Shown in pieces: positions 1 to 64,000 of a stretch of 64,000 bases of DNA. The stretch comes from Bacteroidota bacterium. Lineage in GTDB: Bacteria; Bacteroidota; Bacteroidia; CAIKAF01. The stretch lies in the NCBI GenBank assembly GCA_016866335.1, contig VGMT01000004.1:15294-79293 (forward strand). Direction: 5' to 3'. How positions within the stretch are numbered: the stretch's first letter is position 1; every line of letters begins with the position of its first letter. The notes below the pieces were generated by a model, which did not search any database, was not told where the DNA came from, and saw only the letters and a program-made list of their open reading frames with translations. The position numbers were made by a program, and so were the translations under genes.

Positions 1-827
1 AGGCCATAGATAAATAAGGAAACCGAAATGGCTGCAGGGTTTCGGAACAAAATAGATTTTCCGGCCCAGCGTAGGCGTTGTTTTAGGGCAAGGGCTAGGG
101 TTTTGGCTCCCCTAACCTTCAAATTAGGACAAGGAAGGGTTTCGACCGAGTGGGTTCCAAAGTGTGAAATGACATGGTGCAACAAAAACACATCGTCGCC
201 TGAGCTGCCGGGGCCTAGGCAGGAGCGCAGGGGGTCAGAGAGTCGTTTTGACCGTACCGCCAAGGCGGCGCCGCTGCATAAAAAGGGAAAACCCCAGCCG
301 GCCATTCCAGCGGCGGTAAACATATTGGCTCGAAAATCTTCTGCATCTAGGGCATTCCCCATCAACCTTGGTAAACCGACCACCAAAATGGTATGCTCAG
401 AAACTTGGTTCAGGGCCTTTTCCCAATCGACCATGCAGGCTTCGGTCCATTCAACATCGGCATCGGTATGCAGGCTCCACTCAGCAGGATTGTTCTTCCA
501 GCCCGTAATGAGCGCGTCTTTTTTTCCTTGGCCATCATTTTGAAACAGGGTTGCTTGCTGCTGTTCTAAAAGGAAGGGGCCAGAATCTGAGGAGTGGTCG
601 TTAATCCATAAAAAGAGGGATTTTCGGTGTGGGGGCGTATGGGCAAAAAAGCGTTGGATGTTGTTGGCCTCGTTTCGGAAAGGCAGCAGCCAAGAAAGAG
701 AGGGGAGGGGGGAGTTTGGATTTGGTGTCGAGGGTTGCAGCCAGCGGCGTTGTAAGCGAAAGTTCCCTGTAAGCAGGAAGAGAAGCCAGCCAATCCAGAG
801 GGCGATCAAAAGGGAGGGCAGCATCAT
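1..827 (-). CDS. Glycosyltransferase family 2. The 3' end runs off the left edge and the ORF is absent from the supplied ORF track.
   Basis: Hand translation of the minus strand from the ATG at 827 stays open to position 1. That ATG forms an ATGA overlap with the stop of the upstream ORF at 824-826. Translation: MMLPSLLIALWIGW..LPFRNEANNI..LWINDHSSDSG..GKKDALITGW..LHTDADVEW..CSGAALAVRSKRL..GDDVFLLH..KQRLRWAGK. This is the usual GT2 motif order. Confidence 0.7.
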   Translation of the reverse strand, partial: MMLPSLLIALWIGWLLFLLTGNFRLQRRWLQPSTPNPNSPLPSLSWLLPFRNEANNIQRFFAHTPPHRKSLFLWINDHSSDSGPFLLEQQQATLFQNDGQGKKDALITGWKNNPAEWSLHTDADVEWTEACMVDWEKALNQVSEHTILVVGLPRLMGNALDAEDFRANMFTAAGMAGWGFPFLCSGAALAVRSKRLSDPLRSCLGPGSSGDDVFLLHHVISHFGTHSVETLPCPNLKVRGAKTLALALKQRLRWAGKSILFRNPAAISVSLFIYG

Positions 828-1843
828 TCCTTGGGAGGATTTTTTAATAAAAAATAAAATCCGGGAATGGCCGGCAGGGCCAAATTAATAAGCCACAACA
901 AAGTAGAAACCAGAAGAGCGTGTGCAGGGGCAATCCCGATTTTACCCAAAAACAGAACCGAAAGGGAGCCACGTGAGGCCAGTTCAGTAAAAGCAAACGA
1001 AGGCAGCAGGGCATTTCCGAAAAAGATGAAAGCCACTGCTGGAAAAACGAGGTATAAAGGCAGGTTGATTCCCAAGGTCTGCAGGCCGATATACCACTGC
1101 ATCAAAAACACCAAGTAGCGCAAAAAAGCCCATCTCAAACCGCTAAGCCAGTTATTAGGTCGGATTCCTCGGCCTGCCTTCTTGAGTTGGTTTTTGAATC
1201 TATTGGGAGCCCATCGGTAGGTTTTGCGGATGGCCAAAGGCAGCTTTAGCAGGAAAAACACCAGTAAACTAAGTCCAATCAAACGGATAGCCCACCGAAA
1301 TGGGAGTAAATAGGATGGAAAAACCGAATCGGGTACCCAGTATTCCCAAGCCAGTGCTCCCCCAACCAAGGTAGCACAAAGTTGGGCAAGGCTGCCTACC
1401 ATTGCCGAGGTTCCCAATGTCCAACGGAGCTTTTGGGGAAGGCTTAAAATTCGTCCTATCCATTCACCGGTACGGTTGGGCGAAAAAAGTGCCGCTGCCA
1501 TACCAGCCAAAAACACCCTAAACCAGGTAAAAAAAGGAATGCCAAGTAAGGGCGGGGATAAACTCCTCCATTTGTAAATTTCTAAGGTCCAATTGAGGGG
1601 TGCCAGAATCAACAAAAGGCAGAACCAGTTCCAATGAATTTGAGGCCAGATTGTGTGGGGGAAGGAAGAGAGCATGAACATCAAATACCCGAATGAGCAA
1701 AGAGCAAGAAATGCCTTGACTATGAAAAGCCCATTTGGAACGGTATATTTGTATTTCGCATTCAACCGCGTAAAAGTAACCAATCCTTCAGGCTTGCCCA
1801 ACCCCCAACGCATACTCGGAATAGACCCTGGCACCACCATCAT
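824..1843 (-). CDS. UPF0104 / lysyl-phosphatidylglycerol-synthase-TM-like (flippase-like) integral membrane protein
   Basis: 339-aa polytopic ORF. The C-terminal half (..YLVFLMQWYIGLQTLGINLP..FGNALLPSFAFTELASRGSLSVLFLG..LLWLINLALPAIPG) resembles the UPF0104 family. It is translationally coupled to the GT2 gene downstream. The start is uncertain because the 5' end overlaps divergent ruvC; ATGs at 1681 and 1675 are alternatives. Confidence 0.6.
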   Translation of the reverse strand: MMVVPGSIPSMRWGLGKPEGLVTFTRLNAKYKYTVPNGLFIVKAFLALCSFGYLMFMLSSFPHTIWPQIHWNWFCLLLILAPLNWTLEIYKWRSLSPPLLGIPFFTWFRVFLAGMAAALFSPNRTGEWIGRILSLPQKLRWTLGTSAMVGSLAQLCATLVGGALAWEYWVPDSVFPSYLLPFRWAIRLIGLSLLVFFLLKLPLAIRKTYRWAPNRFKNQLKKAGRGIRPNNWLSGLRWAFLRYLVFLMQWYIGLQTLGINLPLYLVFPAVAFIFFGNALLPSFAFTELASRGSLSVLFLGKIGIAPAHALLVSTLLWLINLALPAIPGFYFLLKNPPKE

Positions 1844-2384
1844 GGGATTTGCACTAATAGAGGGGCAGGGAAAGGGTTCGCCCGGGCTAATTCAAATGGG
1901 GCAATTTAAATTGGATACCCGCCGAGAGCACTTTGAGCGCTTATTGGACATTCACCGATTTATATTGGAACTTATACGGACACACGAACCGGGGCAGTTG
2001 GCCATAGAGGCCCCCTTTTTCGGGAAAAACGTACAATCCATGTTGAAATTAGGCCGGGCACAGGGGGTGGTTATTGCCGCGGCCTTATCGTGTTCCATAC
2101 CTGTTTATGAATATGCGCCAAGGGAGGTGAAACAAGCAATAACAGGTCGGGGAGGAGCCGCCAAGGGACAATTGGCTGCCATGCTACACCATTTAATGGG
2201 CGAGTTGCCCCAGGGTTTAACCGAAGATGCCACCGATGCTTTGGGCGTGGCGGTTTGCCATTCATTTCGGCATTCAGGGCCATTGGAATTGCCCAAGCGC
2301 ACAAAAAACAAAAGTCTTGGGGCTGGCAAAAAGGGGGGCGCATGGACCCAGTTCTTGCAACAGAATCCAGACCGAAAATGCTAA
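1722..2384 (+). CDS. ruvC: Crossover junction endodeoxyribonuclease RuvC
   Basis: RILGIDPGTTIMGFALIE..LAIEAPFFGKNVQSMLKLGRAQGVV..YAPREVKQAITGRGGAAKGQ..DATDALGVAVCH. The ORF-track start at 1653 overlaps the divergent gene. An ATG at 1722 or an in-frame TTG at 1794 (giving ..PNPQRILGIDPG) is more plausible. Confidence 0.9.
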   Translation: MKSPFGTVYLYFAFNRVKVTNPSGLPNPQRILGIDPGTTIMGFALIEGQGKGSPGLIQMGQFKLDTRREHFERLLDIHRFILELIRTHEPGQLAIEAPFFGKNVQSMLKLGRAQGVVIAAALSCSIPVYEYAPREVKQAITGRGGAAKGQLAAMLHHLMGELPQGLTEDATDALGVAVCHSFRHSGPLELPKRTKNKSLGAGKKGGAWTQFLQQNPDRKC

Positions 2385-2452
2385 AGTTGAGGAATTGGAT
2401 TTGCAAGGCAAATAAAATTAATGTAAGTTAGAATCCTAAACGAAAAAGGGGA

Positions 2453-2872
2453 ATGGATACTCAACAATGGATTGGTTTAATTGGTGTTGTTGCCTATTGG
2501 CTTTTCAGGGCATACACCGCTTCGAAAAAGGGCTCAAAAACGGCTCCAGCTCCGGATTTAAAGGCCCCCAAACCAGAAGTAAAACCGCGAACAGAGTCCC
2601 CCAAGCCCTTGGAACCCATGGCGCCAAGCAAGCCGGCCGCCGAGCCTACCTACCCATGGGAATCGGTCGAAAAGGAATGGATGTACGAAGAAGAAACCGT
2701 TCAAACGAACGCATTTAGTTACGAAGACCCGGTGGTAGTTGAAAAGCCAAGGCCTAAAACGCTGCCTCAACTTCAGGTTAGCGAAAATGAGGTTAAGAAA
2801 CTAAAATTTAAGGGCTTTAATGGCCGTGATGCTGTTATATATCAGGCAATTATGAATAGGCCTACGCATTAA
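2453..2872 (+). CDS. Hypothetical protein with an N-terminal TM anchor and a Pro/Lys/Glu-rich linker
   Basis: 139-aa ORF with one N-terminal hydrophobic segment (WIGLIGVVAYWLF) followed by a low-complexity PKPE-rich region. No family recognised. Confidence 0.45.
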   Translation: MDTQQWIGLIGVVAYWLFRAYTASKKGSKTAPAPDLKAPKPEVKPRTESPKPLEPMAPSKPAAEPTYPWESVEKEWMYEEETVQTNAFSYEDPVVVEKPRPKTLPQLQVSENEVKKLKFKGFNGRDAVIYQAIMNRPTH

Positions 2873-2987
2873 TTGGTATAAAATTTACATGATTCAGGCA
2901 TGAACCTATTGTTAAAAGCCCTTAAATATCTACTTTTACCCACACTAATTTTAGGACAGGTTATGCCTGCCTTATAGGATATAGGAT

Positions 2988-5900
2988 ATGATTAAAAAAT
3001 TACTTCCGCTGCTATTGCTTCTGCTTTCCTTTCAAGGAAGCCTTATTGCCCAGGGTTCAACCGGCGAATTGAAGGGTGTTGTTAAAGACGATAAGGGGGA
3101 ACCGTTGCCCTTTGCCAACGTAGTTTTAATGAAAGATGCGGTTCAGGTGCGTGGTGCCTCTACCGATATGAACGGGACCTATTGGATGAAGGCTGTGCCT
3201 GCTGGCAAGTACCAATTGGTTTTTTCTGCCATTGGCTTCAATAAGTTGACCAAGGGGATTACAGTAGAATCGGGCGGCAACATCACTTTCGTCGATGCTC
3301 AGTTGCGTTCGGAAACCATCGTAGTAGAGGGCTATGATTTTGTGGAAGAGACGGTTCCTTTGATAAAGCGCGATGAAACCATGGTTCGTACAACCATTCG
3401 TCGAGAAGATATCTTAAAATTGCCCGGTCGTAGTCCATTGTCTGCTGTTACCACAGTAGGTGGCGTGTTTAGCCGAGACGGTGAAATTGGAAACATTCGT
3501 GGAGCCCGTTCTGGAGCTACTATTTTTATTGATGGTGTTAAAATTCGGGGCGGTTCTGCCAATCTGCCGCAACAGGCGGTTGAAGAAACTCAGGTTATCT
3601 TGGGAGGTGTGCCAGCAGCGTTCGGCGACGCAACCGGGGGTATCATTTTGTTGACAACGCGCGGAATATCCAACAAGTGGTTCGGAACCGTTGAGGGCCG
3701 CACCTCTCAATTTTTAGATAACTATCAGAACCATTTGTTTAGTGGCGCGGTGGGTGGTCCCCTTATTAAAAAGAAAAACAGGGAAGGAGTAAAAGTTCCG
3801 GTTGTTGGTTTTCTTGGCACGGTTGAGGGAGGCTACAGCGGAGATCCCTCGCCAGTTGCGGGAAAGATTTGGCGTGTAAAACCCAATGTGCTGCAAAACA
3901 TTCAACAAAACCCCATTCGTTTATCAGAAACGGGAACGGGAGCACTTTTAAATGCTGAGTTTTTGCGTCAGCAAGATTTTGAAACCATTCGGGCTCGACA
4001 AAATGTGGCCAGTTCTTCATTGAATATTCAAGGTAAAATTGACGTGTTGGCCTCGGAACGCACCATAATTACTGCGGGCGGGTTCGTGAATTTGTCGCAG
4101 GGTCGTGGTGGTCGTGACGGAGGAACCTACACTTCTTCCTTGTTTAACTGGGAAAACAATGGAGAATCAACCGATTTCACATGGAATGCTTGGGGGCGTA
4201 TAACCCATCGTTTTGCAAATCCTAGCGACTCATCCAACAAGGGTTTACGCAACGCTCTTGTATCGTTGCAGGTTGATTACCTGCGTGGGGCTGGAACATC
4301 TCAAGATGTTTTACACAAGGATAATTTTTTCAATTATGGGTACGTGGGTCGATTTGAGACCTTTCGGGCTCCTGTTTATCCAACCTATGGTTTAGATCCT
4401 AAAACCAACATGTCGGGGTATCTTTTTGGAGGTTTTGTTGATACCATGGTTACTTATCAGCCGGGTTCATTGAATCCTACATCTTCTGCGATTACAAGTC
4501 AGTACTACACCTTATTTGACAATCCGTTTGGAGTTTACAATAATTTGCCCAACATACAGCAAGGCGGGGCATTGCTAAATGGACAGTCGCCACGAAGCAT
4601 TTACAACCTGTGGTCGCATCCGGGCACTCAATTCAACGGGTACAGTATTTCCGACAACAACCAGTTTAGGGTAGTTGGTCAAGGTTCGGCTACCATTGGA
4701 GACCATGATTTTCAATTGGGATTTGAGTTTGAGCAACGGAACGATAATTTTTACAGTCTAGCTCCCGTTGGTTTGTGGCGGTTGGGCTGGCAGTTGGCCA
4801 ATCAACACCTTGGTGTAATTGATACTGCCGCTCCTGCTCCTGTGTACGATCCAGTAACAGGGGTTTTTAAAGATACCATCAACTATCCTGCATTGTACCG
4901 AGAAAACGAGCAACGCACAGCAGAAACCGGATACAAATTCGGGGTTGGTCAGGCCTTTTTTGATTGGAATTTGCGTCAGCAACTTGGCTTAAACGCCGAT
5001 GGTCTTGAAACCATTGATGTAGATGAGTTGGATCCTTCTACCTTCCGCCTCAATATGTTTAGCGCCGATGAATTGTTAAACCAAGGAAACAATTTGGTTA
5101 CCTATTGGGGATATGATGTTTATGGCAACAGGACGACTCAAAATGTAACTTTTGATGACTTCTTTACGGCCAAAGACCAATATGGCAACTTTACCCGCCC
5201 AATTGGGTCGTTCCAGCCCATTTATTTGGCTGGTTACCTTTCAGACAAGTTTTCGTTTAAAGACATTATTTTCAACGTAGGTGTTCGGGTAGACCGTTTT
5301 GATGCGAACCAGTCGGTTCTTGCCGACCGCTTTTCATTGTACCGTACCCGAAGCGCAGCTGAAGTAACAGAATTGAATGGCAACAGCATTTCGCACCCTG
5401 GAAACATAGGAAGCGATTATGTGGTTTATGTGAACGACCGTCAAAATCCCACTCAAATTTTGGGTTATAGAAACCAAAATGTTTGGTACAATTCCAACGG
5501 AGAGGTAATCAACGACCCTGCATTACTTCGTACCACTTCCGGTCGGGTTCAACCCTATTTGGTCGATGCTGCTGACGATATTCAAAGTGCAGGTTTTACT
5601 CCATCTGGAGCATTCCGCGACTACGATCCGCAGATCAACATCATGCCTCGGGTTTCTTTTAGCTTCCCAATTTCAGATAAAGTAGGTTTTACCGCTTATT
5701 ATGACGTGTTGACTCAGCGTCCTTCTGGAGCTGTTCGCTTGAATCCGCTTGATTATTTCTTTTGGGATAATGCTTCGTACAACTCAGGTGGAACCTTTTT
5801 CAACAATCCGAACCTTCGTCCTGAGCGTACTACCGATTTCTCATTGGGTTTCCGTCAGTTGTTGACCCCTTCAAGTGCACTGAAAATTTCAGCGTTTTAC

Positions 5901-6737
5901 CGTGAACTGCGCGACATGATTGCTTTGGTTCGGGTAAATGAAGCGTATCCTCGTACCTACGGCGGTTGGGACAACATCGACTTTGGTACCGTTAAGGGGG
6001 TAACCTTTGAATACGAGCTTCGCCGGACGGGTAATTTAAAGCTTACTGCTACGTACACCCTTCAATTTGCTGATGGAACAGGTTCTGACAATACATCGCA
6101 ATTGAATTTGGTAAACTCGGGCCAGCCCAACTTGCGCACCACAGTACCCACCAATTATGACCGCCGACATTTATTTACAGCTTTCTTGATTTATCGATTT
6201 GGTGGAGAGGAAAAAGGTCCTAATAAATACAACGGGCCTCAATCTTTGAAATTTCTTCTGCAAAACTTTGGCGCCAGTGCCACACTTCGGGGTGGCTCAG
6301 GGGTACCTTACAGCGGTCAATCGAATTTCACAGGTACTCAGTTGCTTTCAGGTGGAGGCCAGGCTTCTTTGGAGGGGTCAATCAATGGGAACAGGTTGCC
6401 ATGGGAGTTCGGTGTTGACTTAATGGTTGATAAGGACATCAATATTTTCTGGGGTAAGAAGAAGGAAGGAAAAGACAACGACAGCCGTAAAAAGTCAACC
6501 CTTAACCTTTATCTTCAGGTCTTAAACGTATTTGACATTCAAAATACCATTGGCGTATTTGCAGCCACAGGGAATGCCGATGACGATGGGTATTTGACTG
6601 CCCCTCAATTCCAGCCGTTTATCAACGGTCAAATTGACCCTGTTGCCTTCCGCGACATGTACACGTTGAAAGTAAATGACCCCCGCAATTTTAGCCTTCC
6701 ACGCCGCATGCGTATTGGCGCCATCTTGAACTTCTGA
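2988..6737 (+). CDS. TonB-dependent-receptor-like outer-membrane barrel with an N-terminal carboxypeptidase-regulatory-like domain
   Basis: Signal peptide MIKKLLPLLLLLLSFQGSLIAQ. CarboxypepD_reg-like segment GVVKDDKGEPLPFANVVL..GTYWMKAVPAGKYQLVFSAIGF. Plug-like segment LKLPGRSPLSAVTTVGGV..GNIRGARSGATIFIDGVKIRG. Long barrel region ending in the typical C-terminal ..RIGAILNF. Confidence 0.85.
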   Translation: MIKKLLPLLLLLLSFQGSLIAQGSTGELKGVVKDDKGEPLPFANVVLMKDAVQVRGASTDMNGTYWMKAVPAGKYQLVFSAIGFNKLTKGITVESGGNITFVDAQLRSETIVVEGYDFVEETVPLIKRDETMVRTTIRREDILKLPGRSPLSAVTTVGGVFSRDGEIGNIRGARSGATIFIDGVKIRGGSANLPQQAVEETQVILGGVPAAFGDATGGIILLTTRGISNKWFGTVEGRTSQFLDNYQNHLFSGAVGGPLIKKKNREGVKVPVVGFLGTVEGGYSGDPSPVAGKIWRVKPNVLQNIQQNPIRLSETGTGALLNAEFLRQQDFETIRARQNVASSSLNIQGKIDVLASERTIITAGGFVNLSQGRGGRDGGTYTSSLFNWENNGESTDFTWNAWGRITHRFANPSDSSNKGLRNALVSLQVDYLRGAGTSQDVLHKDNFFNYGYVGRFETFRAPVYPTYGLDPKTNMSGYLFGGFVDTMVTYQPGSLNPTSSAITSQYYTLFDNPFGVYNNLPNIQQGGALLNGQSPRSIYNLWSHPGTQFNGYSISDNNQFRVVGQGSATIGDHDFQLGFEFEQRNDNFYSLAPVGLWRLGWQLANQHLGVIDTAAPAPVYDPVTGVFKDTINYPALYRENEQRTAETGYKFGVGQAFFDWNLRQQLGLNADGLETIDVDELDPSTFRLNMFSADELLNQGNNLVTYWGYDVYGNRTTQNVTFDDFFTAKDQYGNFTRPIGSFQPIYLAGYLSDKFSFKDIIFNVGVRVDRFDANQSVLADRFSLYRTRSAAEVTELNGNSISHPGNIGSDYVVYVNDRQNPTQILGYRNQNVWYNSNGEVINDPALLRTTSGRVQPYLVDAADDIQSAGFTPSGAFRDYDPQINIMPRVSFSFPISDKVGFTAYYDVLTQRPSGAVRLNPLDYFFWDNASYNSGGTFFNNPNLRPERTTDFSLGFRQLLTPSSALKISAFYRELRDMIALVRVNEAYPRTYGGWDNIDFGTVKGVTFEYELRRTGNLKLTATYTLQFADGTGSDNTSQLNLVNSGQPNLRTTVPTNYDRRHLFTAFLIYRFGGEEKGPNKYNGPQSLKFLLQNFGASATLRGGSGVPYSGQSNFTGTQLLSGGGQASLEGSINGNRLPWEFGVDLMVDKDINIFWGKKKEGKDNDSRKKSTLNLYLQVLNVFDIQNTIGVFAATGNADDDGYLTAPQFQPFINGQIDPVAFRDMYTLKVNDPRNFSLPRRMRIGAILNF

Positions 6738-6748
6738 TTGATTCCAAA

Positions 6749-9700
6749 ATGTTGAAGTATATTTCGTTAAATCCCATTCTTATGAATAAGGTCCGGTCTA
6801 TTTTCGTTTTCTTAATGTCGGCCTCTTTAGCTGTACCTGCATTCGCGTATAAGCGCGGAGGAGAAACAGGTGGAAAGGCTTCCCCTGGCCCCGACAAGAA
6901 ACTGGCGGCGGATTGTTTGCCGCCTTCTGCCTCGGCCGAATTGAACGTGAACAACGTTCGTGCCTTGATCCATTCAGGGGGCGATATGTGGTGGGATTTG
7001 GTTCAAAATGCCCGATATGAAATCCCCAAAGGTTCTGGTCGCCACTCTATGTATGTGGGTACGCTGATTATTGGTGGTCGTGATGCCAATACTCAAACCC
7101 TTAGGGTTGCAGCTCAGCGTTATCGTTCAGGTGGTGTTGACTATTACACGGGTCCTCTTGACATTCTTGGTACTGCTGAAATTGATGCTGAAACCTGCGA
7201 TTTGTATGATCAATTGTGGGCTATTTCTCGTTCTCAGGTTGAGCAGTTCCGGCTGTGCAATTGCATTGATCCCGATGATCCCAGCTGCGAAGGGTATCAA
7301 GTTCCCGAAGTTATTATGAAATGGCCTGGGAATCCTGTCGTTCAGGCCGACGGGCAGCACCTGAATATGCAATCGCTTTTGGCTCCGTTTTACGATGCCA
7401 ATGGGGATGGAGTTTATCGGTACGAAGATTGCGACTATCCTTTCTATGACCTTGACAACAATGTGGATTGTTCTTCTGACCGTTCGGCTTTCCTGTATGG
7501 CGACTTTACGTTATGGTGGGTGTTCAACGACAAAGGAAATATTCATGGCGAATCTCAAGGGGATCCTATTGGTATGGAAATCCGGGCCCAAGGGTTTGGT
7601 TTTAACACCAATGATGAGATCAACAACATGACCTTTTACAACTACGAATTAATTAACCGCGGAACGACCACTTTGTCTTCTTGCTACTTTGGAGTGAATA
7701 TTGACTCGGACATTGGCGGAGCAAACGATGACTATACCGGTTGCGATGTAGAGCGCGGTTTTGGATTCATGTACAATGGAGATGCCAACGACGAAAATTT
7801 TTCGGGCCAACTTGGTTATGGCAGCAACCCACCTGCAATCGGTATTGATTTCTTTGAAGGACCCTATTTGGATTCCAATGGAGTTGCAGAGGTTTTTAAC
7901 CCATTAGACATTTCAAACCTTACAGATACCACTCGTTTTAGCAGCGCTTTTGCAATCAATGGATTGGGTTTCAACGACACCATTGCCGACAATGAGCGCT
8001 TTGGAATGCGACGCTATGTGTATTACAACAACCCTGGAACGGGCCCAACCCGCGACCCAAGTACAGCGCCGAACTACTACAATTATTTGCGCGGATTTTG
8101 GTTGGATAATACCCGGATGGTTTATGGTGGCGATGGTTACCCCACTCCCGGTAATGGTTCTACCAACATTGTAGCCGATTTTATGTTTCCTGGTGATTCC
8201 GACCCATTCAACTGGGGTACCAAAGGGATTGATCCAGGCTTTGACTGGAGGGAACAAAATACGGGTGCAGCCGACAACACACCTGGCGATCGCCGTTTTA
8301 TGCAATCTGCGGGTCCTTTTACCCTAAAGCCGGGTTTGGTAAACGACATTACCATCGGTGTGGTTTGGGCAAGGACATCTTCTGGCGATCCTTACGAATC
8401 GGTAATCAAGGTGTTGAGCGCCGACCAAAAGGCCCAATCGCTTTTCGAAAACTGTTTCCGAGTTTTGAATGGTCCCGATGCGCCTGATTTGAATGTTCAA
8501 GAACTTGACAGGGAATTGGTTCTTTTCTTAACCAATAAAGCAACATCAAACAACTATTTAGAAGAATACGAGGAGTTGAATTATTTCATTCCTGAGTTTG
8601 AATTGAAAACAACACCAGTTACAAAAGATACGACGGTCTATTCGCCAGCTTGGTCAAGACTGATTATCGACAATGGCGACACCTTGTTTGTCTTCAACTC
8701 TACCCCTATCAATGGATTTAATGCCGACACAACCATCCAATTGTTCGATGGCAATGGGAACGTTGTTGGTACCCAGTATGGATTTAACACCAATCCTAGT
8801 TTTCCAGTAATTACAACCATTAACCTAGGAAATAAAATTGATTCTGTTTTCAACGACAGAATGATTCGTTTTCAAGGTTATATGATTTATCAAATTAAGG
8901 ATGCAACCGTTACTGCTTCTGACATTTTTGCCAGCGATGGAAATACCAAAGCTAGGTTGGTGGCTCAGTGCGATATTCGGGATTTTGATGCCAATGGAAA
9001 TCCCATTGGCCGAATTGTGAATTTTGAATTTGATGAGGAACTTGGTTTTTCAATCCCTAAGGTTAAGGTGAACGGAAGCAACGAAGGAATTATTCACTCC
9101 TTCAACCTTAAAGAAGACCAATTTGCTTTGGGCGATAAGCGGTTGGTGAACCATAAGAAGTATTATTACATGGCTTTGGCCTATGGATATAATAATTACA
9201 GGAATTACGACCCCAACGATCCCTTGCAACTTGATGGACAAAAGGAACCCTTCTTCTTGGGCCGTAGGAACATTAAGGTTACAACGGCCATTCCACACAT
9301 ACCCGTTCCGGAGTTGAACGGAACGGTGCTTAATGCTTTGTATGGTTCAGGTCCTCAAATTGTTCGGGTAGAAGGCCGAGGTAACGGTGGAAACAACCTA
9401 ATGTTGACAGCTGAAACGGAGACCAAGATTTTGAATTCTCCTAATCATCGGGCCGACACGTTGGTGTACGACTACGGAATGGGGCCTGTAAATGTGAAAG
9501 TGATAGATCCCCTAAAGGTTCGGGGTGGCAATTACCAACTTCGGGTTATTGACGCAAATTCAGGAGCGGATGGAACCATTAATCCCAATGCTCGTTGGGT
9601 ATTGCTTGAACCAGGAAGTCCATTCGGAGACACAGTGGCTTTGTCAGAAAAAGATATGTCAACCCCATACGAGCAAATTATGTATGATCGCCGAGATATA

Positions 9701-11305
9701 CCTGGAATGGACCCATTCCTTGGATTCTCGATTACCTTAAATCAGGTTACCAATCCAGGGCCAGCTTATACGGTGATTAATGGTATTTTGTTTGATCGCC
9801 GCGAAATTGAAAACGGATTTATTGCGGCAACTGCTTCAAATTCTCAGCCTGGAAATAACTGGCTTGGATTTTTTGGAGACCAGAACACCGGAAATGCCGG
9901 AAACTGGATTCGCTCCGGCACAACCGATTCTGAACAGGATCCTCAATGGAATTCAAACTTTATTGAGTTGGTTGTAAGTGGCAATACTCAGTTGTTATGG
10001 ATGGACCCCGATGCCTCTTTTGAACGAAACATTTCATTCTTTGGCGGAGGAGGCATAGTACCCTATATGTTGACGAGTTCGGCCAGCATCTACCAAGATG
10101 AGGACCAAAACCAATTGCCGGCTCACCAGTTGGCCTCGGGGGCCATTGTTAGCATTGAAGGGCGTGTCATTACCGCCGCAAAAATGCCCAACATCCTGCC
10201 TTCGGTTGATTTGGTTTTGACCAGCGATCGTTCAAAATGGACCCGCTGCCCTGTTCTTGAAACCCAAGATTTCTCGGCCTTGGCCTACAAACATCCAAGT
10301 TTGGCTACAGGTCCCGAAAAACTTTCTCTCCGCCACAGTCCTTCCGTTGATAAAGACGGAAAGTTTGCAACGATTGGAGGCGGCAGTAGTACCAATCCCG
10401 ATGCCGCAAACTATATTTCAGAATGGGGCTATTCTTGGTTCCCTGGTTACGCTATTGATGTGGAATCAGGTCAGCGTTTGAATTTGGCTTTTGGCGAAGA
10501 TTCGTACCTGTCTGGAAACAATGGACGGGATATGCTGTTCAATCCTTCTGTGGTAGATTTTACAACATTGGAAGGCGTCATTTCAAACTTTGGAGATTTT
10601 CTTGCGGCTGGAAAACACTATGTGTATGTTTTCGGCGCGAATGCTCTTGAACAGCCCTTTGCTGCCATGCCAGGTTATGACGCAGGTGCTACGATGAAAG
10701 ATTATTTGTTGGACAATACAGGAAAACCCCGCAGTGTTATGCCATCAAGTGTCCAACGTAATTTGTGGAGAAGCTGTGCCTGGGCAGGTATTCCTTATCA
10801 TGCCAAAGGAACCAATTGGCTGAGCAGCGATATCCGGTTGAGTTTGCGTGTAACCAAACGCTATCAAACTGGCTTGAGTGGAGTTCATACCGTTGCTAAT
10901 CCGTCGAACAACAACCGTCCGATGTACAACTTCTCGATGGACAAATTGACTCCAACCATTGGCGACAATGCAGCTGCCCGTGCAGCGCTTGATTTAATTC
11001 AAGTTGTTCCTAACCCTTACTATGCTGCCAGTAATTACGAAACCAGCCAAGTGGACAGCAGAATTAAAATTGTCAATTTACCCGACAATTGTACTGTTAC
11101 CATCTATGCGTTGAATGGTACATTGGTACGCCGCCTTGAGAAGGGCACGAGCAGCATTACCTCACTGGATTGGGACATGAAAAACTATGCTAACATTCCT
11201 GTAGCCAGTGGCCTTTACTTATTTCACATTAAAGCGCCAGGTATTGGAGAGCGGATTGTGAAATGGTATGGTGTAATGCGCCCAATTGACCTGGATTCCT
11301 TCTGA
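6749..11305 (+). CDS. Very large secreted protein (1518 aa) of unknown function with a T9SS C-terminal-domain-like tail
   Basis: Starts 11 nt after the barrel gene. Sec signal MNKVRSIFVFLMSASLAVPAFA (alternative ATG at 6782). Cys-rich region with DxNGDG-like motifs (DANGDGVYRYEDCDYPFYDLDNNVDC). The last ~100 aa (VVPNPYYAAS..VTIYALNGTLVRRLEKG..LDWDMKNYANIPVASGLYLFHIKAPG..KW) follow the T9SS type-A CTD / FlgD-Ig-like pattern. Confidence 0.8.
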   Translation: MLKYISLNPILMNKVRSIFVFLMSASLAVPAFAYKRGGETGGKASPGPDKKLAADCLPPSASAELNVNNVRALIHSGGDMWWDLVQNARYEIPKGSGRHSMYVGTLIIGGRDANTQTLRVAAQRYRSGGVDYYTGPLDILGTAEIDAETCDLYDQLWAISRSQVEQFRLCNCIDPDDPSCEGYQVPEVIMKWPGNPVVQADGQHLNMQSLLAPFYDANGDGVYRYEDCDYPFYDLDNNVDCSSDRSAFLYGDFTLWWVFNDKGNIHGESQGDPIGMEIRAQGFGFNTNDEINNMTFYNYELINRGTTTLSSCYFGVNIDSDIGGANDDYTGCDVERGFGFMYNGDANDENFSGQLGYGSNPPAIGIDFFEGPYLDSNGVAEVFNPLDISNLTDTTRFSSAFAINGLGFNDTIADNERFGMRRYVYYNNPGTGPTRDPSTAPNYYNYLRGFWLDNTRMVYGGDGYPTPGNGSTNIVADFMFPGDSDPFNWGTKGIDPGFDWREQNTGAADNTPGDRRFMQSAGPFTLKPGLVNDITIGVVWARTSSGDPYESVIKVLSADQKAQSLFENCFRVLNGPDAPDLNVQELDRELVLFLTNKATSNNYLEEYEELNYFIPEFELKTTPVTKDTTVYSPAWSRLIIDNGDTLFVFNSTPINGFNADTTIQLFDGNGNVVGTQYGFNTNPSFPVITTINLGNKIDSVFNDRMIRFQGYMIYQIKDATVTASDIFASDGNTKARLVAQCDIRDFDANGNPIGRIVNFEFDEELGFSIPKVKVNGSNEGIIHSFNLKEDQFALGDKRLVNHKKYYYMALAYGYNNYRNYDPNDPLQLDGQKEPFFLGRRNIKVTTAIPHIPVPELNGTVLNALYGSGPQIVRVEGRGNGGNNLMLTAETETKILNSPNHRADTLVYDYGMGPVNVKVIDPLKVRGGNYQLRVIDANSGADGTINPNARWVLLEPGSPFGDTVALSEKDMSTPYEQIMYDRRDIPGMDPFLGFSITLNQVTNPGPAYTVINGILFDRREIENGFIAATASNSQPGNNWLGFFGDQNTGNAGNWIRSGTTDSEQDPQWNSNFIELVVSGNTQLLWMDPDASFERNISFFGGGGIVPYMLTSSASIYQDEDQNQLPAHQLASGAIVSIEGRVITAAKMPNILPSVDLVLTSDRSKWTRCPVLETQDFSALAYKHPSLATGPEKLSLRHSPSVDKDGKFATIGGGSSTNPDAANYISEWGYSWFPGYAIDVESGQRLNLAFGEDSYLSGNNGRDMLFNPSVVDFTTLEGVISNFGDFLAAGKHYVYVFGANALEQPFAAMPGYDAGATMKDYLLDNTGKPRSVMPSSVQRNLWRSCAWAGIPYHAKGTNWLSSDIRLSLRVTKRYQTGLSGVHTVANPSNNNRPMYNFSMDKLTPTIGDNAAARAALDLIQVVPNPYYAASNYETSQVDSRIKIVNLPDNCTVTIYALNGTLVRRLEKGTSSITSLDWDMKNYANIPVASGLYLFHIKAPGIGERIVKWYGVMRPIDLDSF

Positions 11306-11321
11306 CGATTAGAACTGAAGT

Positions 11322-12440
11322 ATGATGAACTCATTTATAACTAAAACCTTTAAAGTCGGAAGCCTAGCGGCTTTCGTGTTTGCTCTTTCTTGCCTACCTC
11401 TGCAAGCAGGAAACGAAGACCGAGCTGGCAGCGCAGGAAGTACTGATTTGTTGATCAACCCCTGGGCCCGCAGTTCGGGTTGGGCGAGTTCAAATACAGC
11501 CATTGGACGTGGTTTAGAATCAGAATTCTTAAATGTAGCCGGCTTGGCATTTACCGACCGCACCGAATTGCTGTTTACCCATACCCGGTGGTTAGCAGGG
11601 TCCGATATTGGTATTAATGCTTTTGGGTTTGCTCAAAATCTTGGTAAGAATCGAGGAGTTTTAGGACTTTCAGTAACCAGTTTGGGCTCGGGTGATATTC
11701 AAGAAACAACCACCGAACAGCCTGAAGGGACTGGGTCCGTGTACAGTGTGAACAACTTGAATCTGGGTATTTCTTACGCCAAATCCTTTTCGAAATCCAT
11801 TCATGGCGGTGTAACGGTACGCCTAATCAATCAGGCCATTGCCAATGTATCTGCGGCTGGGTTTGCCATTGATGCAGGTATCATTTACAAAACCAGTATT
11901 GGCAACAAGAAAAAGACGGCACCCGGATATGGCGAAGACAATTTGCATTTTGGAATTACTTTGAAAAACATAGGCCCCAGAATGATTGCTACGGGCGACG
12001 GTTTAACAGTGAAAAACGAAAGTCCTATTTTTGGAGCTCCTGTTTCTCAACAACAGCGTTCTGCCGAATACGAAATGCCTGCCCTAATGAACATTGGGCT
12101 TGCCTATGTGCAATACCTGGCCAAAAAGCATAAAGTAACAACAGCCTTCAATTTTACTACAAACAGTTTTACCAAAGACCAGTTTTTGCTTGGCTTGGAA
12201 TACGACTTTAATTCTATGTTGCAGTTAAGAGGTGGTTATGCCTTTGAAACCGGAATTTTCGGGGAACGCGATGGCGTTCAGGCAGATTTGTTGAATGCCT
12301 TTACAGGACCCTCTGCTGGTTTTACCTTTGAAAGCCCGCTGAAAAAAGAGGGTAGGACTAAAATTGGAGTTGACTATACTTTTAGAGCTACCTACAACTT
12401 TAGTGGTGTCCACACCTTTGGTGTTCACCTATTGCTTTAA
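11322..12440 (+). CDS. PorV/PorQ-family (FadL-like) outer-membrane protein
   Basis: Signal peptide. GSAGSTDLLINPWARSSGWASSNTAIGRGLESEFLNVAGLAF resembles the PorV N-terminal signature. Alternating beta-strand pattern to the end (..GVHTFGVHLLL). Starts 16 nt after the 1518-aa gene. Confidence 0.7.
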   Translation: MMNSFITKTFKVGSLAAFVFALSCLPLQAGNEDRAGSAGSTDLLINPWARSSGWASSNTAIGRGLESEFLNVAGLAFTDRTELLFTHTRWLAGSDIGINAFGFAQNLGKNRGVLGLSVTSLGSGDIQETTTEQPEGTGSVYSVNNLNLGISYAKSFSKSIHGGVTVRLINQAIANVSAAGFAIDAGIIYKTSIGNKKKTAPGYGEDNLHFGITLKNIGPRMIATGDGLTVKNESPIFGAPVSQQQRSAEYEMPALMNIGLAYVQYLAKKHKVTTAFNFTTNSFTKDQFLLGLEYDFNSMLQLRGGYAFETGIFGERDGVQADLLNAFTGPSAGFTFESPLKKEGRTKIGVDYTFRATYNFSGVHTFGVHLLL

Positions 12441-12467
12441 TCTTACCTTTTTCCTATTTTCGCTTTA

Positions 12468-12500
12468 ACAGAAAGCCCGAAGGCTTTCTGTTTTGTTTTT
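12468..12500 (+). terminator. Rho-independent terminator closing the three-gene outer-membrane operon
   Basis: ACAGAAAGCC-cgaa-GGCTTTCTGT followed by TTTGTTTTT. Confidence 0.8.
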
Positions 12501-12512
12501 AATGCAATCGTT

Positions 12513-12980
12513 ATGGCATATACTTATTTAACAAAAGAGGGCTACGTAAAGCTCAAGACGGAGTTGGAAGACCTTGTGAAGGAGCGCCCAAAAATATCTG
12601 CACAAATCGCAGAAGCTCGCGATAAAGGGGATTTATCAGAGAATGCAGAATACGATGCCGCTAGGGAGGCCCAAGGCATGCTGGAATTGCGTATTTCAAA
12701 ATTGCAGCAAACCATTGACAATGCTCGGATTATTGAAGAGGGGCAAATGGACAATTCCAAGGTTTATTTGCTGTCTCGGGTAAAAATTCAAAACATGAAG
12801 AACAACCAGGAAATGACCTATCAGATTGTTTCTGAACGCGAGGCGGATCTAAAAGCGGGTAAAATCTCGGTTGATTCGCCCATTGGCAAAGGATTGTTGG
12901 GCAAAACCGTGGGTGATGTGGCTCAAATTACCGCCCCAGGGGGACTCATTCAATTTAAGATTGTTTCTATAAACGCTTAA
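12513..12980 (+). CDS. greA: Transcription elongation factor GreA
   Basis: 155 aa. LTKEGYVKLKTELEDL..ARDKGDLSENAEYDAAREAQ..ISVDSPIGKGLLGKTVGD. Confidence 0.95.
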   Translation: MAYTYLTKEGYVKLKTELEDLVKERPKISAQIAEARDKGDLSENAEYDAAREAQGMLELRISKLQQTIDNARIIEEGQMDNSKVYLLSRVKIQNMKNNQEMTYQIVSEREADLKAGKISVDSPIGKGLLGKTVGDVAQITAPGGLIQFKIVSINA

Positions 12981-13402
12981 TGAGCAGTTTGTTTACCCGC
13001 ATGATTCAAGGAGAAATTCCTTGCCATGTGGTAGCTGAAGACTCTGAATTTTTGGCTATTCTCGATGTTTTTCCAAGGAACATTGGCCACACCTTGGTTA
13101 TTCCTAAACGGGAAATAAACCATGTTCAAGATATGGCCCCTGAACATTTTGCTCGTTTGTCTGAATTCGCCCATAGGGTAGGTTCGTTGTTGCAAAAGGA
13201 ATTGGGAACCTTACGCATTGGTTGGGCAATAGCTGGCTTTGAAGTACCCCATGTTCACATTCATTTGATTCCTTCTAATAAAATGGAAGACATGAATTTG
13301 CATCGAACAGGCGAACGCGCACAAGATGAAGATTTGGCCCAGCTTGCTGCCCGATTAAGGGAAGCCGGGCAGAATCAGGCGAGTTCTGCTCGAAATACGT
13401 AA
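12980..13402 (+). CDS. HIT-family (histidine triad) nucleotide hydrolase
   Basis: IQGEIPCHVVAEDSEFLAILDVFP..GHTLVIPK..VPHVHIHLIP (HxHxHxx triad). Its ATG overlaps the greA stop. Confidence 0.9.
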   Translation: MSSLFTRMIQGEIPCHVVAEDSEFLAILDVFPRNIGHTLVIPKREINHVQDMAPEHFARLSEFAHRVGSLLQKELGTLRIGWAIAGFEVPHVHIHLIPSNKMEDMNLHRTGERAQDEDLAQLAARLREAGQNQASSARNT

Positions 13403-13629
13403 TATTCCATTACCGCATTGGACAAGAGCGACCCGCAGGCTTTGTCGGCCATCGACTCTGCTTCCGATTGGGAATCTGCTTGCACCTGAAATCGGATTTG
13501 TTTGCCTACTCGAACCGAAGTCGCCGATTCTAAGCCTAGGGCTTGCAAGCCTCTTTCTACCGCTTTTCCTTGCGGGTCAAGCAGCTCCTCAAGCGGCATA
13601 ACCGTTGCATGAATTACATATATAGCCAT
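13375..13629 (-). CDS. purS: Phosphoribosylformylglycinamidine synthase subunit PurS
   Basis: MAIYVIHATVMPLEELLDPQGKAVERGLQALGLESATSVRVGKQIRFQV.. (84 aa from the ATG at 13629). The longer 118-aa ORF-track version adds an unlikely N-terminal extension. Confidence 0.8.
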   Translation of the reverse strand: MAIYVIHATVMPLEELLDPQGKAVERGLQALGLESATSVRVGKQIRFQVQADSQSEAESMADKACGSLLSNAVMEYYVFRAELA

Positions 13630-13774
13630 TATCTTCGTTTGGGCAAAGATAAGGGGTCGATGTGAATTTATTCGGCACCCTACATTAAATCGAACCCGAA
13701 CATCAAAATTTGGGTTGATAGGCCTAAACACCCATCAAGGTCAGTGAACCGATTAAAAATAAATCCCATTATCT

Positions 13775-15298
13775 TTGAATGCAATTCATACCCAAAGAAA
13801 GATGCTGAAACGCTGCTTAATTCTTTCCTTTTTATTGATTTCGTTGGTTGCTCCTGCCCAAGGAGTTTTGATTTCCAATCAGGTTGGAGTTCCCGATTCT
13901 TCGGCCATTTTAGAATTGGCTGATACAACGAAGGGGTTCTTGCCTCCCAGATTAACCACCACCCAGCGAAATGCTATTATAAATCCAGCAGAAGGTCTTA
14001 TTATTTTCAATGTTGATTCGAAATGCTTTGAAGGGAAAACTCCGTCTGGCTGGAAGTATTTGGCTTGCGATTGCAGCTCCGCACCGCCAACCCCTACTCA
14101 GGTTCAATTGCCCTCCGGGTTTTGCCCTGGAACCTCTGGCCATGGTATTGTTGTGGCTCCTGTATCTGGCGCAACCTCCTACACTTGGCAGGTGCCACCA
14201 GGCATTCAAATTGATTCTGGCCAAGGTGGCAGCACATTGTACGTCCGTATTTTAAATTCTTTTACAGACACCATTAAGGTTCGCGCAAACAATGCCTGCG
14301 GATCTTCGTCATTTTTTAACCTATTGGTTTCTTCAGGTTTGCCAAATCCTGGCTTTAATCCTACAACGGCATCGGTAAATTTAGCGACTACCATGCTGCC
14401 TTTGACACAATCGGGCACCCATTTTTGGACTTTCCAAAACGGCAGCCCCGCGACCTCTACATCCCCTAGTCCTTCGGTTACTTGGTCACAGTCGGGCACC
14501 GTTTCCGTTTTCCATCGCATTACAGATGCGAATGGCTGCGTAGATAGCCTTCAGCAAAACCTAACCGTCGTTAATTGTCTTCCGCTTGGAAATACAGCTG
14601 TGGATTTTAATTATTCTGGTAACGTTCAATCTTGGACGGTTCCAGCAGGGGTCTGTTCCCTTCAAATTGAATGTTGGGGTGGCCAAGGTGGTACGGCTAC
14701 AAACAACTCAGGCTGTATATTGGGTGGTTTAGGCGGTTATGCCAAAGGTAATTTGGCCGTTAGTGCCGGTCAAACATTGTACATCTATGTGGGAGGAGCG
14801 GGCGGTTCTGGCAATACCCCCGGATGGAATGGTGGCGGAAGCAGTTGTAATTTCACCACAACTTGTGCAGCAGGAGGAGGAGGAAGCGATGTCCGCATAA
14901 ATGGGCAAACCCTTAACAATCGAATCATTGTGGCAGGCGGCGGAGGCGGTGCAGAATGGTCGGGTTGTGCAGGAATTGCCGGACATGGTGGCGGATCCAA
15001 CGGGAATGGGGGCCTCCATAATGGGGCTTATAGCGGCGGCGGTGGTTCTCAAAATGCCGGAGGTATTGCAGGTGTAGCTGGTTATCCCGGCCAACCAGGT
15101 AGTTTTGGACAGGGTGGAGCTGCAGGCAATCATCCCGCTGGCCATTCTGGTTCTGGTGGAGGTGGCTGGTATGGTGGCGGTGGCTCGGGTGAAGATGGTC
15201 ACGGTGGCGGAGGGTCCGGATATACGGGCGGTGTTACCAATGCAACCATGTCCAACGGCCTGCGGTCGGGAAATGGTTTGGTTCGAATCACGTATTAA
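13775..15298 (+). CDS. Secreted multidomain protein with a C-terminal glycine-rich domain (ALK/LTK-GRD-like bacterial glycine-rich protein family)
   Basis: Signal MLKRCLILSFLLISLVAPAQG. N-terminal ILELADTTKGFLPPRLTTTQRNAIINPAEGLIIFN motif common in Bacteroidota surface proteins. PKD-like segment (..SGATSYTWQVPPGIQIDSGQGG..VRANNACGSS). From about 14630: WTVPAGVCSLQIECWGGQGG..GGLGGYAKGNLAVSAGQTLYIYVGGAGG..GGGGSDVRINGQTLNNRIIVAGGGGG.., then Gly runs, ending GNGLVRITY. Confidence 0.75.
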   Translation: MNAIHTQRKMLKRCLILSFLLISLVAPAQGVLISNQVGVPDSSAILELADTTKGFLPPRLTTTQRNAIINPAEGLIIFNVDSKCFEGKTPSGWKYLACDCSSAPPTPTQVQLPSGFCPGTSGHGIVVAPVSGATSYTWQVPPGIQIDSGQGGSTLYVRILNSFTDTIKVRANNACGSSSFFNLLVSSGLPNPGFNPTTASVNLATTMLPLTQSGTHFWTFQNGSPATSTSPSPSVTWSQSGTVSVFHRITDANGCVDSLQQNLTVVNCLPLGNTAVDFNYSGNVQSWTVPAGVCSLQIECWGGQGGTATNNSGCILGGLGGYAKGNLAVSAGQTLYIYVGGAGGSGNTPGWNGGGSSCNFTTTCAAGGGGSDVRINGQTLNNRIIVAGGGGGAEWSGCAGIAGHGGGSNGNGGLHNGAYSGGGGSQNAGGIAGVAGYPGQPGSFGQGGAAGNHPAGHSGSGGGGWYGGGGSGEDGHGGGGSGYTGGVTNATMSNGLRSGNGLVRITY

Positions 15299-15382
15299 TC
15301 CATTTCTTTTTGGTTGATCGAACTTTCGGCCCTAAATTTGGGCTGCAATCTGCACATTATCTCATTTCTCAATTTCTACACC

Positions 15383-17515
15383 ATGCATGCATTTGCCTTT
15401 TCTCGATTAAGCACCCTGCTTTTAATTCTCCTGATTTCTTTTGTCAAGCCAGCCTTGGCCAACGAAGGTATGTGGCTTCCTGCCGACGTAAAGCGCTACA
15501 TTCAGAACATGGAAAAACTGGGCTGCACCTTGTCGGCCGATGATATTTACAACCTAAATAGAGGTAGTTTAAAAGATGCCATTGTTCATTTCGGAGGGTT
15601 TTGCACCGGAGAGGTTGTTTCTTCTCAAGGCTTGGTTTTCACCAACCACCACTGCGGTTACGATGCCATTGCCGGCCTATCTACTCCTGAAAAAAATTAT
15701 TTAGATTCAGGATACTGGGCTCCAACGTTTAAAGATGAATTGCCCGTGAAAGGTCTTTTTGTAACCTTTTTGGTTCGCATGGAAGACGTAACCACCCGCA
15801 TCACCTATTCTCCAAACCCTGAAGAGGCTCAAAAGCGCCTAATCGAAGAAATTGAGGCGAACGGAAAGTACACAGCAAAAATTACCCCTATATATTATGG
15901 AAATCAGTATTTGCTGTGGGTGTATCAAACCTTTACCGACATTCGTTTTGTGGGCACTCCGCCGGCCTCAGTTGGAAAATTCGGTGGAGACACCGACAAC
16001 TGGATGTGGCCTAGGCAAACCGGCGATTTTTCGGTTTTCCGAATTTATGCCAATTCCAACAATGAACCAGCTGCCTACAGTTCCGACAATTTGCCTTATT
16101 CCCCTAAAAACTACCTGCCCATTTCCCTTGATGGAGTTAAACCCGGTGATTTTAGCATGGTTATGGGCTTTCCTGCTCGAACTTCGAGGTATTTGCCCCT
16201 CTCTACCTTAAAACAAAAGGTTGTCAATGAATATCCGGTATTGAATTCGATGTTTGGGAAAATGCTCCGAGTTATGGAAAAAGATATGGCGGGTAGCATT
16301 ACCGTAAAATTGGCTTTGGCCTCGACTCAGGCTCGCTTTGCCAATGCCGAGAAATACTATTTGGGAGTAATTTCGGCTATGAAAGACAGTGCTATTTGGA
16401 AGCAACGTGAAGCCGAAGAAGCCAAATTTCAGCAATGGGCAAAATACAGTTCATATCAATCGTACGACGAGGTGCTCAGCAAACTTCAAGCCCTGAACGA
16501 AAAGGCGGCCTCAACGCTTACCTTAGAAGCCTACTTGCGCATTGGATTCGGGTTAAACCCTATTGTTCAACGGGGTGGAGCCCTTGGGCCGCTTATGGCT
16601 GCACTTAAGGAAAAAGACGCGTCAAAGGTGAAGGCGGCAGCCGATAAGTTAAAAGAAACGGTCGAGTTAGATGAAACAACATCGGAAACCTACAAGAGGG
16701 TTTTGGCTGTTTTACTGCAAGCCTTTACGTCTTCTTTGCCCGAGCAGGTTTGGCCCGAATGGCTCAGCGGTAAAGCCGCCCAAAAAATCCTGCGAAAAAA
16801 CAAGGAGCAACCCTATCTGGCATTGGCCGACCATCTGTATGCCGAATCGTTTCTGGTAAATCCCGAAAAATGGAAGAACTTTTTGGCTTCGCCCAGTTCA
16901 AAGGACGCCGATAAAGACCCGGGAGTTCAATTGGCCAGAGCCTATCAAGATCGGATGGCAGAAACCCGAGCTCGGGCTGAAGCCTATAGAGCCGAAGAAA
17001 GTGATTTGATGAAAACCTGGATGAAAGCCCAAATGGCCTATCAACCCGATCGGGTTTGGTATCCAGATGCCAACAGCACCCTGCGCTTAACGTACGGCCA
17101 AATTGAGGGGTATAGCACCAAAGATGCCATGGCCTTCGATATCAGCACAGACCATCTTGGGCTGCTTGAAAAATACAAACCTGGCGATGCCGAATTTGAT
17201 TTGCCTGCACGATTGGTAAAATTGTTGAAGGCCAAAGACTTTGGACGCTATGCCGATTCAAAAGGAAACTTGCCCGTCAACTTTCTATCTAACAACGACA
17301 TTACTGGGGGCAATTCGGGTAGTCCAGTAATTGATGGAAAGGGCCGATTGATAGGCATCGCCTTTGACGGAAACTGGGAAGGAATGGCAGGAGATTTGGT
17401 CTTTGATCCTAGGTACAAAAGAACCATTTCGGTAGATATTCGGTATGTGCTTTTTTGTATTGAACGCCTTGGCGGAGCCCAAAGGTTAATTGCAGAATTG
17501 CGTATTCAACAATAA
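15383..17515 (+). CDS. S46-family dipeptidyl-peptidase (DPP7/DPP11-like serine peptidase)
   Basis: Signal peptide, then the mature N-terminus NEGMWLP. FTNHHCGYD (His). GGNSGSPVIDGKGRLIGIAFDGNWEGM (Ser). The ATG at 15383 is preferred over the ORF-track start at 15314. Confidence 0.9.
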   Translation: MHAFAFSRLSTLLLILLISFVKPALANEGMWLPADVKRYIQNMEKLGCTLSADDIYNLNRGSLKDAIVHFGGFCTGEVVSSQGLVFTNHHCGYDAIAGLSTPEKNYLDSGYWAPTFKDELPVKGLFVTFLVRMEDVTTRITYSPNPEEAQKRLIEEIEANGKYTAKITPIYYGNQYLLWVYQTFTDIRFVGTPPASVGKFGGDTDNWMWPRQTGDFSVFRIYANSNNEPAAYSSDNLPYSPKNYLPISLDGVKPGDFSMVMGFPARTSRYLPLSTLKQKVVNEYPVLNSMFGKMLRVMEKDMAGSITVKLALASTQARFANAEKYYLGVISAMKDSAIWKQREAEEAKFQQWAKYSSYQSYDEVLSKLQALNEKAASTLTLEAYLRIGFGLNPIVQRGGALGPLMAALKEKDASKVKAAADKLKETVELDETTSETYKRVLAVLLQAFTSSLPEQVWPEWLSGKAAQKILRKNKEQPYLALADHLYAESFLVNPEKWKNFLASPSSKDADKDPGVQLARAYQDRMAETRARAEAYRAEESDLMKTWMKAQMAYQPDRVWYPDANSTLRLTYGQIEGYSTKDAMAFDISTDHLGLLEKYKPGDAEFDLPARLVKLLKAKDFGRYADSKGNLPVNFLSNNDITGGNSGSPVIDGKGRLIGIAFDGNWEGMAGDLVFDPRYKRTISVDIRYVLFCIERLGGAQRLIAELRIQQ

Positions 17516-17553
17516 GACATCAAACATTTTTGCCGGGAAGCCGTTTGTAGAGT

Positions 17554-18516
17554 ATGTCGGAATTGAAATTTGACCGCTGGAGGCTTCCTTTTGAAGAGGC
17601 ATTGATGGCACACAATCTGGCTGGCTTTTCGCCCGCTGGCCTGTATGAACCTATTGATTATTTTATGAACTTGGGCGGAAAGCGCCTTAGACCCATTGTG
17701 TGCCTGGCCGCTGCCGAACAATGCGGCGCTTCACTTAGCCAGGCCATGGGGGCCGCTTTAGCTATTGAGTGGTTTCATAATTTTTCTCTGGTTCACGATG
17801 ACATTATGGATAGGGCTCCTTTACGCCGCGGAAAACCCACAATTCATGAACGAAATGGCTTAGCCGCCGGAGTTTTGTGCGGAGATCGAATGCTGGTGCA
17901 ATCCTATGTGTTTTTGGCTCAATGTCCTAGTTCAGCACTGCCTGTTTTATTGAATCGATTCAACCAAGCCGCTGCCGAGGTCTGCGATGGCCAACAGTTG
18001 GATATGGATTTTGAACAGCGTAGCCTCGTTGAGGCCCATGAATACATCGAGATGATTCGACTAAAAACAGCGGTTTTGTTGGGTTTTGCTTTAGAGGCAG
18101 GTGCTTTGTGTGCTGGTTGGTCAAATCAGCAATCAGCGCCCTTGTATCGCTTCGGGGAACAGCTGGGAATTGCATTTCAAATAAAAGACGACTGGCTTGA
18201 CGCTTTTGGGGACCCCAGCCAAACAGGAAAGCAGCCTGGCGGCGATGTGCTGGCCAGAAAAAAAACCTGGCTTTGGATTCAGGCACAAAAGGAAGCCGGT
18301 ATCACCTTGGCCGAATTGGATACCTTAGACGATTCCGAGCGGGTAAAGCGCAGCTTGGGTTTGTTTCGCGACTTGGATTTGCCAGCCCGTTCAATGGATT
18401 TGGCCTTGTTTCACAAACAGAAAGCCCTAGATTCCCTTTCCCTTCTTTCTAAAACAGCAGGTCCATCTCCTTTTTTTATTGAATTTGCCGATTATTTGTT
18501 GGGCAGAGAATTTTAG
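17554..18516 (+). CDS. Polyprenyl diphosphate synthase (trans-isoprenyl, GGPP/FPP-synthase-like)
   Basis: GGKRLRP, first DDxxD in FSLVHDDIMD, second in FQIKDDWLDAFG, and KQPGGDVLARKKT. Confidence 0.9.
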   Translation: MSELKFDRWRLPFEEALMAHNLAGFSPAGLYEPIDYFMNLGGKRLRPIVCLAAAEQCGASLSQAMGAALAIEWFHNFSLVHDDIMDRAPLRRGKPTIHERNGLAAGVLCGDRMLVQSYVFLAQCPSSALPVLLNRFNQAAAEVCDGQQLDMDFEQRSLVEAHEYIEMIRLKTAVLLGFALEAGALCAGWSNQQSAPLYRFGEQLGIAFQIKDDWLDAFGDPSQTGKQPGGDVLARKKTWLWIQAQKEAGITLAELDTLDDSERVKRSLGLFRDLDLPARSMDLALFHKQKALDSLSLLSKTAGPSPFFIEFADYLLGREF

Positions 18517-18568
18517 GTAACAAAACAGGAAATAGGCTAAGATTATCAGAAATTGTACATTTGAAACT

Positions 18569-19795
18569 ATGGAAACAACCTTTGATGTAGCTGTGGTTGG
18601 TGGTGGAATTGTGGGCGCAGCATCCGCATTTAGGTTGCAACAAGCATTCCCTGTATTGAAAATCGTCTTGCTCGAAAAAATGCCAGCCTTGGCCAACCAC
18701 CAAACGGGCAACAATTCGGGTGTGATTCACTCCGGTATTTACTATAAACCAGGCTCTTTAAAAGCCAAAAACTGCGTCCAAGGGCGAAGGGAATTGGTTG
18801 ACTTTGCTCGCGAGCACAAAATAGCCCACGATGTTTGCGGTAAAATTATTGTTGCCACTGAACCCGGAGAACTAGAAAGGTTGGATAGCATTTATCAGCG
18901 CGCTATTGAAAATGGAATCGAAAGCATTTCAAAAATTGGTCCCGACGAAATTCGGCAAATCGAACCCCACTGCCGTGGATTAGCCGCTGTCCGAGTTGGA
19001 TGCACAGGTATTGTGGATTTTCGTGGTGCTACCGAAACCATGGCAGATTTGCTGGGCAAAATTCACCCCGAATCTCAAATATCCCTAAATACAGAGGTGC
19101 TGAGCATTACCCACGAAGGCGATGTTCAGCATTTGCATACCAATAAGGGCCGCTTTAAAGCCCGTTTTACCGTGTTTTGTGCAGGTCTGCAATCCGACAG
19201 GTTAGCTAAAAAAGATGGGCTGAACCCCCAAATGCGCATTGTAGGATTTAGGGGCGATTATTATGAACTCTCTCCTGCAGCTGAACATAAAGTAAAGAAC
19301 CTGATTTACCCCGTACCCAATCCCGCTTTCCCTTTTTTAGGAGTTCACTTTACCAGGATGGCCTTAGGTGGCGTGGAATGTGGACCAAATGCGGTTTTTA
19401 CCTTCAAACGCGAAGGCTATGGAAAAACCGATTTTAACCTTGCAGACACGGCCAATGCCTTAAGCTATGCAGGAACCTGGAAACTGTTCGCCAAGCACTG
19501 GCGCTTCGGGCTAGATGAATACCGAAGGGCCTTTAGCAAACAAAGATTTTTAAAAACCTTACAACGACTTATTCCAGACCTGACCTTGCAGGACTTGGCG
19601 CCCGGTCGGGCAGGCGTACGTGCCATGGCTTTGGGACCCGACGGAGAAATGCTGGATGATTTTGTTTTGGATTTTAGCCACAACAGCATCCATGTGCTCA
19701 ACGCGCCTTCGCCAGCCGCAACGGCCGCTTTGGCCATCGGAAGCCAGATTCGCGATATGGCATGCGAACGATTTCAACTCTCAAAAACCACTTGA
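18569..19795 (+). CDS. lhgO: FAD-dependent L-2-hydroxyglutarate oxidase (LhgO/YgaF-like)
   Basis: DVAVVGGGIVGAASAFRL (FAD fold), NNSGVIHSGIYYKPGSLKAKNC, ..VRAMALGPDGEMLDDF..HVLNAPSPAATAALAIG. Confidence 0.8.
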   Translation: METTFDVAVVGGGIVGAASAFRLQQAFPVLKIVLLEKMPALANHQTGNNSGVIHSGIYYKPGSLKAKNCVQGRRELVDFAREHKIAHDVCGKIIVATEPGELERLDSIYQRAIENGIESISKIGPDEIRQIEPHCRGLAAVRVGCTGIVDFRGATETMADLLGKIHPESQISLNTEVLSITHEGDVQHLHTNKGRFKARFTVFCAGLQSDRLAKKDGLNPQMRIVGFRGDYYELSPAAEHKVKNLIYPVPNPAFPFLGVHFTRMALGGVECGPNAVFTFKREGYGKTDFNLADTANALSYAGTWKLFAKHWRFGLDEYRRAFSKQRFLKTLQRLIPDLTLQDLAPGRAGVRAMALGPDGEMLDDFVLDFSHNSIHVLNAPSPAATAALAIGSQIRDMACERFQLSKTT

Positions 19796-19807
19796 TTAAA
19801 CCTTCTT

Positions 19808-20353
19808 ATGTTTTCAAAACTGTTTGGTAAAAAGAAAAAAACAACCCAAGACATTGCCCCCGATTATGTGAGCCTGATTTATGAAGCTACTGCCGAGGGA
19901 TTCCCCATTATTGCCGATTTGTTGAACGAAGAAATGGAATTCGCAAATTCGCCCCACATTGAAGCCGACTCCAACCTGTGGTTCAGATACATAGTCTTTG
20001 CTGGCAACCTTTTGAATTTGGAAACCTTTTTTAGCCCCGAAGAAGCAGACAATTTAAGGCAGGTTTTTATCCCCAAAATCACCCAATCTCTTGGTGCCGA
20101 CCCCGAAACCGCCGACGCTATTTTGGTGGATTATATGGAATTCCTTCGAAATCTAAATAAAACCCAAAAAAACCTGGTGCACAGCATGGCTATGGCCATT
20201 TTTCAAAAATATGAGCTGAATGATTATCAAACAGAACATTTCCAAAAACTAAACGCTCCAAATCCCAAAGTGATGAAAGAGCTAACAGAAATCGTTGCCC
20301 TATTTTTATGGAACTGGAAATCGTATTTGGAAACCTATAAAGTTGTCGCTTAG
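19808..20353 (+). CDS. Hypothetical protein (181 aa)
   Basis: Clean ORF in the same orientation as its neighbours, with a 12-nt gap upstream. No motif recognised. Confidence 0.5.
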   Translation: MFSKLFGKKKKTTQDIAPDYVSLIYEATAEGFPIIADLLNEEMEFANSPHIEADSNLWFRYIVFAGNLLNLETFFSPEEADNLRQVFIPKITQSLGADPETADAILVDYMEFLRNLNKTQKNLVHSMAMAIFQKYELNDYQTEHFQKLNAPNPKVMKELTEIVALFLWNWKSYLETYKVVA

Positions 20354-20991
20354 TGTTCACTTTCCTTTTTTTGGCTATGGCCTTGGCTTCGCCTAGCCCT
20401 GAGAGGTATTTAATTGATTTATCCCTGGGCAGTTGGAAACAAGTAAATGGGAACATCCGCCTTGAATTTTTGGGAGATGGACGGGCTGAGGTTTACTCGG
20501 ACGCCTACATTGTTGTTCCCGAAGTTGCACGGGTTGCACCCGAACCAGAATTTGTTTTACCCGCACCCATTTGGAAAAACCATCGATGGGCCTGGAAAGG
20601 CGTTTGCATTCGGGAAGCGGATTGGGAGTGGCAATTGCTAAAAGACACCCTTCAACTGCCCGCCCATTGGTTGGGCGGTAAACGCGGCGAAATGTGGACC
20701 TTCGTTCAAGTTAAAGCTCCCCATTTCTTGATCCCCCCCCCCCCGCCCACCCAACTGATTTTAGAAAATCAACGCGCCTGGAAAAAGTGCCTGCCTGTTG
20801 CTGTCGCCTCTAAGAATCCCCAAAAAATATGCCATTGTTTGGCCCAAGTTGATTTTCCAGACAAGGAATTGGAACCCACCCTAAAGGGAAACCCTATGCG
20901 CTGGAAGTGCCTTCAGCCCCATGCCCGCTTGCGCTTTGCACGTTTTTTGGAGTATTCAAATGCCCAAATAAATACCCTTTTAAAAAACTAG
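20353..20991 (+). CDS. Hypothetical secreted protein (212 aa) containing a C12 homopolymer
   Basis: Its start sits 1 nt inside the last codon of the upstream ORF. N-terminal signal-like MFTFLFLAMALASP. No family recognised. Confidence 0.5.
   Translation: MFTFLFLAMALASPSPERYLIDLSLGSWKQVNGNIRLEFLGDGRAEVYSDAYIVVPEVARVAPEPEFVLPAPIWKNHRWAWKGVCIREADWEWQLLKDTLQLPAHWLGGKRGEMWTFVQVKAPHFLIPPPPPTQLILENQRAWKKCLPVAVASKNPQKICHCLAQVDFPDKELEPTLKGNPMRWKCLQPHARLRFARFLEYSNAQINTLLKN
20733..20744 (+). repeat. Homopolymeric C12 tract inside the CDS (encodes PPPPP)
   Basis: Counted directly: atCCCCCCCCCCCCg at 20733-20744. Confidence 0.95.
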
Positions 20992-20994
20992 GAA

Positions 20995-22098
20995 ATGCAC
21001 ATCTTGCAACAAAATGAATTGATTGGATTTTTGGATGATTTAGCCCCGCCTTCCCTTCAAGAAAGCTATGACAATAGCGGTTGGATCGTGAAGTTGAGTG
21101 ATTCTTTTAAAAAAGCCTTGCTGGGTCTAGATTGCACTCCCGAAGTGGTTCAAGAGGCCCAGCAAGAAGGTTGCGACCTGATTATTTCCCATCATCCCAT
21201 CGTATTTAAAGGCCTTAAGCGCCTTACGGGTCAACACTACACTGAGCAGGCCGTGATTATGGCTGTTCAGGGGGGAATTTCCATCTACGCCATTCACACC
21301 AACTTAGACAATGTCTCGCAAAAAGGAGTAAATCAGTCCCTAGCTCAACGCTTGGGCCTTGAACGCGGACATGTTTTGCGCCCATTAAAAGGGCAGTTAA
21401 GCAAGTTGAGCATTTTTGTTCCCATAGAAAATACCGAAACTCTGGAAGCAGCTTTGTTTGCCGCTGGGGCAGGCCAAATTGGCAATTACGCCGATTGTTC
21501 CTTTTTAACCCAGGGCTTAGGTAGCTTTAAACCCCAAAACGAAGCTCAGCCAACAATCGGAGAACTTGGTGCGCGTAGTTTCGTTAAAGAAAATAGGGTA
21601 GAGGTATTGGTCGAGAACTGGAAGGTTAATGAGGTATTGAAATCGGCCCGGAAGGCACACCCTTACGAAGAAATGGCCTATGATTTGGTTCTGCTTGAAA
21701 ATGAACACCCGTTTTTGGGAAGCGGTTGGATAGGATTTTTACCCAAAGCCTTGCCCGTTCAAGAATTTTTGGATTTAATCAAAACCAACCTGCCCGCCCA
21801 TGCCTTAAAATACACGGCCCCAATCAAATCCAGTATCGAAAAAGTAGCTATTTGTGGCGGGGCCGGAGGCTTTTTGCTTCCCGATGCCATTCGGGTAAAG
21901 GCCGATGTGTTTCTCACGGCCGACTTTAAATACCATGAGTATTTTGATGCCATTGGAAAAATTATGGTGGTAGATCCAGGGCATTATGAAACAGAACATC
22001 ATTTGGCAGAGCATATGTCGACACTTCTAAAAGAAAAATTTCCTAACTTTGCCACCCTTATATCACAGGTAAATACCAATCCTGTAAATTATTACTGA
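20995..22098 (+). CDS. Nif3-like dinuclear metal centre protein (YbgI / GTP cyclohydrolase 1 type 2 family)
   Basis: SYDNSGW.., ..DLIISHHPIVFKGLKRLTG.., ..IYAIHTNLDN.., and the C-terminal ..VFLTADFKYHEYFDA..DPGHYETEH. Confidence 0.9.
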   Translation: MHILQQNELIGFLDDLAPPSLQESYDNSGWIVKLSDSFKKALLGLDCTPEVVQEAQQEGCDLIISHHPIVFKGLKRLTGQHYTEQAVIMAVQGGISIYAIHTNLDNVSQKGVNQSLAQRLGLERGHVLRPLKGQLSKLSIFVPIENTETLEAALFAAGAGQIGNYADCSFLTQGLGSFKPQNEAQPTIGELGARSFVKENRVEVLVENWKVNEVLKSARKAHPYEEMAYDLVLLENEHPFLGSGWIGFLPKALPVQEFLDLIKTNLPAHALKYTAPIKSSIEKVAICGGAGGFLLPDAIRVKADVFLTADFKYHEYFDAIGKIMVVDPGHYETEHHLAEHMSTLLKEKFPNFATLISQVNTNPVNYY

Positions 22099-22099
22099 T

Positions 22100-22891
22100 A
22101 TGGCCAAAACTGCGGCAAGCGCTAAATCACAAAAATCATTGTCGGAAATGAGCGTAGATGAAAAACTGCGCGCTCTGTTCGACCTGCAAATCATGGATTC
22201 TAAAATCGACCAAATTCGTACCCTTCGTGGAGAACTGCCCCTAGAGGTAAACGATTTGGAAGATGAAGTTGAAGGGCTGAACGCCCAAATCTCCAGAAAG
22301 AGCGAAGAAATTTTGGCTATGGAATCCGAAATTTCTGCCAAAAAGAACCTCATGAAGGAATCGGCTATGCTTATTACCAAATATGAGCAACAACAAGGGA
22401 ATGTCCGCAACAACCGCGAATTCGATTCCCTTTCTAAAGAAATTGAATACCAATCCTTAGAAATACAATTGGCCGAAAAACGCATTCGTGAGTTTGGTGC
22501 CCGAATTGAAATTCTAAAGCAAGAACTCGCTGCATTCGAAGAAAAACGCACCGAACGCCAAGCGAATTTAGACATCAAACGAGAAGAACTCGACGCCATT
22601 GTGGCCGAAACCCAAAAAGACGAGGAAGCCCTGTTGGAAAAATCACAGGCCTTCGAATCAAAAATCGAAGATCGATATTTGAATGCCTACAAACGCATTC
22701 GGGCAAATGCAGTTAACGGTCTAGCCGTGGTTCATATCGATAGAGATTCCTGCGGCGGTTGCTTTAACACCTTGCCTCCTCAGCATATTTTAGATATTGC
22801 CCTGCGCAAGCGAATCAATCAATGCGAGCACTGTGGCCGTATTATCGTTGATGCCGAACTCGCCTTGGAAGAAAATGAAAAGTTAGGGTAA
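22100..22891 (+). CDS. Coiled-coil C4 zinc-ribbon protein (COG1579 family, the usual Nif3 neighbour)
   Basis: Long heptad-rich region, then C-terminal CGGC..(18 aa)..CEHCGRI. Starts 1 nt after the Nif3 stop. Confidence 0.8.
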   Translation: MAKTAASAKSQKSLSEMSVDEKLRALFDLQIMDSKIDQIRTLRGELPLEVNDLEDEVEGLNAQISRKSEEILAMESEISAKKNLMKESAMLITKYEQQQGNVRNNREFDSLSKEIEYQSLEIQLAEKRIREFGARIEILKQELAAFEEKRTERQANLDIKREELDAIVAETQKDEEALLEKSQAFESKIEDRYLNAYKRIRANAVNGLAVVHIDRDSCGGCFNTLPPQHILDIALRKRINQCEHCGRIIVDAELALEENEKLG

Positions 22892-22900
22892 TTCAAAACC

Positions 22901-23398
22901 ATGAAACCTTTGCATAAACGCCCACTGGACCTTGTTCTGTGGGTTTTTTATTTGGTAAACTTCCTGGTGGTTGTTTACATGATTGATTTAGAACAACTTA
23001 CGGTGAAACAGCCAGGGCTTTCCGAATATCCTCTTTGGCCTCCGCCCTTTATGATTGACCTAATTCATTGGTACGGCTACAATTTCGACCCTCTGTTGAT
23101 CGCTAGGCCGCCCTGGTGGCAAGCAACCATTTGGATTGATGTGTTGTTTTTTGGACCCTTTTACGCCTTTGCACTCTACGCTTTTTGGAAAGGGAAAAAC
23201 TGGATTCGATTCGGGGCTATTGTTTGGGCCTCTATGCTGATAACCAACGTTACCATTATACTTTTCGAAGAATTTTTTGGGCCGCACGCCTCGCCCCAAT
23301 TAGCCCGGGTTTTGCTCGCCAATGCAGCTTGGTTTATTTTCCCAGTCCTTACATTGTATCGGGCTTGGCGCTCTCCAGTAATGTTCAATGACAATTAG
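22901..23398 (+). CDS. EXPERA-domain membrane protein (TMEM97 / sigma-2 receptor / EBP-like, DUF2781)
   Basis: 165 aa, 4 predicted TM segments. WYGYNFDPLLIARPPWWQATIWIDVLFFGPFYAFALYAFWKGKNWIRFGAIVW..ILFEEFF parallels my recollection of human TMEM97 ([50 protein letters not shown]). Confidence 0.6.
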   Translation: MKPLHKRPLDLVLWVFYLVNFLVVVYMIDLEQLTVKQPGLSEYPLWPPPFMIDLIHWYGYNFDPLLIARPPWWQATIWIDVLFFGPFYAFALYAFWKGKNWIRFGAIVWASMLITNVTIILFEEFFGPHASPQLARVLLANAAWFIFPVLTLYRAWRSPVMFNDN

Positions 23399-23432
23399 GC
23401 CCAAGGCCAGTACGATTGATTTATTTTTTTGT

Positions 23433-23573
23433 GGGGCGGCAGCCGGGCTTTCACAGGTAGTCCTCAGCAAAAGGGACTGGGGCAGCGGGCTTGCGTGGGC
23501 TCCTAAAGTCGCCTCCGCGCCACGCGCCCCAGACCCTTTCGCTTTGCGGGCTACCTTGTTCAATCCCTGCCGC
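23433..23573 (+). repeat. GC-rich structured intergenic repeat, family A, copy A1 (the most diverged copy)
   Basis: GGGGCGGCAGCCGGGCTTTC..GCGTGGGCTCCTAAAGTCGCCTCCGC..CAATCCCTGCCGC aligns over its full length with 25971-26115 and with the reverse complements of 27323-27467 and 53089-53233. Confidence 0.9.
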
Positions 23574-23634
23574 AAATGCCTCTATGTTAAAAACGGATTA
23601 AAAAAGAATTTTCAAAAAAAATGCGTTTTGCTCT

Positions 23635-23665
23635 TGACACTGAATTTTAACCTCGGTATCTTCGT
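23635..23665 (+). promoter_or_regulatory. Promoter of the unassigned RNA, copy 1
   Basis: TTGACA (23635-23640), with the TTG followed by 20 nt and then TATCTTCG (23658-23665; Bacteroidota -7 consensus TAnnTTTG). The spacing is identical to copy 2. Confidence 0.6.
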
Positions 23666-23670
23666 AGTTC

Positions 23671-23952
23671 ACTGGTGAAACGTTCTTTTTGCTTCGTCAC
23701 GTATCGGGGTGGCGAGGAACACTTCGGGTAACTTCATGATGTGAAGTTTGCTCTTTTGGGGAGTCTCAGAAATGCCTTCCTATTTTTTTAGGAAGGCGGG
23801 AATCTCGGGTATGAGACTGGGTTGGTGCGGCAGATCAGCCCTTTACATTTAAGAGAGTAAGGCAGTTTCAATTGGATTGCTCTCGTTTTAAGGTTTAGTA
23901 AAAACGACATCCAACCAGCAATTCGGTTCGGATGTAAACGTGTTTCTTTTCA
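23671..23952 (+). ncRNA. Unassigned structured RNA, copy 1 (~280 nt), family not recognised
   Basis: No ORF. Shares ordered sequence blocks and covarying hairpins with the minus-strand locus at 42.7-43.0 kb. Ends in hairpin ACATCCAACC-agcaattc-GGTTcGGATGT (23908-23936) followed by a U-rich stretch. Confidence 0.6.
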
Positions 23953-24079
23953 ACCCTATCCCAAGGGCCCTTTCCCACAACAGCCCCTCCAACCCCTCAA
24001 AGGTCCCAGCCAAAATTCAATAAAAATTACCCGCCCCCTTTTCACTATGCCGCATATTCAATACCTTTCGCCACTGCAT

Positions 24080-25522
24080 ATGAAGGAAATTACCCACTAT
24101 ATTAATGGAAAGCAGGTCAGTTCAGATCGCTTCATGGATGTGATTGAGCCAGCAACCGGATTGGCCTACGCCAAATTGCCTTTGGGAACTCAGGCCGATG
24201 TTGATGCCGCCGTTGCTTCCGCAAAACAGGCCTTCCCCGCATGGTCCGCTCTCAGCACCGAACAGCGCGCCGAACCTTTGCTGCGCATGGCACAAGCCAT
24301 TCGCAATCAGTTGGAGGATTTAGCCCTTGAAGAATCCCGCGACAGCGGAAAACCCCTTTGGCTCACCCGAAAAGTAGACATCCCTAGGGCTGCTAAAAAC
24401 CTGGAATTTTTTGCCACGGCCATTCAGCACCAACAGTCCGAGGCCCATCCTATGAACGAGGGGGTATTAAACTTTACCTTACGCAAACCCCTAGGAGTCG
24501 TGGGATGCATTTCGCCTTGGAATCTGCCTTTGTATTTGTTTACCTGGAAAATCGCCCCTGCATTGGCTGCCGGAAACACCGTGGTGGCAAAACCCTCTGA
24601 AATAACTCCCTTTACTTCGTTTAGGTTGGGGCAAATCGCCCACGAGGCAGGTTTGCCGGCCGGAGTTTTAAACATTGTGCATGGCACTGGGCCTGAGGTC
24701 GGAAGCCCCTTGGTGGAGCATAGGGATGTTCCTGCCATTTCGTTCACCGGCGGTACCGCGACCGGACGTTCCATAGCCAGCCTTGCAGCTCCTATGTTTA
24801 AAAAATTAAGCCTGGAAATGGGAGGAAAAAATCCGAATCTGATATTTGACGATGCCGATTTTGAGGCTGCGCTCCACAGTGCCGTACGTTCCTCCTTCAC
24901 CAACCAAGGCGAAATTTGCCTCTGCGGAAGCCGAATTTTGATTCAAGAAGGCTTGTACGAACGCTTTCGCGATGCTTTTGTTGAAAAGGTAAAGCACTTA
25001 ACAGTGGGGCCTCCCGAATCGGCCAACTCATTCATGGGGGCATTGGTGTCTCAAGGGCACCTGCAAAAAGTGAAAGACTATGCTCAATTGGCCTTAGAGG
25101 AAGGGGGTACGTTGCTCTGCGGAAACGAACCCTTGGAATTGCCCCAAGCCAACCAAAACGGCTATTTTATGCGGCCCATGGTTTTTGAAGGCTTAGGACC
25201 GCAGTGCAGACTCAATAGGGAAGAAGTGTTTGGCCCTTTGGTAACCCTGCAGTCCTTTCGCGACGAGGCCGAGGCCATTGCCCTGGCCAACGACAGCAGC
25301 TATGGGCTTGCCGCTCAGGTCTGGACCCGCGATTTGGGTCGAGCCCACCGGCTGGGCGAAGCCTTGCACACCGGCATTGTATGGGTGAATTGCTGGATGC
25401 TGCGCGATTTGCGCACTCCGTTTGGGGGCATGAAGCAAAGTGGAGTCGGCCGCGAAGGGGGCTGGGAGGCCTTGCGTTTCTTTACCGAACCCAAAAATGT
25501 ATGCATCAATTACGGACATTAA
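24080..25522 (+). CDS. NAD-dependent aldehyde dehydrogenase, ALDH8 / 2-aminomuconate- or 2-hydroxymuconate-semialdehyde dehydrogenase-like
   Basis: ISPWNLPLYLFTWKIAPALAAGNTVVAKPSE, LEMGGKNP, VRSSFTNQGEICLCGSRI (catalytic Cys), EEVFGP, NCWMLRDLRTPFGGMKQSGVGREG. These closely parallel ALDH8A1/AmnC/XylG-type enzymes. The ATG at 24080 (MKEITHYINGK) is preferred over 24047. Confidence 0.85.
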   Translation: MKEITHYINGKQVSSDRFMDVIEPATGLAYAKLPLGTQADVDAAVASAKQAFPAWSALSTEQRAEPLLRMAQAIRNQLEDLALEESRDSGKPLWLTRKVDIPRAAKNLEFFATAIQHQQSEAHPMNEGVLNFTLRKPLGVVGCISPWNLPLYLFTWKIAPALAAGNTVVAKPSEITPFTSFRLGQIAHEAGLPAGVLNIVHGTGPEVGSPLVEHRDVPAISFTGGTATGRSIASLAAPMFKKLSLEMGGKNPNLIFDDADFEAALHSAVRSSFTNQGEICLCGSRILIQEGLYERFRDAFVEKVKHLTVGPPESANSFMGALVSQGHLQKVKDYAQLALEEGGTLLCGNEPLELPQANQNGYFMRPMVFEGLGPQCRLNREEVFGPLVTLQSFRDEAEAIALANDSSYGLAAQVWTRDLGRAHRLGEALHTGIVWVNCWMLRDLRTPFGGMKQSGVGREGGWEALRFFTEPKNVCINYGH

Positions 25523-25578
25523 TTTTCCTGGGTTTATCGGTTAGCGGATTAATTCAGGCGCAAAACAAAAGCGATAAT

Positions 25579-25965
25579 ATGGAAAAGCAGATCTTGCAAA
25601 CAGCGGCAGCGCCGCAGGCCATTGGCCCGTACAGCCAGGGTGTTGGGTTTGGAAACCTCTGGTTTTTTTCCGGGCAAATTGCCCTAGATCCCGAAACGGG
25701 AGAACTGAAAAACCAAAGTTTAGCGGTCGAGGTAGAGCAGGTGTTGAACAACATTGATGCCTTGCTAAGGGCTGCGGGTGCCGACTGGAGCGACATCCTT
25801 AAAACAAGTATTTTTTTAATCGACATGGCCGATTTTTCGGCGGTGAATGAAGCCTACGCCCGCCGATTCAATACCGCCTTTCCTGCCCGCGAAACGGTGG
25901 CGGTGGCACAGCTTCCCAGGGGAGCCAGGGTTGAAATCTCGGTGGTGCTGGCCCGAAAGGAATAA
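25579..25965 (+). CDS. ridA: RidA/YjgF-family enamine/imine deaminase
   Basis: MEKQILQTAAAPQAIGPYSQGV..FFSGQIALDPETGEL..PARETVAVAQLPRGARVEI. The ORF-track start at 25381 lies inside the ALDH gene. An alternative ATG at 25501 would add a signal-like peptide. Confidence 0.85.
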   Translation: MEKQILQTAAAPQAIGPYSQGVGFGNLWFFSGQIALDPETGELKNQSLAVEVEQVLNNIDALLRAAGADWSDILKTSIFLIDMADFSAVNEAYARRFNTAFPARETVAVAQLPRGARVEISVVLARKE

Positions 25966-25970
25966 ATTTT

Positions 25971-26115
25971 GGGCGGCAGCCGGGCTTTCTGGGCTACTCC
26001 GCGGTTGCCGAAAGGCTGGCCCAGCGGGTTTACGGGGGCTCCTAAAGTCGCCTCCGCACCTCGCGGGCCAGGCTTCGGCACCCTTGCGGGCTAGCCTCAT
26101 CAATCCCTGCCGCGG
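25971..26115 (+). repeat. GC-rich structured intergenic repeat, family A, copy A2
   Basis: GGGCGGCAGCCGGGCTTTCTGGGCTACTCCGCGGTTGCCGAAAGGCTGGCCCAGCGGGTTTACGGGGGCTCCTAAAGTCGCCTCCGCACCTCGCGGGCCAGGCTTCGGCACCCTTGCGGGCTAGCCTCATCAATCCCTGCCGCGG. Begins 6 nt after the RidA stop. Confidence 0.95.
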
Positions 26116-26185
26116 TTGCGGCGTTGTGGCCGTTTATCAAATACACCCCAAAAAAAGACACCCCCCATTTCCTTACCTTTGCCCC

Positions 26186-27145
26186 ATGTCAAATACAGCA
26201 ACCCGCCTAAAGGTCGTGTTCATGGGGAGTCCTGAATTCGCTTTGCCCTGCCTGCATGTGCTTCAAGAAGAAAGCGATCTGCTTGCGGTGGTGTCAGCAC
26301 CCGATAAGCCCGCTGGCAGGGGGAAGCAAATGAGCAGTTCGCCCGTTGCTACCTATGCCCGCGAACATAAAATACCTTTGCTGCAACCCGAACGGCTAAA
26401 AAATCCGGAGTTCCTACTCCAGCTAAAAAGCCTGCAGGCCGATTTGTTTGTGGTGGTGGCCTTTCGAATGCTGCCCGAAGCGGTTTGGAATATGCCGCCC
26501 ATGGGCACCTTAAACGTTCACGCTTCGTTGCTGCCTCAGCTTCGAGGAGCTGCTCCTATTCAATGGGCCATTGCACATGGCCTTAAGGAAACAGGCCTTA
26601 CCACCTTTCGGCTAAAACATGAAATCGATACCGGCGACATTCTTGAACAGCTTCCTTTGCCTGTAGCCGTCGATGAAACCGGGGGCAGTTTGTATGAAAA
26701 ATTGATGCAGGCAGCCCCGGGCCTCTTGCTCAACACCTTGAATGGGCTTGCGGCGAACACCCTTGTGCCTAGGCCCCAAGAATGGACGGGGGATGAAACC
26801 CTGTTGCCTGCCCCCAAAATTCAACGCCAACATGCTTTTTTGCATCCAGAAATGCCCGTTCAGCAAGCCGAGCGCTGGATTCGGGCCTTTGATCCCATAC
26901 CGGGCGCTGCCTTGGCCCTCGTATTGGAATCGGGCGAACGGATTGAAATCAAAGTGAAGCAGGCTCGGTTACCCAAAGATACAGGGCAATCAGGCCTAAA
27001 AGTGGCATTTGTTGACGGCGAATTGGAAATTCTGCGCTTGCAGCCCGCCGGAAAAGGCATTATGGATGCCGCGGCCTTTTTGCGTGGTCTTAGGCATCCA
27101 GTTCGGGGTTGGCAACCCTTGGCCGGCCCCCACGCCCAGCCCTGA
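26186..27145 (+). CDS. fmt: Methionyl-tRNA formyltransferase
   Basis: MSNTATRLKVVFMGSPEFALPCL..PDKPAGRGKQ..LNVHASLLPQLRGAAPIQWAI..TGLTTF. The 432-aa ORF-track version starts inside repeat A2 and is an artefact. Confidence 0.93.
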   Translation: MSNTATRLKVVFMGSPEFALPCLHVLQEESDLLAVVSAPDKPAGRGKQMSSSPVATYAREHKIPLLQPERLKNPEFLLQLKSLQADLFVVVAFRMLPEAVWNMPPMGTLNVHASLLPQLRGAAPIQWAIAHGLKETGLTTFRLKHEIDTGDILEQLPLPVAVDETGGSLYEKLMQAAPGLLLNTLNGLAANTLVPRPQEWTGDETLLPAPKIQRQHAFLHPEMPVQQAERWIRAFDPIPGAALALVLESGERIEIKVKQARLPKDTGQSGLKVAFVDGELEILRLQPAGKGIMDAAAFLRGLRHPVRGWQPLAGPHAQP

Positions 27146-27174
27146 AAGGGCGAAATACCCCAGCGAGGGGTGTA

Positions 27175-27214
27175 GCCCCTCGCCCCGCCGCAACGCCCCT
27201 CGCCCCGTCACAAC
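27175..27214 (+). repeat. Tandem 2 x 20-nt GC-rich direct repeat just downstream of fmt
   Basis: GCCCCTCGCCCCGCCGCAAC followed by GCCCCTCGCCCCGTCACAAC. Overlaps hairpin GCGAGGGG-tgtag-CCCCTCGC (27163-27183). Confidence 0.85.
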
Positions 27215-27322
27215 GACACGCCCCGACATACCCCTCGTCCCTCGATACCTAATATTCCAACGAGGAATGCCGCACCCCGCCCCATGCAGGCATATTTAAA
27301 CGGTTGTTTTTTACGAAAGGCC

Positions 27323-27467
27323 CCGCGGCAGGGATTGATGAGGCTACCCCGCAAGGGTGCCGAGGACTGGCCCGCTAGGTGCGGAGGCGACCTTAGGAGC
27401 CCCCGCAAACCAGCTGGGCCAGCCTTTCGGCAACCGCGGAGTAGCCCAGAAAGCCCGGCTGCCGCCC
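27323..27467 (-). repeat. GC-rich structured intergenic repeat, family A, copy A3 (inverted orientation)
   Basis: The reverse complement aligns with A2 almost base for base. Confidence 0.95.
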
Positions 27468-27614
27468 TAAATGGTATTCTAAACCACCTTTCCCAAACCC
27501 CTTTATGTAGCTCAAATCCATGCTCTGTAGGGGCTAAGAGCCTGTTTTATGCCCACAGTTATTAACAAAACCCCCATTTTATTAACAAAATGCTTGATTT
27601 TACAAGGGGTTTAC

Positions 27615-27644
27615 TTGCATAAGTCATGCATGCACATAAATTTG
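27615..27644 (+). promoter_or_regulatory. Bacteroidota-type promoter of the HU gene
   Basis: TTG (27615-27617), exactly 19 nt, then TAAATTTG (27637-27644), matching TTG-N19-TAnnTTTG. The ATG lies 41 nt downstream. Confidence 0.7.
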
Positions 27645-27685
27645 CTTAAACAAATCTCATTATTAACTCTTTAAATCGTTTCAAA

Positions 27686-27958
27686 ATGAACAAAGCAGAA
27701 TTGATTGAGGCCATGGCAAATGGCTCAGGATTGTCAAAAGCTGAAAGCAAAAAAGCATTGGATGCATTCATCGACGCTACTTCTGGAGCTCTTCGCGGCG
27801 GCGACCGTGTGGCTTTGGTAGGTTTCGGTTCTTGGAGCATCTCTGAGCGTGCAGCCCGTACCGGCTTGAACCCCAAAACCAAGCAGAAAATTAAAATTGC
27901 TGCTAAAAAAGTGGTTAAATTCAAAGCAGGCGCTGAATTGTCTGGCTCTTTGAAATAA
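27686..27958 (+). CDS. hup: HU-family DNA-binding protein
   Basis: MNKAELIEAMA..LSKAESKKALDAFIDATSGAL..GDRVALVGFGSWSISERAARTGLNPKTKQKIKIAAKKVVKFKAG. Confidence 0.95.
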   Translation: MNKAELIEAMANGSGLSKAESKKALDAFIDATSGALRGGDRVALVGFGSWSISERAARTGLNPKTKQKIKIAAKKVVKFKAGAELSGSLK

Positions 27959-27977
27959 TCGAAAAACACTTTTTTTT

Positions 27978-28009
27978 GAAAAGCCGGCGAAAGCCGGCTT
28001 TTCGTTTTT
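27978..28009 (+). terminator. Rho-independent terminator of hup
   Basis: GAAAAGCCGGC-gaaa-GCCGGCTTTTC followed by GTTTTT. Confidence 0.9.
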
Positions 28010-28087
28010 ACAGGCCTTGTGAACCTTGGCTAAGTCTTCTTTTTCATTCATCCCCGCGCTCTGAAATTTGCTTTTAAACTCTTTTTG

Positions 28088-28120
28088 AACAGCACCCGAC
28101 CTTGGTGTGCTGTTGTTTTA
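28088..28120 (+). terminator. Second terminator-like hairpin ~100 nt downstream of the hup terminator
   Basis: AACAGCAC-ccgaccttggt-GTGCTGTT followed by GTTTTA. No ORF lies between the two hairpins. Confidence 0.4.
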
Positions 28121-28330
28121 ATGGCTTTTTCAAATTTATTTCGATGGGCTAAGCAAATACTTTGGTATCAAATGCAGCAAAGGGGCTTGGGGGGCTGTCT
28201 AAAATGAGCCGAACACAAATGCATGGACATGGTCAAAAGCCTAGGCCTGTCGTTTGGTAATAGGCAAAAATTCTTGGCAAAGCCAATGGGTTTTTGTATT
28301 TTTACACATTAATTGGTTAATAGCCTGATT

Positions 28331-31321
28331 ATGAATGCAATTTCTACCACTGTTCGTTTTACAATTGTTCTGTTTTTGACCTTTTCTGGGTTGGTTCAGG
28401 CTCAACAAATGTGTTTTACCAACCCTTCGATGGAGGGAGTAAGTCAGGCCCACGTTGTTCCCGCACCTTGGCAAGCCTGCTACGGATCGCCCGATACCCA
28501 GCCCGGCCAATGGGGAATTGCCTTGCCTCCTTCCAACGGAAATACCTATGTTAGCTTTTTGCACGCCGGAAACAGCCCGACGGGTTACAAAGAAGGCATG
28601 ACTCAGCTCTTAACCCCCTGTATGGTTGCAGGAAACACCTATACCATTTCGGCAGATTTGGCCTATTCTCCCATTTACAACACAGCGGGCCCCGGCAACT
28701 GTCCCTCTTCGTTTGCCATTTATGGTGGCGGTTCCGCTTGCGCTATTGCAGAAACATTGTACACCTCAGGCCCAATTACCCACGCCAACTGGCAGACGTA
28801 CAACATTACCTTCACTCCTACAGGCAACCATTGCTGGATTGCGTTTGCTCCGTATTACACCGGAGCCTGTTCGGGATACATTAATATTTTGGTTGACAAC
28901 TTCAGTTGCATTCAAAACGCTTTGGTAAGCACCACCTCAACCAACGTAAGCTGTCCCGGTGCCTGCGATGGAACGGTAACGGCTACCACCAACCAAGGAA
29001 CGCCTCCGTTTACGTTTTCATGGGCCCCCGGCGGGGCCAACACGGCTACGGTAAGCAACCTGTGCGCTGGAAGCTACACAGTTACGGTTACCGATGCCAA
29101 TGGGCAAACGGCCCAATCTACCACCGTAGTTGGTACGCCCCCAGCCATTAATTCTTCAACCCAAGTTACCCACATCAATTGCTTTGGGGCTAACAACGGA
29201 ACCGCCTCGGTAAGTACCTCGGGCGGGGCAGGTGGATTTACCTATTCTTGGGCGCCTTCAGGGGGAACCACCGCCTCGGTTTCGAACCTGGGGCCAGGCA
29301 CCCACGTGGTAACCATTACCGACGCCAACGGTTGTACTAAATTGGATAGCGTGGTGGTGAACCAACCGGCCGACTTGATTGCTGCCATCAATACCACGGT
29401 TCCATTGTGTCCTGGTGTGCCTGCGGCAACCTTGACCGCCAGCGCAACGGGAGGCACCCCCAACTATTCCTATCTGTGGGGCAATGGTCAGTCTGGAGCA
29501 ACCTTGTCAAATCTAGGCACAGGAACGTATTCCGTTACTGTAACCGATGCCAACGGATGTACCGACCAAACGTCCATTACCCTAACCACCCCCGTGGCTA
29601 TTGTTATTAATTCGCCTCAATCCACCAACGTTACCTGCTTCGGCGCTGCCAATGGTACAGCTCAATTTAACGTGAGTGGGGGCAGTGGCAACCTAAGCTA
29701 TGCTTGGACTCCCGCAGGCGGCAACAACCCTTTGGGAACAGGCATGGGTCCGGGAACCTTTACCTTAACCGTAACCGACCAAAACGGTTGTACCGCGACC
29801 GGTCAGGTAAACATTACCCAGCCTGCTGATTTGGTTTTGTCCCTAAACTCTTTAACCCACATCAGTTGCTTTGGGGCCAACAATGGCCAAGCTCAATCTT
29901 CGGCGGTAGGTGGAACACCGCCATACCAGTATGCGTGGAGCAACATGCAAACGGGAACCAATGCAACGGGCCTAACCCCAGGACTTCAGGCCGCCATTGT
30001 TATGGATTCTAAGGGTTGCATTGATACCGTTCCATTTATGGTGAACGAGCCTCCCGTTTTGACTGTCAATACAAGTTTGGCCCAAGATTCTTTGTGCGAA
30101 GGCGATGATTTTCAATTGTCGGTAACTGCAAGCGGAGGAACCCCCGTTTATTCTTACCTATGGAACAATGGGCAGCAAATTCCCAATGCATCGGTTTTGG
30201 CAAACGAGGGCATAAACAACATTAGTGTTACCGTTACCGACGCCAATGGCTGTTCCGTTACCTCTTTGGTGAACGCCATTGCCGGTAGCATTCCTACAGC
30301 CAGTTTTACGTACACGCCCGAGTGCTTAGGCAATGCCATTCAATTGAATTACAATGCCAGCAACACAACGGGTAACATTGTTCAATACGGGTATAATTTG
30401 GGCGACGGAAGTCCGATTACCACCGTTTTCAACCCCACGCATACCTACAATGCCATTGGCCCATGGCCTGCAAGCATGGTGGTAGTAACCGATTTTGGTT
30501 GTGTTGATACCTTTCAGCAAAACATTTTGTTGTACGATATTCCGGTGGCCAACTTCTCGGTGTCGCCCCAACAAGGCTGCGCTCCATTGTGCCCTCAGTT
30601 TACCGATATGTCAACGGTTCAAAATGCCAGCATTCAAGTCTGGGCTTGGTCTTCAAACGGCAATGTTTTTGCCAATACCGGAAATCCTTTTTACTGCTTC
30701 CAAAATCCAGGCACCTTTAATGTTGACTTAACGGTAACCTCGTCTGATGGTTGCGTTTCTGCTACTTCGGCGGCACAACAAATTGTAGTTTGGCCAACGC
30801 CTACGGCCGACTTTAGCATTGATCCGCCGGTAACCACCATGTCCAATCCGAATGTAAATTACATCAACCAAAGTCTAGGAGCCAATTCCTACCTATGGAC
30901 CTTCCCCAATGGATTGACTCAAACCGCAGAACACACCACCTTCTCTTACCTAGATACGGGCTATTATTGCGTAACCTTGCTGGCCTCGACCGACCGTGGT
31001 TGTGTTGATACTACTACCAAATGTTCAACCGTCCGCCTTGATGTGAATATTTACATTCCAAATACATTCTCCCCGAACGAAGATACCATGAACGAGTTTT
31101 TTAGGGTTTATGGACATGGAATTAAAACCGGTCAACTGCTCATCTTTAACCGCTGGGGCACTTTAATCTACTCAACTCCAGATATTTTCAAGGGCTGGAA
31201 TGGAAAAGAGGAAGGCAGAAGCGAGATTGTTCCACAGGGAGTGTATGTGTACAAGGTTGACATCATTGACTTGTACAGCAACGACCACTCTTTTGTTGGT
31301 AAGGTTCAGGTAATACGATAA
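28331..31321 (+). CDS. T9SS type-B (gliding-motility-associated C-terminal domain, CHU_C) cell-surface protein with SprB repeats and PKD domains
   Basis: Signal MNAISTTVRFTIVLFLTFSGLVQAQ. ~170-aa Cys-containing N-terminal domain shared with the next gene. Roughly 28.9-30.3 kb holds repeated ~75-aa units of the form ..V(S/T)CxGxxxGxA..xxGGTPPYxYxW..G..V(T/I)VTDANGC (SprB repeat). Then PKD-like units. C-terminus YIPNTFSPNEDTMNEFFRVYG..NRWGTLIY..WNG..QGVYVYKV. Confidence 0.9.
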   Translation: MNAISTTVRFTIVLFLTFSGLVQAQQMCFTNPSMEGVSQAHVVPAPWQACYGSPDTQPGQWGIALPPSNGNTYVSFLHAGNSPTGYKEGMTQLLTPCMVAGNTYTISADLAYSPIYNTAGPGNCPSSFAIYGGGSACAIAETLYTSGPITHANWQTYNITFTPTGNHCWIAFAPYYTGACSGYINILVDNFSCIQNALVSTTSTNVSCPGACDGTVTATTNQGTPPFTFSWAPGGANTATVSNLCAGSYTVTVTDANGQTAQSTTVVGTPPAINSSTQVTHINCFGANNGTASVSTSGGAGGFTYSWAPSGGTTASVSNLGPGTHVVTITDANGCTKLDSVVVNQPADLIAAINTTVPLCPGVPAATLTASATGGTPNYSYLWGNGQSGATLSNLGTGTYSVTVTDANGCTDQTSITLTTPVAIVINSPQSTNVTCFGAANGTAQFNVSGGSGNLSYAWTPAGGNNPLGTGMGPGTFTLTVTDQNGCTATGQVNITQPADLVLSLNSLTHISCFGANNGQAQSSAVGGTPPYQYAWSNMQTGTNATGLTPGLQAAIVMDSKGCIDTVPFMVNEPPVLTVNTSLAQDSLCEGDDFQLSVTASGGTPVYSYLWNNGQQIPNASVLANEGINNISVTVTDANGCSVTSLVNAIAGSIPTASFTYTPECLGNAIQLNYNASNTTGNIVQYGYNLGDGSPITTVFNPTHTYNAIGPWPASMVVVTDFGCVDTFQQNILLYDIPVANFSVSPQQGCAPLCPQFTDMSTVQNASIQVWAWSSNGNVFANTGNPFYCFQNPGTFNVDLTVTSSDGCVSATSAAQQIVVWPTPTADFSIDPPVTTMSNPNVNYINQSLGANSYLWTFPNGLTQTAEHTTFSYLDTGYYCVTLLASTDRGCVDTTTKCSTVRLDVNIYIPNTFSPNEDTMNEFFRVYGHGIKTGQLLIFNRWGTLIYSTPDIFKGWNGKEEGRSEIVPQGVYVYKVDIIDLYSNDHSFVGKVQVIR

Positions 31322-31335
31322 ATTTCCTCATAAAA

Positions 31336-34300
31336 ATGGCAAAGCGGAGTTCGCTGTTTTTTTTCCTCTTGGCCATTTCCCTATTTGGGATAGTCTTTCA
31401 GGCTAAGGCACAAACCAGCTGCTACACAAATCCTTCGATGGAGGGGCCTGCAGTGCCTCACCAGGTTCCCTCTCCTTGGCTGGCATGCTATGGTTCGCCC
31501 GACACCCAACCAGGAAACTGGGGCTTTACTCAGCCCGCCTCAAACGGTAATACCTATGTGAGTTTTCTACACTCCGGTCAAAGCCCTAATGGGTATAAGG
31601 AAGGAATGACTCAATTGTTGAATCCCTGCCTTCAGGGCGGTACAACCTACACCATAACGGTTGATTTGGCCTATTCCCCCATTTACAATACAGCAGGTCC
31701 GGGCAATTGCCCAAGTAGTTTTGCAATGTATGGAGGAAACTCTGCCTGCGCAATTTCTGAAACCCTGTTGGTGTCAGGCCCTATTACCCATCCCAACTGG
31801 GTAACGTACACCTTTACGTTTACCCCAACGCAGAATTTCTGTTACATTTCGTTTGCGCCCTACTTTACTGGAGCTTGTACAGGGTACATCAACATTATGA
31901 TTGATAACTTTACCTGTATTCAGCCTGCTTTAGTAAATGCCACTTCAACCCCTGAATCCTGCCCCGGGGCTTGCAATGGAACGGCCACGGCCAATGTTAC
32001 CCAAGGTGTTCCCCCTTACACGTATTCCTGGTCTCCGGGCGGTCAAACTACTCCCACCATTTCAAATCTTTGCCAAGGCTCGTACACCGTAACGGTAACC
32101 GACAACGTAGGTCAGCAAGCCAGCAGCACAACCACGGTTGGTGGTCCTCAAGCTTTCAGTACCACTGTTACCGGAGCCAATGTGTCGTGTTTTGGCCAAA
32201 ACAACGGTACGGCCAACATCGTTACCTTGGGCGGCACATCCCCTTACACCTATTCATGGGCTCCCTCGGGCTTAAACGTGTTTAACCCCGCTGGCCTAAG
32301 CGCTGGAACCCATGTGGTTACGGTAACCGATGCGGCTGGCTGCACCACGACCGATTCCATTTCGTTGACCGAGCCCCCAGTTTTGATTGGAACCATCGCC
32401 TCCTCAACTCCTGCCTTGTGCTTTGGTTCAAATTCTGGAACCATTACAGGTACAGGGTCGGGCGGAACACCTCCATATACCTATACGTGGACTCCAGGAG
32501 GAAACGGTCAAACCCTGTTTAATGCCGTTGCCAATCAGCTTTACACGCTAAACGTTGTTGATGCCATGGGCTGCTTGGCCCAAGCAACCCACCAAATTAC
32601 CCAACCCACGCAGTTGGTTGGGGGAATCATCAACCCCATTCAACCAAGTTGCTTTGGAAACAACAACGGCTCCCTTACCTCAAACGTATCGGGCGGAACG
32701 CCCCCTTATTCCTATTTTTGGAATCCAACAGGCCAAACTACAGCCCAAGCAACAAACCTTAGTGCGGGCAATCACAGCCTGATGATTATCGATGCCAATG
32801 GCTGCATGGTGAATGTCAGTTTCCCACTTAGTCAGCCATCCGTCCTTTCGGTCGGTATCCCTAGTTTTACGAATCTAACCTGCTTTAATTCTGCCAATGG
32901 CACCGCTAGTGCTATGGTCGGTGGCGGCACTCCGCCATACTCCTATTTATGGTCGCCAAGCGGGTCCACCGTTTCAAATCCAAGCAATTTGTCGGCAGGA
33001 ACCCATACCTTGACCGTAACCGATTCGCGCGGGTGCACCGCAACAGCAAGCCGAACGCTTACCCAACCTCCAGCCATTGTTCCTATTCTTCAACAAATGA
33101 CGCCCACCTCTTGCTTCGGAGGAAACAACGGTAGCCTTTCCGTTCAAGTTAGCGGTGGCGTGCCCGGGTATTCCTACAGCTGGTCTCCCAATATTGGAAA
33201 TGGCCTTAACCCTACCGGCCTTTCGGCAGGGAGCTATCAGCTTACCATAACCGATCAAAACAACTGCAGCCAATCGGCCTCTTATTCTGTTACTCAACCC
33301 AATCTGCTTCAGGCAAACGCCCAAATGATTTCAGGGCCACTCTGCCATGGCGATACCAACGCTGTTTTGCAGGCTTCGGCCCAAGGAGGTGTGGCACCTT
33401 ATGCTTACCTTTGGAACAACGGCCAAACAGGGCCCAATTTTGGTTCAGCAGGTTTAGGAACCTACTCTGTTGTTGCTACCGATGCCAATGGATGTACCGC
33501 TTCCGATACAGTCATAGTAGCGAATCCAGCCCTGCTTGACATTCAGTTTGCAACCGCTCAAATGCCTTCTTGCTTTGGTTTTTCAAACGGCAACGCTTCC
33601 TTTATCGGCAGCGGTGGAACAGGCGCTTTGTCGTACCAATGGATTCCTAACGGCGGAAACCAAGCCTCAGCAAACAACCTGCCTGCCGGCAATTACCAAT
33701 GCATTGTTACCGACGCCAATGGATGCAGCGATACCGGCTCGGTTGCCCTTACTCAACCCACAGCTCTTTCTATCGCTGCCCCAAGTTTGCAGCAGGTTAC
33801 CTGTTATGGTTTAAGCAACGGACAAGCTTCGGTTTCCGTTTCGGGTGCCACTCCGCCCTATTCTTACCTCTGGAATACTGGAAGCACAACAAATTCTACT
33901 TCAAACCTGGTTGCAGGAAACTATTCCGTGGTGGTTACCGATGCCCAAGGTTGCGTGGATTCAATTTCAGCCCAAATTACCCAGCCCCCCGTTTTGCAAA
34001 CTCAATTTGCAGCTTTCGACGATTCTCTATGTGTGGGGCAAACGTTTTCGCTCAGTGCCCAAGTTAGTGGAGGTACTCCCAACTACACGTATGCTTGGTC
34101 CAACGGCGCCAATGGCTCAACCGGAAGCGCTACCGCTGTTCAAGGCCAAAATTCCTTGTCGGTTACGGTTACCGATGCCCAGGGTTGCCAAAGCACCATC
34201 GGTGGCTCTGCCCTCGCTGGGTCTATCCCCCAAGCTCAATTTACGGTATCTCCTGTTTGCTTAGGTCAGCCGGTGAACATCGCTAATTCTCCCAGCAACG

Positions 34301-35256
34301 CTTACGGTGCACTGGTTCAGACTACCCTGTCTTTGGGCAATGGCACCACAACCAATGGCAGCGGTAACGTTCAGTATATCTATCCTTCTATTGGCCCTTG
34401 GACCTTAACTCAAATTGTTCGAACCGAATTTGGCTGTGCCGATACCGCCACCCAAACCCTCACGCTGTTTGACATGCCTCAGGTGGCATTCAGTCCAATG
34501 CAAGCCGAAGGTTGCAGCCCCGTTTGCTTAACCTTCACCGACCAATCTACCGTTCAAAATGCCAGCATCGCTACCTACGATTGGCAAGACAATGGACAAT
34601 CTTTCGCCTCAACAGCGCAACCCTATGCCTGTTTCTCAGGTTCGGGAACCCACCAAATTCATTTGACAGTAACCAGCAGCGATGGTTGTACAGCCTCATC
34701 GGCCGTCCCAGCCTTGATTCAGGTTTACCCAAATCCAACGGCAGCCTTTGGAATTACACCCCAGCAGGTTTCCAATGCGAATCCCCTGGTTACCATTACA
34801 AACAGCAGCCAGCTCGGAACCCAGTACATGTATTTTCTGCCCGACGGAACCATTCAAACCGAACCCAGCTTTAGCTATTCAAATTCCGATACCGGAACCC
34901 ACTGCATCCAATTGATCCTTTCAACCGATTACGGCTGCGTCGATTCTGCTACCGCCTGCTATCGGGTAGCGCCCGAGTACAGCTTGTACATTCCGAACGC
35001 CTTTACCCCCAATGGCGATGGGCTAAACGATATGTTCCAAATTAAAGGCGTCGGTATCTCCGATTTTGAAATGTCGGTGTTCGACCGCTGGGGAATTCTG
35101 TTGTTCCAGTCAACCGATCCCTTGAAAGGTTGGACAGGACACCACCTTGAAACCTACCAGCCCGTCATGCAAGGTGTGTATGTTTTTAAAGTGGATGTCA
35201 AAGACATTTGGAACAAATACCACAGTGTGGTAGGCCGAGTTCACCTGATTCGCTAA
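31336..35256 (+). CDS. T9SS type-B (CHU_C) cell-surface protein with SprB repeats and PKD domains, tandem paralog of the previous gene
   Basis: Same architecture, with more SprB repeats (~31.9-34.2 kb). C-terminus YIPNAFTPNGDGLNDMFQIKG..FDRWGILLF..WTG..QGVYVFKVDV. The N-terminal domain is much more similar to gene 1 than the repeat region is. Confidence 0.9.
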   Translation: MAKRSSLFFFLLAISLFGIVFQAKAQTSCYTNPSMEGPAVPHQVPSPWLACYGSPDTQPGNWGFTQPASNGNTYVSFLHSGQSPNGYKEGMTQLLNPCLQGGTTYTITVDLAYSPIYNTAGPGNCPSSFAMYGGNSACAISETLLVSGPITHPNWVTYTFTFTPTQNFCYISFAPYFTGACTGYINIMIDNFTCIQPALVNATSTPESCPGACNGTATANVTQGVPPYTYSWSPGGQTTPTISNLCQGSYTVTVTDNVGQQASSTTTVGGPQAFSTTVTGANVSCFGQNNGTANIVTLGGTSPYTYSWAPSGLNVFNPAGLSAGTHVVTVTDAAGCTTTDSISLTEPPVLIGTIASSTPALCFGSNSGTITGTGSGGTPPYTYTWTPGGNGQTLFNAVANQLYTLNVVDAMGCLAQATHQITQPTQLVGGIINPIQPSCFGNNNGSLTSNVSGGTPPYSYFWNPTGQTTAQATNLSAGNHSLMIIDANGCMVNVSFPLSQPSVLSVGIPSFTNLTCFNSANGTASAMVGGGTPPYSYLWSPSGSTVSNPSNLSAGTHTLTVTDSRGCTATASRTLTQPPAIVPILQQMTPTSCFGGNNGSLSVQVSGGVPGYSYSWSPNIGNGLNPTGLSAGSYQLTITDQNNCSQSASYSVTQPNLLQANAQMISGPLCHGDTNAVLQASAQGGVAPYAYLWNNGQTGPNFGSAGLGTYSVVATDANGCTASDTVIVANPALLDIQFATAQMPSCFGFSNGNASFIGSGGTGALSYQWIPNGGNQASANNLPAGNYQCIVTDANGCSDTGSVALTQPTALSIAAPSLQQVTCYGLSNGQASVSVSGATPPYSYLWNTGSTTNSTSNLVAGNYSVVVTDAQGCVDSISAQITQPPVLQTQFAAFDDSLCVGQTFSLSAQVSGGTPNYTYAWSNGANGSTGSATAVQGQNSLSVTVTDAQGCQSTIGGSALAGSIPQAQFTVSPVCLGQPVNIANSPSNAYGALVQTTLSLGNGTTTNGSGNVQYIYPSIGPWTLTQIVRTEFGCADTATQTLTLFDMPQVAFSPMQAEGCSPVCLTFTDQSTVQNASIATYDWQDNGQSFASTAQPYACFSGSGTHQIHLTVTSSDGCTASSAVPALIQVYPNPTAAFGITPQQVSNANPLVTITNSSQLGTQYMYFLPDGTIQTEPSFSYSNSDTGTHCIQLILSTDYGCVDSATACYRVAPEYSLYIPNAFTPNGDGLNDMFQIKGVGISDFEMSVFDRWGILLFQSTDPLKGWTGHHLETYQPVMQGVYVFKVDVKDIWNKYHSVVGRVHLIR

Positions 35257-35292
35257 ACTTCCCTACTTTTACGCCCGATTAGGTAATCATCC

Positions 35293-36261
35293 ATGGAAGC
35301 AACCCTTGATATTTCTATCGTCGTTCCTCTATATAACGAAGAAGAGTCCCTTCCGGAATTAATGGCTTGGATCGACAGAGTGATGCAAGCCCATGCTTGG
35401 AATTACGAGGTTATTATGATCGATGACGGCTCAAAAGACACGTCCTGGAAAGTCATACAACAGCTCAAATCTTCGTTTCCTTCCTTAAGAGGCTTCTCTT
35501 TTCGACGCAATTACGGCAAATCTGCCGCCCTGAATGTAGGTTTTGAAGCATGCCGAGGTCGGGTGGTCATAACCATGGACGCAGACCTGCAAGACAGCCC
35601 CGATGAAATCCCCGCCCTGTATGCAAAAATTATGGACGAGGGTTTTGATTTGATTTCAGGCTGGAAACGAAAACGCTTTGACCCCCTTTCTAAAACAATT
35701 CCCACTAAGCTTTTTAACTGGGCTACCCGTAAATTAAGCGGCATACACCTGCATGATTTTAACTGTGGCCTAAAAGCCTATCGCTACGATGTGGTAAAAA
35801 GCATCGAGGTCTATGGCGAAATGCACCGCTATATTCCCGTTTTGGCCAAGTGGGCAGGCTTTACCAACATTGGCGAACAAGTGGTTCAACACCAAGCCCG
35901 AAAATACGGAACATCAAAGTTTGGGCTCGAACGCTTCATCAACGGATTCCTAGACCTTTTGTCTATCACTTTTGTTTCTAGATTTTCAAAGAAACCCATG
36001 CACTTTTTCGGCCTTTTAGGCCTGATTATGTTCAAGGTGGGCGGGTTTTTAGCCCTGTGGTTGGTTACTGAAAAATTCTATATCACCTATTTTTTAGATG
36101 AACGGGCCCCTCTGGTTACCCAAAATCCCTTGTTCTACCTGGGCCTACTAAGCATGATTTTGGGCACTCAGTTCTTTTTGGCGGGGTTCATTGCCGAATT
36201 GGTTTCACGGAACGCTCCCGACCGCAACCGTTACCACATCAAAGACCAAACCGATGTCTGA
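35293..36261 (+). CDS. GT2 polyprenol-phosphate glycosyltransferase (DPM1/GtrB/ArnC-like)
   Basis: ISIVVPLYNEEESLPEL..VIMIDDGSKDTS..RNYGKSAALNVGF..VITMDADLQDSPDEIP..WKRKR.DP, followed by two C-terminal TM segments. Confidence 0.9.
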   Translation: MEATLDISIVVPLYNEEESLPELMAWIDRVMQAHAWNYEVIMIDDGSKDTSWKVIQQLKSSFPSLRGFSFRRNYGKSAALNVGFEACRGRVVITMDADLQDSPDEIPALYAKIMDEGFDLISGWKRKRFDPLSKTIPTKLFNWATRKLSGIHLHDFNCGLKAYRYDVVKSIEVYGEMHRYIPVLAKWAGFTNIGEQVVQHQARKYGTSKFGLERFINGFLDLLSITFVSRFSKKPMHFFGLLGLIMFKVGGFLALWLVTEKFYITYFLDERAPLVTQNPLFYLGLLSMILGTQFFLAGFIAELVSRNAPDRNRYHIKDQTDV

Positions 36262-37279
36262 ACACCTGCAGGTGTTTCATGAAGGAAACCGCGAGCACAT
36301 TGAGTTTTCTTTGATTTCTCCAACCTTTCGTCGTCCCGACGAGGTTGCAGAATTCTTAGACTCCCTTCAAAGCCAAACCTATCCCCACTTCGAGGTGATC
36401 TTGGCCGATGGAACACCTCAGATTTCCTTGGCCGATATCGCCCGTAACCACCGTGGCAACCTGGATTTAACCTTTTTATACGAATCTGGCCTTCCTGTCT
36501 CGGCCGCCCGCAACGCTGCCGCGGCTGTCGCTCGCGGGCGTTATTTTATTTTCCTGGATTCCGACTGCTTAATTCCCCCCGACTACCTTAGCATCGTCTC
36601 CGAGCACCTGCTCCGCGCAGACCTGAATTTGTTCGGCGGCCCCGACGCTGCTCATCCTTCTTTCAGTCCCGTACAACGCGCCATTTCATACTCCATGACC
36701 GGCTTGTTTACCACGGGCGGTATTCGAGGCAAAAAGACCCGCGTGGGCGTGTTTCATCCCAGGGGGTTCAACATGGGGGTTCAACGGGATTGGTTTCAAT
36801 CCGTGGGCGGGTATTCCACTCTTAAATGCGGCGAAGACATTGAGCTCAGCATGCGGCTCATCGCCGCGGGGGCTAAGTCGGCCCTGATTCCCAAAGCCAA
36901 GGTTTTCCACAAGCGCCGGACCGATTTCAACGCCTTTTACCGTCAAGTTTACCGCTTTGGCGCTGCCCGAATACACTTGCACCTTGCCCACAAAGGTCAG
37001 TTAAAGGCTACCCACGTTTTTCCCGCTGCATTTTTGCTTTTCCATTTGGCGCTTATTCCCGCCCTTTTATTACCTAAAATGCTGTTAATAATGCTGCTCA
37101 TCAGCGGAATTTATTCCCTGCTGATTCTGTTCCATGCAAGCATTCAGGAACGCAGCCTGTTTGTTGGTTTGCTCTCGGTCCGCGCCGCATACACACAATT
37201 GATGGGCTATGGGGCTGGCTTTTTACACAATGCCTGGGAGGTGTACGGCCGCAATAGGCCTGAGGGACTCGATTTGTGA
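36254..37279 (+). CDS. GT2 glycosyltransferase with C-terminal TM segments
   Basis: FSLISPTFRRPDEVAEFLDSLQSQTY..FEVILADG..ARNAAAAVARGRYFIFLDSDC... The ATG at 36254 overlaps the stop of the previous GT2 gene by 8 nt. Confidence 0.85.
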   Translation: MSEHLQVFHEGNREHIEFSLISPTFRRPDEVAEFLDSLQSQTYPHFEVILADGTPQISLADIARNHRGNLDLTFLYESGLPVSAARNAAAAVARGRYFIFLDSDCLIPPDYLSIVSEHLLRADLNLFGGPDAAHPSFSPVQRAISYSMTGLFTTGGIRGKKTRVGVFHPRGFNMGVQRDWFQSVGGYSTLKCGEDIELSMRLIAAGAKSALIPKAKVFHKRRTDFNAFYRQVYRFGAARIHLHLAHKGQLKATHVFPAAFLLFHLALIPALLLPKMLLIMLLISGIYSLLILFHASIQERSLFVGLLSVRAAYTQLMGYGAGFLHNAWEVYGRNRPEGLDL

Positions 37280-37436
37280 TTTTTTTGGGGGCCATTTCCG
37301 GCTTTCCGCTGCAAGTCCACAGCCGGTCCGGCTGCCGTACAGCGGGCTGCGGTGGCTTCGTTCCTCAGCCTCCTCGCCACGCGTACGGCTGCCGCCCCAA
37401 CTGCGTCCTTTCCACTGCAATCCGGGGCCCGGGCCA
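37280..37436 (+). repeat. GC-rich intergenic repeat, family B, copy B1
   Basis: TTTTTTTGGGGGCCATTTCCGGCTTT at the 5' end and CTGCAATCCGGGGCCCGGGCCA at the 3' end match 52882-53036. Starts immediately after the GT2 stop codon. Confidence 0.85.
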
Positions 37437-37458
37437 CTCACAATTAGAAATGCCTCAA

Positions 37459-38550
37459 TTAAAAATTCCCCCAAATGCTTCCTCGGCTACCCGATTCCGA
37501 AGCTCCCGTTACTTCTTTCCACACATTTTCCCGACCCAATACCCGCAACAGGCCCAAAAAACCAAAAATCAAGGCCTCTTTAAACTCAATTTCCTGAGAA
37601 CTTCCCACCTCCAACCTGCAATCCGTTTTCGCCCGAATCGATTCCACCAACCCCGTATTGTAACTCCCGCCACCGCTAAGCAAACAGCTGCTTATTTTGT
37701 TTTTATTTATGGCATCTGAAATGCCCATCGCCATCCATTCTCTGCAGGTTGCCAACGCATCAAAAATGGATTCGTTCTCTGAATTAAGTAGGGGAATCGC
37801 TTCTCTTTCTAAATCCTCACGGCCAAAACTCCGAGGAAAATTCCTCTGCATCATAGGTAGTTCGTGCAATTTGGTTAATAAAGTAGGTTGAACCTTTCCT
37901 TTCAATCCAAGTTCGCCTCCAGCATCGTAATCCAAACCCAATGGACTTACCAGGTGCGAAAACACCAAATTCACAGGCACTATATCTCCCGCCCGCCTTT
38001 CATTGTTCTCGGCTTTCCAACTTAAATTGGAGAACCCACCCAAATTTAAACATCCATCGTATTTTGAGAACAAAAGGGCATCACCCACCGGCACCAATGG
38101 CGCCCCTTGTCCCCCCAATGCCACGTCTTCCGATCTAAAATCATTCACCACCAAGCAACCCGCTTCCGCATGTATTGCTCCCCCATGTCCAATTTGCAAG
38201 GTGAATCGAAGATCTGGCCTATGAAAAACCGTATGCCCATGGCTGGAAATTAAATCTACGTTCCGGCCTGCTAAAAACGCGTTGGATGTTCTGCCCAAAT
38301 AATGTCCATAATCTCGGTCAAGCCGACACAATTCTGTTCCCGATAGAGCAAAGGAATTCTTTAGTTTTAATAGCCATTCATTTGAATACGATTCGGTTCG
38401 CGCATCTTCAATACGGTAACGCCACCCTCCGTCTTCTTCCCAGAATTCAGATAAGCATAAATCCAAACCGTCGAGCGAGGTGCCCGACATCAATCCCAAA
38501 ACCCGATAGGGGCCCGACTCTGATTTACCCCTGTAGTACACTGCGGCCAA
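37459..38550 (-). CDS. anmK: Anhydro-N-acetylmuramic acid kinase
   Basis: YRVLGLMSGTSLDGLDL.., ..GGQGAPLVP.., ..LLSGGGSYN... Confidence 0.9.
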   Translation of the reverse strand: MAAVYYRGKSESGPYRVLGLMSGTSLDGLDLCLSEFWEEDGGWRYRIEDARTESYSNEWLLKLKNSFALSGTELCRLDRDYGHYLGRTSNAFLAGRNVDLISSHGHTVFHRPDLRFTLQIGHGGAIHAEAGCLVVNDFRSEDVALGGQGAPLVPVGDALLFSKYDGCLNLGGFSNLSWKAENNERRAGDIVPVNLVFSHLVSPLGLDYDAGGELGLKGKVQPTLLTKLHELPMMQRNFPRSFGREDLEREAIPLLNSENESIFDALATCREWMAMGISDAINKNKISSCLLSGGGSYNTGLVESIRAKTDCRLEVGSSQEIEFKEALIFGFLGLLRVLGRENVWKEVTGASESGSRGSIWGNF

Positions 38551-39667
38551 TCACGATGCGCTGAACCTCGCTGGTGCCTTCGTAAATCTGGGTAATTTTG
38601 GCATCGCGCATCAAACGCTCTACGTGGTATTCTTTTACATACCCATACCCACCGTGAATTTGAACGGCCTCGGTTGCAGCCCACATCGCCGTTTCACTGG
38701 CAAACAATTTGGCCATAGAACTGGCCTGGTCGTAGTTCATTCCCTGGTCTTTCATCCAAGCAGCTTTGTAAACCAGCATTCGAGCGGCCTCAATGCGCGT
38801 TGCCATATCTGCCAGTTTAAAGGCAATAGCCTGGTGGTTGGCAATGGGTTTACCAAATGCCTGTCGTTGCTTGGCATATTCTTTTGAAAACTCATAAGCA
38901 CCCGCGGCAATACCTAAGGCCTGAGCCGCAATTCCAATGCGTCCGCCGCTCAGTGTTTTCATGGCAAACTTAAATCCAAAGCCATCTTCTCCAATGCGGT
39001 TTTCTTTCGGAACCTTTACGTCGGTAAACTGCAAGGTACAGGTATCGCTACCCCGAATCCCCATTTTATTTTCTTTGGCCCCTTTTTCAAACCCGGGCAT
39101 TCCACTTTCTACAATCAAACAATTAATGCCTTTGTGCCCTTTCTCTACATCGGTTTGAGCCATCACCAAGTAATAGGTCGCATTTATTCCATTGGTAATC
39201 CAGTTTTTTGTTCCATTTAACAAATAGTAATCACCCATATCAACGGCGGTTGTCCGCTGCGAGGTGGCATCGGAACCCGCCTCTGGTTCCGACAAGCAAA
39301 AAGCCCCTATGCATTCACCCGAGGCCATAGGTTTTAGGTATTTTTCTTTTTGGTATTCGCTGCCGTACGAATCCAATCCATAACATACCAATGAATTGTT
39401 CACCGATACCACCACCGAAGCCGATGCATCAAGCTTAGACAATTCTTCCATTACCAGCACGTACGATAGGGTATCCATCCCCGCTCCGCCCCACTTTTCT
39501 GGTACCATCATCCCCATGAAACCAAGCTCTCCTAGTTTTTTAATTTGTTCCCTCGGAAATTCCTGCTTGTCGTCTCGCTCTATCACCCCAGGCAACAATT
39601 CTTCACGGGCAAAATCACGGGCTGCCTGCCTTATCATTTCATGTTCTTCGGTCAATTGGAAATGCAT
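38525..39667 (-). CDS. Acyl-CoA dehydrogenase (short/medium-chain type)
   Basis: MHFQLTEEHEMIRQAARDFAREEL.., ..CLSEPEAGSDA.., ..KNWITNG.., ..IAAQALGIA.., ..IYEGTSEVQRIVIGR. The ATG at 39667 is preferred over the ORF-track start at 39778. Confidence 0.92.
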   Translation of the reverse strand: MHFQLTEEHEMIRQAARDFAREELLPGVIERDDKQEFPREQIKKLGELGFMGMMVPEKWGGAGMDTLSYVLVMEELSKLDASASVVVSVNNSLVCYGLDSYGSEYQKEKYLKPMASGECIGAFCLSEPEAGSDATSQRTTAVDMGDYYLLNGTKNWITNGINATYYLVMAQTDVEKGHKGINCLIVESGMPGFEKGAKENKMGIRGSDTCTLQFTDVKVPKENRIGEDGFGFKFAMKTLSGGRIGIAAQALGIAAGAYEFSKEYAKQRQAFGKPIANHQAIAFKLADMATRIEAARMLVYKAAWMKDQGMNYDQASSMAKLFASETAMWAATEAVQIHGGYGYVKEYHVERLMRDAKITQIYEGTSEVQRIVIGRSVLQG

Positions 39668-39728
39668 GCTGCTTTTGGTTTTGTATTTGATGCAAAGATA
39701 ACCTTCCCAATCGAAATTTTGTTGATTT

Positions 39729-40517
39729 TCACTGCGATGATTTTGCGCTTTTTGCTGTCCTGAATCCCACGTGGCCATAAGGTACCCCTTGGGGAATGCA
39801 AATGGGCGACTCTATTAAATACCCCCGGCACCAGTTTGGTGCGCATAAATAGGACCCTCCCACAGCTAAATGGCCGTCCATGCAATGGTCTGTTGTCGCC
39901 TCCCAAGCATTTCCTATTAGGTCGAAGGTCCCGTTTATTGACTCAAACGTTCCAACCGGCGACAACCTATATGTAAATCCATCTTCCCCTAAATCTCGAA
40001 TTGGAAATAACCCCTGCCATGTGTTGCCATGCGGAATTTGTTTTTCGCTTTGACTTCTGTTTTTTTCTGCGGCTACCCTCCACTCCCTTACGCAAGGCAA
40101 CCGTTCTCCTGCCCAACGGGCATAGGCTTTCATGTCCTCAAGGCACAAATGAACTACAGGGAGTTCCCCCCAATTTGCCGGTTGCAACCCCTTCTTCTCA
40201 GGATGCCGCCACGACAATCCCGATTCAAAACAAAACCGGCCACTATCAGGGTTGAATCTAAAACTGCCCCGTCCAAGGCTGTCCAATCCCAATTCTGCGC
40301 AGGTCGTATACCCCGTAGCCTGAACAAATTTCAAATAATCGGCATTGCTCACCTCGGTCTTTTTTAGATAAAAATCTGGAATGGAATCGTTCCCATTAAA
40401 GGGGACAAAGTCCCCAAAACCTTCATTCCTTTGCATGCAGGCCAACCCGCAAAGGCCAACCATAATGCAGATTCTATACCCTGAAATAATAAACTTTGCC
40501 ATTGAATTCAATGCCAT
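39729..40517 (-). CDS. Formylglycine-generating enzyme family protein (SUMF1/FGE-sulfatase domain)
   Basis: ..KKTEVSNADYLKFVQATGY..WRHPEKKG..LPVVHLCLEDMKAYARWAGERLPCVREWRVAA..GNAWEAT..GGSYLCAPNWCRGY. The start is uncertain (ATG at 40517 or 40502) and the 5' end overlaps the sulfatase stop. Confidence 0.85.
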   Translation of the reverse strand: MALNSMAKFIISGYRICIMVGLCGLACMQRNEGFGDFVPFNGNDSIPDFYLKKTEVSNADYLKFVQATGYTTCAELGLDSLGRGSFRFNPDSGRFCFESGLSWRHPEKKGLQPANWGELPVVHLCLEDMKAYARWAGERLPCVREWRVAAEKNRSQSEKQIPHGNTWQGLFPIRDLGEDGFTYRLSPVGTFESINGTFDLIGNAWEATTDHCMDGHLAVGGSYLCAPNWCRGYLIESPICIPQGVPYGHVGFRTAKSAKSSQ

Positions 40518-42069
40518 GATCCATAATTCCTGGCCATAAGGCAGGAGGCAAACTTTCCAACCAGGAGTCTAAATCGTTCATCAATGCTTCAACAGTGGCA
40601 GGCTGCTTCCCCGCCAAGTTGTGCTGCTCCTCTGGGTCGGCCAACAGATCAAAAAGTTCAACTGTATGGTTCAGGTCATTGATTACCAATTTGTATCTGG
40701 AATTCCTCAAGGCTCGGTTTGGTCCCGATTTCCACCGAAAATCAGCATGCGGAGCTTTTTCTACGGAATCTAAATAGGGCAGAAGGTTTACCCCATCAAA
40801 AGTGCGGTCGGCAGGCAAAGGTATTCCTGCCGCTGCCATTGAGGTGACCATTACGTCGGTAAGCGAGGTTGGATAGGGAAAAGCAACAGGTTTTAACCTT
40901 CCTTTCCACTGCAGCATAAAGGGTACATTTACTCCCCCCTCATAATGCGTCAACTTTCCCCCTCGGTACGGAGCATTGTTGCCCGCCCTTGCATAAAGAG
41001 CAGCTCCGTTATCGCTGGCAAACCATATAAGCGTATTTTCAAGCAACCCCTCTTTTTCTAAAGTTTGGGTTATTTGGCCAACCGCATCGTCTAAGGCTAA
41101 AATCATGGCTTTATATACCCTGCGCACATGATTTGATTCCCCCTTTACTTTATCATAGTATTCTTGTGGCGCCTGAAACGGGGTGTGTGGAGCATTAAAG
41201 GGCAAATAGAGAAAAAAGGGCTTGCTTTTGTTGGCTGTTATGTACCGGCATGCCCTATCCGCAATGGCAAAAGTTAGGTACCTTTTTTCCTGTACTGGCT
41301 TGCCATTTTGAAGCAGGGCACATGTGCCATTGCGCCCCTTTTTCCAAATGTGTTTGTCTGAAAACTCTCCGGTTGGCGCATTGACAATTCCTGGGGCACT
41401 GGAATCGGAAAAAAGTGAAAAGGCCTCATAAAACCCAAAAAATTCTTGAAATCCCCGTTCGTTGGGCCGCAATCCCTCTCCATGCCCAAGATGCCATTTT
41501 CCAAAAATTGCCGTTGAATACCCCGCCGCAGCCAAGGCCTCAGCAAGGGTGATTTCGGTTTTGGGTAAGCCCTGCCTTCCCATAGATTCCTCATCAGGGA
41601 ATTCAAATTGAGCCGCCACCCGCCAATTGTCGGTTGGAACAATGTAGCGAAATGCCAAGTATTCCAATCTGTTTAATGGATATCTGGCTTGGGGCTGAAA
41701 CTCCATACCAAATCGGTTGTTTGACCTCCCTGTGAGCATAGCCGCTCGACTGGGCGCACAAATCGGAGAAGCCGTGTAACCATCTGCAAAGCATACACCC
41801 TCTTTTCCTATTCTATCTATGTTTGGAGTTTCTGCTGCAACCCCACCATACAAACTGATATCAAATTTCCCCAAGTCATCCGCAACAATCAAGACAATAT
41901 TTGGGGTTTTGCCACGACCCGTCTTTATGCTCTGTAAATACGCTTCCTTCTTTTTTAGTTCGGCCGCCGATGGCTCTGGTAAATTCCAAGCTTTAGTTTT
42001 AAGGGGCCAAAAACCAAGCCCCAAAAGAAACACCAAAGCCAAACCTAGCCCGAACCAAAATCGTTTCAT
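40474..42069 (-). CDS. Cys-type arylsulfatase
   Basis: Signal peptide. PNIVLIVADDLGKFDISLYGG. SPICAPSRAAMLTGR (the CxPxR formylglycine motif). GKWHLG. NAPHTPF. Confidence 0.93.
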   Translation of the reverse strand: MKRFWFGLGLALVFLLGLGFWPLKTKAWNLPEPSAAELKKKEAYLQSIKTGRGKTPNIVLIVADDLGKFDISLYGGVAAETPNIDRIGKEGVCFADGYTASPICAPSRAAMLTGRSNNRFGMEFQPQARYPLNRLEYLAFRYIVPTDNWRVAAQFEFPDEESMGRQGLPKTEITLAEALAAAGYSTAIFGKWHLGHGEGLRPNERGFQEFFGFYEAFSLFSDSSAPGIVNAPTGEFSDKHIWKKGRNGTCALLQNGKPVQEKRYLTFAIADRACRYITANKSKPFFLYLPFNAPHTPFQAPQEYYDKVKGESNHVRRVYKAMILALDDAVGQITQTLEKEGLLENTLIWFASDNGAALYARAGNNAPYRGGKLTHYEGGVNVPFMLQWKGRLKPVAFPYPTSLTDVMVTSMAAAGIPLPADRTFDGVNLLPYLDSVEKAPHADFRWKSGPNRALRNSRYKLVINDLNHTVELFDLLADPEEQHNLAGKQPATVEALMNDLDSWLESLPPALWPGIMDHGIEFNGKVYYFRV

Positions 42070-42100
42070 GCCCTAAATATAGGACCTTTTGCACTTAACT

Positions 42101-42436
42101 TTAAATTCCTTCTGCCCCTGTTGGGGGAATCAGGTCGCCCTTCTCGCTGCCCGAAATAAACTGATTTAAATAGTTTTTCATCCAATCGGCAATAAGCAGT
42201 GTGCGAATTTTGCCGGATTCAATAAAGGCATTCAAGTCCGTTTCTTCGGAAAATGTTATTTGATTGCCAACGTAAATTCTATGCCTGTCAATTGGAGCCT
42301 GGATGTTTTTTAGTTCTGTGGCTATTTGCTGACTGGTATCATAGTTGGCGGTAAAAAAAAGGGTGTTTCCTTCCACCCGCATATTAAAGTAATCGGCCAA
42401 CTGTTCTACGCTTGGATTAAATGTTTTTTTTGACAT
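42101..42436 (-). CDS. Hypothetical protein (111 aa), first ORF downstream of RNA copy 2
   Basis: Clean ORF 31 nt upstream of the sulfatase start on the same strand. No family recognised. Confidence 0.5.
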   Translation of the reverse strand: MSKKTFNPSVEQLADYFNMRVEGNTLFFTANYDTSQQIATELKNIQAPIDRHRIYVGNQITFSEETDLNAFIESGKIRTLLIADWMKNYLNQFISGSEKGDLIPPTGAEGI

Positions 42437-42639
42437 AAAACGAAAATTTAGATGAATTTAAGGGTTTGCAATTGGAGGATAGAGGCTCAAGAATCAGGCC
42501 AAAATTGAATTGGAAAATCATTCGTAGAATGGCTGGCTGGTGTTGTTCCATTGAGGGGTGAAATTCGCGAAACGCCAAACGCAAGAGTTCCCTTGAAGCG
42601 TTAACCTTTTAGGAAACGAACCAAAAACCAATACACCTA

Positions 42640-43006
42640 CCACCCAACCTAAAAGGCCGGTGGTCCTTCCTCACACAAATCCTCGTTGTCCCTCTAAAAA
42701 CTTGGTTTCATTAATGTCGTTTGATGCGCTTACTTCCTTCTGTTCCCGCATCAGTCTCTTTTAATTCAACCCTACATGTTAAGGGTGACCTGCCACTTCA
42801 CCCGTCTCATACCCAAAATTCCCGCCTTCTACTTCAATAAAGTTGCCTCTATCAATTTAGAAAGCATTTCTGAGACCCCCTGTGAACCATTGGTCCGCTT
42901 TTCAGCTTTCCTTTAATCCACAATCTCACTTCACTCCTAAAAGAACCCTAAGTGTTCTTCGCCACCCCAAATACGTGACGAAGCATCAAAACGTTTCACT
43001 AGTGAA
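42640..43006 (-). ncRNA. Unassigned structured RNA, copy 2 (conserved core 42714-43006; 3' boundary uncertain)
   Basis: The reverse complement carries the same ordered blocks as copy 1: TTCACTnGTGAAACGTT..GCTTCGTCACGTAT.GGGGTGGCGA.GAACACTT.GGGT; GGGG.GTCTCAGAAATGC.TTC; GAAGGCGGGAAT.T.GGGTATGAGAC.GG; AAACGACAT. Expanded variable hairpins lie between the blocks. Confidence 0.55.
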
Positions 43007-43009
43007 TTT

Positions 43010-43040
43010 CAAAATTACGAACTGGGGTTTCAAGTGTCAA
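43010..43040 (-). promoter_or_regulatory. Promoter of the unassigned RNA, copy 2
   Basis: On the minus strand: TTGACA (43040-43035), with the TTG followed by 20 nt and then TAATTTTG (43017-43010), a perfect TAnnTTTG. The geometry is the same as copy 1. Confidence 0.65.
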
Positions 43041-43221
43041 GTAAAATTCATGTTTTTTAACACATTTTTTACCCAAAAACAATTTCTACAGCTGCCTACA
43101 TTGCAATAACCCCTCTGGTTTCTCATTCAATTACCGACCTTATCTTCCCCAACCCTTACGGCTATGCCCATCCTGTAAATTTGCGAAGACAAAGTGCTAT
43201 CTTTGAGGCCAAATTGAAGCC

Positions 43222-44496
43222 ATGAAACGAGACGATTTGTTGTTTGATTTAGTTAGGCAAGAAGACCGCAGGCAGAGGGAAGGAATTGAATTGATTGCCT
43301 CTGAAAATTATGTTTCTCCACAGGTTATGGAAGCCGTAGGTTCTTGCCTTACCAATAAATATGCAGAAGGCTTGCCAGGGAAAAGGTATTACGGCGGATG
43401 CGAGGTGGTCGATCAAGTTGAAAATTTGGCCATAGAGCGGCTGTGTGCTTTGTTCGGAGCGGAATGGGCCAACGTTCAGCCCCACTCGGGTGCTCAGGCA
43501 AACGCAGCCGTTATGCTAGCATGTTTGCAACCCGGCGATTCTATTTTGGGCTTTGATTTAGCCCATGGAGGACACCTTACCCATGGCTCTCCAGTTAACT
43601 TTTCAGGAAAATTGTATTCCCCCTCGTTTTATGGAGTTGAGCCAGAAACTGGCACCATAGATTACGATAAAGTGCGGGCAAAGGCAGTAGAGTGCCGCCC
43701 TAAATTGCTTATATGCGGTGCATCTAGTTACAGCCGAGACTGGGATTACGTTAGGTTGCGGGCAATCGCCGATGAGGTAGGGGCTTTGTTGTTAGCCGAC
43801 ATTTCGCATCCTTCAGGGTTAATTGCTACAGGATTGCTCAACAACCCGTTGCCGCATTGCCACATTGTAACTTCAACTACCCATAAAACATTGAGAGGCC
43901 CCCGAGGTGGAATTATTATGATGGGCACTGATTTTGATAACCCTTGGGGGTTAACCACACCGAAAGGCGAACCTAAGCGTATGTCGGCCGTGCTTGATGG
44001 TGCTGTATTTCCAGGGACTCAAGGAGGCCCCCTAGAACATGTAATTGCAGGAAAAGCGGTTGCCTTTTTTGAAGATTTACAGCCTGAATACGCCGCATAT
44101 ACCCGGCAGGTAAGAGCCAACGCTCAGGCAATGGCTGCGGCATTAAACGATTTTGGTTACCAGCTCATTTCTGGAGGCACCGACAACCATTTGATGTTGA
44201 TCGATTTGCGCAACAAGGGCTTAAATGGCAAATTGGCTGAACAAACCTTCGGAAAAGCGGGTATTACAGTTAATAAAAATATGGTGCCTTTTGACGACAA
44301 AAGCCCATTTGTTACCTCTGGTATTCGTTTGGGTACACCGGCTTTAACAACGCGTGGCTTAATCGAGGCCGATATGGTTCGGGTGGTAGGATACATCAAC
44401 GACGCCTTGAATCACCATTCCGATGATTCTTTTTTAAAGGCGATTGAACACGAAATTGCAGGGTGGATGAAAGACAAGCCTGTCTTTTTTGCTTAA
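43222..44496 (+). CDS. glyA: Serine hydroxymethyltransferase
   Basis: ..[35 protein letters not shown].., ..[14 protein letters not shown]... Confidence 0.97.
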
Positions 44497-44512
44497 TTAT
44501 TTTTAAAAGAAA

Positions 44513-45694
44513 ATGGCCGATTTGAAATCCCTAAATTTGGTTGGAAAACGCGTTTTGATTCGCGTTGATTTTAATGTGCCCATTGAAAACGGCAATATCA
44601 CCGACAACACCCGAATTCGGGCTGCTATTCCTACCATTCACTATGTTTTAGAACAAGGGGCTAAAGCGGTTTTGGTATCGCATTTAGGCCGCCCCAAATC
44701 GGGGGCCTCGGCAGAATTGAGCTTGGTCCAACTGGTTCGGGGCATCGAGGCCGCCTTGAATTTGCCCCTTGTTTTTTTGGGCGATGCATTGGACCCTGAA
44801 GCCTTGGCCAAATGGAATGAGATGCCTCAGGGAAGCGTCGGGCTTTTAGAAAATCTTAGGTTTCACCCAGAAGAAGAGGCTGGAGATGAAGGTTTTGCCC
44901 AGAGATTGGCCGCCTTTGCAGATGTCTATGTGAACGACGCTTTTGGTACTGCCCATAGGGCACATGCCTCAACCGCAATTGTAGCAAATTTTGTGGCCGA
45001 TAAAGCCGCAGGCTTTTTGATGCAGCAAGAACTTGATGCCGTTGCTAAGGTTTTGAATCAAGCTCATAGACCTTTTACCGCCGTTGTAGGCGGAGCCAAA
45101 ATCAGCAGCAAAATTGGCATTCTGAAGAATTTGATTGGAAGAGCCGATCGGTTTATTGTTGGCGGTGGAATGGTATTCACCTTTATCAAAGCCCAAGGAG
45201 GAGAAATTGGGCAAAGCCTGGTGGAAGAAAGCATGGTGGAGATAGCTCAAGATTTTCTGGCAACCTGTGCTCAAAAAGGCATTCAGGTGTATTTGCCTGA
45301 AGACAGCCTTTGCTCAACCCGTTTCGGAGACGATGGTGCCGTGGCCGTTTATCCCTCTAATTCGATCCCCCCAACCCATATGGGCTTAGATGCGGGGCCC
45401 AATGCCATCGCAACCATTGAAAACTGTATAGCAAGTTCTAAAACCATTTTGTGGAATGGACCATTGGGCGTTTTTGAAATCCCTGTTTTCGCTCAAGGTA
45501 CCCTCGCTTTGGGAAGAGCTATTGCAGGCGCAACACGTCAAGGGGCATATTCTTTGGTTGGGGGCGGCGATAGCGTGGCTGCCGCTAATTCGCTAGGAAT
45601 CGCTGAACAACTTTCGTATGTGAGTACGGGTGGGGGAGCTTTGCTTGAATGCATGGAGGGCCGCATGCTTCCAGGTGTGGCGGCCTTAGTCTAA
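44513..45694 (+). CDS. pgk: Phosphoglycerate kinase
   Basis: ..KRVLIRVDFNVP..ITDNTRI.., ..SHLGRPK.., ..NDAFGTAHRAHAST.., ..STGGGALLE... Confidence 0.97.
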   Translation: MADLKSLNLVGKRVLIRVDFNVPIENGNITDNTRIRAAIPTIHYVLEQGAKAVLVSHLGRPKSGASAELSLVQLVRGIEAALNLPLVFLGDALDPEALAKWNEMPQGSVGLLENLRFHPEEEAGDEGFAQRLAAFADVYVNDAFGTAHRAHASTAIVANFVADKAAGFLMQQELDAVAKVLNQAHRPFTAVVGGAKISSKIGILKNLIGRADRFIVGGGMVFTFIKAQGGEIGQSLVEESMVEIAQDFLATCAQKGIQVYLPEDSLCSTRFGDDGAVAVYPSNSIPPTHMGLDAGPNAIATIENCIASSKTILWNGPLGVFEIPVFAQGTLALGRAIAGATRQGAYSLVGGGDSVAAANSLGIAEQLSYVSTGGGALLECMEGRMLPGVAALV

Positions 45695-45717
45695 AATAGT
45701 TTTCAGAGCTGCAAAAA

Positions 45718-45981
45718 TCAATTCTGCATCAAAACATAAAACATAACCACCAATAGACCTAGCACGGCTATGGCAATAGCCACCTTTTCCTTAAACTCAT
45801 CTACTTTCTGCCGCTGTTGACGCAATTTAATATACTCATTTCTTAATTCGGTGATTTTTGCATCGTCCGGCCCTTCCTCAAAACCGCAATTCGGACATTC
45901 CGATTGCTGCTGGGAAAAATCTTTTAGACAAACCGGGCAAGACCAGCCCCAATCGTTAAATTCTCGTTGATCAGTTCCCAT
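45718..45981 (-). CDS. Small zinc-ribbon protein with a C-terminal TM anchor (hypothetical)
   Basis: CPVC..(13 aa)..CPNC, then a charged coiled segment, then VAIAIAVLGLLVVMFYVL at the C-terminus. Confidence 0.5.
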   Translation of the reverse strand: MGTDQREFNDWGWSCPVCLKDFSQQQSECPNCGFEEGPDDAKITELRNEYIKLRQQRQKVDEFKEKVAIAIAVLGLLVVMFYVLMQN

Positions 45982-46395
45982 GGAATAATTTCAAACTTTT
46001 CTTACGGCAAATATTTCCCTTAAAGACGATTAAAAGACGTTCAAAAGGCAAAAATATTGCAGTAAATCACTCCTTTAAACATCTTTCCATACAAATATAA
46101 AGGAAAATTTATTTCTGCGTTAATAGAATGTTGTCCTGAAACGTGATTTGCCTGCCCCAAAAGATTAAATATGCTGCCTTTGGTTGATTGAACAGGTTTT
46201 TATCCTCTCTTGATTGGTTGAACACAAAATTGGCATGGTTTTTTCTTACTCGACCTCTGACGTGTTTTTTCCTTGGGACCTAGATGTCTTGAATTACTCA
46301 AACATCTAATTTCCATTGTTTTATATTTCTTTTGTCCCTTTACAAGGGGCGTGGCATGATTTTTGCTAAAATGCCGCGTTAAGGAATATTTTAAA

Positions 46396-49300
46396 ATGGA
46401 GAAAACCCTACCTAACCAAGTTGAGCCTATCGCTATTGTAGGCATTGGATGTCGTTTCCCCGGTGGCGCTGCCAGTCCGGATGAATTCTGGAACCTATTG
46501 GCCGAAGGCACCGATTGCATTATAGACGTACCGAAAGACCGCTGGGACTATCGCCGGTATTTTGATCCCGAAACCGACCGGCCAGGGAAGTCCCACCAAT
46601 TCCAGGGCGGCTTTTTAAAGCTGCGCGTCGAAGAATTTGACCCCCTTTTCTTTGGTATGTCCCCTCGCGAGGCCGCCGTTCTTGATCCTCAACAACGGTT
46701 GTTGCTCCAAACTACTTGGGAGGCATTCGAAGATGCGGGGTACACCGCAGAACAAATGAAAGGATCTGAAACCGGCGTTTTTGTGGGCGGATTTTGCTTC
46801 GATAATAAATTGCAACAACTAGGGCCCCTTAACAGGGATTTAATCGGTTCTCATACCGCGACGTCCTCTACAATGGTTATGCTTTCGAACCGCATTTCCT
46901 ACGCGTTTGACCTTCGAGGCCCTTCCTTAAGTATTGATACCGCATGTTCTTCCGCTTTGGTGGCTGCCCACTATGCCTGCCAATCCATTTGGTCTGGCGA
47001 AAGCGATATGGCCATTGCCGGAGGTGTAAATATTATGCTGCGCCCCGAGTATCCCATTGCTATGAGCAAAGGTCAATTCCTGAGCAAGCACAGCCGATGC
47101 AAAGCCTTTGATGAAGATGCCGGTGGATATGTGCGTGGTGAAGGTGTTGGAGTGGTTATTTTTAAACCCCTTTCCAAAGCCATGGCCGACGGCGATTATG
47201 TCTATGCCGTTGTGCGCTCTACAGGTTCAAACCAAGATGGTGCCACCAACGGCATCACAGTGCCGAACCCCGATGCCCAAGAGGCCCTAATCCGAAAGGT
47301 GTACGAACGTGCGGGCATTAAACCTACCGATATACGCTATGTTGAAGCGCACGGAACCGGAACAAAGGCCGGGGACCCCGTTGAGATTACCGCTTTAAAT
47401 AATGTGCTTTCTGAAGGCAGGGCCCCGGGCGATAAGGTTTTTGTAGGTTCGGTAAAAACCAACATTGGCCACCTTGAGGCTGGAGCCGGCATTGCTGGAA
47501 TCATCAAATCTGCGATTTCCGTAAACCGCCGCCAAATTCCTCCACACCTTCACTTTAAAAAAGCCAACCCCAAAATCGATTTCGAAAACCTGGCCTTAAA
47601 AGTGCCTCTAACCCTAGAGGCCTATCCAGAAGGGCCAGCCTTGGTTTCCATCAATTCATTCGGCTACGGTGGTACCAACGGCCACATGGTGGTTCAAGAA
47701 CCTCCCCGCGATTACCTAAGCCATTTTCAGCCAAACGGCAAAGACGTTCAACGCCATCAATGGCTGTTCCCAATATCCGCCCGAAGCGAAAACGCCCTCA
47801 AAGGCATTGTGGTAAAATACATCGACTTCTTGAAGAAAGGCGATATTGGCTTGGCCGATTTTGCCTATTCGTTAAGCCACCGTCGCACCCACCACAATCA
47901 CCGATTGACCGTTGTGGCCGGCAGCAAAGAAGAACTTTTGGAAAAATTGCAGGCCTATGCCAATGGCGATGCCGCACCCGGATTGAACCAACAACAAACC
48001 GTTGAACAGCCTCAATTGGTTTGGGTGTTTACCGGAATGGGGCCCCAATGGTGGGCCATGGGTCGTGAATTGTACAACCAAGAACCGCTTTTTAAAGCCA
48101 AACTCGACGAATGCGATGCGATTTTCAAAGGCATTGCCGGTTGGTCGCTCTTGGAAGAAATGATGAAGCCCGAGGCCGAATCTGGCATGGCCGCAACAAA
48201 AATTGCTCAGCCCGCCAATTTCTTCGTTCAAGCCGGCCTAATTGAGCTTTGGGAAAATTGGGGCATCCGCCCCGACGCCGTGGTCGGCCATTCCGTAGGC
48301 GAAGTTCCTGCCGCTTATTATTCAGGTGCCCTGACTTTGGCCGAAGGTGTGCTGGTTTCGTACCACCGCTCTCGCTGCCAGCAAATGACCGCCGGACAAG
48401 GTACCATGCTGGCCGTTGGGCTTGGCGAAGACGATGCCCAAGCTTTGGTTAATGAGCTGGGTTTGACCTCTACCATTTCGGTAGCCGCCATCAACTCTTT
48501 TAGTGGTGTAACTTTAGCAGGAACCAAAGATTCCTTAGAAAAAGTAGGCGAGGTTTGCACCCAAAGGCAAATTTTCAATAAAATGCTGACGGTCGAGGTG
48601 GCCTACCACTCCTACCAAATGGATCCTTTGCAAGAGGAACTTTTGAAATCTTTGGCCAACCTTAAGCCCCAAACCGCAAAAATTCCATTGTATTCAACCG
48701 TTACCGGTACCCGGATGGACGGAAAGGAATTTGGCACGGAGTACTGGTGGCAAAACGTGAGGCAGCCTGTGCGTTTTGCGAAGGCCGCCCAAACCCTGGT
48801 GAACGACGGCTATTCTATTTTCTTGGAAGTGGGCCCTCACCCTGTTTTGCGCACCAACATCAATGAGTGCTTGAATGCCGCCGATAAAAAAGGCCATACC
48901 GTTCCTTCTTTGCGCCGCGGCGATCCAGAATTGGCGACCCTGCTCAATAGCTTAGGTATGCTCCACGGATTGGGATTCCAAGTTAATTGGGCCAACTTTA
49001 CCTCCGGCGGACACTTCGTGAAATTGCCTACCTACGCCTGGGATATGGACGATTATTGGCAAGAATCCCCACGCTCGATCGAAGAAAAACACGGCGTACC
49101 CGGACATGTGTTCCTGAACAACAACCTACGCATGCCTTTCCCCGCTTGGGAGGTTGAAATCAACCGTTATTTTATGCCTTGGATGGACGACCATAAAATT
49201 GAGTCCATGACCGTTATCCCAGGAGCCGCTTACGTCGAGGCCGGCCTAGCTTTGCACGAAAAAACGTTCGAGAACCAAGCCTGTACTTTGCAAAATCTTG

Positions 49301-52300
49301 AGTTCCACCAGGTTTTGGTGGTTGATGAAAAGAAAGTGCAAATGTTCCATACCCAATACAACCCTTCAACCAAAGGATATTCGGTGTTTAGCCGCTACCG
49401 CGAAGACGAATCACCCTGGACCCTGCATGCCACTGGTCGCATGCTGAAAGACACCGTTTCGCGTACCATTCCAACCTTCGGTTTTGGAGAGGTGCAAAAG
49501 CGATGCACCAAAGAATTGTCGGCTCCCGATTTGTATGTTACTCTTGCCAACCGAGGCCTACACTATGGGCCATGGTTCCAGGGAATCAAGCAAATTTTTA
49601 AAGGAGACAACGAGGTACTGGTGCGGATTGAAGGCAATGAATCTCTAGCCATCAATACCGATAATTACCTGCTGCACCCCACCATTTTGGACTCTGGTTT
49701 CCAAACCATGGTGGCCATTGTTGAAGAAAGCAGCAACAACCCAAGTCCGTTTGTCCCTGTTTCCATTTCACAGGTGGTATTTTATACCAGCCCTGGCGAG
49801 GCGTGTTGGAGCTACTGCCAAATTACCGAACGCAAAGAAAACAGCATCAAAGGCGATTTGATTTTGTTCGACGACCGCGGAGAAGTCTTGGTTTCTCTTC
49901 ATGGAATCACCTGCCAAGCCATTTCTTCGGGCAGCGGCAGCGAAGACAACACTTCGGACGAATGGTTCTATGAATACCAATGGAAAACATCTGAAGTCGA
50001 AGCCTCTCAAGTGGCCGGCGAACATTGGATGATTTTTGGCGACGATGCAGACCTAACAACCGATTTGATTGGCGCCCTGGCCGAACAAGGGGTAACCAGC
50101 ACCTTGGTTATGGCCGCCGACGATTACATGCTCGAAGACATGCTGGCTACCGTACGTCCTAATCAGGAAGCCGATTTTAACCAATTGATGAGCGATACCA
50201 AAGAAATGGGAATTTCAAGGGTGCTGTATTTGTGGTCGGCTCAGCCCGATTCTGAAAACCTAGCTTTGACCCCCGATGGCATTGTTGATCGCACCATGCC
50301 CGCTGTGTATTTGGGCAAGGCTTTGGCATCAAACTGGGGCGGAAAATCAGTGAAGTGGGCAAGCGTAACCACAGGAGCCCAAGCACTGCGCGAGGGCGAA
50401 GCCCTGGCTTCACTCGAAACTACCCCGTTCTGGGGTATGGCTCGACTTATCAGCAACGAGCATCCAAACATTAAAACCTGCATGGTCGATTTGGCCGCTG
50501 CCGATTCAAACGCCAATACCCTTGTGCGCGAACTGAGCAGCGATTGGAATCAAGACGATGTGGCTTACCGAAACGGACAGCGTTACGTTAAAACCCTGCA
50601 GCGGGCTTCGTTCAAAGACGACTCGGCCGAAAAAACCACCCTGGTTTCAACCGAAACCCCGGTTTCGCTCGAAATTGGGCAAATTGGCCGCATCGATTCC
50701 TTGCACTACGAACGCACCGAACGCCGGGCACCCGAGGCCGGAGAAGTGGAAATTCAAACGTTCGCCTCTTGCCTTAACTTAAAAGACGTCCTAAAGGTGA
50801 TTGGCCAACTTTCACTCAAAGCGACTTCGGGAACCTACTTTGAAAGCACCTTTGGAATGGAGGCCAGCGGCATTGTTACCCGCGTAGGCGCAGGCGTTAC
50901 CGACTTTAAAGTGGGCGACGAAATCGTTCTTGCAGCTCAAAACGGTTGCTTGAAATCTTACGTTACCGCCTTGCCAACCTTCTACATTCGCAAACCCAAA
51001 CACATTGCTTGGGAAGATTGCCTAATGGTGGTTCCTTACATGACCGTATTGTATGGCTTGCGCGATAGGGCTCAACTCCAGAAAGGAGAAAAAATCCTGA
51101 TTCACAATGCCACCGGTGGAGTAGGCCTTGCCGCTATTCAGTGGGCGAAACATGTGGGTGCCGAAATTTTTGCCACCGCAGGTAGCGAAGAAAAACGGCA
51201 GCATTTGAAAAACCTAGGTCTGGATCACGTGTACGATTCCAGGTCACTGGATTTTGCTACCGACATTCGCCGCGATACCGGCGGGTACGGGGTAGATGTG
51301 GTTATCAATGCCATCGCCGGCGAAGCCCTGTATCAATCCTTCGAACTGTTGGCCTCATACGGCCGATTCGTAGAAATCGGAAAACGCGACATCTCTGAAA
51401 ACAACGGTCTGCCAATGGCGGCCTTTAACCGCAACATTACCTTCCACGGCATTGACGTAGATAGGTTGATGATCGAACGAACTCCCGTTGTTCAAGGACT
51501 GCTTCGCGATATTGAACGCTACTACGACCAAGGCATTTTTGCCGCCGTTAACACCCATTTGTTCGGTGCGGCCCAAGCCGAAGAAGCCTTTACCTTCTTG
51601 GCCCAATCAAAACACATGGGCAAGGTGGTGATGAACTTTAAAGACCAGGCCGTGCCAGTAGCCAAAACCCAAGAAACCAAGGAATTGGATTTGGAAGGTT
51701 CTTACATGATTACCGGCGGTACCGGCGGATTTGGTTTGCAAATTGCCGATTGGTTAAGCCAACGCGGCGTGGCTCAGTTGATCTTGGCCTCGCGCAGCGG
51801 TGCCAAATCAGACGAGGCCAAAGAAGCCATTGCAAAAATGCAGGCCCGCGGAACCAACGTCTGGGCCGAGCCCCTCGACATCACCAATGCCGATGCCGTA
51901 AACGCTATGATTCAATCCATGCAAGGCAACATGCCTGCTCTGAAAGGCATTGTGCACGGAGCCGTGGTGTTGGACGATGGTTTCTTGATGGATATGAACC
52001 GCGACCGGTTTATGACTTCATTCCAGGCTAAAGTAGGCGGAGCCTTGAATTTGCACCGCGCTACCCAGCATCTGAATCTTGATTTCTTCCTGTCTTTCTC
52101 TTCCATTTCAGCGTTGATTGGAAACAACGGACAGGCCAACTATGTGGCTGCCAACGCTTTCTTAGATGGTTTTGCCCATTACAGAAGTGGCTTGGGTTTG
52201 GCCGGAACCACCGTGAATTTGGGTGTGCTTGGCGAGGTGGGCGTGGCCGCCCGCGATGCCAACGTTACGGCCATTTTGGAATCGGGCGGAATCAAAGGCT

Positions 52301-52839
52301 TTAGCAACAAACAAGCCTTAGACGGCTTGGGAATGGTCCTTGACCAAGCTCCGGTGCAAATAGGAATGTTTGACGTTGATTGGCACCGCTGGGCCAGCGT
52401 GAACGGCGGGGCGGCTCAATCTTCAAGGTTTAAAGACCTTGTTGCTGCCGCAGGAGCTGGTAGCGGTACCAACGCGGTGCTGGGCGAATTGGCTGCAGCG
52501 CTTACTGTGCTGAGCGAGTCCGAGCGTTTGGGCTTTATGGAGCAAGCCACCGCCGAAGAATTGGCTGGAGTTCTGAAGCTTTCGGTCGAGAAAATTGACC
52601 GCAGCCGGGGCATCAATTTGCTGGGCATCGACTCGCTTATGGCGGTTGAACTGGGCCGGGCAATTCAAGGCCGATTTGGTCTTGAAGTGAGCACCATGGA
52701 GCTGTTGAGCGGTCCAAATACAACCCAGTTGGCCTCGGCTTTGCTTGAAAAAGCGAAGGCTTCGGGCGCGCTCATGGGCAATGTGGACGACCTAAGCGAG
52801 GAGGAGCTTGACGCTCTGCTGGCCGAAGTCAAAGAATAA
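46396..52839 (+). CDS. Single-module, fully reducing type I polyketide synthase (KS-AT-DH-ER-KR-ACP, no TE)
   Basis: All six domains are recognised by active-site motifs (see the domain entries). The ATG at 46396 (MEKTLPNQVEPIAIVGIGCRFPGG) is preferred over the ORF-track start at 46363. Confidence 0.97.
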   Translation: MEKTLPNQVEPIAIVGIGCRFPGGAASPDEFWNLLAEGTDCIIDVPKDRWDYRRYFDPETDRPGKSHQFQGGFLKLRVEEFDPLFFGMSPREAAVLDPQQRLLLQTTWEAFEDAGYTAEQMKGSETGVFVGGFCFDNKLQQLGPLNRDLIGSHTATSSTMVMLSNRISYAFDLRGPSLSIDTACSSALVAAHYACQSIWSGESDMAIAGGVNIMLRPEYPIAMSKGQFLSKHSRCKAFDEDAGGYVRGEGVGVVIFKPLSKAMADGDYVYAVVRSTGSNQDGATNGITVPNPDAQEALIRKVYERAGIKPTDIRYVEAHGTGTKAGDPVEITALNNVLSEGRAPGDKVFVGSVKTNIGHLEAGAGIAGIIKSAISVNRRQIPPHLHFKKANPKIDFENLALKVPLTLEAYPEGPALVSINSFGYGGTNGHMVVQEPPRDYLSHFQPNGKDVQRHQWLFPISARSENALKGIVVKYIDFLKKGDIGLADFAYSLSHRRTHHNHRLTVVAGSKEELLEKLQAYANGDAAPGLNQQQTVEQPQLVWVFTGMGPQWWAMGRELYNQEPLFKAKLDECDAIFKGIAGWSLLEEMMKPEAESGMAATKIAQPANFFVQAGLIELWENWGIRPDAVVGHSVGEVPAAYYSGALTLAEGVLVSYHRSRCQQMTAGQGTMLAVGLGEDDAQALVNELGLTSTISVAAINSFSGVTLAGTKDSLEKVGEVCTQRQIFNKMLTVEVAYHSYQMDPLQEELLKSLANLKPQTAKIPLYSTVTGTRMDGKEFGTEYWWQNVRQPVRFAKAAQTLVNDGYSIFLEVGPHPVLRTNINECLNAADKKGHTVPSLRRGDPELATLLNSLGMLHGLGFQVNWANFTSGGHFVKLPTYAWDMDDYWQESPRSIEEKHGVPGHVFLNNNLRMPFPAWEVEINRYFMPWMDDHKIESMTVIPGAAYVEAGLALHEKTFENQACTLQNLEFHQVLVVDEKKVQMFHTQYNPSTKGYSVFSRYREDESPWTLHATGRMLKDTVSRTIPTFGFGEVQKRCTKELSAPDLYVTLANRGLHYGPWFQGIKQIFKGDNEVLVRIEGNESLAINTDNYLLHPTILDSGFQTMVAIVEESSNNPSPFVPVSISQVVFYTSPGEACWSYCQITERKENSIKGDLILFDDRGEVLVSLHGITCQAISSGSGSEDNTSDEWFYEYQWKTSEVEASQVAGEHWMIFGDDADLTTDLIGALAEQGVTSTLVMAADDYMLEDMLATVRPNQEADFNQLMSDTKEMGISRVLYLWSAQPDSENLALTPDGIVDRTMPAVYLGKALASNWGGKSVKWASVTTGAQALREGEALASLETTPFWGMARLISNEHPNIKTCMVDLAAADSNANTLVRELSSDWNQDDVAYRNGQRYVKTLQRASFKDDSAEKTTLVSTETPVSLEIGQIGRIDSLHYERTERRAPEAGEVEIQTFASCLNLKDVLKVIGQLSLKATSGTYFESTFGMEASGIVTRVGAGVTDFKVGDEIVLAAQNGCLKSYVTALPTFYIRKPKHIAWEDCLMVVPYMTVLYGLRDRAQLQKGEKILIHNATGGVGLAAIQWAKHVGAEIFATAGSEEKRQHLKNLGLDHVYDSRSLDFATDIRRDTGGYGVDVVINAIAGEALYQSFELLASYGRFVEIGKRDISENNGLPMAAFNRNITFHGIDVDRLMIERTPVVQGLLRDIERYYDQGIFAAVNTHLFGAAQAEEAFTFLAQSKHMGKVVMNFKDQAVPVAKTQETKELDLEGSYMITGGTGGFGLQIADWLSQRGVAQLILASRSGAKSDEAKEAIAKMQARGTNVWAEPLDITNADAVNAMIQSMQGNMPALKGIVHGAVVLDDGFLMDMNRDRFMTSFQAKVGGALNLHRATQHLNLDFFLSFSSISALIGNNGQANYVAANAFLDGFAHYRSGLGLAGTTVNLGVLGEVGVAARDANVTAILESGGIKGFSNKQALDGLGMVLDQAPVQIGMFDVDWHRWASVNGGAAQSSRFKDLVAAAGAGSGTNAVLGELAAALTVLSESERLGFMEQATAEELAGVLKLSVEKIDRSRGINLLGIDSLMAVELGRAIQGRFGLEVSTMELLSGPNTTQLASALLEKAKASGALMGNVDDLSEEELDALLAEVKE
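46423..47700 (+). other. PKS ketosynthase domain
   Basis: IAIVGIGCRFPGG. SIDTACSSALVA with the Cys codon at 46945-46947. EAHGTGTKAGDP. KTNIGHLEAGAG. Confidence 0.95.
48013..48990 (+). other. PKS acyltransferase domain
   Basis: VWVFTGMGPQW. VVGHSVGEV with the Ser codon at 48292-48294. The specificity position reads VAYH, which is neither canonical HAFH nor YASH. Confidence 0.9.
49090..49930 (+). other. PKS dehydratase domain
   Basis: HVFLNN..PWMDDHKIESMTVIPGAAYVE (His codon at 49192-49194; the HxxxGxxxxP position has S in place of G). Downstream ..LLHPTILDSGFQ... Confidence 0.8.
50690..51640 (+). other. PKS enoylreductase domain (MDR type)
   Basis: GEVEIQTFASCLNLKDV.., ..ILIHNATGGVGLAAIQWAKHVGAEIFATAGS.., ..MGKVVM. 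Confidence 0.9.
51697..52250 (+). other. PKS ketoreductase domain (B-type, LDD motif)
   Basis: YMITGGTGGFGLQIADWL. HGAVVLDDGF (LDD). SSISALIGNNGQANYVAANAFLD. Confidence 0.9.
52480..52750 (+). other. PKS acyl carrier protein domain
   Basis: LLGIDSLMAVEL, with the phosphopantetheine Ser codon at 52633-52635. The protein ends about 70 aa later with no thioesterase. Confidence 0.9.
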
Positions 52840-52847
52840 ATGAACGC

Positions 52848-52880
52848 AACCGGCGAGCTTGGTCTTGCCGGTTTTTTTTG
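52848..52880 (+). terminator. Rho-independent terminator of the PKS gene
   Basis: AACCGGC-gagcttggtctt-GCCGGTT followed by TTTTTTT. Confidence 0.8.
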
Positions 52881-52881
52881 C

Positions 52882-53036
52882 TTTTTTTGGGGGCCATTTC
52901 CGGCTTTACGTTCTAGGGCGCAGCCATAAACGGCACTGGGCTGGGCGCTGCGTGGGCTCCCAAGGTCGCCTCCGCCCGCCTGCCCAGTTTGGCCGTTTGT
53001 GGCCACGCCCTATCACTGCTATCCGGGGCCCGGGCC
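52882..53036 (+). repeat. GC-rich intergenic repeat, family B, copy B2 (B-type ends with an A-type apex hairpin)
   Basis: The ends match B1. The centre contains GCGTGGGCTCCCAAGGTCGCCTCCGC (compare family A), flanked by pairing arms AAACGGCACTGGGC / GCCCAGTTTGGCCGTTT. Confidence 0.85.
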
Positions 53037-53088
53037 AACCCATTCTAAGCTCCCTCTTTTTATTGGAACATGTCCGATTTATGGCCGC

Positions 53089-53233
53089 CCGCGGCAGGGA
53101 TTGAAGAGGCTTGCCCGCAAGGGAGCCGAAGACTGGCCCGCTAGGTGCGGAGGCGACTTTAGGAGCCCCCGCAAACCAGCTGGGCCAGCCTTTCGGCAAC
53201 CGCGGACTAGCCCTGAAAGCCCGCAGGCGCCCC
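53089..53233 (-). repeat. GC-rich structured intergenic repeat, family A, copy A4 (inverted orientation)
   Basis: The reverse complement aligns with A2/A3 over its full length. Lies about 50 nt after B2. Confidence 0.93.
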
Positions 53234-53420
53234 CGTTAAAAAAGGCCCTTTACCTCTATTTTTAATCGAGTTGAACATTGGTAACATGTAGTATATCAGT
53301 TGTTTAAACTATAAATGCCCCTAAATTCCGGCTCGAATTATATAGAAAATCCTGAAACCTTTGCCAATAAAGGGTTTTAAGCTGTTTATGGACCCTATTT
53401 CCCCCATTATTTATTAACAA

Positions 53421-53456
53421 AGTGGGAAAAAGTGGGAATTAGTGGGTAAAAGTGGG
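53421..53456 (+). promoter_or_regulatory. Predicted MraZ operator: four AGTGGG direct repeats with exact 10-bp phasing
   Basis: AGTGGGaaaaAGTGGGaattAGTGGGtaaaAGTGGG, with repeats at 53421, 53431, 53441 and 53451, 38 nt upstream of the mraZ ATG. This matches the published TGGGN direct-repeat MraZ sites in the mraZ promoter region. Confidence 0.8.
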
Positions 53457-53493
53457 AAAACTTGGCTAATTTAGCCTCTCAGAAGCCCCACCT

Positions 53494-53958
53494 ATGGCCC
53501 ATTTTATCGGAGAACATAGCGCAAAAATTGACTCGAAAGGAAGGGTATTGTTCCCTGCCTCCTTTCGAAAGCAATTGGCGGGCGAGGGCCAAGAAGAGTT
53601 CGTTTTGAACCGCGGTTTTGAGCGCTGCCTGGTGCTGTACCCCCGCAAGGAATGGGATTCCATTTCAGCTCAATTGGCCAAGTTGAATCCTTTTAAGAAG
53701 GAAAACCGCCAGTTTGTTCGGCAATTTAACAACGGCGCTATGCCCATTGTCTTGGATTCTGCCGGGCGTATGCTGATTGGAAAAGAGCTGCTGACCTATG
53801 CCGGAATTTCGGGCGATATGGTGTTTGCGGCCAACGGAAACAAAATCGAACTGTGGTCAAAGGCCGATTACGACCAAATGATGGAAATTGACTCGGACAG
53901 CTTTGCCGATTTGGCCGAGCGCGTTATGGGCGGGAATTTTAATGCCTCTGAAGAATAA
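53494..53958 (+). CDS. mraZ: Transcriptional regulator MraZ
   Basis: FIGEHSAKIDSKGRVLFPASFRKQL.., with the second half ..LDSAGRMLIGKELL... Confidence 0.95.
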   Translation: MAHFIGEHSAKIDSKGRVLFPASFRKQLAGEGQEEFVLNRGFERCLVLYPRKEWDSISAQLAKLNPFKKENRQFVRQFNNGAMPIVLDSAGRMLIGKELLTYAGISGDMVFAANGNKIELWSKADYDQMMEIDSDSFADLAERVMGGNFNASEE

Positions 53959-54866
53959 TGTCGGCCACCGTTTACCATACCGCCGTGTTGCTCAACGAAA
54001 CGGTGGACGCTCTTTGCATGAAACCCGACGGGGTGTACGTTGATGCCACTTTTGGCGGCGGTGGGCACAGCCGTGAAATGCTGAAGCGCCTTGGTGCCAA
54101 CGGTCGTTTGTTGGCCTTCGACCAAGACCCGGACGCACGGCAGAACCTTCCGGAAGACGAACGATTGACCTTTATTGCCTCCAATTTTCGGCACCTAGAT
54201 TCGTACCTTAACGTTTACAAAGCAGAACGTGTCGATGGTATTTTGGCCGATTTGGGTGTGTCTTCGCATCAGTTGGATGCCGCGGAACGTGGCTTTACCC
54301 ACCGGGTTGAAAGTCCCTTAGATATGCGAATGGGGCCCAATGTGCCCTTTACCGCAGCTCAGGTGCTAAATACCGCAAGCCAAGAAGAGTTGACGCGTAT
54401 TTTTAAGGAGTACGGCGAGGTGAAATTGGCCTATCGGCTCGCTCAGCGCATTGTGGAACGCCGCGCAGAGTTTCCGTTTGAGCGTTCAATCGATTTGCGT
54501 CCTATGCTGAAAGGGCTTTGTCCCCCAGACGGGGAGTTGCGCTTGGCGGCACAGGTTTTTCAGGCTTTGCGCATTCATGTGAACGATGAACTTTCGGCCC
54601 TTCGAGATTTTTTGCAAAGCGCTGCTCTTTCTTTGAAACAGGGCGGTCGGGTTGCCGTAATCTCGTACCATTCTTTGGAAGACCGCTTGGTTAAGCACTT
54701 TTTTAGGTCGGGCAATTTTTCAGATGAAGCCTCAACCGACCTTTTTGGCAAGCCATTGCGCCCCTTGAATCCAATTAATAGGCAGGCAATCGTACCTAAT
54801 TCAGAAGAACTTGCCGAGAATCCCCGTTCCCGCAGTGCAAAACTTAGAATAGCTCAGAAAGCATGA
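53958..54866 (+). CDS. rsmH: 16S rRNA (cytosine1402-N4)-methyltransferase RsmH
   Basis: YHTAVLLNETVDAL..VYVDATFGGGGHS..DLGVSSHQLD..ISYHSLEDRLVK..NPRSRSAKLR. Confidence 0.96.
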   Translation: MSATVYHTAVLLNETVDALCMKPDGVYVDATFGGGGHSREMLKRLGANGRLLAFDQDPDARQNLPEDERLTFIASNFRHLDSYLNVYKAERVDGILADLGVSSHQLDAAERGFTHRVESPLDMRMGPNVPFTAAQVLNTASQEELTRIFKEYGEVKLAYRLAQRIVERRAEFPFERSIDLRPMLKGLCPPDGELRLAAQVFQALRIHVNDELSALRDFLQSAALSLKQGGRVAVISYHSLEDRLVKHFFRSGNFSDEASTDLFGKPLRPLNPINRQAIVPNSEELAENPRSRSAKLRIAQKA

Positions 54867-55246
54867 TTCGCGAGAAAAAACCGACTGCGGCACCCACAGC
54901 CGAGGGCAAGGGCGGAGGTTCTTGGTTGATGTCGTTCCTTCGTGCGGAGTTGATTGATCCGGCTTGGGTCTTTGCCCATGCCAGTTACGTGCTTTTTTTA
55001 ACCGGCCTAGGTTTGGTGTACATCGCAGCCTCGTACATGTCATTGAACAGCATTCGCCGTTTGGATGGCCTAGAGAAAAACATCAAGGTTTTAAAGGCGG
55101 TAAGCATTGAGCAAGAAAACCAGCTGATGGAGCTTTCGAAAAAGGGAAGGCTGGAAGATTTGTTGGTGGAGCGGGGCATTAGCATCGCTTCAGAACCACC
55201 CCATGTTATGGTCGTTTCGGTCGATAGCCTAGCAGAACTATACTGA
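54863..55246 (+). CDS. FtsL-like cell division protein (single TM plus coiled coil)
   Basis: 127 aa in the canonical dcw position between rsmH and ftsI. One TM (VLFLTGLGLVYIAASY) followed by a coiled-coil-like segment. Confidence 0.75.
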   Translation: MIREKKPTAAPTAEGKGGGSWLMSFLRAELIDPAWVFAHASYVLFLTGLGLVYIAASYMSLNSIRRLDGLEKNIKVLKAVSIEQENQLMELSKKGRLEDLLVERGISIASEPPHVMVVSVDSLAELY

Positions 55247-55248
55247 AC

Positions 55249-57300
55249 ATGTCTACCAAACAAACCATATCAAGGAAAACAAATTTGGTGGCGTTGTTCA
55301 TCTTGGTTGGGGCATTGGCCGTGGTAGGTCGGGTGGTCCATATTCAGGTGGTCGAGGGTGAAAAATGGAGAGAAACCGCTCGGAAACAATCGGAATTTGT
55401 TCAACGTATTGAACCGGTGCGGGGCAATATCTTGGCTACCGATGGTTCTTTTTTGGCCATTTCTTTGCCCATTTACGATGTGTTTTGGGATTTAAGCTGC
55501 CCAGGAGCTCACAGAGACTCACTACGGAAATATGCGCGCACCATAGGAGAGGGCTTGGTGAAAATACTAAAAAAGGGCAAAGCCTCCGATTATATGAACA
55601 ACATATATGCGGCACAACGTATTCCGGCGCGGTACTTTTGTCTGGCCCGGGGGCTTCGGCATCACCAGGTAGAAGCCATAAAAAAATTACCCATTTTGTC
55701 AATGCCGCCCTACAAAGGGGGTATGATTGTAGAAAGCCGAAGTACCCGCGAAAAACCCTTGGGCATTTTAGCATCTAGGACCATTGGGCGGGTATCGGCC
55801 AACGAAGAACGCTTAGGTCTTGAGGCGGCATACGATTCCGAACTGATAGGCAAGCAAGGGCTTCGGTTTATGGAAAAGCTATCAAAAAATGTGGTTAGGC
55901 CCGTTTTTGGTGAAAATGCAGTTGAACCCGAAGACGGTCTAGACATTAAAAGCAGCATAGATGCTGAAATTCAAGAGGTATTGGAAAATGAACTGAATCG
56001 ACAGTTGATCGCAAGCCAGGCCGACCACGGAACAGCGGTTGTGATGGAAGTGAAAACCGGTTACATTCGGGCGATTGCCAACCTGAAGCGCGGAGACGAT
56101 GGGAACTACTATGAAAGCTACAACTATGCAATAGGAGAGAGCATAGAACCTGGCTCAACCATGAAACTGGCCTCCATGCTGGCCTTGCTAGAAGATGGAT
56201 TTGTACATTCTTCCGATACAATTCAAACCGGTTCTGGAGAACTGGTTTTAGCACCTAATGTTACCCTTCACGACAGCAAAACAGGGGGGCACGGGAAAAT
56301 CTCTGTGGCCAAGGCTTTTGAGGTAAGCTCCAACATCGCAATGGCAAAAATGGTGCTTAAACACTACAAAAACCAGCCAGAAAAGTTCTTGGAACACTAC
56401 CGCAGACTTGGGCTCGACAAGCCAACCGGGATTGAAATTCCCGGAGAGGGCAATCCTTTGGTTAAGCGCCCCGGCGACGAGGGCTGGAGTATGCTCACGA
56501 TGCCTATGATGGCCATTGGGTACGAAATCAGGCAAACCCCATTGCAAATTTTAACCATGTTTAATGGCATCGCCAATGGTGGCGTACGAATGAAACCCCT
56601 GTTTGTAGAGGCTATTTTGGAACGCGGAAAGGCCATAAAAACGTTCCCTCCAATGCCCTTGGGCGACAGGATGTGCTCAGACACCACCCTAGCTCAACTC
56701 ATGGCAATGATGACGGGCGTAGTTCAAAATGGAACCGCCTCCAATTTAAAAGGCCATGTAATTCCCATTGCAGGAAAAACAGGCACCGTGAAAATTTCAG
56801 CCGGAAAACAAGGCTACACCAAGACCTACCAGGCCAGTTTTTGCGGGTTTTTTCCAGCGGATAATCCGAGTTATTCATGCATAGTGGCCGTAACAAATCC
56901 ATCGGCCAATGCCTATTACGGGAATGTGGTGGCAGGGCCAGTATTTAAAAAAGTCGCCGACCAAGTATATTCCAATTCGTACAAGGTCAATCGTTTTCAC
57001 TACTCCAAAACACCCCGCCCAGCCGCCTTGCCCTTGGTGTACAATGGAGCAGTAGATCAGGCAAAAATGCTCAAAAAGTACCTGCCTGTTAACATTAAAG
57101 TGGCAGTCCATAGGCCAACAAAGGACCCCAAGGCCATGCCCGATTTGCAAGGCTGGAATGTTACTGATGCTGTGGTGGCCTTGGCCGAACGCGGCATTTC
57201 TCCACGAATAATAGGTCAAGGCAAGGTGCGCAAGCAAACGCCGGCTCCAGGTACGCATTATCCTGAAAATACATTGGTTTTATTGGAATTGGCCCCATGA
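55249..57300 (+). CDS. ftsI: Penicillin-binding protein 3-type transpeptidase with a C-terminal PASTA domain
   Basis: SxxK in PGSTMKLAS, SxN in EVSSNIA, KTG in AGKTGTV. C-terminal PASTA-like MPDLQGWNVTDAVVALAERGISPRIIGQGKV. Confidence 0.93.
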   Translation: MSTKQTISRKTNLVALFILVGALAVVGRVVHIQVVEGEKWRETARKQSEFVQRIEPVRGNILATDGSFLAISLPIYDVFWDLSCPGAHRDSLRKYARTIGEGLVKILKKGKASDYMNNIYAAQRIPARYFCLARGLRHHQVEAIKKLPILSMPPYKGGMIVESRSTREKPLGILASRTIGRVSANEERLGLEAAYDSELIGKQGLRFMEKLSKNVVRPVFGENAVEPEDGLDIKSSIDAEIQEVLENELNRQLIASQADHGTAVVMEVKTGYIRAIANLKRGDDGNYYESYNYAIGESIEPGSTMKLASMLALLEDGFVHSSDTIQTGSGELVLAPNVTLHDSKTGGHGKISVAKAFEVSSNIAMAKMVLKHYKNQPEKFLEHYRRLGLDKPTGIEIPGEGNPLVKRPGDEGWSMLTMPMMAIGYEIRQTPLQILTMFNGIANGGVRMKPLFVEAILERGKAIKTFPPMPLGDRMCSDTTLAQLMAMMTGVVQNGTASNLKGHVIPIAGKTGTVKISAGKQGYTKTYQASFCGFFPADNPSYSCIVAVTNPSANAYYGNVVAGPVFKKVADQVYSNSYKVNRFHYSKTPRPAALPLVYNGAVDQAKMLKKYLPVNIKVAVHRPTKDPKAMPDLQGWNVTDAVVALAERGISPRIIGQGKVRKQTPAPGTHYPENTLVLLELAP

Positions 57301-58763
57301 AAATACTGCGCGACATACTGTTTCGGGTTTCCATTGTTGAGGTGGTAGGTTCTACCAATCTGGCCATTGAAGGCTTATCGGCCGATTCCCGACGGGTTGG
57401 TAAAAACAGCTTGTTCTTTGCCTGCCGTGGAACCCAGGTCGATGGCCATGCCTACATTTCTTTGGCAATCGAATTGGGGGCTATTGCAGTCCTCTGCGAT
57501 GACCTTCCTGAACAGCTCTTACCACATATAACCTATGTTCGGGTCGCTAATTCCGCAGCGACTATGGGTTGGGTTGCCGCCAACTTCCACGGCAATCCAT
57601 CTTCAAAACTGAAGGTGGTGGGCGTCACTGGAACCAACGGAAAAACCTCGGTGGCTACCGGATTGTACGATTTGTTTAGCAAAATGGGATTCGCATGTGG
57701 GCTGCTTTCAACCGTTGAAAACCGAATAGGTGCCGAGGTGGTTCCTGCCACCCACACCACCCCCGATGCCATTAGCCTACAGGCTTTTTTTCAAAGTATG
57801 GTGGATAAAGGAATAGGGTATTGCTTTATGGAGGTCAGCTCCCACGCCTTAGATCAACACCGAACCACAGGTGTTGAGTTTGCCGGCGCTATTTTCACGA
57901 ACATTACCCAAGACCACCTTGATTACCATAAAACCTTTGCCCGGTACATTGAGGCAAAGAAAAAATTGTTTGATGCACTGCCTTCCCAGGCTTGGGCTTT
58001 GGTAAACGGCGATGACCGAAATGCCAAGGTTATGCTGCAAAATTGCAAGGCCTCCTTCCAATATACCTACGGGCTGCGTGGCGATGAAGACATTAAGGGT
58101 AAAATTGTAGAGAATAGCCTTGACGGTTTATTGCTCCAAATACAGCAAAAGGAAATTTCAACCCCATTTGTTGGCAAGTTTAACGCCAGCAATCTTTTAG
58201 CCATGTATGGGGCAGCGGTTTTATTGAAGCAGAATTCCGATTCTGTTTTAACACATTTAAGCATGATTGGCCCACCGGCGGGAAGGTTTCAACGCTTAAG
58301 CAAACCAGGTTGCCCCACCGTTTTTGTAGATTATGCCCATACGCCCGATGCATTGGAAAAGGTATTGATGACCTTGAAGGAATCAACACAGGGCCAGGGA
58401 CATATTATTACTGTGGTAGGTTGCGGCGGAAATAGAGACGCCACAAAGCGACCAATAATGGGTAAAATATCGGCCCAATACAGTTGGAAAAGCATTTTTA
58501 CGTCCGACAACCCTAGGAATGAGGATCCTTCTGCCATAATAAAGGCTATGCAATCGGAGTTAAGTTTAGAGGAAAAGGTGTCGGTACTCACCATCGAATC
58601 TAGGTCTGAGGCCATAAAAGCAGCCTTTAAATTGGCAATGCCTTACGATGTGATTCTAATCGCAGGAAAAGGCCATGAAAACTACCAAGAAATACAAGGT
58701 CAAAAGCAGCCTTTCGATGATGCAACAGAGGCCCGTAACGATCTTAACGAATATAATTCCTAA
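57297..58763 (+). CDS. murE: UDP-MurNAc-L-Ala-D-Glu:meso-DAP ligase
   Basis: [10 protein letters not shown]. ..[10 protein letters not shown]... [10 protein letters not shown] (the DNPR motif of DAP-adding enzymes). Confidence 0.95.
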
Positions 58764-58768
58764 TCGCT

Positions 58769-59956
58769 ATGTTGTATTACCTATTTGATGCATTGGACCA
58801 GGCAGGGTTACCCGGAGCAGGAGTGTTTCGGTTTTTGTCGTTTCGTGCCGGCTTGGCCTTGCTTATTTCTTTGCTCATTTCAGCCGTATTTGGAAAGCAA
58901 CTGATTGCTTTATTGCGAAGAAAACAAGTAGGGGAGTCGGTTCGCGATTTGGGGCTGGAAGGCCAATTGTCTAAAGCGGGCACTCCAACCATGGGGGGCT
59001 TAATTATTCTGGCTGCGATTTTATTGCCTACGCTGTTAATGGCTAAGTTGGACAATGTTTACATCGTTTTAATGCTGATTTCTACGCTTTGGCTTGGCTT
59101 GATTGGGTTTATTGATGATTACATTAAGGTCTTTAAAAAAGATAAACGCGGTTTGGCTGGAAAGTTTAAAGTGGTGGGGCAAATCGGTCTGGGTTTATTG
59201 GTGGGCAGCATTTTATACTCCCACCCTTCTGTGGTGGTTCGCATGTTCAATAACCAAGGGGCCTACGTGGATTCTCACCGTTTGCTTACAACCTTACCCT
59301 TTATTAAAGGGCACGAATTGGATTATGGAACCATAATGTCGTGGGTACATCAAGGATGGGACGCCTATGCATGGCTTCTTTTTATTCCGATGGTCATATT
59401 TGTTATTACGGCGGTTTCAAATGGAGCAAATATGACCGACGGCTTAGATGGTTTGGCTACAGGAGTTTCCGCTATCATCGGATTGGTTCTTGGCATTTTC
59501 GCGTACGTAAGCGGCAACCTAAAATTTGCCGACTACCTCAATATCATGTACATACCCAATTCGGGCGAATTGGTTGTTTTTTCTGCCGCTTTTGTTGGAG
59601 CCTGCGTTGGCTTTCTTTGGTACAATTCATTTCCGGCTCAGGTTTTTATGGGCGATACCGGCTCTTTATCCCTTGGGGGAATTATTGCCGTTTTGGCTAT
59701 TTCATTGCGCAAGGAATTAATGATTCCAATTCTTTGCGGTGTGTTTTTGGTTGAAAACCTGTCGGTGATTTTGCAGGTGAGTTACTTTAAATATACCAAG
59801 GCTCGATTCGGAGAGGGGCGCAGAATATTCAAAATGTCGCCTCTTCACCACCACTACCAAAAGCTGGGCTGGCATGAAGCTAAAATTGTTGCGCGCTTCT
59901 GGATTGTGGGTTTGGCTTTGGCCGCCCTAACCATTATAACTCTGAAATTGCGATGA
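58769..59956 (+). CDS. mraY: Phospho-N-acetylmuramoyl-pentapeptide transferase
   Basis: ..KAGTPTMGG.., ..GFIDDYIKV.., ..[13 protein letters not shown].., ..FMGDTGSL.., ..[11 protein letters not shown]... Confidence 0.97.
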
Positions 59957-61308
59957 GCAAAAGCCCTAATATTTTGGTTTTGGGTGCCGGAGAAAGCGGT
60001 TTAGGCGCAGCTATGCTAGCCCGAAAAAAGGGTTTTAGCTGTTTGGTGTCCGATTCGAAAGCCGTCGCCAGTTCAAGCAAAGACCTTCTTCATAATTGTG
60101 GCGCAGAACTAGAAGAGCTGGGGCATGTTCTTGCTCAGAGCTCTGGGCCTGATGTCGTAGTTAAAAGCCCCGGTATTCCAAACGAAAACCCATTGGTTCA
60201 GGAATTTCTCAAAAAGGGTGTTCCAGTTGTTTCTGAAATTGAGTTTGCCGCAGGTTTCAGCTCGGCGAAACTGACAGGAATTACAGGAACCAACGGAAAA
60301 ACCACCACCACAAATTTGGTTTATCATTTATACAAACGAGCCGGATTAAGCGTGGGCATGGGCGGCAATGTCGGTGTTTCTTTTGCTCGATTGTTGGCCG
60401 AGGAAACGGAACCTAAGGACCATTATGTATTGGAGGTTTCTAGTTTTCAGTTGGACAATACGCCCACAACCCGCTTTCATACCGGCATTGTATTAAACAT
60501 TACTCCTGATCACCTTGATCGGTATCATTATCAATTCAATTTGTACGCCGATGCAAAAATAAAATTGCTGGCCAACCAACAGCCTGAAGACCATTATGTT
60601 TTTTGTGCCGAAGATCCCGGCAACCTTGAAGCTTTGGAAAGAAACAAACACCTTTTAAAAGGCCAACCTCACCCTTTTGGAATTCATTATCAACCCAGGT
60701 TTTCGGCCTGGACAGAATCAAAGTATATGTATATTAAAGACAAGCACCTTACCCTAGACATGCTGATTTCTGATTTGGCTTTGCCCGGCCAGCATAATGT
60801 GTACAACTCAATGGCAGCTGCTATTGCCGCACGTGTTCAAGAAATTGGCAAGGAAGAAATTCGAGAGGCCCTATCGGATTTTCAAAACATTGAACACCGC
60901 ATGGAGTTCGTTTTGAAAATAAAAGGAATGGATTTTATCAATGACTCCAAGGCAACCAACATCAATGCCGCTTGGTATGCCCTAGATTGCTACGATGGCC
61001 CACTAATTTGGATTGTGGGTGGTGTTGACAAGGGAAATGATTACGAGGCCTTGAAGGAATTGGTTCAACAAAAAGTAAAGGCCATAATTTGTTTGGGAAA
61101 AGACAACGATAAAATTCGGTCGGCCTTCCAGGAATTGGTTCCTGAATGGATGGAAACCCAATCGATGGACGAGGCCGTTCGTGCAGCATATTATCTTGGC
61201 AAATCAGGAGACACCGTTTTGCTGTCGCCTGCCTGCGCCAGTTTTGACTTATTCGAAAACTACGAAGACCGGGGTCGTCAATTTAAATCGGCTGTTCGCA
61301 ATTTATAA
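59953..61308 (+). CDS. murD: UDP-MurNAc-L-alanine:D-glutamate ligase
   Basis: [25 protein letters not shown]. ..DSKATN... ..[10 protein letters not shown]... Confidence 0.96.
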
Positions 61309-62480
61309 TGAAAAATTGGTCAACATATCTTAAGGGCGATGCCCTTATTTGGTTGGTGGTGTTCTTCCTTTCCATCGTCTCGTTGCTTGCTGTTTACAGC
61401 GCTGCTGGGTCTTTGGCATATCAAAACAATGGAGGAACTGCCGAAGCCTATTTGTTTGACCGTTTTAAATTTATAGTTCTTGGACTTCTCACGATGTATT
61501 TGGCCCATAAAGTGCCTTTCAGGGTGTATGGGTTGGTGGGCACCCTTGGTATTGTTGTGGTGGTTCCTTTGTTGGTGTTAACGCTGTTTATGGGGTCGAA
61601 CATAAACGATGCGAGCCGATGGCTGCGCATTCCAGGGCTGCCATTCTCCATTCAAACTTCCGATTTAGCCAAGCTATTTCTTGTTCTTTACCTAGCCAAG
61701 CGTTTAGCCACCGCTCAGCCGGTGTTGACGGATTTTGTAAAAGGCTTTTTACCCTTGGCTATTCCGTTGGTTTTGGTCACCGTTCTAGTGCTACCGGCAA
61801 ATTTTTCAACCGCCGCTTTGTTGTTTTTGATTGGTTTAATCATGATGTTTATTGGCGGCGTGCCCTACAAGTATTTGTTTGGTTTGGTGGGGACCGGAAT
61901 TGCAGGGTTGATGCTGTTGGTTCTTTTGGCCATGGCTTTGCCAGGAGTTCTGCCCCGCCTTTCAACTTGGAAAGCCCGAATTGAAAATTTTACATCAGAC
62001 GAACCCAAGGATGCCTACCAGATTGAACAGGCTAAAATGTCTATTTCTATGGGAGGAATAGTGGGCCAAGGACCAGGGAATAACGCTGGTAAGTACCGCC
62101 TACCCCAAAGCTACTCCGATTTTATTTTTGCCATGATCATTGGTGAATATGGGATGCTCGGAACGGTCTTTTTGCCCCTTGCTTTCATTTTTTTGCTGTA
62201 CCGTTGTTTAAAAGTGGGTGGGCGAAGCCAAAGTGCATTTGGAACCTTTGCCGCTTATGGAATCGGATTGTCAATTGCCCTTCAAGCTTTTATTAATATG
62301 GCGGTAGCGGTGAATTTGTTCCCAGTTACAGGGCAGCCCTTACCTTGGGTGTCAATGGGGGGTACCTCAACCATCATTACCGGTTTGACCTTGGGTATTG
62401 TACTAAGTATTTCAAGAGGCGAAGCGAATTCGCAAGAACCATTAACTACGGTGCAGGGGGGCCAGTTGTCGCATGGCTAA
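61308..62480 (+). CDS. ftsW: FtsW/RodA/SpoVE-family peptidoglycan glycosyltransferase
   Basis: Polytopic. ..RWLRIPGLPFSIQTSDLAKL.., ..SDFIFAMIGEYG.., ..PVTGQPLPWVSMGGTS... Confidence 0.93.
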   Translation: MKNWSTYLKGDALIWLVVFFLSIVSLLAVYSAAGSLAYQNNGGTAEAYLFDRFKFIVLGLLTMYLAHKVPFRVYGLVGTLGIVVVVPLLVLTLFMGSNINDASRWLRIPGLPFSIQTSDLAKLFLVLYLAKRLATAQPVLTDFVKGFLPLAIPLVLVTVLVLPANFSTAALLFLIGLIMMFIGGVPYKYLFGLVGTGIAGLMLLVLLAMALPGVLPRLSTWKARIENFTSDEPKDAYQIEQAKMSISMGGIVGQGPGNNAGKYRLPQSYSDFIFAMIIGEYGMLGTVFLPLAFIFLLYRCLKVGGRSQSAFGTFAAYGIGLSIALQAFINMAVAVNLFPVTGQPLPWVSMGGTSTIITGLTLGIVLSISRGEANSQEPLTTVQGGQLSHG

Positions 62481-63564
62481 ACGATTCGTAATTAGTGGTG
62501 GCGGTACCGGAGGTCACATTTTTCCAGCGATTTCAATCGCCCAAGCAATTCAACAGGAATTGCCCGAAGCAGAGTTCTACTTTGTTGGAGCCTTGGGAAA
62601 AATGGAAATGGAAAAGGTCCCTGCGGCAGGCTTTCCTATCCTGGGCTTGCCTATAAGGGGATTTAACCGGTCCCAACCACTTAAAAACTTGGGATTACCC
62701 TGGGCTTTGTTAAAATCTGTTTGGAAGGCAAACCGATTTTTAGCAAACTGGAAACCCGATGCTGCAATTGGGGTAGGGGGATTTGCTTCCGGAGCACTTG
62801 GCATCGCCGCAATTCAGCGCCAGATACCTTTATTTTTACAAGAACAAAATGCGTTTGCAGGTAAAACAAATTCTTGGCTAGGAAAATTCGCTGTTCGAAT
62901 TTTTGTGGCCCATCCAAACATGGATCGATTTTTTCCAGCCCCAAAAATTGAACGGGCTGGTAATCCTGTTCGCTCGGTTTTTGAAACAGAAGGCCCCCCT
63001 AGGCATACTTGCTTGTCTCATTTTGGCCTAGAATCAAACAAGCCAACATTGTTGATAACGGGGGGCAGTTTAGGCGCCGGAGCCATTAATGCCGCTGTAG
63101 CTACCCCCCTTCAAACCTGGACTCAAAAGGGATATCAGGTAATTTGGCAAACCGGCGAACGGCAATTCGATACGTACAAGCACCTGAATGCAAGGGGTTC
63201 TATTTGGATATCCGCCTTTATTCCCGATATGCAAATTGCTTATTCTGCGGCCGATGTAGTTCTGAGCCGAGCAGGGGCTATGGCAATTGCTGAATTGCTG
63301 GCTGTGAAAAAACCCGCCATTTTGGTTCCCTTACCTTCGGCCGCCGAAGACCATCAAACCCACAATGCCAAATCTCTCGCCGATCAAGGCGCTGCAATTC
63401 ATTTAAAGGAATCGTTGCTTAATGATAAATTGAATGAAACCGTAGAACAGCTTTTAAGCAATGAATCAGCAAGAGATGCTATCCGGGAAAAGCTGTCGGC
63501 CTTACATCAGGCCGGTTCTGCTCAAAAAATAGCCCAATCCATACTTAAGCACCTGTTTCAATGA
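62473..63564 (+). CDS. murG: Lipid II synthase MurG
   Basis: ISGGGTGGHIFPAISIA. ..GGFASG... ..ITGGSLGA... ..SRAGAMAIAEL..PAILVPLP..DHQTHNA. Confidence 0.96.
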   Translation: MAKRFVISGGGTGGHIFPAISIAQAIQQELPEAEFYFVGALGKMEMEKVPAAGFPILGLPIRGFNRSQPLKNLGLPWALLKSVWKANRFLANWKPDAAIGVGGFASGALGIAAIQRQIPLFLQEQNAFAGKTNSWLGKFAVRIFVAHPNMDRFFPAPKIERAGNPVRSVFETEGPPRHTCLSHFGLESNKPTLLITGGSLGAGAINAAVATPLQTWTQKGYQVIWQTGERQFDTYKHLNARGSIWISAFIPDMQIAYSAADVVLSRAGAMAIAELLAVKKPAILVPLPSAAEDHQTHNAKSLADQGAAIHLKESLLNDKLNETVEQLLSNESARDAIREKLSALHQAGSAQKIAQSILKHLFQ

Positions 63565-64000
63565 ACCTTCCCAATCATACCCATGTGTTTTTTATCGGCA
63601 TTGGCGGTGCGGGTATGAGCGCACTTGCTGGTTTGCTGCACGGACATGGTGTGAACGTCGCCGGTTACGATCGTAGCCCAGGAATAATGACCGACAAACT
63701 AAGCCATTTAGGAATTCAAATTGTCTTTGAAGATTCTATAAATCAAATTCCCGCCGCTTGGAACTGCCCTACCACCCTGGTGGTGTACACTCCCGCCATT
63801 CCGACCAACTCCGTTTTGTTGAATTATTTTGCCAATGGTGGAAACAGGGTAATGAAAAGGGCTCAACTAATGGGTGAACTTCTTAAGGAAACTCAAATTT
63901 TAGCCATTGCCGGCACGCATGGCAAAACAACCACTTCAGCCTTATTGATCCATTTGTTAAATGCCTCGAAAATTCCAGCAAATGCTTTGATTGGCGGATA
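63561..64000 (+). CDS. murC: UDP-N-acetylmuramate:L-alanine ligase (5' part only; runs off the right edge and is absent from the ORF track)
   Basis: Hand translation from the ATG at 63561 (ATGA overlap with the murG stop): MNLPNHTHVFFIGIGGAGMSALAGLL..VVYTPAIP..ILAIAGTHGKTTTSAL... Confidence 0.9.
   Translation, partial: MNLPNHTHVFFIGIGGAGMSALAGLLHGHGVNVAGYDRSPGIMTDKLSHLGIQIVFEDSINQIPAAWNCPTTLVVYTPAIPTNSVLLNYFANGGNRVMKRAQLMGELLKETQILAIAGTHGKTTTSALLIHLLNASKIPANALIGG

Follow-up and report, generated by a model that had tools for sequence, protein, structure and literature searches.

Two related stretches of the DNA analysed here (64,000 nucleotides of a Bacteroidota contig, called the window below) are genes: each copy encodes, as a gene of its own, a large, G-rich non-coding RNA folded into many helices, and its paralogues are dispersed at unrelated loci. 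Copy 1 occupies 23634-23976 of the forward strand and copy 2 occupies 43040-42612 of the reverse strand; they are two diverged copies of one element. What might such an RNA do? We infer, with low confidence, that it acts in trans, either as the stable RNA of an RNA-protein particle or as an RNA that sequesters a protein. To the explanation as a whole, independent genes for a large, stable RNA working in one of these two ways, we assign a probability of about 0.45.

To our knowledge, large intricately folded bacterial RNAs are rare, and those that have been found still have no settled function despite years of study. The Bacteroidota are a phylum little explored for RNA biology. The family described here adds one large folded RNA from that phylum and is unusual in two ways: a genome may have as many as about 11 copies, each with a separate promoter, and the core centres on invariant GGG tracts. 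Its boundaries, helices, signature block and about 25 members are now defined, which is sufficient for a covariance model, for mapping metatranscriptomes and for synthesizing the RNA for probing. If the RNA does belong to a regulatory RNA-protein particle, it would point to a new RNA-binding factor in abundant uncultured lake bacteria.

Two diverged copies in the window

The first-pass annotation had read the stretch around copy 1 as a functional structured RNA with a diverged second copy on the opposite strand. This reading is supported: what had been noticed is indeed a non-coding RNA gene, and its product has many helices. About 360-430 nt of the two copies can be aligned, at a mean column identity of 75%, and the sequence blocks that had been listed as shared are all common to both, in unchanged order. 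The promoter geometry is identical, as described (TTG, 20 nt, then TATCTTCG in copy 1 and TAATTTTG in copy 2). The outer helix GTCTCA/TGAGAC is found in both copies, and two further hairpins pair as proposed: the inner one as GCCTTCC-10 nt-GGAAGGC in copy 1 and GCTTTCTA-26 nt-TAGAAGGC in copy 2, and the next as GGGTTG-11 nt-CAGCCC and GGGTGA-9 nt-TCACCC, respectively. One proposed equivalence was mistaken. The variable hairpin AACTTCA/TGAAGTT of copy 1 had been matched with TTCTTTTA/TAAAGGAA of copy 2; at that position the family keeps ACUUC/GAAGU.

In folding, each window copy beats all of its own shuffles (z = -4.5 and -4.3). Because a profile of the family finds exactly two sites in the 64-kb window, namely copies 1 and 2, and a pattern with 22 specified bases finds family loci only, every one of them in related MAGs, the match between the copies is beyond chance. 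The stretch had been called free of open reading frames, and so it is: stop codons fall in all three frames of both window copies, and no ORF is conserved among the members. A small protein as the gene product was rejected on these stops; the long ORFs present in some subfamilies are not shared by others.

The RNA had also been left unassigned, and it keeps that status. We compared it with Rfam 15 (4227 covariance models) at the gathering threshold and at a permissive E <= 10. No family reaches its gathering score for either copy, and at that threshold the whole window and 10 homologous loci gave zero hits. At E <= 10 the only hits, scattered over unrelated families at 14-18 bits, carry no meaning, and none is common to both copies. 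The family is previously uncatalogued.

Architecture of the RNA

Each copy lies behind its own predicted promoter of the Bacteroidota type, and the predicted transcript starts with a hairpin, P0. TAnnTTTG is the promoter consensus of this kind in Bacteroidota. In copy 1 (promoter 23634-23664, forward strand), TTGACA at 23634-23639 is followed, 20 nt after its TTG, by the TAnnTTTG-like -7 box TATCTTCG at 23657-23664; a sigma-70-style scan also finds TTGACA-17-TATCTT at 23634-23662. In copy 2 (43010-43061, reverse strand) the same order holds, with an A-tract at 43052-43061, TTGACA at 43035-43040 and the -7 box TAATTTTG at 43010-43017. The A-run upstream of copy 1 lies at 23613-23621, and nearly all family members have one 4-6 nt 5' of a conserved ATTTGCCCTTGACA block; it may serve as an UP-like element. 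The succession of TAnnTTTG-like box, 3 nt and P0 is constant in all members.

P0 itself (TTCAC-TG-GTGAA, 23668-23679 in copy 1) keeps its pairing in the variants ATCACATGTGAT, ATCACTAGTGA, TTCATCGATGAA and TTCACTAGTGAA, the last being that of copy 2 (42995-43006). A single-stranded, pyrimidine-rich linker follows, ACGTTCTTTTTG at 23680-23691 in copy 1; ACGTTCTTT is conserved in most members and differs in the most diverged ones. Long-range pairing of the linker with the purine-rich 3' arm was considered and rejected: cognate combinations had no advantage over non-cognate ones, their ranks running from 0 to 15 of 17.

Next comes the signature block (23692-23747 in copy 1), which consists of P1 (CTTCGTCAC/GTGGCGAGG, loop GTATCGGG), then GAACACTTCGGGT, then P2 (ACTTC/GAAGT). 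The corresponding 5' domain of copy 2 (42927-43006, reverse strand) has P0, the linker, P1 at 42957-42983 and P2 (CACTT/AAGTG) at 42927-42954. Across all 17-25 members the signature block is nearly invariant in sequence and therefore gives no covariation information. A 45-nt block, P1 with its flanks, stays invariant down to the most diverged members, as do four GGG tracts in the junctions, and the helices outside these parts vary freely in sequence. Such a pattern suggests a specific partner for the hairpin block and the GGG tracts.

The core of copy 1 (23757-23817, forward strand) opens with the G-tract TGGGGA. Helix P3, GTCTCA/TGAGAC, pairs 23763-23768 with 23812-23817 and encloses a junction GAAAT, the P4 hairpin (23774-23797) and a second junction, GGGAATCTCGGGTA (23798-23811), with two of the invariant GGG tracts. 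Copy 2 repeats the arrangement at 42783-42876 on the reverse strand: P3 (GTCTCA/TGAGAC) pairs 42871-42876 with 42804-42809, P4, which has an inner hairpin capped by GCAA, lies at 42824-42865, the junction GGGAATTTTGGGTA lies at 42810-42823 and P5 (GGGTGA/TCACCC) at 42783-42803. Copy 2 also has an insertion hairpin, P3v (42881-42922), capped by a GAAA loop and folding by itself at -14.3 kcal/mol. Copy 1 is without it, as are the other members of its type (L001 and L009); every other member has an equivalent of different sequence, so that the same hairpin is formed from at least 9 different sequences.

Downstream of the core, P5 of copy 1 (23819-23850) pairs GGGTTGG with TCAGCCC around a conserved loop motif, GGCA, and is followed by the U-rich stretch TTTACATTT. 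It covaries among members (GGGUGA/UCACCC, GGGGCG/CGCUCC), and in copy 1 a terminator scan calls P5 with its T-run terminator-like. P6 has a short form in copy 1 (GAGAG...CTCTC, 23853-23884) and carries a long purine-rich insert in other members. Single-sequence folds place a hairpin at this position in all members, with a base of GRGAG/CUCUC or GAUGCGG/CCGCAUC. In the 3' domain of copy 2 (42612-42752, reverse strand), P6 (GATGCG/CGCATC) lies at 42723-42752, the 3' hairpin P7 (ACCACCGGCC/GGTTGGGTGGT) at 42639-42664 and a post-P7 motif, GTATTGG, at 42628-42638. P7 of copy 1 (ACATCCAACC/GGTT(C)GGATGT, 23907-23935) runs into the tail AAACGTGTTTCTTTTC, the two together spanning 23907-23951. In copy 2 two pairs of P7 have changed on both sides with the helix and its bulge preserved, and YRTTGG 3' of P7 is conserved family-wide. 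Overall the fold is a chain of separate hairpins plus a three-way core, with at least 8 helices.

Do these stems covary, as the annotation had proposed? They do, beyond both shuffled and slid controls. Of the cells in the core helices 93% pair, compared with 36-56% once the partners are slid, and 10 pairs have changed on both sides; alignment A4 has 2 such double-sided changes in P3 (for example, C-G to U-A) and 4 in P4. For P7 (alignment A5) the figures are 90.6% against 21-41%, with 4 pairs changed on both sides. Neither the core values nor those of P7 were reached by any of 500 shuffles. The pair counts were made on hand-checked alignments with members from four genomes of one lineage, and because of this sampling some of them reflect the shared ancestry of paralogues. 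About 100 of the 559 paired cells are G-U; on the opposite strand they would give A-C mismatches, which favours the strand assigned here. RNAalifold also pairs GGGAA/UUCCC, joining a core junction to a downstream CCCUUUCCC box; its five pairs are invariant or changed on one side only, and the box is absent from several subfamilies.

Where does the transcript end? The annotation had credited the gene with its own terminator, a hairpin plus a U-rich tail. The hairpin (23907-23935) is present, conserved and covarying. As a terminator the tail is doubtful: it was unflagged by the terminator scan, lies 8 nt past the stem and is missing in other subfamilies, and conservation runs on beyond it. Downstream, copy 1 has a C-rich, G-poor tail (23952-24046) that contains a palindromic box, AAGGGCCCTTTCCC (23963-23976), and abuts the start codon, at 24047, of an aldehyde dehydrogenase gene. 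The annotation had called this gene ALDH8-like; the Pfam family to which it belongs is the general one (PF00171). Several subfamilies have the CCCTTTCCC box as well. GC skew in copy 1 is negative in the tail (-0.48 to -0.65) and positive in the RNA body (+0.15 to +0.32). Over the whole family, G makes up 29% of the body and 15% of the tail, and C makes up 16% and 30%, respectively. Judging from this composition, it is probably Rho acting in this tail, and not a canonical intrinsic terminator, that ends transcription. From P0 to the downstream box, with ends as predicted, members measure about 310-420 nt. The internal P5 hairpin and U-tract could also end many transcripts at about 190-250 nt, an observation that counts against the explanation we prefer.

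Members, hosts and neighbouring genes

Two copies had been counted, which is too few: the family has 3 to about 11 per genome. Homologues do exist beyond the two loci. Scanning with sequence patterns added about 25 copies from four MAGs, of which the window's closest relative has 3 and another about 11, and lake-metagenome contigs carry others. A pattern scan of metagenomes returned only a strain variant of copy 1. Two protein-database searches that used the spurious ORFs across the RNA as queries added a few close relatives, which are lake-metagenome contigs and not transcripts. The carriers are a narrow lineage of uncultured freshwater (lake) Flavobacteriales-like bacteria. The many copies, and the contigs broken within them, would also fit a spreading repeat, and they count against the preferred explanation.

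At most loci the RNA and the gene 3' of it converge from opposite strands. The genes on either side are housekeeping genes with no relation to one another, including tig-clpP-clpX, secA, rplS, lptB, nth, fmt and glyA. Because the downstream gene is mostly on the opposite strand and the flanks are unrelated, the element is a stand-alone RNA gene rather than a leader or riboswitch 5' to the aldehyde dehydrogenase gene. The aldehyde dehydrogenase-linked copy recurs in 5 loci and shows synteny between species, and one locus is identical except for two single-base variants in the 10 lake-assembly contigs compared (24 were read). We count this synteny and the near-identical lake locus as evidence for vertical inheritance.

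Several searches around the copies came back empty. No candidate protein partner was found among nearby genes, which weighs against the preferred explanation. ARAGORN found no tRNA or tmRNA in the window, and 23 loci together yielded two tRNA-Leu genes, both unrelated, and nothing more. Phage and plasmid records gave no BLAST matches, and three viral pattern scans gave nothing except one chance match inside an apparent phage structural-protein ORF. Neither window copy has terminal inverted repeats or flanking direct repeats. No transposase, reverse transcriptase, integrase, TnpB or IscB was recognized among the flanking ORFs read, mostly by eye. A search of the 64-kb window for the complement of the linker matched only the gene itself.

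Explanations weighed against one another

Could the members be sibling base-pairing small RNAs? FopS and GibS of Bacteroides are multicopy sRNAs with canonical promoters and 12-15 copies per genome; FopS, a seed-type RNA of 65-70 nt, represses susC mRNAs and binds to RbpB (PMC11697453). Our family is of the same phylum and shares with them many paralogues at dispersed intergenic loci, canonical Bacteroidota promoters (each of the 3 to about 11 copies per MAG has a TAnnTTTG-like -7 box and an upstream TTG) and conservation that is stronger in the 5' part than in the 3' part. On this reading, each RNA would base-pair with target mRNAs through a conserved single-stranded seed: either the linker ACGUUCUUU after P0, which is conserved and predicted to be unpaired, or the G-tracts, with the variable purine-rich arm diversifying the targets. 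G-rich segments of copy 1 do have complementarities of 10-13 nt to the C-rich leader of the aldehyde dehydrogenase gene, but these are lost in the orthologue L001 and are expected anyway between G-rich and C-rich sequence. At about 310-420 nt the RNA is also some 5 times longer than FopS, with conserved structure dominant over any seed and with the hairpin and junctions as its most conserved parts; the linker is only partly conserved, having changed in the most diverged members, and its complement occurs nowhere else in the window. There is no identifiable seed or target, and we noticed no resemblance to FopS or GibS in sequence. We consider this reading unlikely. An orphan riboswitch-like attenuator strikes us as quite improbable. 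In that case the 5' domain would sense a ligand or factor and control P5 and its U-tract as an internal terminator, deciding whether transcription reads on into the 3' domain and then as antisense RNA into the convergent neighbour. The U-run after P5 is conserved (UUUUUUAU, UUUUUAUG, AUUUUUUUAA) and called terminator-like in copy 1, the junction nucleotides are invariant as in ligand-binding pockets, and most downstream genes are convergent, beginning about 0-70 nt from the estimated RNA end. However, the P5 loop sequence is conserved (GGCA), several members have a weak U-run, among them both window copies (UUUACAUU, UUAACAUG), and the 3' domain is itself a conserved covarying structure. We found no anti-terminator pairing that covaries with P5, and about 11 copies beside functionally unrelated genes fit poorly with one metabolite regulon.

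Simpler cis-regulation, with copy 1 as the 5' leader or riboswitch of an aldehyde dehydrogenase operon and copy 2 as that of a sulfatase operon, is the least credible reading and exceedingly improbable, even though both window copies aim at co-directional genes and the aldehyde dehydrogenase linkage is seen in 5 loci. At L003 and L004 the aldehyde dehydrogenase gene is cut off from the RNA by a gene on the other strand. Most of the remaining copies point at a convergent gene, and no common function links the genes downstream. Upstream of 80 other loci of relatives of the enzyme, nearly all labelled Bacteroidota, there is no homologue except at the known Erken MAG locus; neighbour orientation and this survey rule out the aldehyde dehydrogenase leader. 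A selfish dispersed repeat, a non-autonomous mobile or recombining element whose RNA or DNA structure serves its own spread and whose promoter is incidental, is a reading we hold very unlikely. Like REP/BIME, BOX, Correia and MITE-like elements, the family is scattered between genes in multiple copies that can fold strongly and at which contigs break. A genome may have up to about 11 copies, a single MAG has 5 near-identical ones from one subfamily (L002, L007, L008, L095, L099), contig ends fall inside copies (L005, L006, L092-L095, L099), and the flanks of L003, L004 and L104 appear exchanged at the element. Yet assemblers yield contig breaks and chimeric flanks at any repeat. Unlike those elements, this family has a conserved promoter of its own, orthologous positions between species and deeply diverged subfamilies that keep their helices through compensatory changes; terminal repeats and target duplications are absent at the window copies. 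The lack of phage or plasmid matches, and of recognizable transposase, reverse transcriptase or integrase genes among the flanking ORFs read, speaks against mobility as well.

We therefore return to independent genes for a stable trans-acting RNA. A partner would recognize the invariant P1 hairpin block and the invariant junction GGG tracts, and the peripheral covarying helices, several of them GNRA-capped, would merely stabilize the fold. Several gene copies could raise dosage or permit differential expression, and the transcript would end through Rho in the C-rich, G-poor tail. The closest parallel for protein sequestration is 6S RNA, including 6S-Flavo (RF01685), likewise a stand-alone gene with conserved structure, presumably abundant and potentially able to sequester a protein. 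Our family differs from 6S in being multicopy, in matching no Rfam model and in having a hairpin chain and three-way core instead of a long irregular hairpin with a central bubble.

It is also conceivable, though we rate it somewhat unlikely, that the family is a new class of large RNA in which an invariant G-tract core and hairpin, at high gene dosage, do a job undescribed for bacterial non-coding RNAs. Oligomeric assembly of ROOL, GOLLD and OLE is reported in a preprint (bioRxiv 10.1101/2024.12.08.627333). As in OLE, GOLLD, ROOL and raiA, the fold here is long and multi-helix, with conserved junctions alternating with covarying helices and with GNRA-type caps, and the gene stands alone in a context that reveals no obvious function. 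This family matches none of their Rfam models, however; it is in Bacteroidota, is smaller than OLE, ROOL or GOLLD, may reach about 11 copies in a genome, every one behind a promoter of its own, and shows no phage association and none of the tRNA linkage of ROOL and GOLLD. The core could be G-quadruplex-like or otherwise bind a ligand or protein, or the RNA could self-assemble into a particle; up to about 11 genes for it would then be kept in genome-compact freshwater Bacteroidota.

The two window copies and their structure

The element occurs twice in the window. Read directly from the sequence, copy 1 lies at 23600-23980 on the forward strand and its counterpart, copy 2, at 43070-42610 on the reverse strand; pairwise alignment gives a mean column identity of 75%. 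All of the conserved blocks listed in the first-pass annotation are present in both copies, in identical order. The promoter geometry described there holds as well: both carry TTGACA, with 20 nt between its TTG and a TAnnTTTG-like box (TATCTTCG in copy 1, TAATTTTG in copy 2). A sigma-70-style scan also detects TTGACA-17-TATCTT at 23634-23662. As claimed, the stretch is free of ORFs, every reading frame being broken in both copies; no ORF common to the homologues was found across the family members compared. Each copy folds more stably than all of its dinucleotide shuffles (z = -4.5 for copy 1 and -4.3 for copy 2).

From 5' to 3', an A-tract, the promoter and 3 nt precede the P0 hairpin, where the transcript is predicted to begin. 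A linker rich in pyrimidines, ACGUUCUUU, leads to P1 (CUUCGUCAC/GUGGCGARG, loop GUAUUGGG), followed by GAACACUUCGGGU and the P2 pairing ACUUC/GAAGU. Next comes P3v, an optional long hairpin with a four-base loop at its tip; only three members, all of copy 1's type, lack it, namely window copy 1 and the homologous loci L001 and L009. UGGGG then introduces the outer helix P3, which encloses the junction GAAAUGC, P4 with its inner hairpin (often capped by GCAA, GAAA or GUGA) and the junction GCGGGAAUNUNGGGUA. P5 has the loop motif GGCA and a U-rich stretch on its 3' side. P6, with its variable purine-rich insert, is followed by UUU..UGG and, in many members, by a small hairpin and a CCCAAGGGA box. 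P7 is a helix with a bulge. YRUUGG and more partly conserved bases come next, then a C-rich, G-poor tail, which contains CCCUUUCCC or a palindromic box in several subfamilies.

Do these helices covary, as the first-pass annotation proposed? The core helices and P7 do so beyond both slid and shuffled controls. In a 21-sequence alignment, the specified core structure (P3, P4, the P4 inner hairpin and P5) leaves 93.0% of cells paired, compared with 36-56% when the 3' partners are slid, and 0 of 500 shuffles matched the observed values for four of five measures. For P7 the figures are 90.6% and 21-41%, and none of 500 shuffles reached the observed values. Ten core pairs (in 37 cells) and four P7 pairs are altered on both sides, some of these changes being inherited rather than independent because all members derive from four genomes that are related. 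The symmetry of P0 is kept through changes, for example from TTCAC/GTGAA to ATCAC/GTGAT and TTCAT/ATGAA. In every member that has P3v the same long hairpin folds alone, from at least nine different sequences, at -14 to -21 kcal/mol. P1 and P2 never vary across members, so their pairing is neither supported nor opposed; this invariance is notable in itself. G-U pairs make up about 100 of the 559 paired cells and would be mismatches if read on the opposite strand. The G-rich strand is therefore the transcribed one, which agrees with the promoter.

Distribution and genomic context of the family

Rather than standing alone as two copies, the window pair belongs to a larger, multi-locus family. Searching with a core pattern, GGCGGGAATNTNGGGTATGAGAC, picked out 8 loci, spread over three uncultured Flavobacteriales or Bacteroidetes MAGs; relaxing the core pattern recovered the identical 8, and a 5'-domain pattern, GGGGTGGCGANGAACACTTNGGGT, gave 22. 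LaPlata_bin-1703 holds about 11 copies, casp15-mb.160 at least 7 (several truncated by contig ends) and ErkenSummer_bin-6618 3. The remaining MAG, labelled Competibacteraceae (SRP319275_co3_2, Candidatus Competibacteraceae), holds 3 (L097, L098 and L102), the most diverged of all. Because their promoters are of the TAnnTTTG type, which is typical of Bacteroidota, the label or binning of this MAG is probably wrong or doubtful. The closest relative of the window is ErkenSummer_bin-6618, with an aldehyde dehydrogenase 95% identical (next best relative, 63%).

A family profile run on the window finds exactly two copies, and the one metagenome scan gave just a strain variant of copy 1. Spurious ORFs placed across the RNA by gene callers served as queries against a 5.8-billion-protein collection; the gain was limited to a few close relatives, found in lake metagenomes and in one NCBI Flavobacteriales MAG. 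One subfamily locus, among 24 lake-assembly contigs read, was identical in 10 of 10 contigs compared bar two single-base variants. We conclude from the pattern, metagenome and protein-collection searches that the family is real, yet confined within their reach to a narrow, poorly sampled lineage.

An EXPERA-family gene and an aldehyde dehydrogenase gene flank copy 1, and fmt is found farther downstream. Copy 2 is divergent from glyA; downstream lie a 111-aa ORF without a Pfam match and then sulfatase, sulfatase-maturase-like and acyl-CoA dehydrogenase genes. At most family loci the gene downstream lies on the other strand, its start often about 0-70 nt from the estimated RNA end. The neighbours, named by reading sequences and partly by Pfam, are unrelated housekeeping genes including tig-clpP-clpX, secA, rplS, lptB and nth (endonuclease III), as well as genes for a methyltransferase, a peptide permease, an OmpA-like protein and a NUDIX hydrolase. 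The copy linked to aldehyde dehydrogenase is syntenic in the window and at loci L001, L009, L003 and L004, the last two having an opposite-strand gene between the RNA and the aldehyde dehydrogenase gene. At 80 other loci encoding aldehyde dehydrogenase relatives no RNA homologue was found, except at the already known Erken MAG locus.

A 432-aa ORF at 25847-27145 (+) has a formyltransferase domain match that begins only at residue 126; its L001 and L003 orthologues have 313-314 aa and by eye resemble methionyl-tRNA formyltransferase. The true start probably lies about 120 codons downstream. Within the spurious extension falls one copy of a GC-rich dispersed repeat of about 150 nt, CGCGGCAGGGATTGA...GGTGCGGAGGCGACTTTAGGAGCCCCCGCAA...GAAAGCCCGGCTGCCGCC, which is separate from the RNA family, has no Rfam match and occurs four times in the window: at about 23430-23575 (-), 25960-26115 (-), 27320-27470 (+) and 53085-53240 (+). 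A fifth pattern match, at 31619, has the appearance of chance. One repeat copy immediately precedes RNA copy 1, and related sequence is found just downstream of the RNA copies in loci L007 and L105.

Identity, proposed action and alternatives

The element is a stand-alone gene for a non-coding RNA, with a promoter, constraint on its structure and multiple copies. The first-pass annotation could match it to no known RNA, and Rfam 15 at gathering thresholds likewise gives no match anywhere in the window, nor in 10 homologous loci; at E <= 10 there is just 14-18-bit noise, different for the two copies. ARAGORN reports no tRNA or tmRNA, and phage and plasmid records gave no BLAST match to the RNA. 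Large ornate bacterial RNAs (OLE, GOLLD, ROOL, raiA) are closest to it in kind and the multicopy sRNA families of Bacteroidota in genomic behaviour, but it belongs to none of them. It is a new family of structured bacterial ncRNA, unusual in combining its size, copy number and G-tract core; that it also forms a new biochemical class is doubtful. The family is well established as real, is uncatalogued and can be tested as it stands; its distribution is narrow and its function one that we infer.

A 45-nt hairpin block and four junction GGG tracts are unchanged in all members, the most diverged included, while the other helices drift freely, a pattern of sequence conservation that points to probable recognition by a specific partner. 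From such a partner we favour a stable trans-acting RNA that would form part of an RNA-protein particle or sequester a protein, and assign this whole statement a probability of roughly 0.45. A sibling family of base-pairing sRNAs in the manner of FopS (PMC11697453) is unlikely given the size of the RNA, the absence of an obvious seed and the failure to find targets in the window. Still less likely is an orphan attenuator, which would act through P5 and the U-run. The copy number and contig breaks would suit a spreading repeat, but the copies are without terminal repeats, have diverged deeply with compensated changes and occupy orthologous positions, which makes this account distinctly improbable. 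Context across the family (neighbour orientation, unrelated neighbours and the 80 loci without a homologue) excludes a dedicated 5' leader or riboswitch; a leader of adjacent operons is barely credible.

Many MAG contigs end inside RNA copies (loci L005, L006, L092, L093, L094, L095 and L099), and the casp15 locus L003 matches LaPlata locus L104 in its left flank and LaPlata locus L004 in its right. The copies act as assembly breakpoints and are possibly also real recombination sites.

Transcript ends and flanking sequences

The constant promoter geometry, taken with the usual Bacteroidota spacing, suggests that transcription probably begins at P0 or immediately before it. The 3' hairpin described earlier as a terminator, P7, stands as a conserved structural helix and is doubtful in that role, the scan flagging P5 and the U-run instead. 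A U-rich tail follows P7 in some subfamilies only, beginning 8 nt past the stem, and conservation (YRUUGG and more bases) extends beyond it; for these reasons P7 is a doubtful 3' end. G and C make up 29% and 16% of the body, and on average 15% and 30% of the 120 nt that follow, a composition that would suit a Rho entry site.

The 95 nt that separate copy 1 from the start codon of the aldehyde dehydrogenase gene (23952-24046) are extremely C-rich and G-poor, with GC skew to -0.65. Two complementarities of 10-13 nt link them to G-rich segments of the RNA and may be composition-driven: GGGTTGGTGCGGC with GCCCCTCCAACCC, and CGGGTAACTT with AAATTACCCG. The latter site lies 14 nt before the ATG, and in the orthologue L001 the CGGGTAACTT match looks weaker by eye. 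Downstream of copy 2 the sole terminator-like site, GGGTGGAAGGAAACACCC then T8 at 42361-42378 (-), falls 58 nt inside the 111-aa ORF (42101-42436). It may be that this ORF is spurious and the copy 2 transcript runs to the site, or that the site is due to chance.

Short perfect palindromes, AAGGGCCCTT, AAAGGGCCCTTT, TTTCCCGGGAAA and CCCGGGAAATTTCCCGGG, lie about 30-45 nt past the 3' hairpin: in the window (23963-23976), in loci L003, L004 and L104, and in a five-copy subfamily (L002, L005-L008). Some are too tight for hairpin formation. They could serve for protein binding at the DNA level or for dimerisation of the RNA.

Follow-up and report, generated by a model that had tools for sequence, protein, structure and literature searches.

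Several bacterial regulators are multi-copy RNAs that act in trans. CsrB/CsrC, the RsmX/Y/Z decoys, Qrr, and the 6S paralogs have strong promoters of their own, are located at unrelated intergenic sites, and carry repeated short G-rich motifs in their loops and junctions, and EutX and Rli55 are RNAs under the control of B12 riboswitches. The orphan structured ncRNAs (raiA, OLE, GOLLD, ROOL, and IMES) consist of many helices with invariant junctions and of variable peripheral hairpins with stable tetraloops, have their own promoter and no coding potential, and are abundant in the environment; they were first seen in lake or marine data, with function unknown at discovery. GOLLD, ROOL, and OLE have been shown to oligomerise (PMC12286853). 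In Bacteroidetes, the guide RNAs of dCas12f/sigma-E systems are 85-105 nt long and lie immediately downstream of dcas12f; dCas12f guides and omega-RNAs are recognised by a position beside dcas12f or tnpB, a scaffold of ~85-250 nt, and a 3' guide (PMC13472631).

From our analysis of a 64,000-nucleotide stretch of Bacteroidota DNA (the window), the minus-strand segment from 43040 to ~42620 is likely to be an independent gene for a structured ncRNA of ~340-420 nt, one of two paralogs in the window. Comparison with relatives suggests that the RNA is probably a gene in its own right and does not serve as a control leader of the operon that follows. It shares with the orphan structured ncRNAs every feature named above for that group, but it is found in freshwater Bacteroidota and not in Firmicutes or phages, and unlike them each genome has two to four diverged paralogs (2-4). 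Its length of 340-420 nt falls below that of OLE, GOLLD, and ROOL (~580-800 nt), and no covariance model of raiA, OLE, GOLLD, ROOL, or IMES matched it, so it does not qualify as a large ornate RNA. CsrB/CsrC, RsmX/Y/Z, Qrr, and 6S are similar to it in paralogs, promoters, scattered intergenic sites, and G-rich motifs (YGGGK occurs six times in the core); however, it has neither Csr-type GGA-hairpin repeats nor the rod-like 6S shape, and there is no 6S match in Rfam. As in riboswitches and EutX/Rli55, a pocket-like conserved internal loop is followed by a hairpin with a U-run in some members, whereas here there is no conserved downstream class, the neighbours are convergent at two loci, no model matches, and no anti-terminator was found. 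Like the dCas12f guides and TnpB omega-RNAs, it is a Bacteroidetes ncRNA in which the scaffold is conserved and the 3' part varies, and some of those are multi-copy as well (PMC13472631); we rejected this identity on size, the present RNA being 3-4 times as long, and on context, as none of its copies adjoins a cas12f, tnpB, or rpoE gene.

The RNA matches none of the 4227 Rfam families and no described family. Rfam 15 gave no match at the gathering threshold over the whole window, only noise at E up to 10 for both copies and their sub-stretches (12-18 bits against thresholds of 34-86), and only tRNAs and unrelated weak matches for six homologous loci. According to ARAGORN the window contains neither a tRNA nor a tmRNA, and a search of the window for targets by short-motif complementarity gave chance-level matches only.

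Promoter, fold, and 3' end

The RNA would be transcribed from the TAATTTTG promoter. The preliminary description of this DNA had placed a minus-strand promoter at 43040-43010, and both of its elements are present: TTGACA as the -33/-35 element (43035..43040, minus strand) and the -7 box TAATTTTG (43010..43017, minus strand), which fits the Bacteroidetes sigma-A consensus TAnnTTTG at every position and, by inspection, begins 20 nt after the TTG of TTGACA. An A-rich tract lies upstream, and the sigma-A promoter of copy 2 is strong-looking in its sequence. As the flavobacterial -7 box occupies -12 to -5 (PMC9723704), the start of the RNA is predicted at ~43005. The promoter is conserved along with the RNA: TTGAC/A is equally spaced in all full-length homologs, the -7 position is held by TATCTT(C/T)G or TATTTTTG, and every full-length copy reads TTGAC/A, 17-20 nt, and a TAnnTT(T/C)G-type box (TAATTTTG, TATCTTCG, TATCTTTG, TATTTTTG). 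Divergent from it, the two candidate -7 boxes proposed for glyA were exact, namely TAAATTTG at 43176-43183 and TATCTTTG at 43198..43205 on the plus strand, of which only TATCTTTG is conserved in relatives, including those without the RNA.

The conserved structured core extends from ~43005 to 42783 on the minus strand and is homologous, as had been suggested, to copy 1 at 23666-23945 on the plus strand (BLAST, alignment; nhmmer E 2.5e-74 and 1.9e-72). Copy 1 as a unit (promoter TTGACA-17-TATCTT, core, P8, and the GGGCCCTTTCCC motif) occupies 23634..23976 of the plus strand by BLAST, alignment, and nhmmer, and these two copies are the only ones that nhmmer found in the 64-kb window. The core folds more stably than shuffled sequence (z -4.2 for copy 2 and z -3.4 for copy 1), is rich in G and U, and is strand-asymmetric (C/G 0.42-0.75). 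Eight helices are predicted, in the order P1, P2, P3, an optional P4, Pj/P5, P6, a variable P7, and P8; junctions and loops are invariant, and the peripheral hairpins vary and are often capped by GNRA or UUCG. In a pairing table of 13 sequences from ~five lineages, 95.7% of cells pair, against 38-48% with slid partners; five pairs are changed on both sides, and most core pairs never vary. RNAalifold (11 sequences) independently recovers P1-P6.

All of the following coordinates are on the minus strand. The 5' hairpin P1 (UUCA-CUAG-UGAA, 42995..43006) was recovered by RNAalifold with 97.7% of cells paired, and its variants in metatranscriptomes are UUCAUCGAUGAA. The B2 block (42950..42984), formed by the P2 hairpin and AACACUU, has 100% of cells paired, is nearly invariant in all five types, and is the most conserved part of the RNA; P2 is a 9-bp stem CUUCGUCAC/GUGGCGAAG with the loop GUAUUUGGG. 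P3 (ACUUAG ... GUGAAGU, 42928..42954; RNAalifold, pairing table) is retained in divergent metatranscriptome and metagenome contigs. P4 (42881..42922) is absent from copy 1 and type A; types B, B', C, D, and E have it, with sequences that show no relation to each other, and its terminal loop is GAAA in types B and D. Pj (GUCUCA/UGAGAC) and the long two-part hairpin P5 that it encloses span 42804..42876 (RNAalifold); Pj is invariant and closes a conserved internal loop with GAAAU on one side and GGGAAUUUUGGGUA on the other, two pairs of P5 have changes on both sides, and its distal part is type-specific and capped by GCAA or UUCG. The core ends with P6 (GGGUGA-AGUGGCAG-GUCACCC, 42783..42803), in which one pair is changed on both sides, from U-G to G-C, in 4 of 13 sequences. 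The variable P7 region (42667..42782), which includes a hairpin GAUGCG..CGCAUC at 42752-42723, differs by type in length and sequence.

The preliminary description had seen an ACCACC..GGTGGT hairpin near 42640-42665, and we located it at about 42666-42639. By alignment this hairpin is P8, a conserved 3' helix of the RNA (42639..42666), and not an operon attenuator; two of its pairs change on both sides, and it aligns with ACAUCCAGCC..GGUUCGGAUGU in types A, C, and D and with GACCUCCGGCC..GGUUAGGAGGU in L021. Two further elements, the tail motif CCCUUUCCC and a GGGAAU..GGG loop, with which it might conceivably pair, are both invariant where present. The claim that copy 2 has larger insertions in its variable hairpins proved right (copy 1 has no P4, which measures 42 nt in copy 2, P5 is 42 against 24 nt, and the P7 region is longer), and that of a scaffold that tolerates peripheral expansion is well supported, since P4, distal P5, and P7 wholly differ between types and yet are always hairpins. 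The variable hairpins measure 24, 40, 42, 43, and 44 nt, so that any reading frame is broken; the homologs have a covarying structure and no conserved frame.

Transcription most likely ends between P6 and the U-run that follows P8, i.e., at ~42780-42620. P6 is terminator-like in some types: it is followed by UUUUUUAU in type D, by UUUUUC in L021, and by UUAACAU in copy 2, and P6 of copy 1 was flagged as terminator-like; type E has no U-run after P6. The U-run GGUUUUUGG (42621..42629), ~10 nt after P8, is a candidate termination zone in copy 2; types A, B, C, and E have U-runs behind the P8 region, and in types D and B' the U-run comes after P6 instead. The terminator scan of 42437-43010 found nothing, which leaves copy 2 without a canonical intrinsic terminator. 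The C/G ratio of the tail is 1.8-4.1 in types A, C, D, and E and only ~1.0-1.3 in copy 2 and L021, so for copy 2 a C-rich tail that loads Rho is an idea that lends the RNA no support.

Homologs and gene context

We compared 13 further homologs from ~five lineages. The MAGs that carry the RNA, at 2-4 copies per genome, form a narrow freshwater group of Bacteroidota (labelled Flavobacteriales/Bacteroidetes). The genes downstream are unrelated, i.e., an aldehyde dehydrogenase, ORF111 with the sulfatase, a secreted protein, and a panB-like gene, and tabulating them across the nine distinct loci gave no consistent class. The next gene is co-directional at four to five of the nine loci and convergent at two, type C (L003, L004) and type D (L005, L009), in two MAGs each; these convergent neighbours terminate right at the edge of the RNA unit, which forces the RNA to end there. 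Copy 1 precedes a catabolic pair, as had been described (Pfam Aldedh and a RidA-family gene), and in type A no obvious separate promoter is present between the RNA and the aldehyde dehydrogenase. The homology of paralogs within one MAG spans ~-45 to ~+425 from the start, a self-contained unit that includes the promoter, and the unit length is ~340-470 nt. Copies often adjoin a ~145-bp GC-rich repeat; one tRNA lies ~290 nt upstream of the RNA in L009, and otherwise no association with tRNA clusters or prophages was seen.

A genome scan with the B3/B4 pattern recovered eight true loci in three MAGs and one chance match, and a metagenome scan with the B4 pattern four true loci and one chance match; the B2 block (e.g., GCTTCGTCACNTANNGGGGTGGCGARGRACACTT) would be a better probe for the family than these patterns. 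In four lake DNA metagenomes the depth of B2 was 15-25x that of its flanks, and because this 45-nt hairpin is so over-represented the family is probably much wider than the homologs fetched. Pattern scans of IMG/VR and BLAST against phages and plasmids gave no matches to the RNA. Synteny through the neighbouring 165-aa EBP-family protein was also tried and rejected, its 64-68% identical relatives having another context and no RNA.

The glyA-ORF111 spacer and its transcripts

The genes that the preliminary description listed downstream, all co-directional, were confirmed by Pfam on the minus strand: ORF111 (111 aa, 42101..42436), the Cys-type sulfatase (40474..42069, CAPSR motif at residue 104), its FGE (39729..40517), an acyl-CoA dehydrogenase (38525..39778), and AnmK (37459..38550), ORF111 itself having no Pfam match. 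ORF111 is a real but orphan gene; it falls into four homolog clusters of 63-94% identity, none with a Pfam domain, and has a confident AlphaFold2 model, with which a fold search found no PDB match below E 0.1. The operon order is the same in L018-L020, and L015-L017 are without the sulfatase and FGE.

The ~275 nt of non-coding sequence described after the core are indeed there, but they do not form a uniform leader, comprising P8, a spacer, and a promoter-like block of the ORF. The stretch 42437-42720 is no more stable than shuffled sequence (z +0.89), and the spacer at 42505..42620 (minus strand) is without detectable stable structure; it contains a weak palindrome, CAAGGGAACUCUUG, at 42595-42582, and in an alignment with L015, L018, and L021 its last ~40 nt are homologous to the spacers of relatives without the RNA. 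The 18-nt block TTTTGGCCTGATTCTTGA (42487..42504, minus strand) is unique in the window, lies ~50 nt upstream of the ATG of ORF111, and does not differ by a single base among the five orthologous spacers, whether these contain the RNA or not. Its GG-N10-G spacing is like that of a sigma-54 -24/-12 element, and the ORF111 operon may have its own promoter or operator in TTTTGGCCTGATTCTTGA. The RNA occurs in L021 between the contig end and the ORF. L015/L017 and L018-L020 still have glyA and, beyond a spacer of 320-330 bp, the ORF with its operon, but in this spacer a GC-rich repeat takes the place of the RNA; these two related lineages keep the promoter-like block. By sequence comparison of the relatives, the operon therefore does not appear as one without a promoter of its own.

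The RNA-seq evidence consists of assembled Logan contigs, for which the strand is not given. Transcription of copy 2 is indicated, strand aside, by core contigs in the metatranscriptomes X28 (42801-42993) and X30 (42860-42972), at a modest depth of ~7-20 that is similar to that of the ORF mRNA; copy 1 was absent from the contigs of the true metatranscriptomes. X30 has separate ORF111 contigs that end at 42462 and none between 42463 and 42860; contigs show presence and not absence, so this separation of core and ORF is weak evidence. Contig ends coincide with the boundaries of conserved and variable sequence and are not usable as 3' ends, and because contigs break there, gaps in coverage are no proof of termination. 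One low-depth contig, X25 ('METAGENOMIC RNA-Seq', run type uncertain), spans 42415-42580; it could be a read-through transcript or DNA, and some read-through from the RNA into ORF111 may occur.

Alternative explanations and significance

The preliminary description had offered a cis-acting leader or riboswitch-like sensor shared by two operons. In such a reading, transcription from ~43005 would pass through a 570-nt leader into ORF111, the sulfatase, and FGE, with a ligand or factor setting read-through at P6/P8. In its favour, RNA and operon point the same way both in the window and in L021, P6 behind the core has a U-run in type D and L021, an arrangement known from aptamer-plus-terminator designs, the strongly conserved internal loop resembles a binding pocket, and contig X25 reaches from the spacer into ORF111. 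The leader reading is not supported, however, and fails the refutation tests that the description itself had set: there is no conserved gene context, the downstream genes being unrelated and even convergent at two loci, and in relatives the operon occurs without the RNA but with the promoter-like block; furthermore, 42437-42720 is unstructured, no X30 contig bridges the core and the ORF, and no riboswitch family of Rfam 15 matches. We consider a leader quite improbable. It is also rather improbable that the RNA is an attenuator-controlled ncRNA, in which a P1-P5 sensor sets termination at P6 and gives either a short form (~220-260 nt) or a long one that includes P7, P8, and the tail and would act in trans, in the manner of EutX and Rli55. 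In type D and L021 the combination of P6 and U-run amounts to a canonical terminator, a U-run after P8 is present in those types that have none after P6, and past P6 both P8 and GGGCCCUUUCCC are still conserved with covariation, the paralog homology extending to +425; against this, a search for an alternative pairing that would act as anti-terminator found none, and in type E no U-run follows P6.

The copy number, the 89-92% identity of paralogs including the promoter, and the frequent GC-rich repeat beside them would suit a mobile or selfish promoter-plus-RNA cassette that spreads between intergenic sites, and the glyA-ORF spacer does show insertion polymorphism between related genomes, since L021 shares the RNA with the window whereas L015/L017 and L018-L020 lack it. 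We nevertheless judge such a cassette very unlikely, as the unit is bounded neither by convincing terminal inverted repeats nor by target duplications; an inverted pair of 14 nt (86%) is all that was found, and one of its arms lies (partly) in sequence common to the relatives without the RNA. No transposase, reverse transcriptase, or integrase is nearby, phage, plasmid, and viral collections gave no matches, the four metagenomes showed no deletion joint and no within-species polymorphism, and orthologous copies are stable between MAGs, at 94.6% identity. ORFs from the ATG of GAAATGCC are called in some copies; yet a small-protein gene, or a chance similarity, is hardly credible given that the differences in hairpin length are not multiples of three, that the ATG is lost in type E, that compensatory pairs are present, and that nhmmer E-values are 1e-44 to 1e-105.

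An independent structured ncRNA, the reading that we prefer, accommodates the other suggestion of the preliminary description, a trans-acting RNA duplicated beside unrelated genes; this fits the data better than a leader, although the trans role itself we infer. In trans, the RNA might serve some conserved partner in the cell as its scaffold or decoy, and the near-invariant B2 hairpin together with the G-rich internal loop would probably make the contact. It would have arrived, or been retained, in the glyA-ORF spacer by duplication or rearrangement, and would not have been recruited as a sensor for the operon, of which TTTTGGCCTGATTCTTGA may be the own promoter or operator. A bolder and more tentative possibility is that of a widespread and abundant, undescribed class of structured RNA in freshwater bacteria, defined by B2 (GCUUCGUCAC-GUAUUGGG-GUGGCGAAG-AACACUU) and P3, in which the core would be a sensor or protein-binding module and termination at P6 in some members would yield short and long trans-acting isoforms, i.e., a riboswitch-like controlled ncRNA or a new RNP scaffold.

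For annotation, the 600-bp 'empty' spacer between glyA and the ORF is to be read as a gene, and the sulfatase operon should not carry an annotation as riboswitch-controlled. The element bears the marks of a functional RNA in its compensatory helices, its tetraloop-capped variable arms, and its blocks of 20-35 nt without variation between lineages. Bacteroidota are poorly covered by current knowledge of sRNAs, and a new RNA that occurs in several copies, has a strong-looking promoter, and belongs to abundant bacteria of lakes would be a good candidate in the search for a new RNA-protein partnership or sensor.

Structure and conservation of the RNA

An nhmmer profile search of the 64-kb window returned only two copies of the RNA, namely copy 1 (23666-23945, plus strand), which precedes an aldehyde dehydrogenase gene and a RidA gene, and copy 2, on the minus strand between glyA and the 111-aa ORF (ORF111). 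Thirteen additional copies were fetched: one from the ErkenSummer MAG (L001), four from the LaPlata MAG (L002, L004, L008, L009), three from the Caspian MAG (L003, L005, L007), those on metagenome contigs (L010-L012, L014), and one reached via ORF111 homology (L021). The copies sort into types A (copy 1), B (copy 2 and L021), C, D, and E. No family of Rfam 15 was matched at any threshold, and OLE, GOLLD, and ROOL are all longer than the RNA described here (PMC12286853). Identity as a tRNA or tmRNA was rejected, as was that of a dCas12f guide RNA, since such guides are 85-105 nt long and adjoin dcas12f. In its behaviour the RNA resembles an orphan gene for a structured ncRNA that exists as several paralogs, and, measured against Rfam 15, the family appears to be new.

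Core folding was far better than that of shuffled sequence (z -4.2 for copy 2, -3.4 for copy 1), and RNAalifold recovered helices P1, P2, P3, P4, Pj/P5, and P6 from 11 full-length sequences. In a specified structure of 50 pairs including P8, 95.7% of the cells pair versus 38-48% with slid partners, and five pair changes are two-sided (in P5, P6, and P8), although the statistical weight of this test is modest because most core pairs are invariant. The variable hairpins are the stronger argument for a structured RNA: P4, distal P5, and P7 are unrelated in sequence and length between types, yet always form hairpins in matching places, with GAAA, GCAA, or UUCG loops as frequent caps; type A lacks P4 entirely. 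This pattern bears out the expandable scaffold proposed in the preliminary description. The hairpin ACCACCGGCC..GGUUGGGUGGU (42666-42639, minus strand), previously placed in the sequence following the core, is by sequence comparison helix P8 and hence part of the RNA; its counterparts are ACAUCCAGCC..GGUUCGGAUGU (types A, C, and D) and ACCUCCGGCC..GGUUAGGAGGU (L021), with two-sided changes at two pairs. For the rest of the stretch up to ORF111 (42437-42720), folding shows no gain over shuffled sequence (z +0.89). The core is rich in G+U (C/G 0.42-0.75), which is consistent with the assigned strand.

Promoters and extent of the unit

Copy 2 is preceded by TTGACA (43040-43035, minus strand) and, 20 nt past TTG, by the -7 box TAATTTTG (43017-43010, minus strand), a perfect fit to the Bacteroidetes sigma-A TAnnTTTG. 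As the flavobacterial -7 box spans -12 to -5 (PMC9723704), the copy 2 transcript is expected to start near 43005. A generic sigma-70 scan did not detect this promoter because its -10 rule is unsuited to Bacteroidetes; the copy 1 promoter, TTGACA-17-TATCTT (23634-23662, plus strand), was detected by the same scan. Upstream of copy 2, glyA and pgk are divergent, and both boxes previously cited for glyA are exact.

Within the LaPlata MAG, paralogs show 89-92% identity over a span of about -45 to about +425, and their homology breaks off immediately past the motif GGGCCCTTTCCC; orthologous copies in two MAGs share 94.6% identity. The motif, with its palindrome AAGGGCCCTT, lies at 23963-23976 in copy 1 and ∼30-60 nt past P8 in L001-L009. 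Types A, C, and D carry it unchanged at the extreme end of the paralog unit, and it is a putative terminator, dimerisation site, or protein site. A canonical U-run follows P6 in type D (CAGCCUUUUUUAU) and L021 (CACCCUUUUUC), whereas in types A, B, C, and E a U-run is located 3' of the P8 region instead. Most types have a C-rich tail, copy 2 and L021 excepted. Given these differing U-run positions, the RNA may end at P6, past P8, or past the palindrome, and two forms are conceivable.

The ORF111 operon and the case for an independent gene

Copy 2 is followed on the same strand by ORF111 (42101-42436), a Cys-type sulfatase (CAPSR), FGE, an acyl-CoA dehydrogenase (ACAD), and AnmK. ORF111 is a real, transcribed orphan gene with no Pfam domain, and its AlphaFold2 model, a confident alpha/beta fold (pLDDT 82.6), had no match below E 0.1 in the PDB. 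A terminator-like hairpin with T8 within its coding sequence (42361-42378, minus strand; GGGTGGAAGGAAACACCC TTTTTTTT) probably reflects the codons of a conserved ...VEGNTLFF... stretch and not a signal. ORF111 homologs occur in four clusters only, always heading ACAD and AnmK, with or without the sulfatase and FGE. This pair is present in the window (39729-42069), L018-L020, and L021, and absent in L015-L017, where ACAD and AnmK follow ORF111 directly, which indicates that the sulfatase module is an insertion or deletion in an otherwise conserved cluster. The RNA is present in L021, an ORF111-homolog contig; L015/L017 and L018-L020 carry glyA, a 320-330 bp spacer, and the ORF, with a GC-rich repeat in the RNA's place. 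An 18-nt block, TTTTGGCCTGATTCTTGA (42504-42487, minus strand), unique in the window and ∼50 nt before the ORF111 ATG, recurs without any change in five orthologous spacers, which represent about four lineages. From its GG-N10-G spacing we infer a possible likeness to a sigma-54 -24/-12 promoter whose -12 element departs from the consensus; sigma-54 promoters occur in flavobacteria.

The preliminary description had rightly recorded an RNA copy with its promoter and hairpin ahead of this operon, and had read it foremost as a cis-acting leader or riboswitch-like sensor. That reading is unsupported, as no common downstream gene context was found among the fetched loci: the next gene encodes an aldehyde dehydrogenase (type A), the ORF111 product (type B), a secreted protein (L007), or a panB-like protein (type E), and in types C (L003, L004) and D (L005, L009) it is convergent, these neighbours being small lipoprotein genes that are conserved between two MAGs and run up to the border of the RNA unit. 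Moreover, L015/L017 and L018-L020 keep the operon without the RNA, and TTTTGGCCTGATTCTTGA stands ahead of the ORF in all five spacers. In metatranscriptome X30, contigs from this species reach 42462 at the ORF and span 42860-42972 in the RNA core, and the interval between them is uncovered; coverage in metatranscriptome X28 is confined to 42801-42993, and X25, a run of uncertain nature, gave one low-depth contig (42415-42580). The X28 and X30 contigs agree only weakly with the RNA not being an operon leader, since contigs tell presence, not absence. The RNA is probably not an operon leader here, and we consider a cis leader very unlikely.

An attenuator-controlled ncRNA with two isoforms, which the differing U-run positions bring to mind, is likewise unlikely. 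Viral, phage, and plasmid collections yielded no RNA matches, and a mobile cassette appears distinctly improbable. A conserved reading frame is ruled out by P5 lengths of 24, 40, 42, 43, and 44 nt and by type E having lost the internal ATG; we give hardly any credence to a coding sequence or chance similarity. It is likely, instead, that the RNA is an independent ncRNA gene and not the leader of the ORF111/sulfatase operon, which supports the duplicated trans-acting RNA that had been offered as the second option. Its promoter sequence, conserved structure, self-contained paralog unit, lack of shared context, absence from orthologous spacers, and presence in RNA libraries are established. For such a gene, transcription would terminate before ORF111, whose operon would be driven by its own, independent promoter, and the RNA could act in trans on a conserved partner via the invariant B2 hairpin and the G-rich internal loop GGGAAUYUYGGGUA; any particular trans mechanism is held with much less confidence.

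Genomic surroundings and distribution

A GC-rich intergenic repeat family of ∼145 bp occurs in both orientations, often adjoining RNA copies, at window positions 23434-23573, 25971-26113, 27325-27467, and 53091-53233 (partial at 52928-52975), in L001, L003, L004, L007, L008, and L010, and in the glyA-ORF spacers of L015/L017/L018-L020. L001 carries three sub-threshold Acido-Lenti-1 (RF01687) matches at 1349-1680 (25-32 bits against a threshold of 37). In L009, the type D copy has, ∼290 nt upstream and on the opposite strand, a tRNA gene (3841-3922, 56 bits) with high coverage in RNA runs. Copy 1 is preceded upstream by a gene (22901-23398) encoding an EBP/EXPERA-family membrane protein (PF05241) with one 91% homolog and the next at ≤71%; its nearest named relatives are from MAGs of the Cyclobacteriaceae and Chitinophagaceae, and the labelling of the related MAGs as Flavobacteriales may therefore be loose.

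With the patterns used, the RNA was found in only 3 of 185,579 species genomes and 4 metagenome contigs. In four lake DNA metagenomes (X1, X16, X17, X18), the B2 block (P2 hairpin plus AACACUU, about 42918-42986) reached 15-25 times the flanking depth (89 vs 5.9, 119 vs 6.8, 141 vs 5.7, and 292 vs 25), with the neighbouring B3/B4 blocks barely elevated, and loose contig ends showed many differing flanks that retained P1-like and P3-like sequences. This excess depth with varied flanks indicates that the B2 hairpin is common to far more genomes or copies than were fetched, and points to many unsampled relatives sharing only the 45-nt B2 hairpin and P3. The RNA family may thus extend much beyond the present sampling.

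Follow-up and report, generated by a model that had tools for sequence, protein, structure and literature searches.

The PKS locus

The 64-kb stretch of DNA analysed here (the window) carries the coding sequence of an iterative, fully reducing type I PKS of 2147 aa, identified by ORF scan at 46396..52839 on the plus strand, stop codon included. The enclosing open reading frame (46363..52839, +) is uninterrupted and yields the 2147 residues from the ATG at 46396; gene calls in public contigs (P0001, 99% identical, and L080) have the same start and length. Pairwise comparisons gave dN/dS values of 0.026 against L001 and 0.023 against L010, with dS ranging from 0.8 to 1.9, and the PKS protein cluster comprised 121 member sequences across public assemblies. 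As read from its sequence, the PKS gene is intact, under purifying selection and functional.

The surroundings of the gene were as an earlier note on this DNA had described them, that is, a monocistronic unit with its own terminator and an AT-rich upstream region of about 410 nt, placed between pgk and the dcw cluster. On its upstream side lie glyA, pgk and a minus-strand ORF of 87 aa, and downstream comes the run mraZ-mraW-ftsL-ftsI-murE-mraY-murD-ftsW-murG. The upstream divergent intergenic region (45982..46395, assigned to neither strand) measures 414 nt with 34% GC. There, a sigma-70 scan returned no more sites than it did in shuffled sequence, and the Bacteroidetes TAnnTTTG motif was absent from the 414 nt. 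An intrinsic-terminator-like hairpin of 10 bp (6 GC), with a T-run after it, was found at 52848..52883 (+). The DNA 3' of this terminator is not plain spacer, as it contains a 158-nt repeat in two inverted copies.

Among the 39 main ORFs of the window, the Pfam search detected no PPTase, TE, acyl-AMP ligase, AOS or second PKS module. Likewise, neither an SDR nor any other lipid-tailoring partner gene was found within the 64 kb, and Rfam and tRNA scans found no RNA genes in the window.

Domain architecture and extender unit of the PKS

The domain order KS-AT-DH-psiKR-ER-KR-ACP on a single polypeptide, which the earlier note had likened to that of MAS and FAS, was confirmed by a domain HMM scan (Pfam) and by colinearity with MAS. 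All features described below lie on the plus strand. The KS (aa 10–387, 46423..47556; PF00109, 296 bits; PF02801, 139 bits) contains DTACSS with Cys184 at 46945–46947, HGTGT at 47350–47364 and NIGH at 47461–47472, which are conserved across the family. It is followed by the KS-AT linker (aa 391–525, 47566..47970; PF16197, PF22621, PF22336) and by the AT (aa 542–860, 48019..48975; PF00698, 257 bits), with GHSVGE at 48286–48303 and VAYHS at 48598–48612. In the DH (aa 904–1181, 49105..49938; PF21089, PF14765), His933 (49192–49194) sits within HxxxSxxxxP, where Ser replaces the Gly of the canonical motif, and the Asp belongs to DSGFQ at 49690–49704.

The structural psiKR interdomain region (aa 1182–1424, 49939..50667) was delimited by its colinearity with the MAS structure 9d2z and by comparison with the PKS of locus L122. 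It is short and MAS-like, while SgaA-type homologues of Proteobacteria have approximately 330 aa more at this place. The ER (aa 1425–1747, 50668..51636; PF08240, PF00107 and PF13602, with Pfam coordinates of aa 1448–1745 and a TIGR02824-like match over 1425–1747) carries its NADPH motif NATGGVG at 51106–51126. The KR (aa 1768–1945, 51697..52230; PF08659, 204 bits) shows TGGTGGFG at 51712–51735, LDD at 51970–51978 and the catalytic Tyr in YVAAN at 52141–52155. Finally, the phosphopantetheine Ser of the ACP (aa 2054–2115, 52555..52740; PF00550) lies within GIDSL at 52624–52638.

Every catalytic motif is thereby kept (KS C-H-H, AT, DH H and D, ER, KR and ACP), and a motif check located them where the earlier note had reported them. 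Also in line with that note, Pfam revealed no TE, R or C domain, and only a tail of about 30 aa (32 aa) follows the ACP. The best solved relative was full-length Mycobacterium tuberculosis MAS (9d2z), which aligned over PKS residues 7–2109 (MAS residues 3–2088) with 1054 bits.

With regard to the extender unit, the VAYH motif of the AT had been read as non-canonical and the substrate as unreadable. This view did not survive the motif tally, in which VAYH, VPYH or IAYH together with GHSVGE turned out to be the AT consensus among 75 family members. In an alignment with the ATs of DEBS and MAS, the methylmalonyl-specific DEBS ATs combine GHSQGE with YASH, and SgaA-type homologues show YAFH at the specificity motif. 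An aromatic residue at position 3 of this motif and a residue other than Gln in GHSxG are signs of a malonyl-type AT. On these signatures, the AT of the window PKS looks malonyl-type, and a methyl-branched (mycocerosic-type) product is unlikely because these features are unlike the GHSQGE/YASH pair. The earlier suggestion of a saturated or methyl-branched envelope lipid keeps its general direction towards the envelope, its methyl-branched option being the unlikely one.

A trans-encoded AOS as candidate partner

In 20 of 79 loci with a homologous PKS, the next gene encodes an AOS of the Aminotran_1_2 family. Such PKS-AOS loci were found in Flavobacteriales, Planctomycetota, Nitrosomonas, Methylobacter, Cellvibrio, Mycobacteriaceae and others. 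In Chitinophagales, a homologue of 49% identity likewise precedes an AOS, and genes for P450, amine oxidase and SDR come next. Further, Ca. Uabimicrobium encodes one fused protein, KS-AT-DH-ER-KR-ACP-AOS; its PKS part shares 45% identity with the window PKS, and its AOS part 60% with the AOS encoded by the MAG nearest to the window. Closer to the window, PKS, AOS, SDR and TE genes stand in a row in the Flavobacteriales MAG L009, the nearest outgroup of the window's clade. The Flavobacteriales with a solo PKS and L009 were monophyletic in 100 of 100 bootstraps (NJ). The two genes are likewise neighbours throughout the sister lineage (L009/L186) and in L174.

By tblastn, neither the window nor the regions flanking the solo PKS of 13 related loci contained a homologue of AOS, TE or SDR, and no AOS lay within 10 kb of the PKS in those 13 loci. 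The clade-specific PKS peptide pattern [IV]STMELLSGP[NT], searched in 185,579 species genomes, was present in 24 MAGs, all of Flavobacteriales/Bacteroidia. The AOS type occurred in 19 Bacteroidia MAGs, and all 19 were among these 24 PKS-bearing MAGs. They include the MAGs CAILUT, CAIKAF and JAQCBQ, with PKS identities to the window protein of 96, 94 and 93%, respectively (the closest AOS-bearing MAG loci being L176, L166 and L167); AOS presence is read from MAGs of close relatives rather than from the window's own genome. In the remaining five PKS-bearing MAGs the pattern scan did not see the AOS, which incompleteness or motif drift may explain. Within the clade, PKS and AOS are almost always unlinked, being on different contigs or, in JAGYKD, approximately 765 kb apart on one contig, and the chromosomal position of the PKS varies between subclades. 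The 24 MAGs form one clade, and so their co-occurrence of PKS and AOS may reflect a single ancestral event rather than repeated co-selection. Many of the most similar Planctomycetota AOSs have no PKS within 10 kb.

The description of the PKS as an orphan with no partner genes is consequently true only locally, within the 64-kb window, as in relatives an AOS co-occurs with it, adjoins it or is fused to it. From this co-occurrence, adjacency and fusion it follows that the route of chain release, which the earlier note had left open, can be narrowed.

The gene after the AOS encodes an epimerase/3beta-HSD-type SDR in L009, L082, L168–170, L174, L175 and L185, and a GT2 glycosyltransferase instead of an SDR lies 3' of the AOS in the closest MAGs. 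Two other neighbours of the PKS were considered and rejected. A divergent gene for an MBL-fold and rhodanese protein, upstream of the PKS in most relatives of 66–76% identity, could have been a TE-type release enzyme; it is missing from the window's subclade and its rhodanese fusion suggests sulfur metabolism. A protein of 457–471 aa without Pfam match, encoded 5' of the PKS in L009 and L268, is conserved there only and missing from the clade of the window.

The AOS genes are intact and contain the PLP-lysine motif TFSKSF. Among solved structures, SPTs match them best (239 bits, vs. 204 for KBL/AONS and 167 for cysteate acyltransferase); the top PDB hit for the partner AOS is the Sphingobacterium SPT. 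The AOSs are 47% identical to the SgaB homologues of Pseudomonas and Bordetella. On sequence grounds, the AOS would be a functional, SPT-like enzyme. A sulfonolipid identity (cysteate acyltransferase) was rejected on the same scores of 167 vs. 239 bits, and in L104 another aminotransferase close to the AOS proved to be a plain Kbl (556 bits).

Both proteins have a terminal element that may bring them together. The acidic C-terminal tail of the PKS (52780..52836, +), NVDDLSEEELDALLAEVKE, is a candidate docking helix for a trans partner; it is nearly invariant throughout the Flavobacteriales clade, and similar tails occur on PKSs that precede an AOS or another module. The AOS has a 60-aa N-terminal extension outside all alignments with solved SPTs, which begin at AOS residue 59–62, and the partner AOSs share a basic N-terminal helix, LSxEEKRxLLKxLL. 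The acidic tail of the PKS could dock onto the basic N-terminus of the AOS.

Proposed function and relation to PKS-sphingolipid pathways

We consider it probable that the chain made by the PKS is released by an SgaB-like, SPT-type AOS encoded elsewhere in the genome, the two being a split, compact and MAS-like counterpart of SgaA/SgaB. According to this proposal, the PKS would build or elongate a long saturated acyl chain from malonyl-CoA and NADPH, and the chain would stay on its own ACP because the PKS has no thioesterase. The AOS, a PLP enzyme, would then take the chain off and join the acyl thioester to an amino acid, L-serine being the probable one, in a decarboxylating step that gives a long-chain amino ketone of the 3-keto-sphinganine type. 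Reduction and decoration of the latter, for which the SDR or GT2 genes beside the AOS in relatives are candidates, would lead to a sphingolipid-like membrane lipid. The hand-over from ACP to AOS is presumed to be direct, and the choice of serine, the chain length, the starter unit and the final lipid are likewise presumptive.

The reference system is that of Pseudomonas fluorescens MYb115, in which the iterative T1PKS SgaA, the AOS SgaB, with demonstrated SPT activity, and an SDR produce C24–C28 sphinganines (Peters et al., Nat Commun 2025, PMC12134224). The earlier note had envisaged that the gene might fall into an already characterised pathway with partners encoded elsewhere, and this is largely what emerged with the SgaAB pathway (PMC12134224). 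Homologues of the SgaA/SgaB pair from Pseudomonas and Bordetella are present in our locus set (L122, L097). Like the window PKS, SgaA-type enzymes are monomodular, iterative KS-AT-DH-ER-KR-ACP proteins without TE (the domain order matches L122), they share GHSVGE and an aromatic residue at position 3 of the specificity motif in the AT, and they are evolutionarily paired with an SPT-like AOS having an N-terminal extension. The SDR beside the AOS in several relatives of the window system may be the counterpart of SgaC, the KDSR-type SDR of the SgaAB pathway.

However, several differences were evident. The AOS is not adjacent to the window PKS, and the published cblaster survey, which was defined by AOS-PKS gene adjacency, listed 6,101 clusters with Bacteroidota absent (PMC12134224); under this operational definition, the window PKS falls outside the system. 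It is 35–37% identical to the SgaA-type PKSs of Pseudomonas and Bordetella (1210–1314 bits, little above the 1054 bits of MAS), and at 2147 aa vs. approximately 2500 aa it is without about 330 aa between DH and ER. Its host, a freshwater member of Flavobacteriales, belongs to Bacteroidota, and its product is a predicted one. The SgaAB biochemistry employed acyl-CoA surrogates (PMC12134224), and direct off-loading from the ACP is presumptive for SgaAB too. Beyond PMC12134224, a literature search brought up neither a follow-up of SgaAB nor a description of MAS-like PKSs in Bacteroidetes. Taken together, the genes suggest that the window PKS is a dispersed, compact Bacteroidota variant of the known PKS-sphingolipid system.

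Sphinganine-analogue pathways are also known from fungi, such as those for fumonisin (the PKS Fum1 and the AOS Fum8), sphingofungin and myriocin. They follow the same logic, namely an HR iterative PKS, release by a PLP-dependent AOS and a subsequent 3-ketoreductase step, but they differ in having eukaryotic HR-PKSs with a C-methyltransferase, clustered genes, and toxins as products rather than membrane lipids. The canonical sphingolipid and sulfonolipid synthesis of Bacteroidota belongs to the same phylum and uses the same AOS superfamily; there, SPT or cysteate acyltransferase takes its acyl group from a FAS-derived acyl-ACP or acyl-CoA, whereas here the donor would be a dedicated type I PKS.

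Bacterial sphingolipids have long been held to need an SPT supplied by ordinary fatty acid synthesis. The locus indicates that a PKS-fed sphingolipid route may exist in Bacteroidota too, in a compact MAS-like form, and that the core PKS and AOS genes can be hundreds of kb apart. Therefore, many genomes with a TE-less "orphan" iterative PKS may encode its AOS partner in trans, a link that antiSMASH or cblaster would not make. As a more speculative possibility, uncultured freshwater Flavobacteriales might make a new class of PKS-derived lipid (a very-long-chain or unusual sphingoid, possibly glycosylated), with the separated PKS and SPT-like enzyme meeting via docking helices. Were this possibility true, the synthesis of sphingolipids by way of a PKS would have a considerably wider distribution and an older origin than the survey of adjacent genes implies, and cluster-based genome mining would systematically overlook such pathways. 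The PKS tail and the N-terminal helix of the AOS offer a testable pair for the hand-over of a carrier-bound chain to a PLP enzyme. For lake ecology, the proposal would mean that an abundant group of freshwater Flavobacteriales has a class of lipids so far unrecognised.

Other readings of the PKS

The alternative that survives best, although we regard it as unlikely, is a MAS-like synthase with a partner other than the AOS, such as an acyltransferase (PapA5-like or WS/DGAT) or a type II TE. The PKS would extend a fatty-acyl starter, the ACP-bound chain being transferred or hydrolysed by that partner. The products would be very-long-chain acids or esters for an envelope lipid, and the AOS would act on ordinary acyl-ACP or acyl-CoA. 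MAS, which belongs to a family that also includes Pks2, Pks5 and PpsC of mycobacteria, is not only the best solved relative but also colinear over its full length, with a compact psiKR and no TE, and its product is unloaded in trans (PapA5). Such a partner would also be in keeping with the lack of linkage between PKS and AOS in nearly all clade members, and with the type II thioesterase within the L009 and L174 clusters. Nevertheless, the window PKS differs from MAS in its malonyl-type rather than methylmalonyl-type AT motifs, in the lack of a FadD/PapA context and in having an AOS as evolutionary partner. Its scores against the NCBIfam MAS/Pks2/Pks5 equivalog models were far under the cut-offs (NF041183, 1275 bits vs. 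2400; NF045894, 1284 bits vs. 1740), no acyltransferase or TE recurs beside the PKS in the clade, and adjacency, fusion and co-occurrence all favour the AOS.

It is improbable that the PKS is part of a larger dispersed secondary-metabolite pathway, its product being oxidised or cyclised to a bioactive small molecule instead of entering a membrane lipid. The P450, amine oxidase and SDR genes of related clusters (Chitinophagales; cluster c10) would fit such a pathway, as would the linkage of other relatives to multimodular PKS/NRPS genes (cluster c2). Against this, neither the PKS nor the AOS has such genes nearby in the clade of the window, and the fully reducing domain set points to a plain alkyl chain.

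A housekeeping type I FAS that replaces or supplements the type II FAS is very improbable. The PKS shares its domain order with animal FAS; animal-type FAS I, however, has a C-terminal thioesterase and a bifunctional MAT, whereas the window PKS has neither a thioesterase nor an MPT-type release domain. In addition, it is limited to 24 of the 185,579 species genomes, in a single Flavobacteriales/Bacteroidia clade, and its locus differs among subclades. Nor does the protein resemble PfaA, with 376 bits against TIGR02813 (cut-off 1010) and a single rather than tandem ACP. Finally, that the PKS is decaying or silent, a pseudogene, is hardly credible despite the lack of a recognisable promoter, since the disrupted active site or frameshift that the earlier note had asked after was not encountered, the 6.4-kb frame is unbroken with all catalytic motifs kept, dN/dS is about 0.02 and the protein recurs in 121 public member sequences.

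Integrity and domain organization of the PKS

A single open frame spans positions 46363-52839 (+) of the window, and the product of the polyketide synthase (PKS) gene, read from the ATG at 46396, comprises 2147 aa. Gene callers gave the same product on public contigs (protein cluster P0001, 99% identical, 121 member sequences; locus L080). The domain boundaries, for which the earlier note had proposed an HMM scan, were determined with Pfam: KS (aa 10-387), KS-AT linker (aa 391-525), AT (aa 542-860), DH (aa 904-1181), ER (aa 1448-1745), KR (aa 1768-1945) and ACP (aa 2054-2115). The ACP is followed by no more than 32 residues and, in agreement with the note, Pfam detected no thioesterase (TE), reductase or condensation domain in the protein. 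The catalytic motifs that the note had listed were all found where it had placed them and are kept across an alignment of 75 family sequences, including DH His933 within HxxxSxxxxP. Pairwise comparison yielded a dN of 0.020 and a dS of 0.78 against the homologue at locus L001, and 0.043 and 1.86, respectively, against that at L010; the gene is under strong purifying selection. Taken together, these data showed that the iterative, fully reducing enzyme is intact, under selection and devoid of a TE.

AT signature and predicted extender unit

The AT motif, regarded in the note as non-canonical, turned out instead to be a family signature, of which VAYH is the commonest form (36 of 75 sequences), followed by VPYH (19), IAYH (7) and LAYH (4), with GHSVGE present in 52/75. 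VAYH aligns with the HAFH/YASH position of solved ATs. In the same kind of alignment, the methylmalonyl-specific DEBS ATs combine GHSQGE with YASH. SgaA-type homologues combine GHSVGE with YAFH. It is established for ATs that an aromatic residue at position 3 together with a branched hydrophobic residue in GHSxG denotes malonyl specificity. From these rules and VAYH/GHSVGE, the extender unit is predicted to be malonyl-CoA, which would give a chain unbranched apart from the starter contribution. The products of the SgaAB system are spaced by C2H4 units (PMC12134224).

Relatives of the PKS and their gene neighbourhoods

The host, a freshwater bacterium of the Flavobacteriales, is uncultured, and the closest PKSs are encoded in the MAGs CAILUT (Lake Erken; 96%), CAIKAF (94%) and JAQCBQ (93%). 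Homologues of the same length and architecture were found in Flavobacteriales, Chitinophagales, Planctomycetota, Opitutales, Bacillota and Myxococcota, as well as in Nitrosomonas, methanotrophs, Cellvibrio and Mycobacteriaceae. The ORFs in the 10-kb flanks of the PKS were clustered over 79 loci, and the commonest neighbour was a protein of 430-510 aa encoded directly downstream, in 20 of the 79 loci and in many phyla. This protein belongs to the class I/II aminotransferases and is of the alpha-oxoamine synthase (AOS) type; in Ca. Uabimicrobium, PKS and AOS form one protein with the AOS at the C-terminal end. Homologues of the window's PKS are repeatedly adjacent or fused to an AOS resembling serine palmitoyltransferase (SPT).

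In a neighbour-joining tree, the window's gene fell into a clade of 13 loci in which the PKS has no AOS neighbour (solo clade) and its chromosomal location differs between subclades. The sister of this clade is L009, a locus from a Flavobacteriales MAG with the gene order PKS-AOS-SDR-thioesterase; the solo clade alone and together with L009 was recovered in 100/100 bootstraps. At the locus of a homologue from Chitinophagales, PKS and AOS are likewise neighbours, and P450, amine oxidase and SDR genes come next.

Two further gene associations were recorded. In Nitrosomonas, methanotrophs and some further Proteobacteria, three conserved genes come after PKS-AOS, one for an MMPL/RND-type transporter, one for a LolA-like protein and one for a 412-aa protein that had no Pfam match (L045:17847-22231, with equivalents at L033, L043, L053, L056, L058, L061, L064 and L067), which suggests a dedicated outer-membrane export route for the lipid product. 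In the Flavobacteriales lineages L009 and L268, whose PKSs are 52-54% identical to the window's, the PKS is directly preceded by a co-oriented gene for a 457-471-aa protein (L009:8565-9980, L268:6520-7893); the two copies are 76-80% identical, gave no Pfam match and have no counterpart at the loci of the window's clade.

An orthologous AOS encoded elsewhere in the genomes of relatives

An alignment of PKS-linked AOSs was scanned against 185,579 species genomes. Two of the three best matches to the L009 AOS lay on contigs of MAGs carrying a solo PKS on another contig. A second scan, with an alignment of Flavobacteriales AOSs, retrieved an orthologue in 19 Bacteroidia MAGs (62-79% mutual identity). 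The PKS itself was searched for with the clade-unique peptide [IV]STMELLSGP[NT], which matched 24 MAGs, all of Flavobacteriales/Bacteroidia; the titles of some of these records bear a different label. All 19 AOS-bearing MAGs fall among these 24, and the window's three nearest relatives belong to the 19 (AOS at L176:8019-9404, L166 and L167). In the other five no AOS was detected, a result in which the scan does not separate absence of the gene from MAG incompleteness. Both genes are adjacent in two MAGs only (CAYWET and JBLFWJ), and in JAGYKD they share one 1.57-Mb contig at a distance of approximately 765 kb.

An orthologous AOS is present in the genomes closest to the window; its gene is intact there and retains the PLP-lysine motif. 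The best solved relatives of this AOS are SPTs, with 239 bits for that of Sphingobacterium and 213 bits for human SPTLC2, compared with 204 bits for KBL/AONS and 167 bits for cysteate acyltransferase.

In most subclades, the AOS is followed by an epimerase/3beta-HSD-type SDR gene, together with HAD and MFS genes. At L164 and L165 the neighbours encode ApbE, a PhyH-type dioxygenase and a PMT_2 glycosyltransferase, and in the closest MAGs a two-component system (histidine kinase and response regulator) lies upstream and a GT2 glycosyltransferase downstream (L176:9500-10441, L166:9443-10402, L167:9443-10402). Tailoring of the predicted sphingoid base is a candidate role for these adjoining genes.

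Docking-like termini and proposed route

The C-terminus of the PKS, DDLSEEELDALLAEVKE, is near-invariant in the clade, and similar acidic LSxEExDxLL tails also occur in PKS relatives whose next gene is an AOS or a further PKS/NRPS module. Partner AOSs of all phyla start with a basic LSxEEKRxLLKxLL helix, which is retained in the unlinked Flavobacteriales AOSs. It belongs to a 60-aa N-terminal extension outside every alignment to solved SPTs, these beginning at AOS residue 59-62. Judged from sequence, acidic tail and basic N-terminus may be complementary docking elements, which would explain the pairing of unlinked PKS and AOS products.

On balance, we favour, with some reserve, a split system in which the PKS works with a trans-encoded SPT-like AOS to form a sphingoid-base lipid. 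The two proteins would dock via their terminal helices, and the acyl-ACP of the PKS would serve as substrate of the unlinked AOS. With serine as the probable amino acid, the product would be a long-chain 3-keto-sphinganine, which would then be reduced and possibly glycosylated.

The main rival, which we hold to be unlikely, is that another enzyme unloads the PKS as in mycocerosic acid synthase (MAS), whose full-length structure (9d2z) aligned with it end to end (1054 bits, residues 7-2109 vs. 3-2088), and that the AOS, found in 19 of the 24 PKS-bearing MAGs, acts independently. A dispersed secondary-metabolite pathway seems less probable still, and a role as housekeeping FAS is very improbable. 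That so strongly selected a gene should be a pseudogene is scarcely credible.

Comparison with the SgaAB system

In P. fluorescens MYb115, C24, C26 and C28 sphinganines and phosphoglycerol sphingolipids require both SgaA, an iterative type I PKS, and SgaB, an AOS with SPT activity and a strong preference for L-serine, and the SDR SgaC is the probable reducer of the 3-keto intermediate (Peters et al., Nat Commun 2025, PMC12134224). The accompanying survey, which sought adjacent gene pairs, reported 6,101 clusters, mostly from Proteobacteria; its list contains no Bacteroidota genus and includes Nitrosomonas (PMC12134224), whose PKS-AOS loci were also in our set.

SgaA-type homologues of Pseudomonas (L122) and Bordetella (L097) share the catalytic domain order of the window's PKS. 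They measure approximately 2500 aa, carry between DH and ER about 330 residues that the compact window enzyme lacks, and are only 35-37% identical to it (1210-1314 bits, vs. 1054 bits for MAS). On account of this low identity and of the missing residues, the window's PKS belongs to a distinct compact MAS-like subfamily sharing the AOS partnership and is no close SgaA orthologue. Identity as MAS itself was rejected, since scores were far below the NCBIfam equivalog cut-offs and the AT lacks the methylmalonyl signature. That a PKS and an AOS yield a sphingoid base is known; what differs here is the phylum, the more compact synthase and the dispersal of the genes. For specialists this is a useful extension, and a warning on cluster-based mining, rather than a surprise.

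Surroundings of the PKS in the window

As the earlier note had described, the PKS is preceded by an AT-rich divergent intergenic region (414 nt, 34% GC) and followed by its own terminator-like hairpin (10 bp plus T-run, 52848-52883). It was also correct that the window holds no partner: among 39 ORFs, Pfam detected no PPTase, thioesterase, adenylating enzyme, AOS-type aminotransferase or further PKS module. Upstream lie, as minus-strand genes, anmK and those for an acyl-CoA dehydrogenase, an FGE-type enzyme and a sulfatase, then glyA, pgk and a conserved 87-aa ORF (45718-45981, -); the dcw cluster, mraZ to murG, lies downstream. The 87-aa product carries two zinc-ribbon-like CxxC pairs and, at its C-terminus, a hydrophobic helix, gave no Pfam match and is kept in the same position in L001 and L010. 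A row of four GTGGG(A) direct repeats with 10-nt spacing (53421-53461) lies about 35 nt 5' of the start codon of mraZ and is conserved in L010 and L003; its layout is reminiscent of the operator repeats of MraZ in E. coli.

Two copies of a 158-nt structured repeat, inverted relative to each other, make up the GC-rich stretch after the PKS terminator (53082-53239, +; 52884-53040, -). At least six copies (63-68% GC) occur in the 64-kb window, the others being at 27316-27473 (+), 25965-26124 (-), 23428-23584 (-) and 37282-37439 (-), each 0-171 nt 3' of a stop codon in either orientation. A 19-mer of the repeat matched 57 stretches in freshwater metagenome contigs, approximately 39 of them true copies, several of which share a contig. 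RNAalifold on 23 copies gave 37 pairs, 22 with compensatory double changes, so that covariation supports the structure, in which the invariant GGGAUUGAAG is base-paired with CUGAAAGCCC. Four window copies scored 136-151 bits with a covariance model, and Rfam 15 returned no family match. The repeat may be a REP- or MITE-like element, or a structured RNA of no Rfam 15 family.

Two GT2 glycosyltransferases are encoded 9-11 kb upstream of the PKS (35293-36261 and 36191-37279, +). The second matched Glyco_transf_21, the ceramide glucosyltransferase family, with 29.8 bits (Pfam cut-off 21.7) and scored higher with Glycos_transf_2; the match may be relevant to a sphingolipid product, or may reflect general cross-matching among GT2 enzymes. 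The window also encodes, as is ordinary for Flavobacteriales, a tandem pair of giant SprB-repeat/PKD proteins that carry CHU_C type IX secretion signals (28313-35256, +) and, separately, a small EXPERA/EBP-superfamily membrane protein (22901-23398, +).
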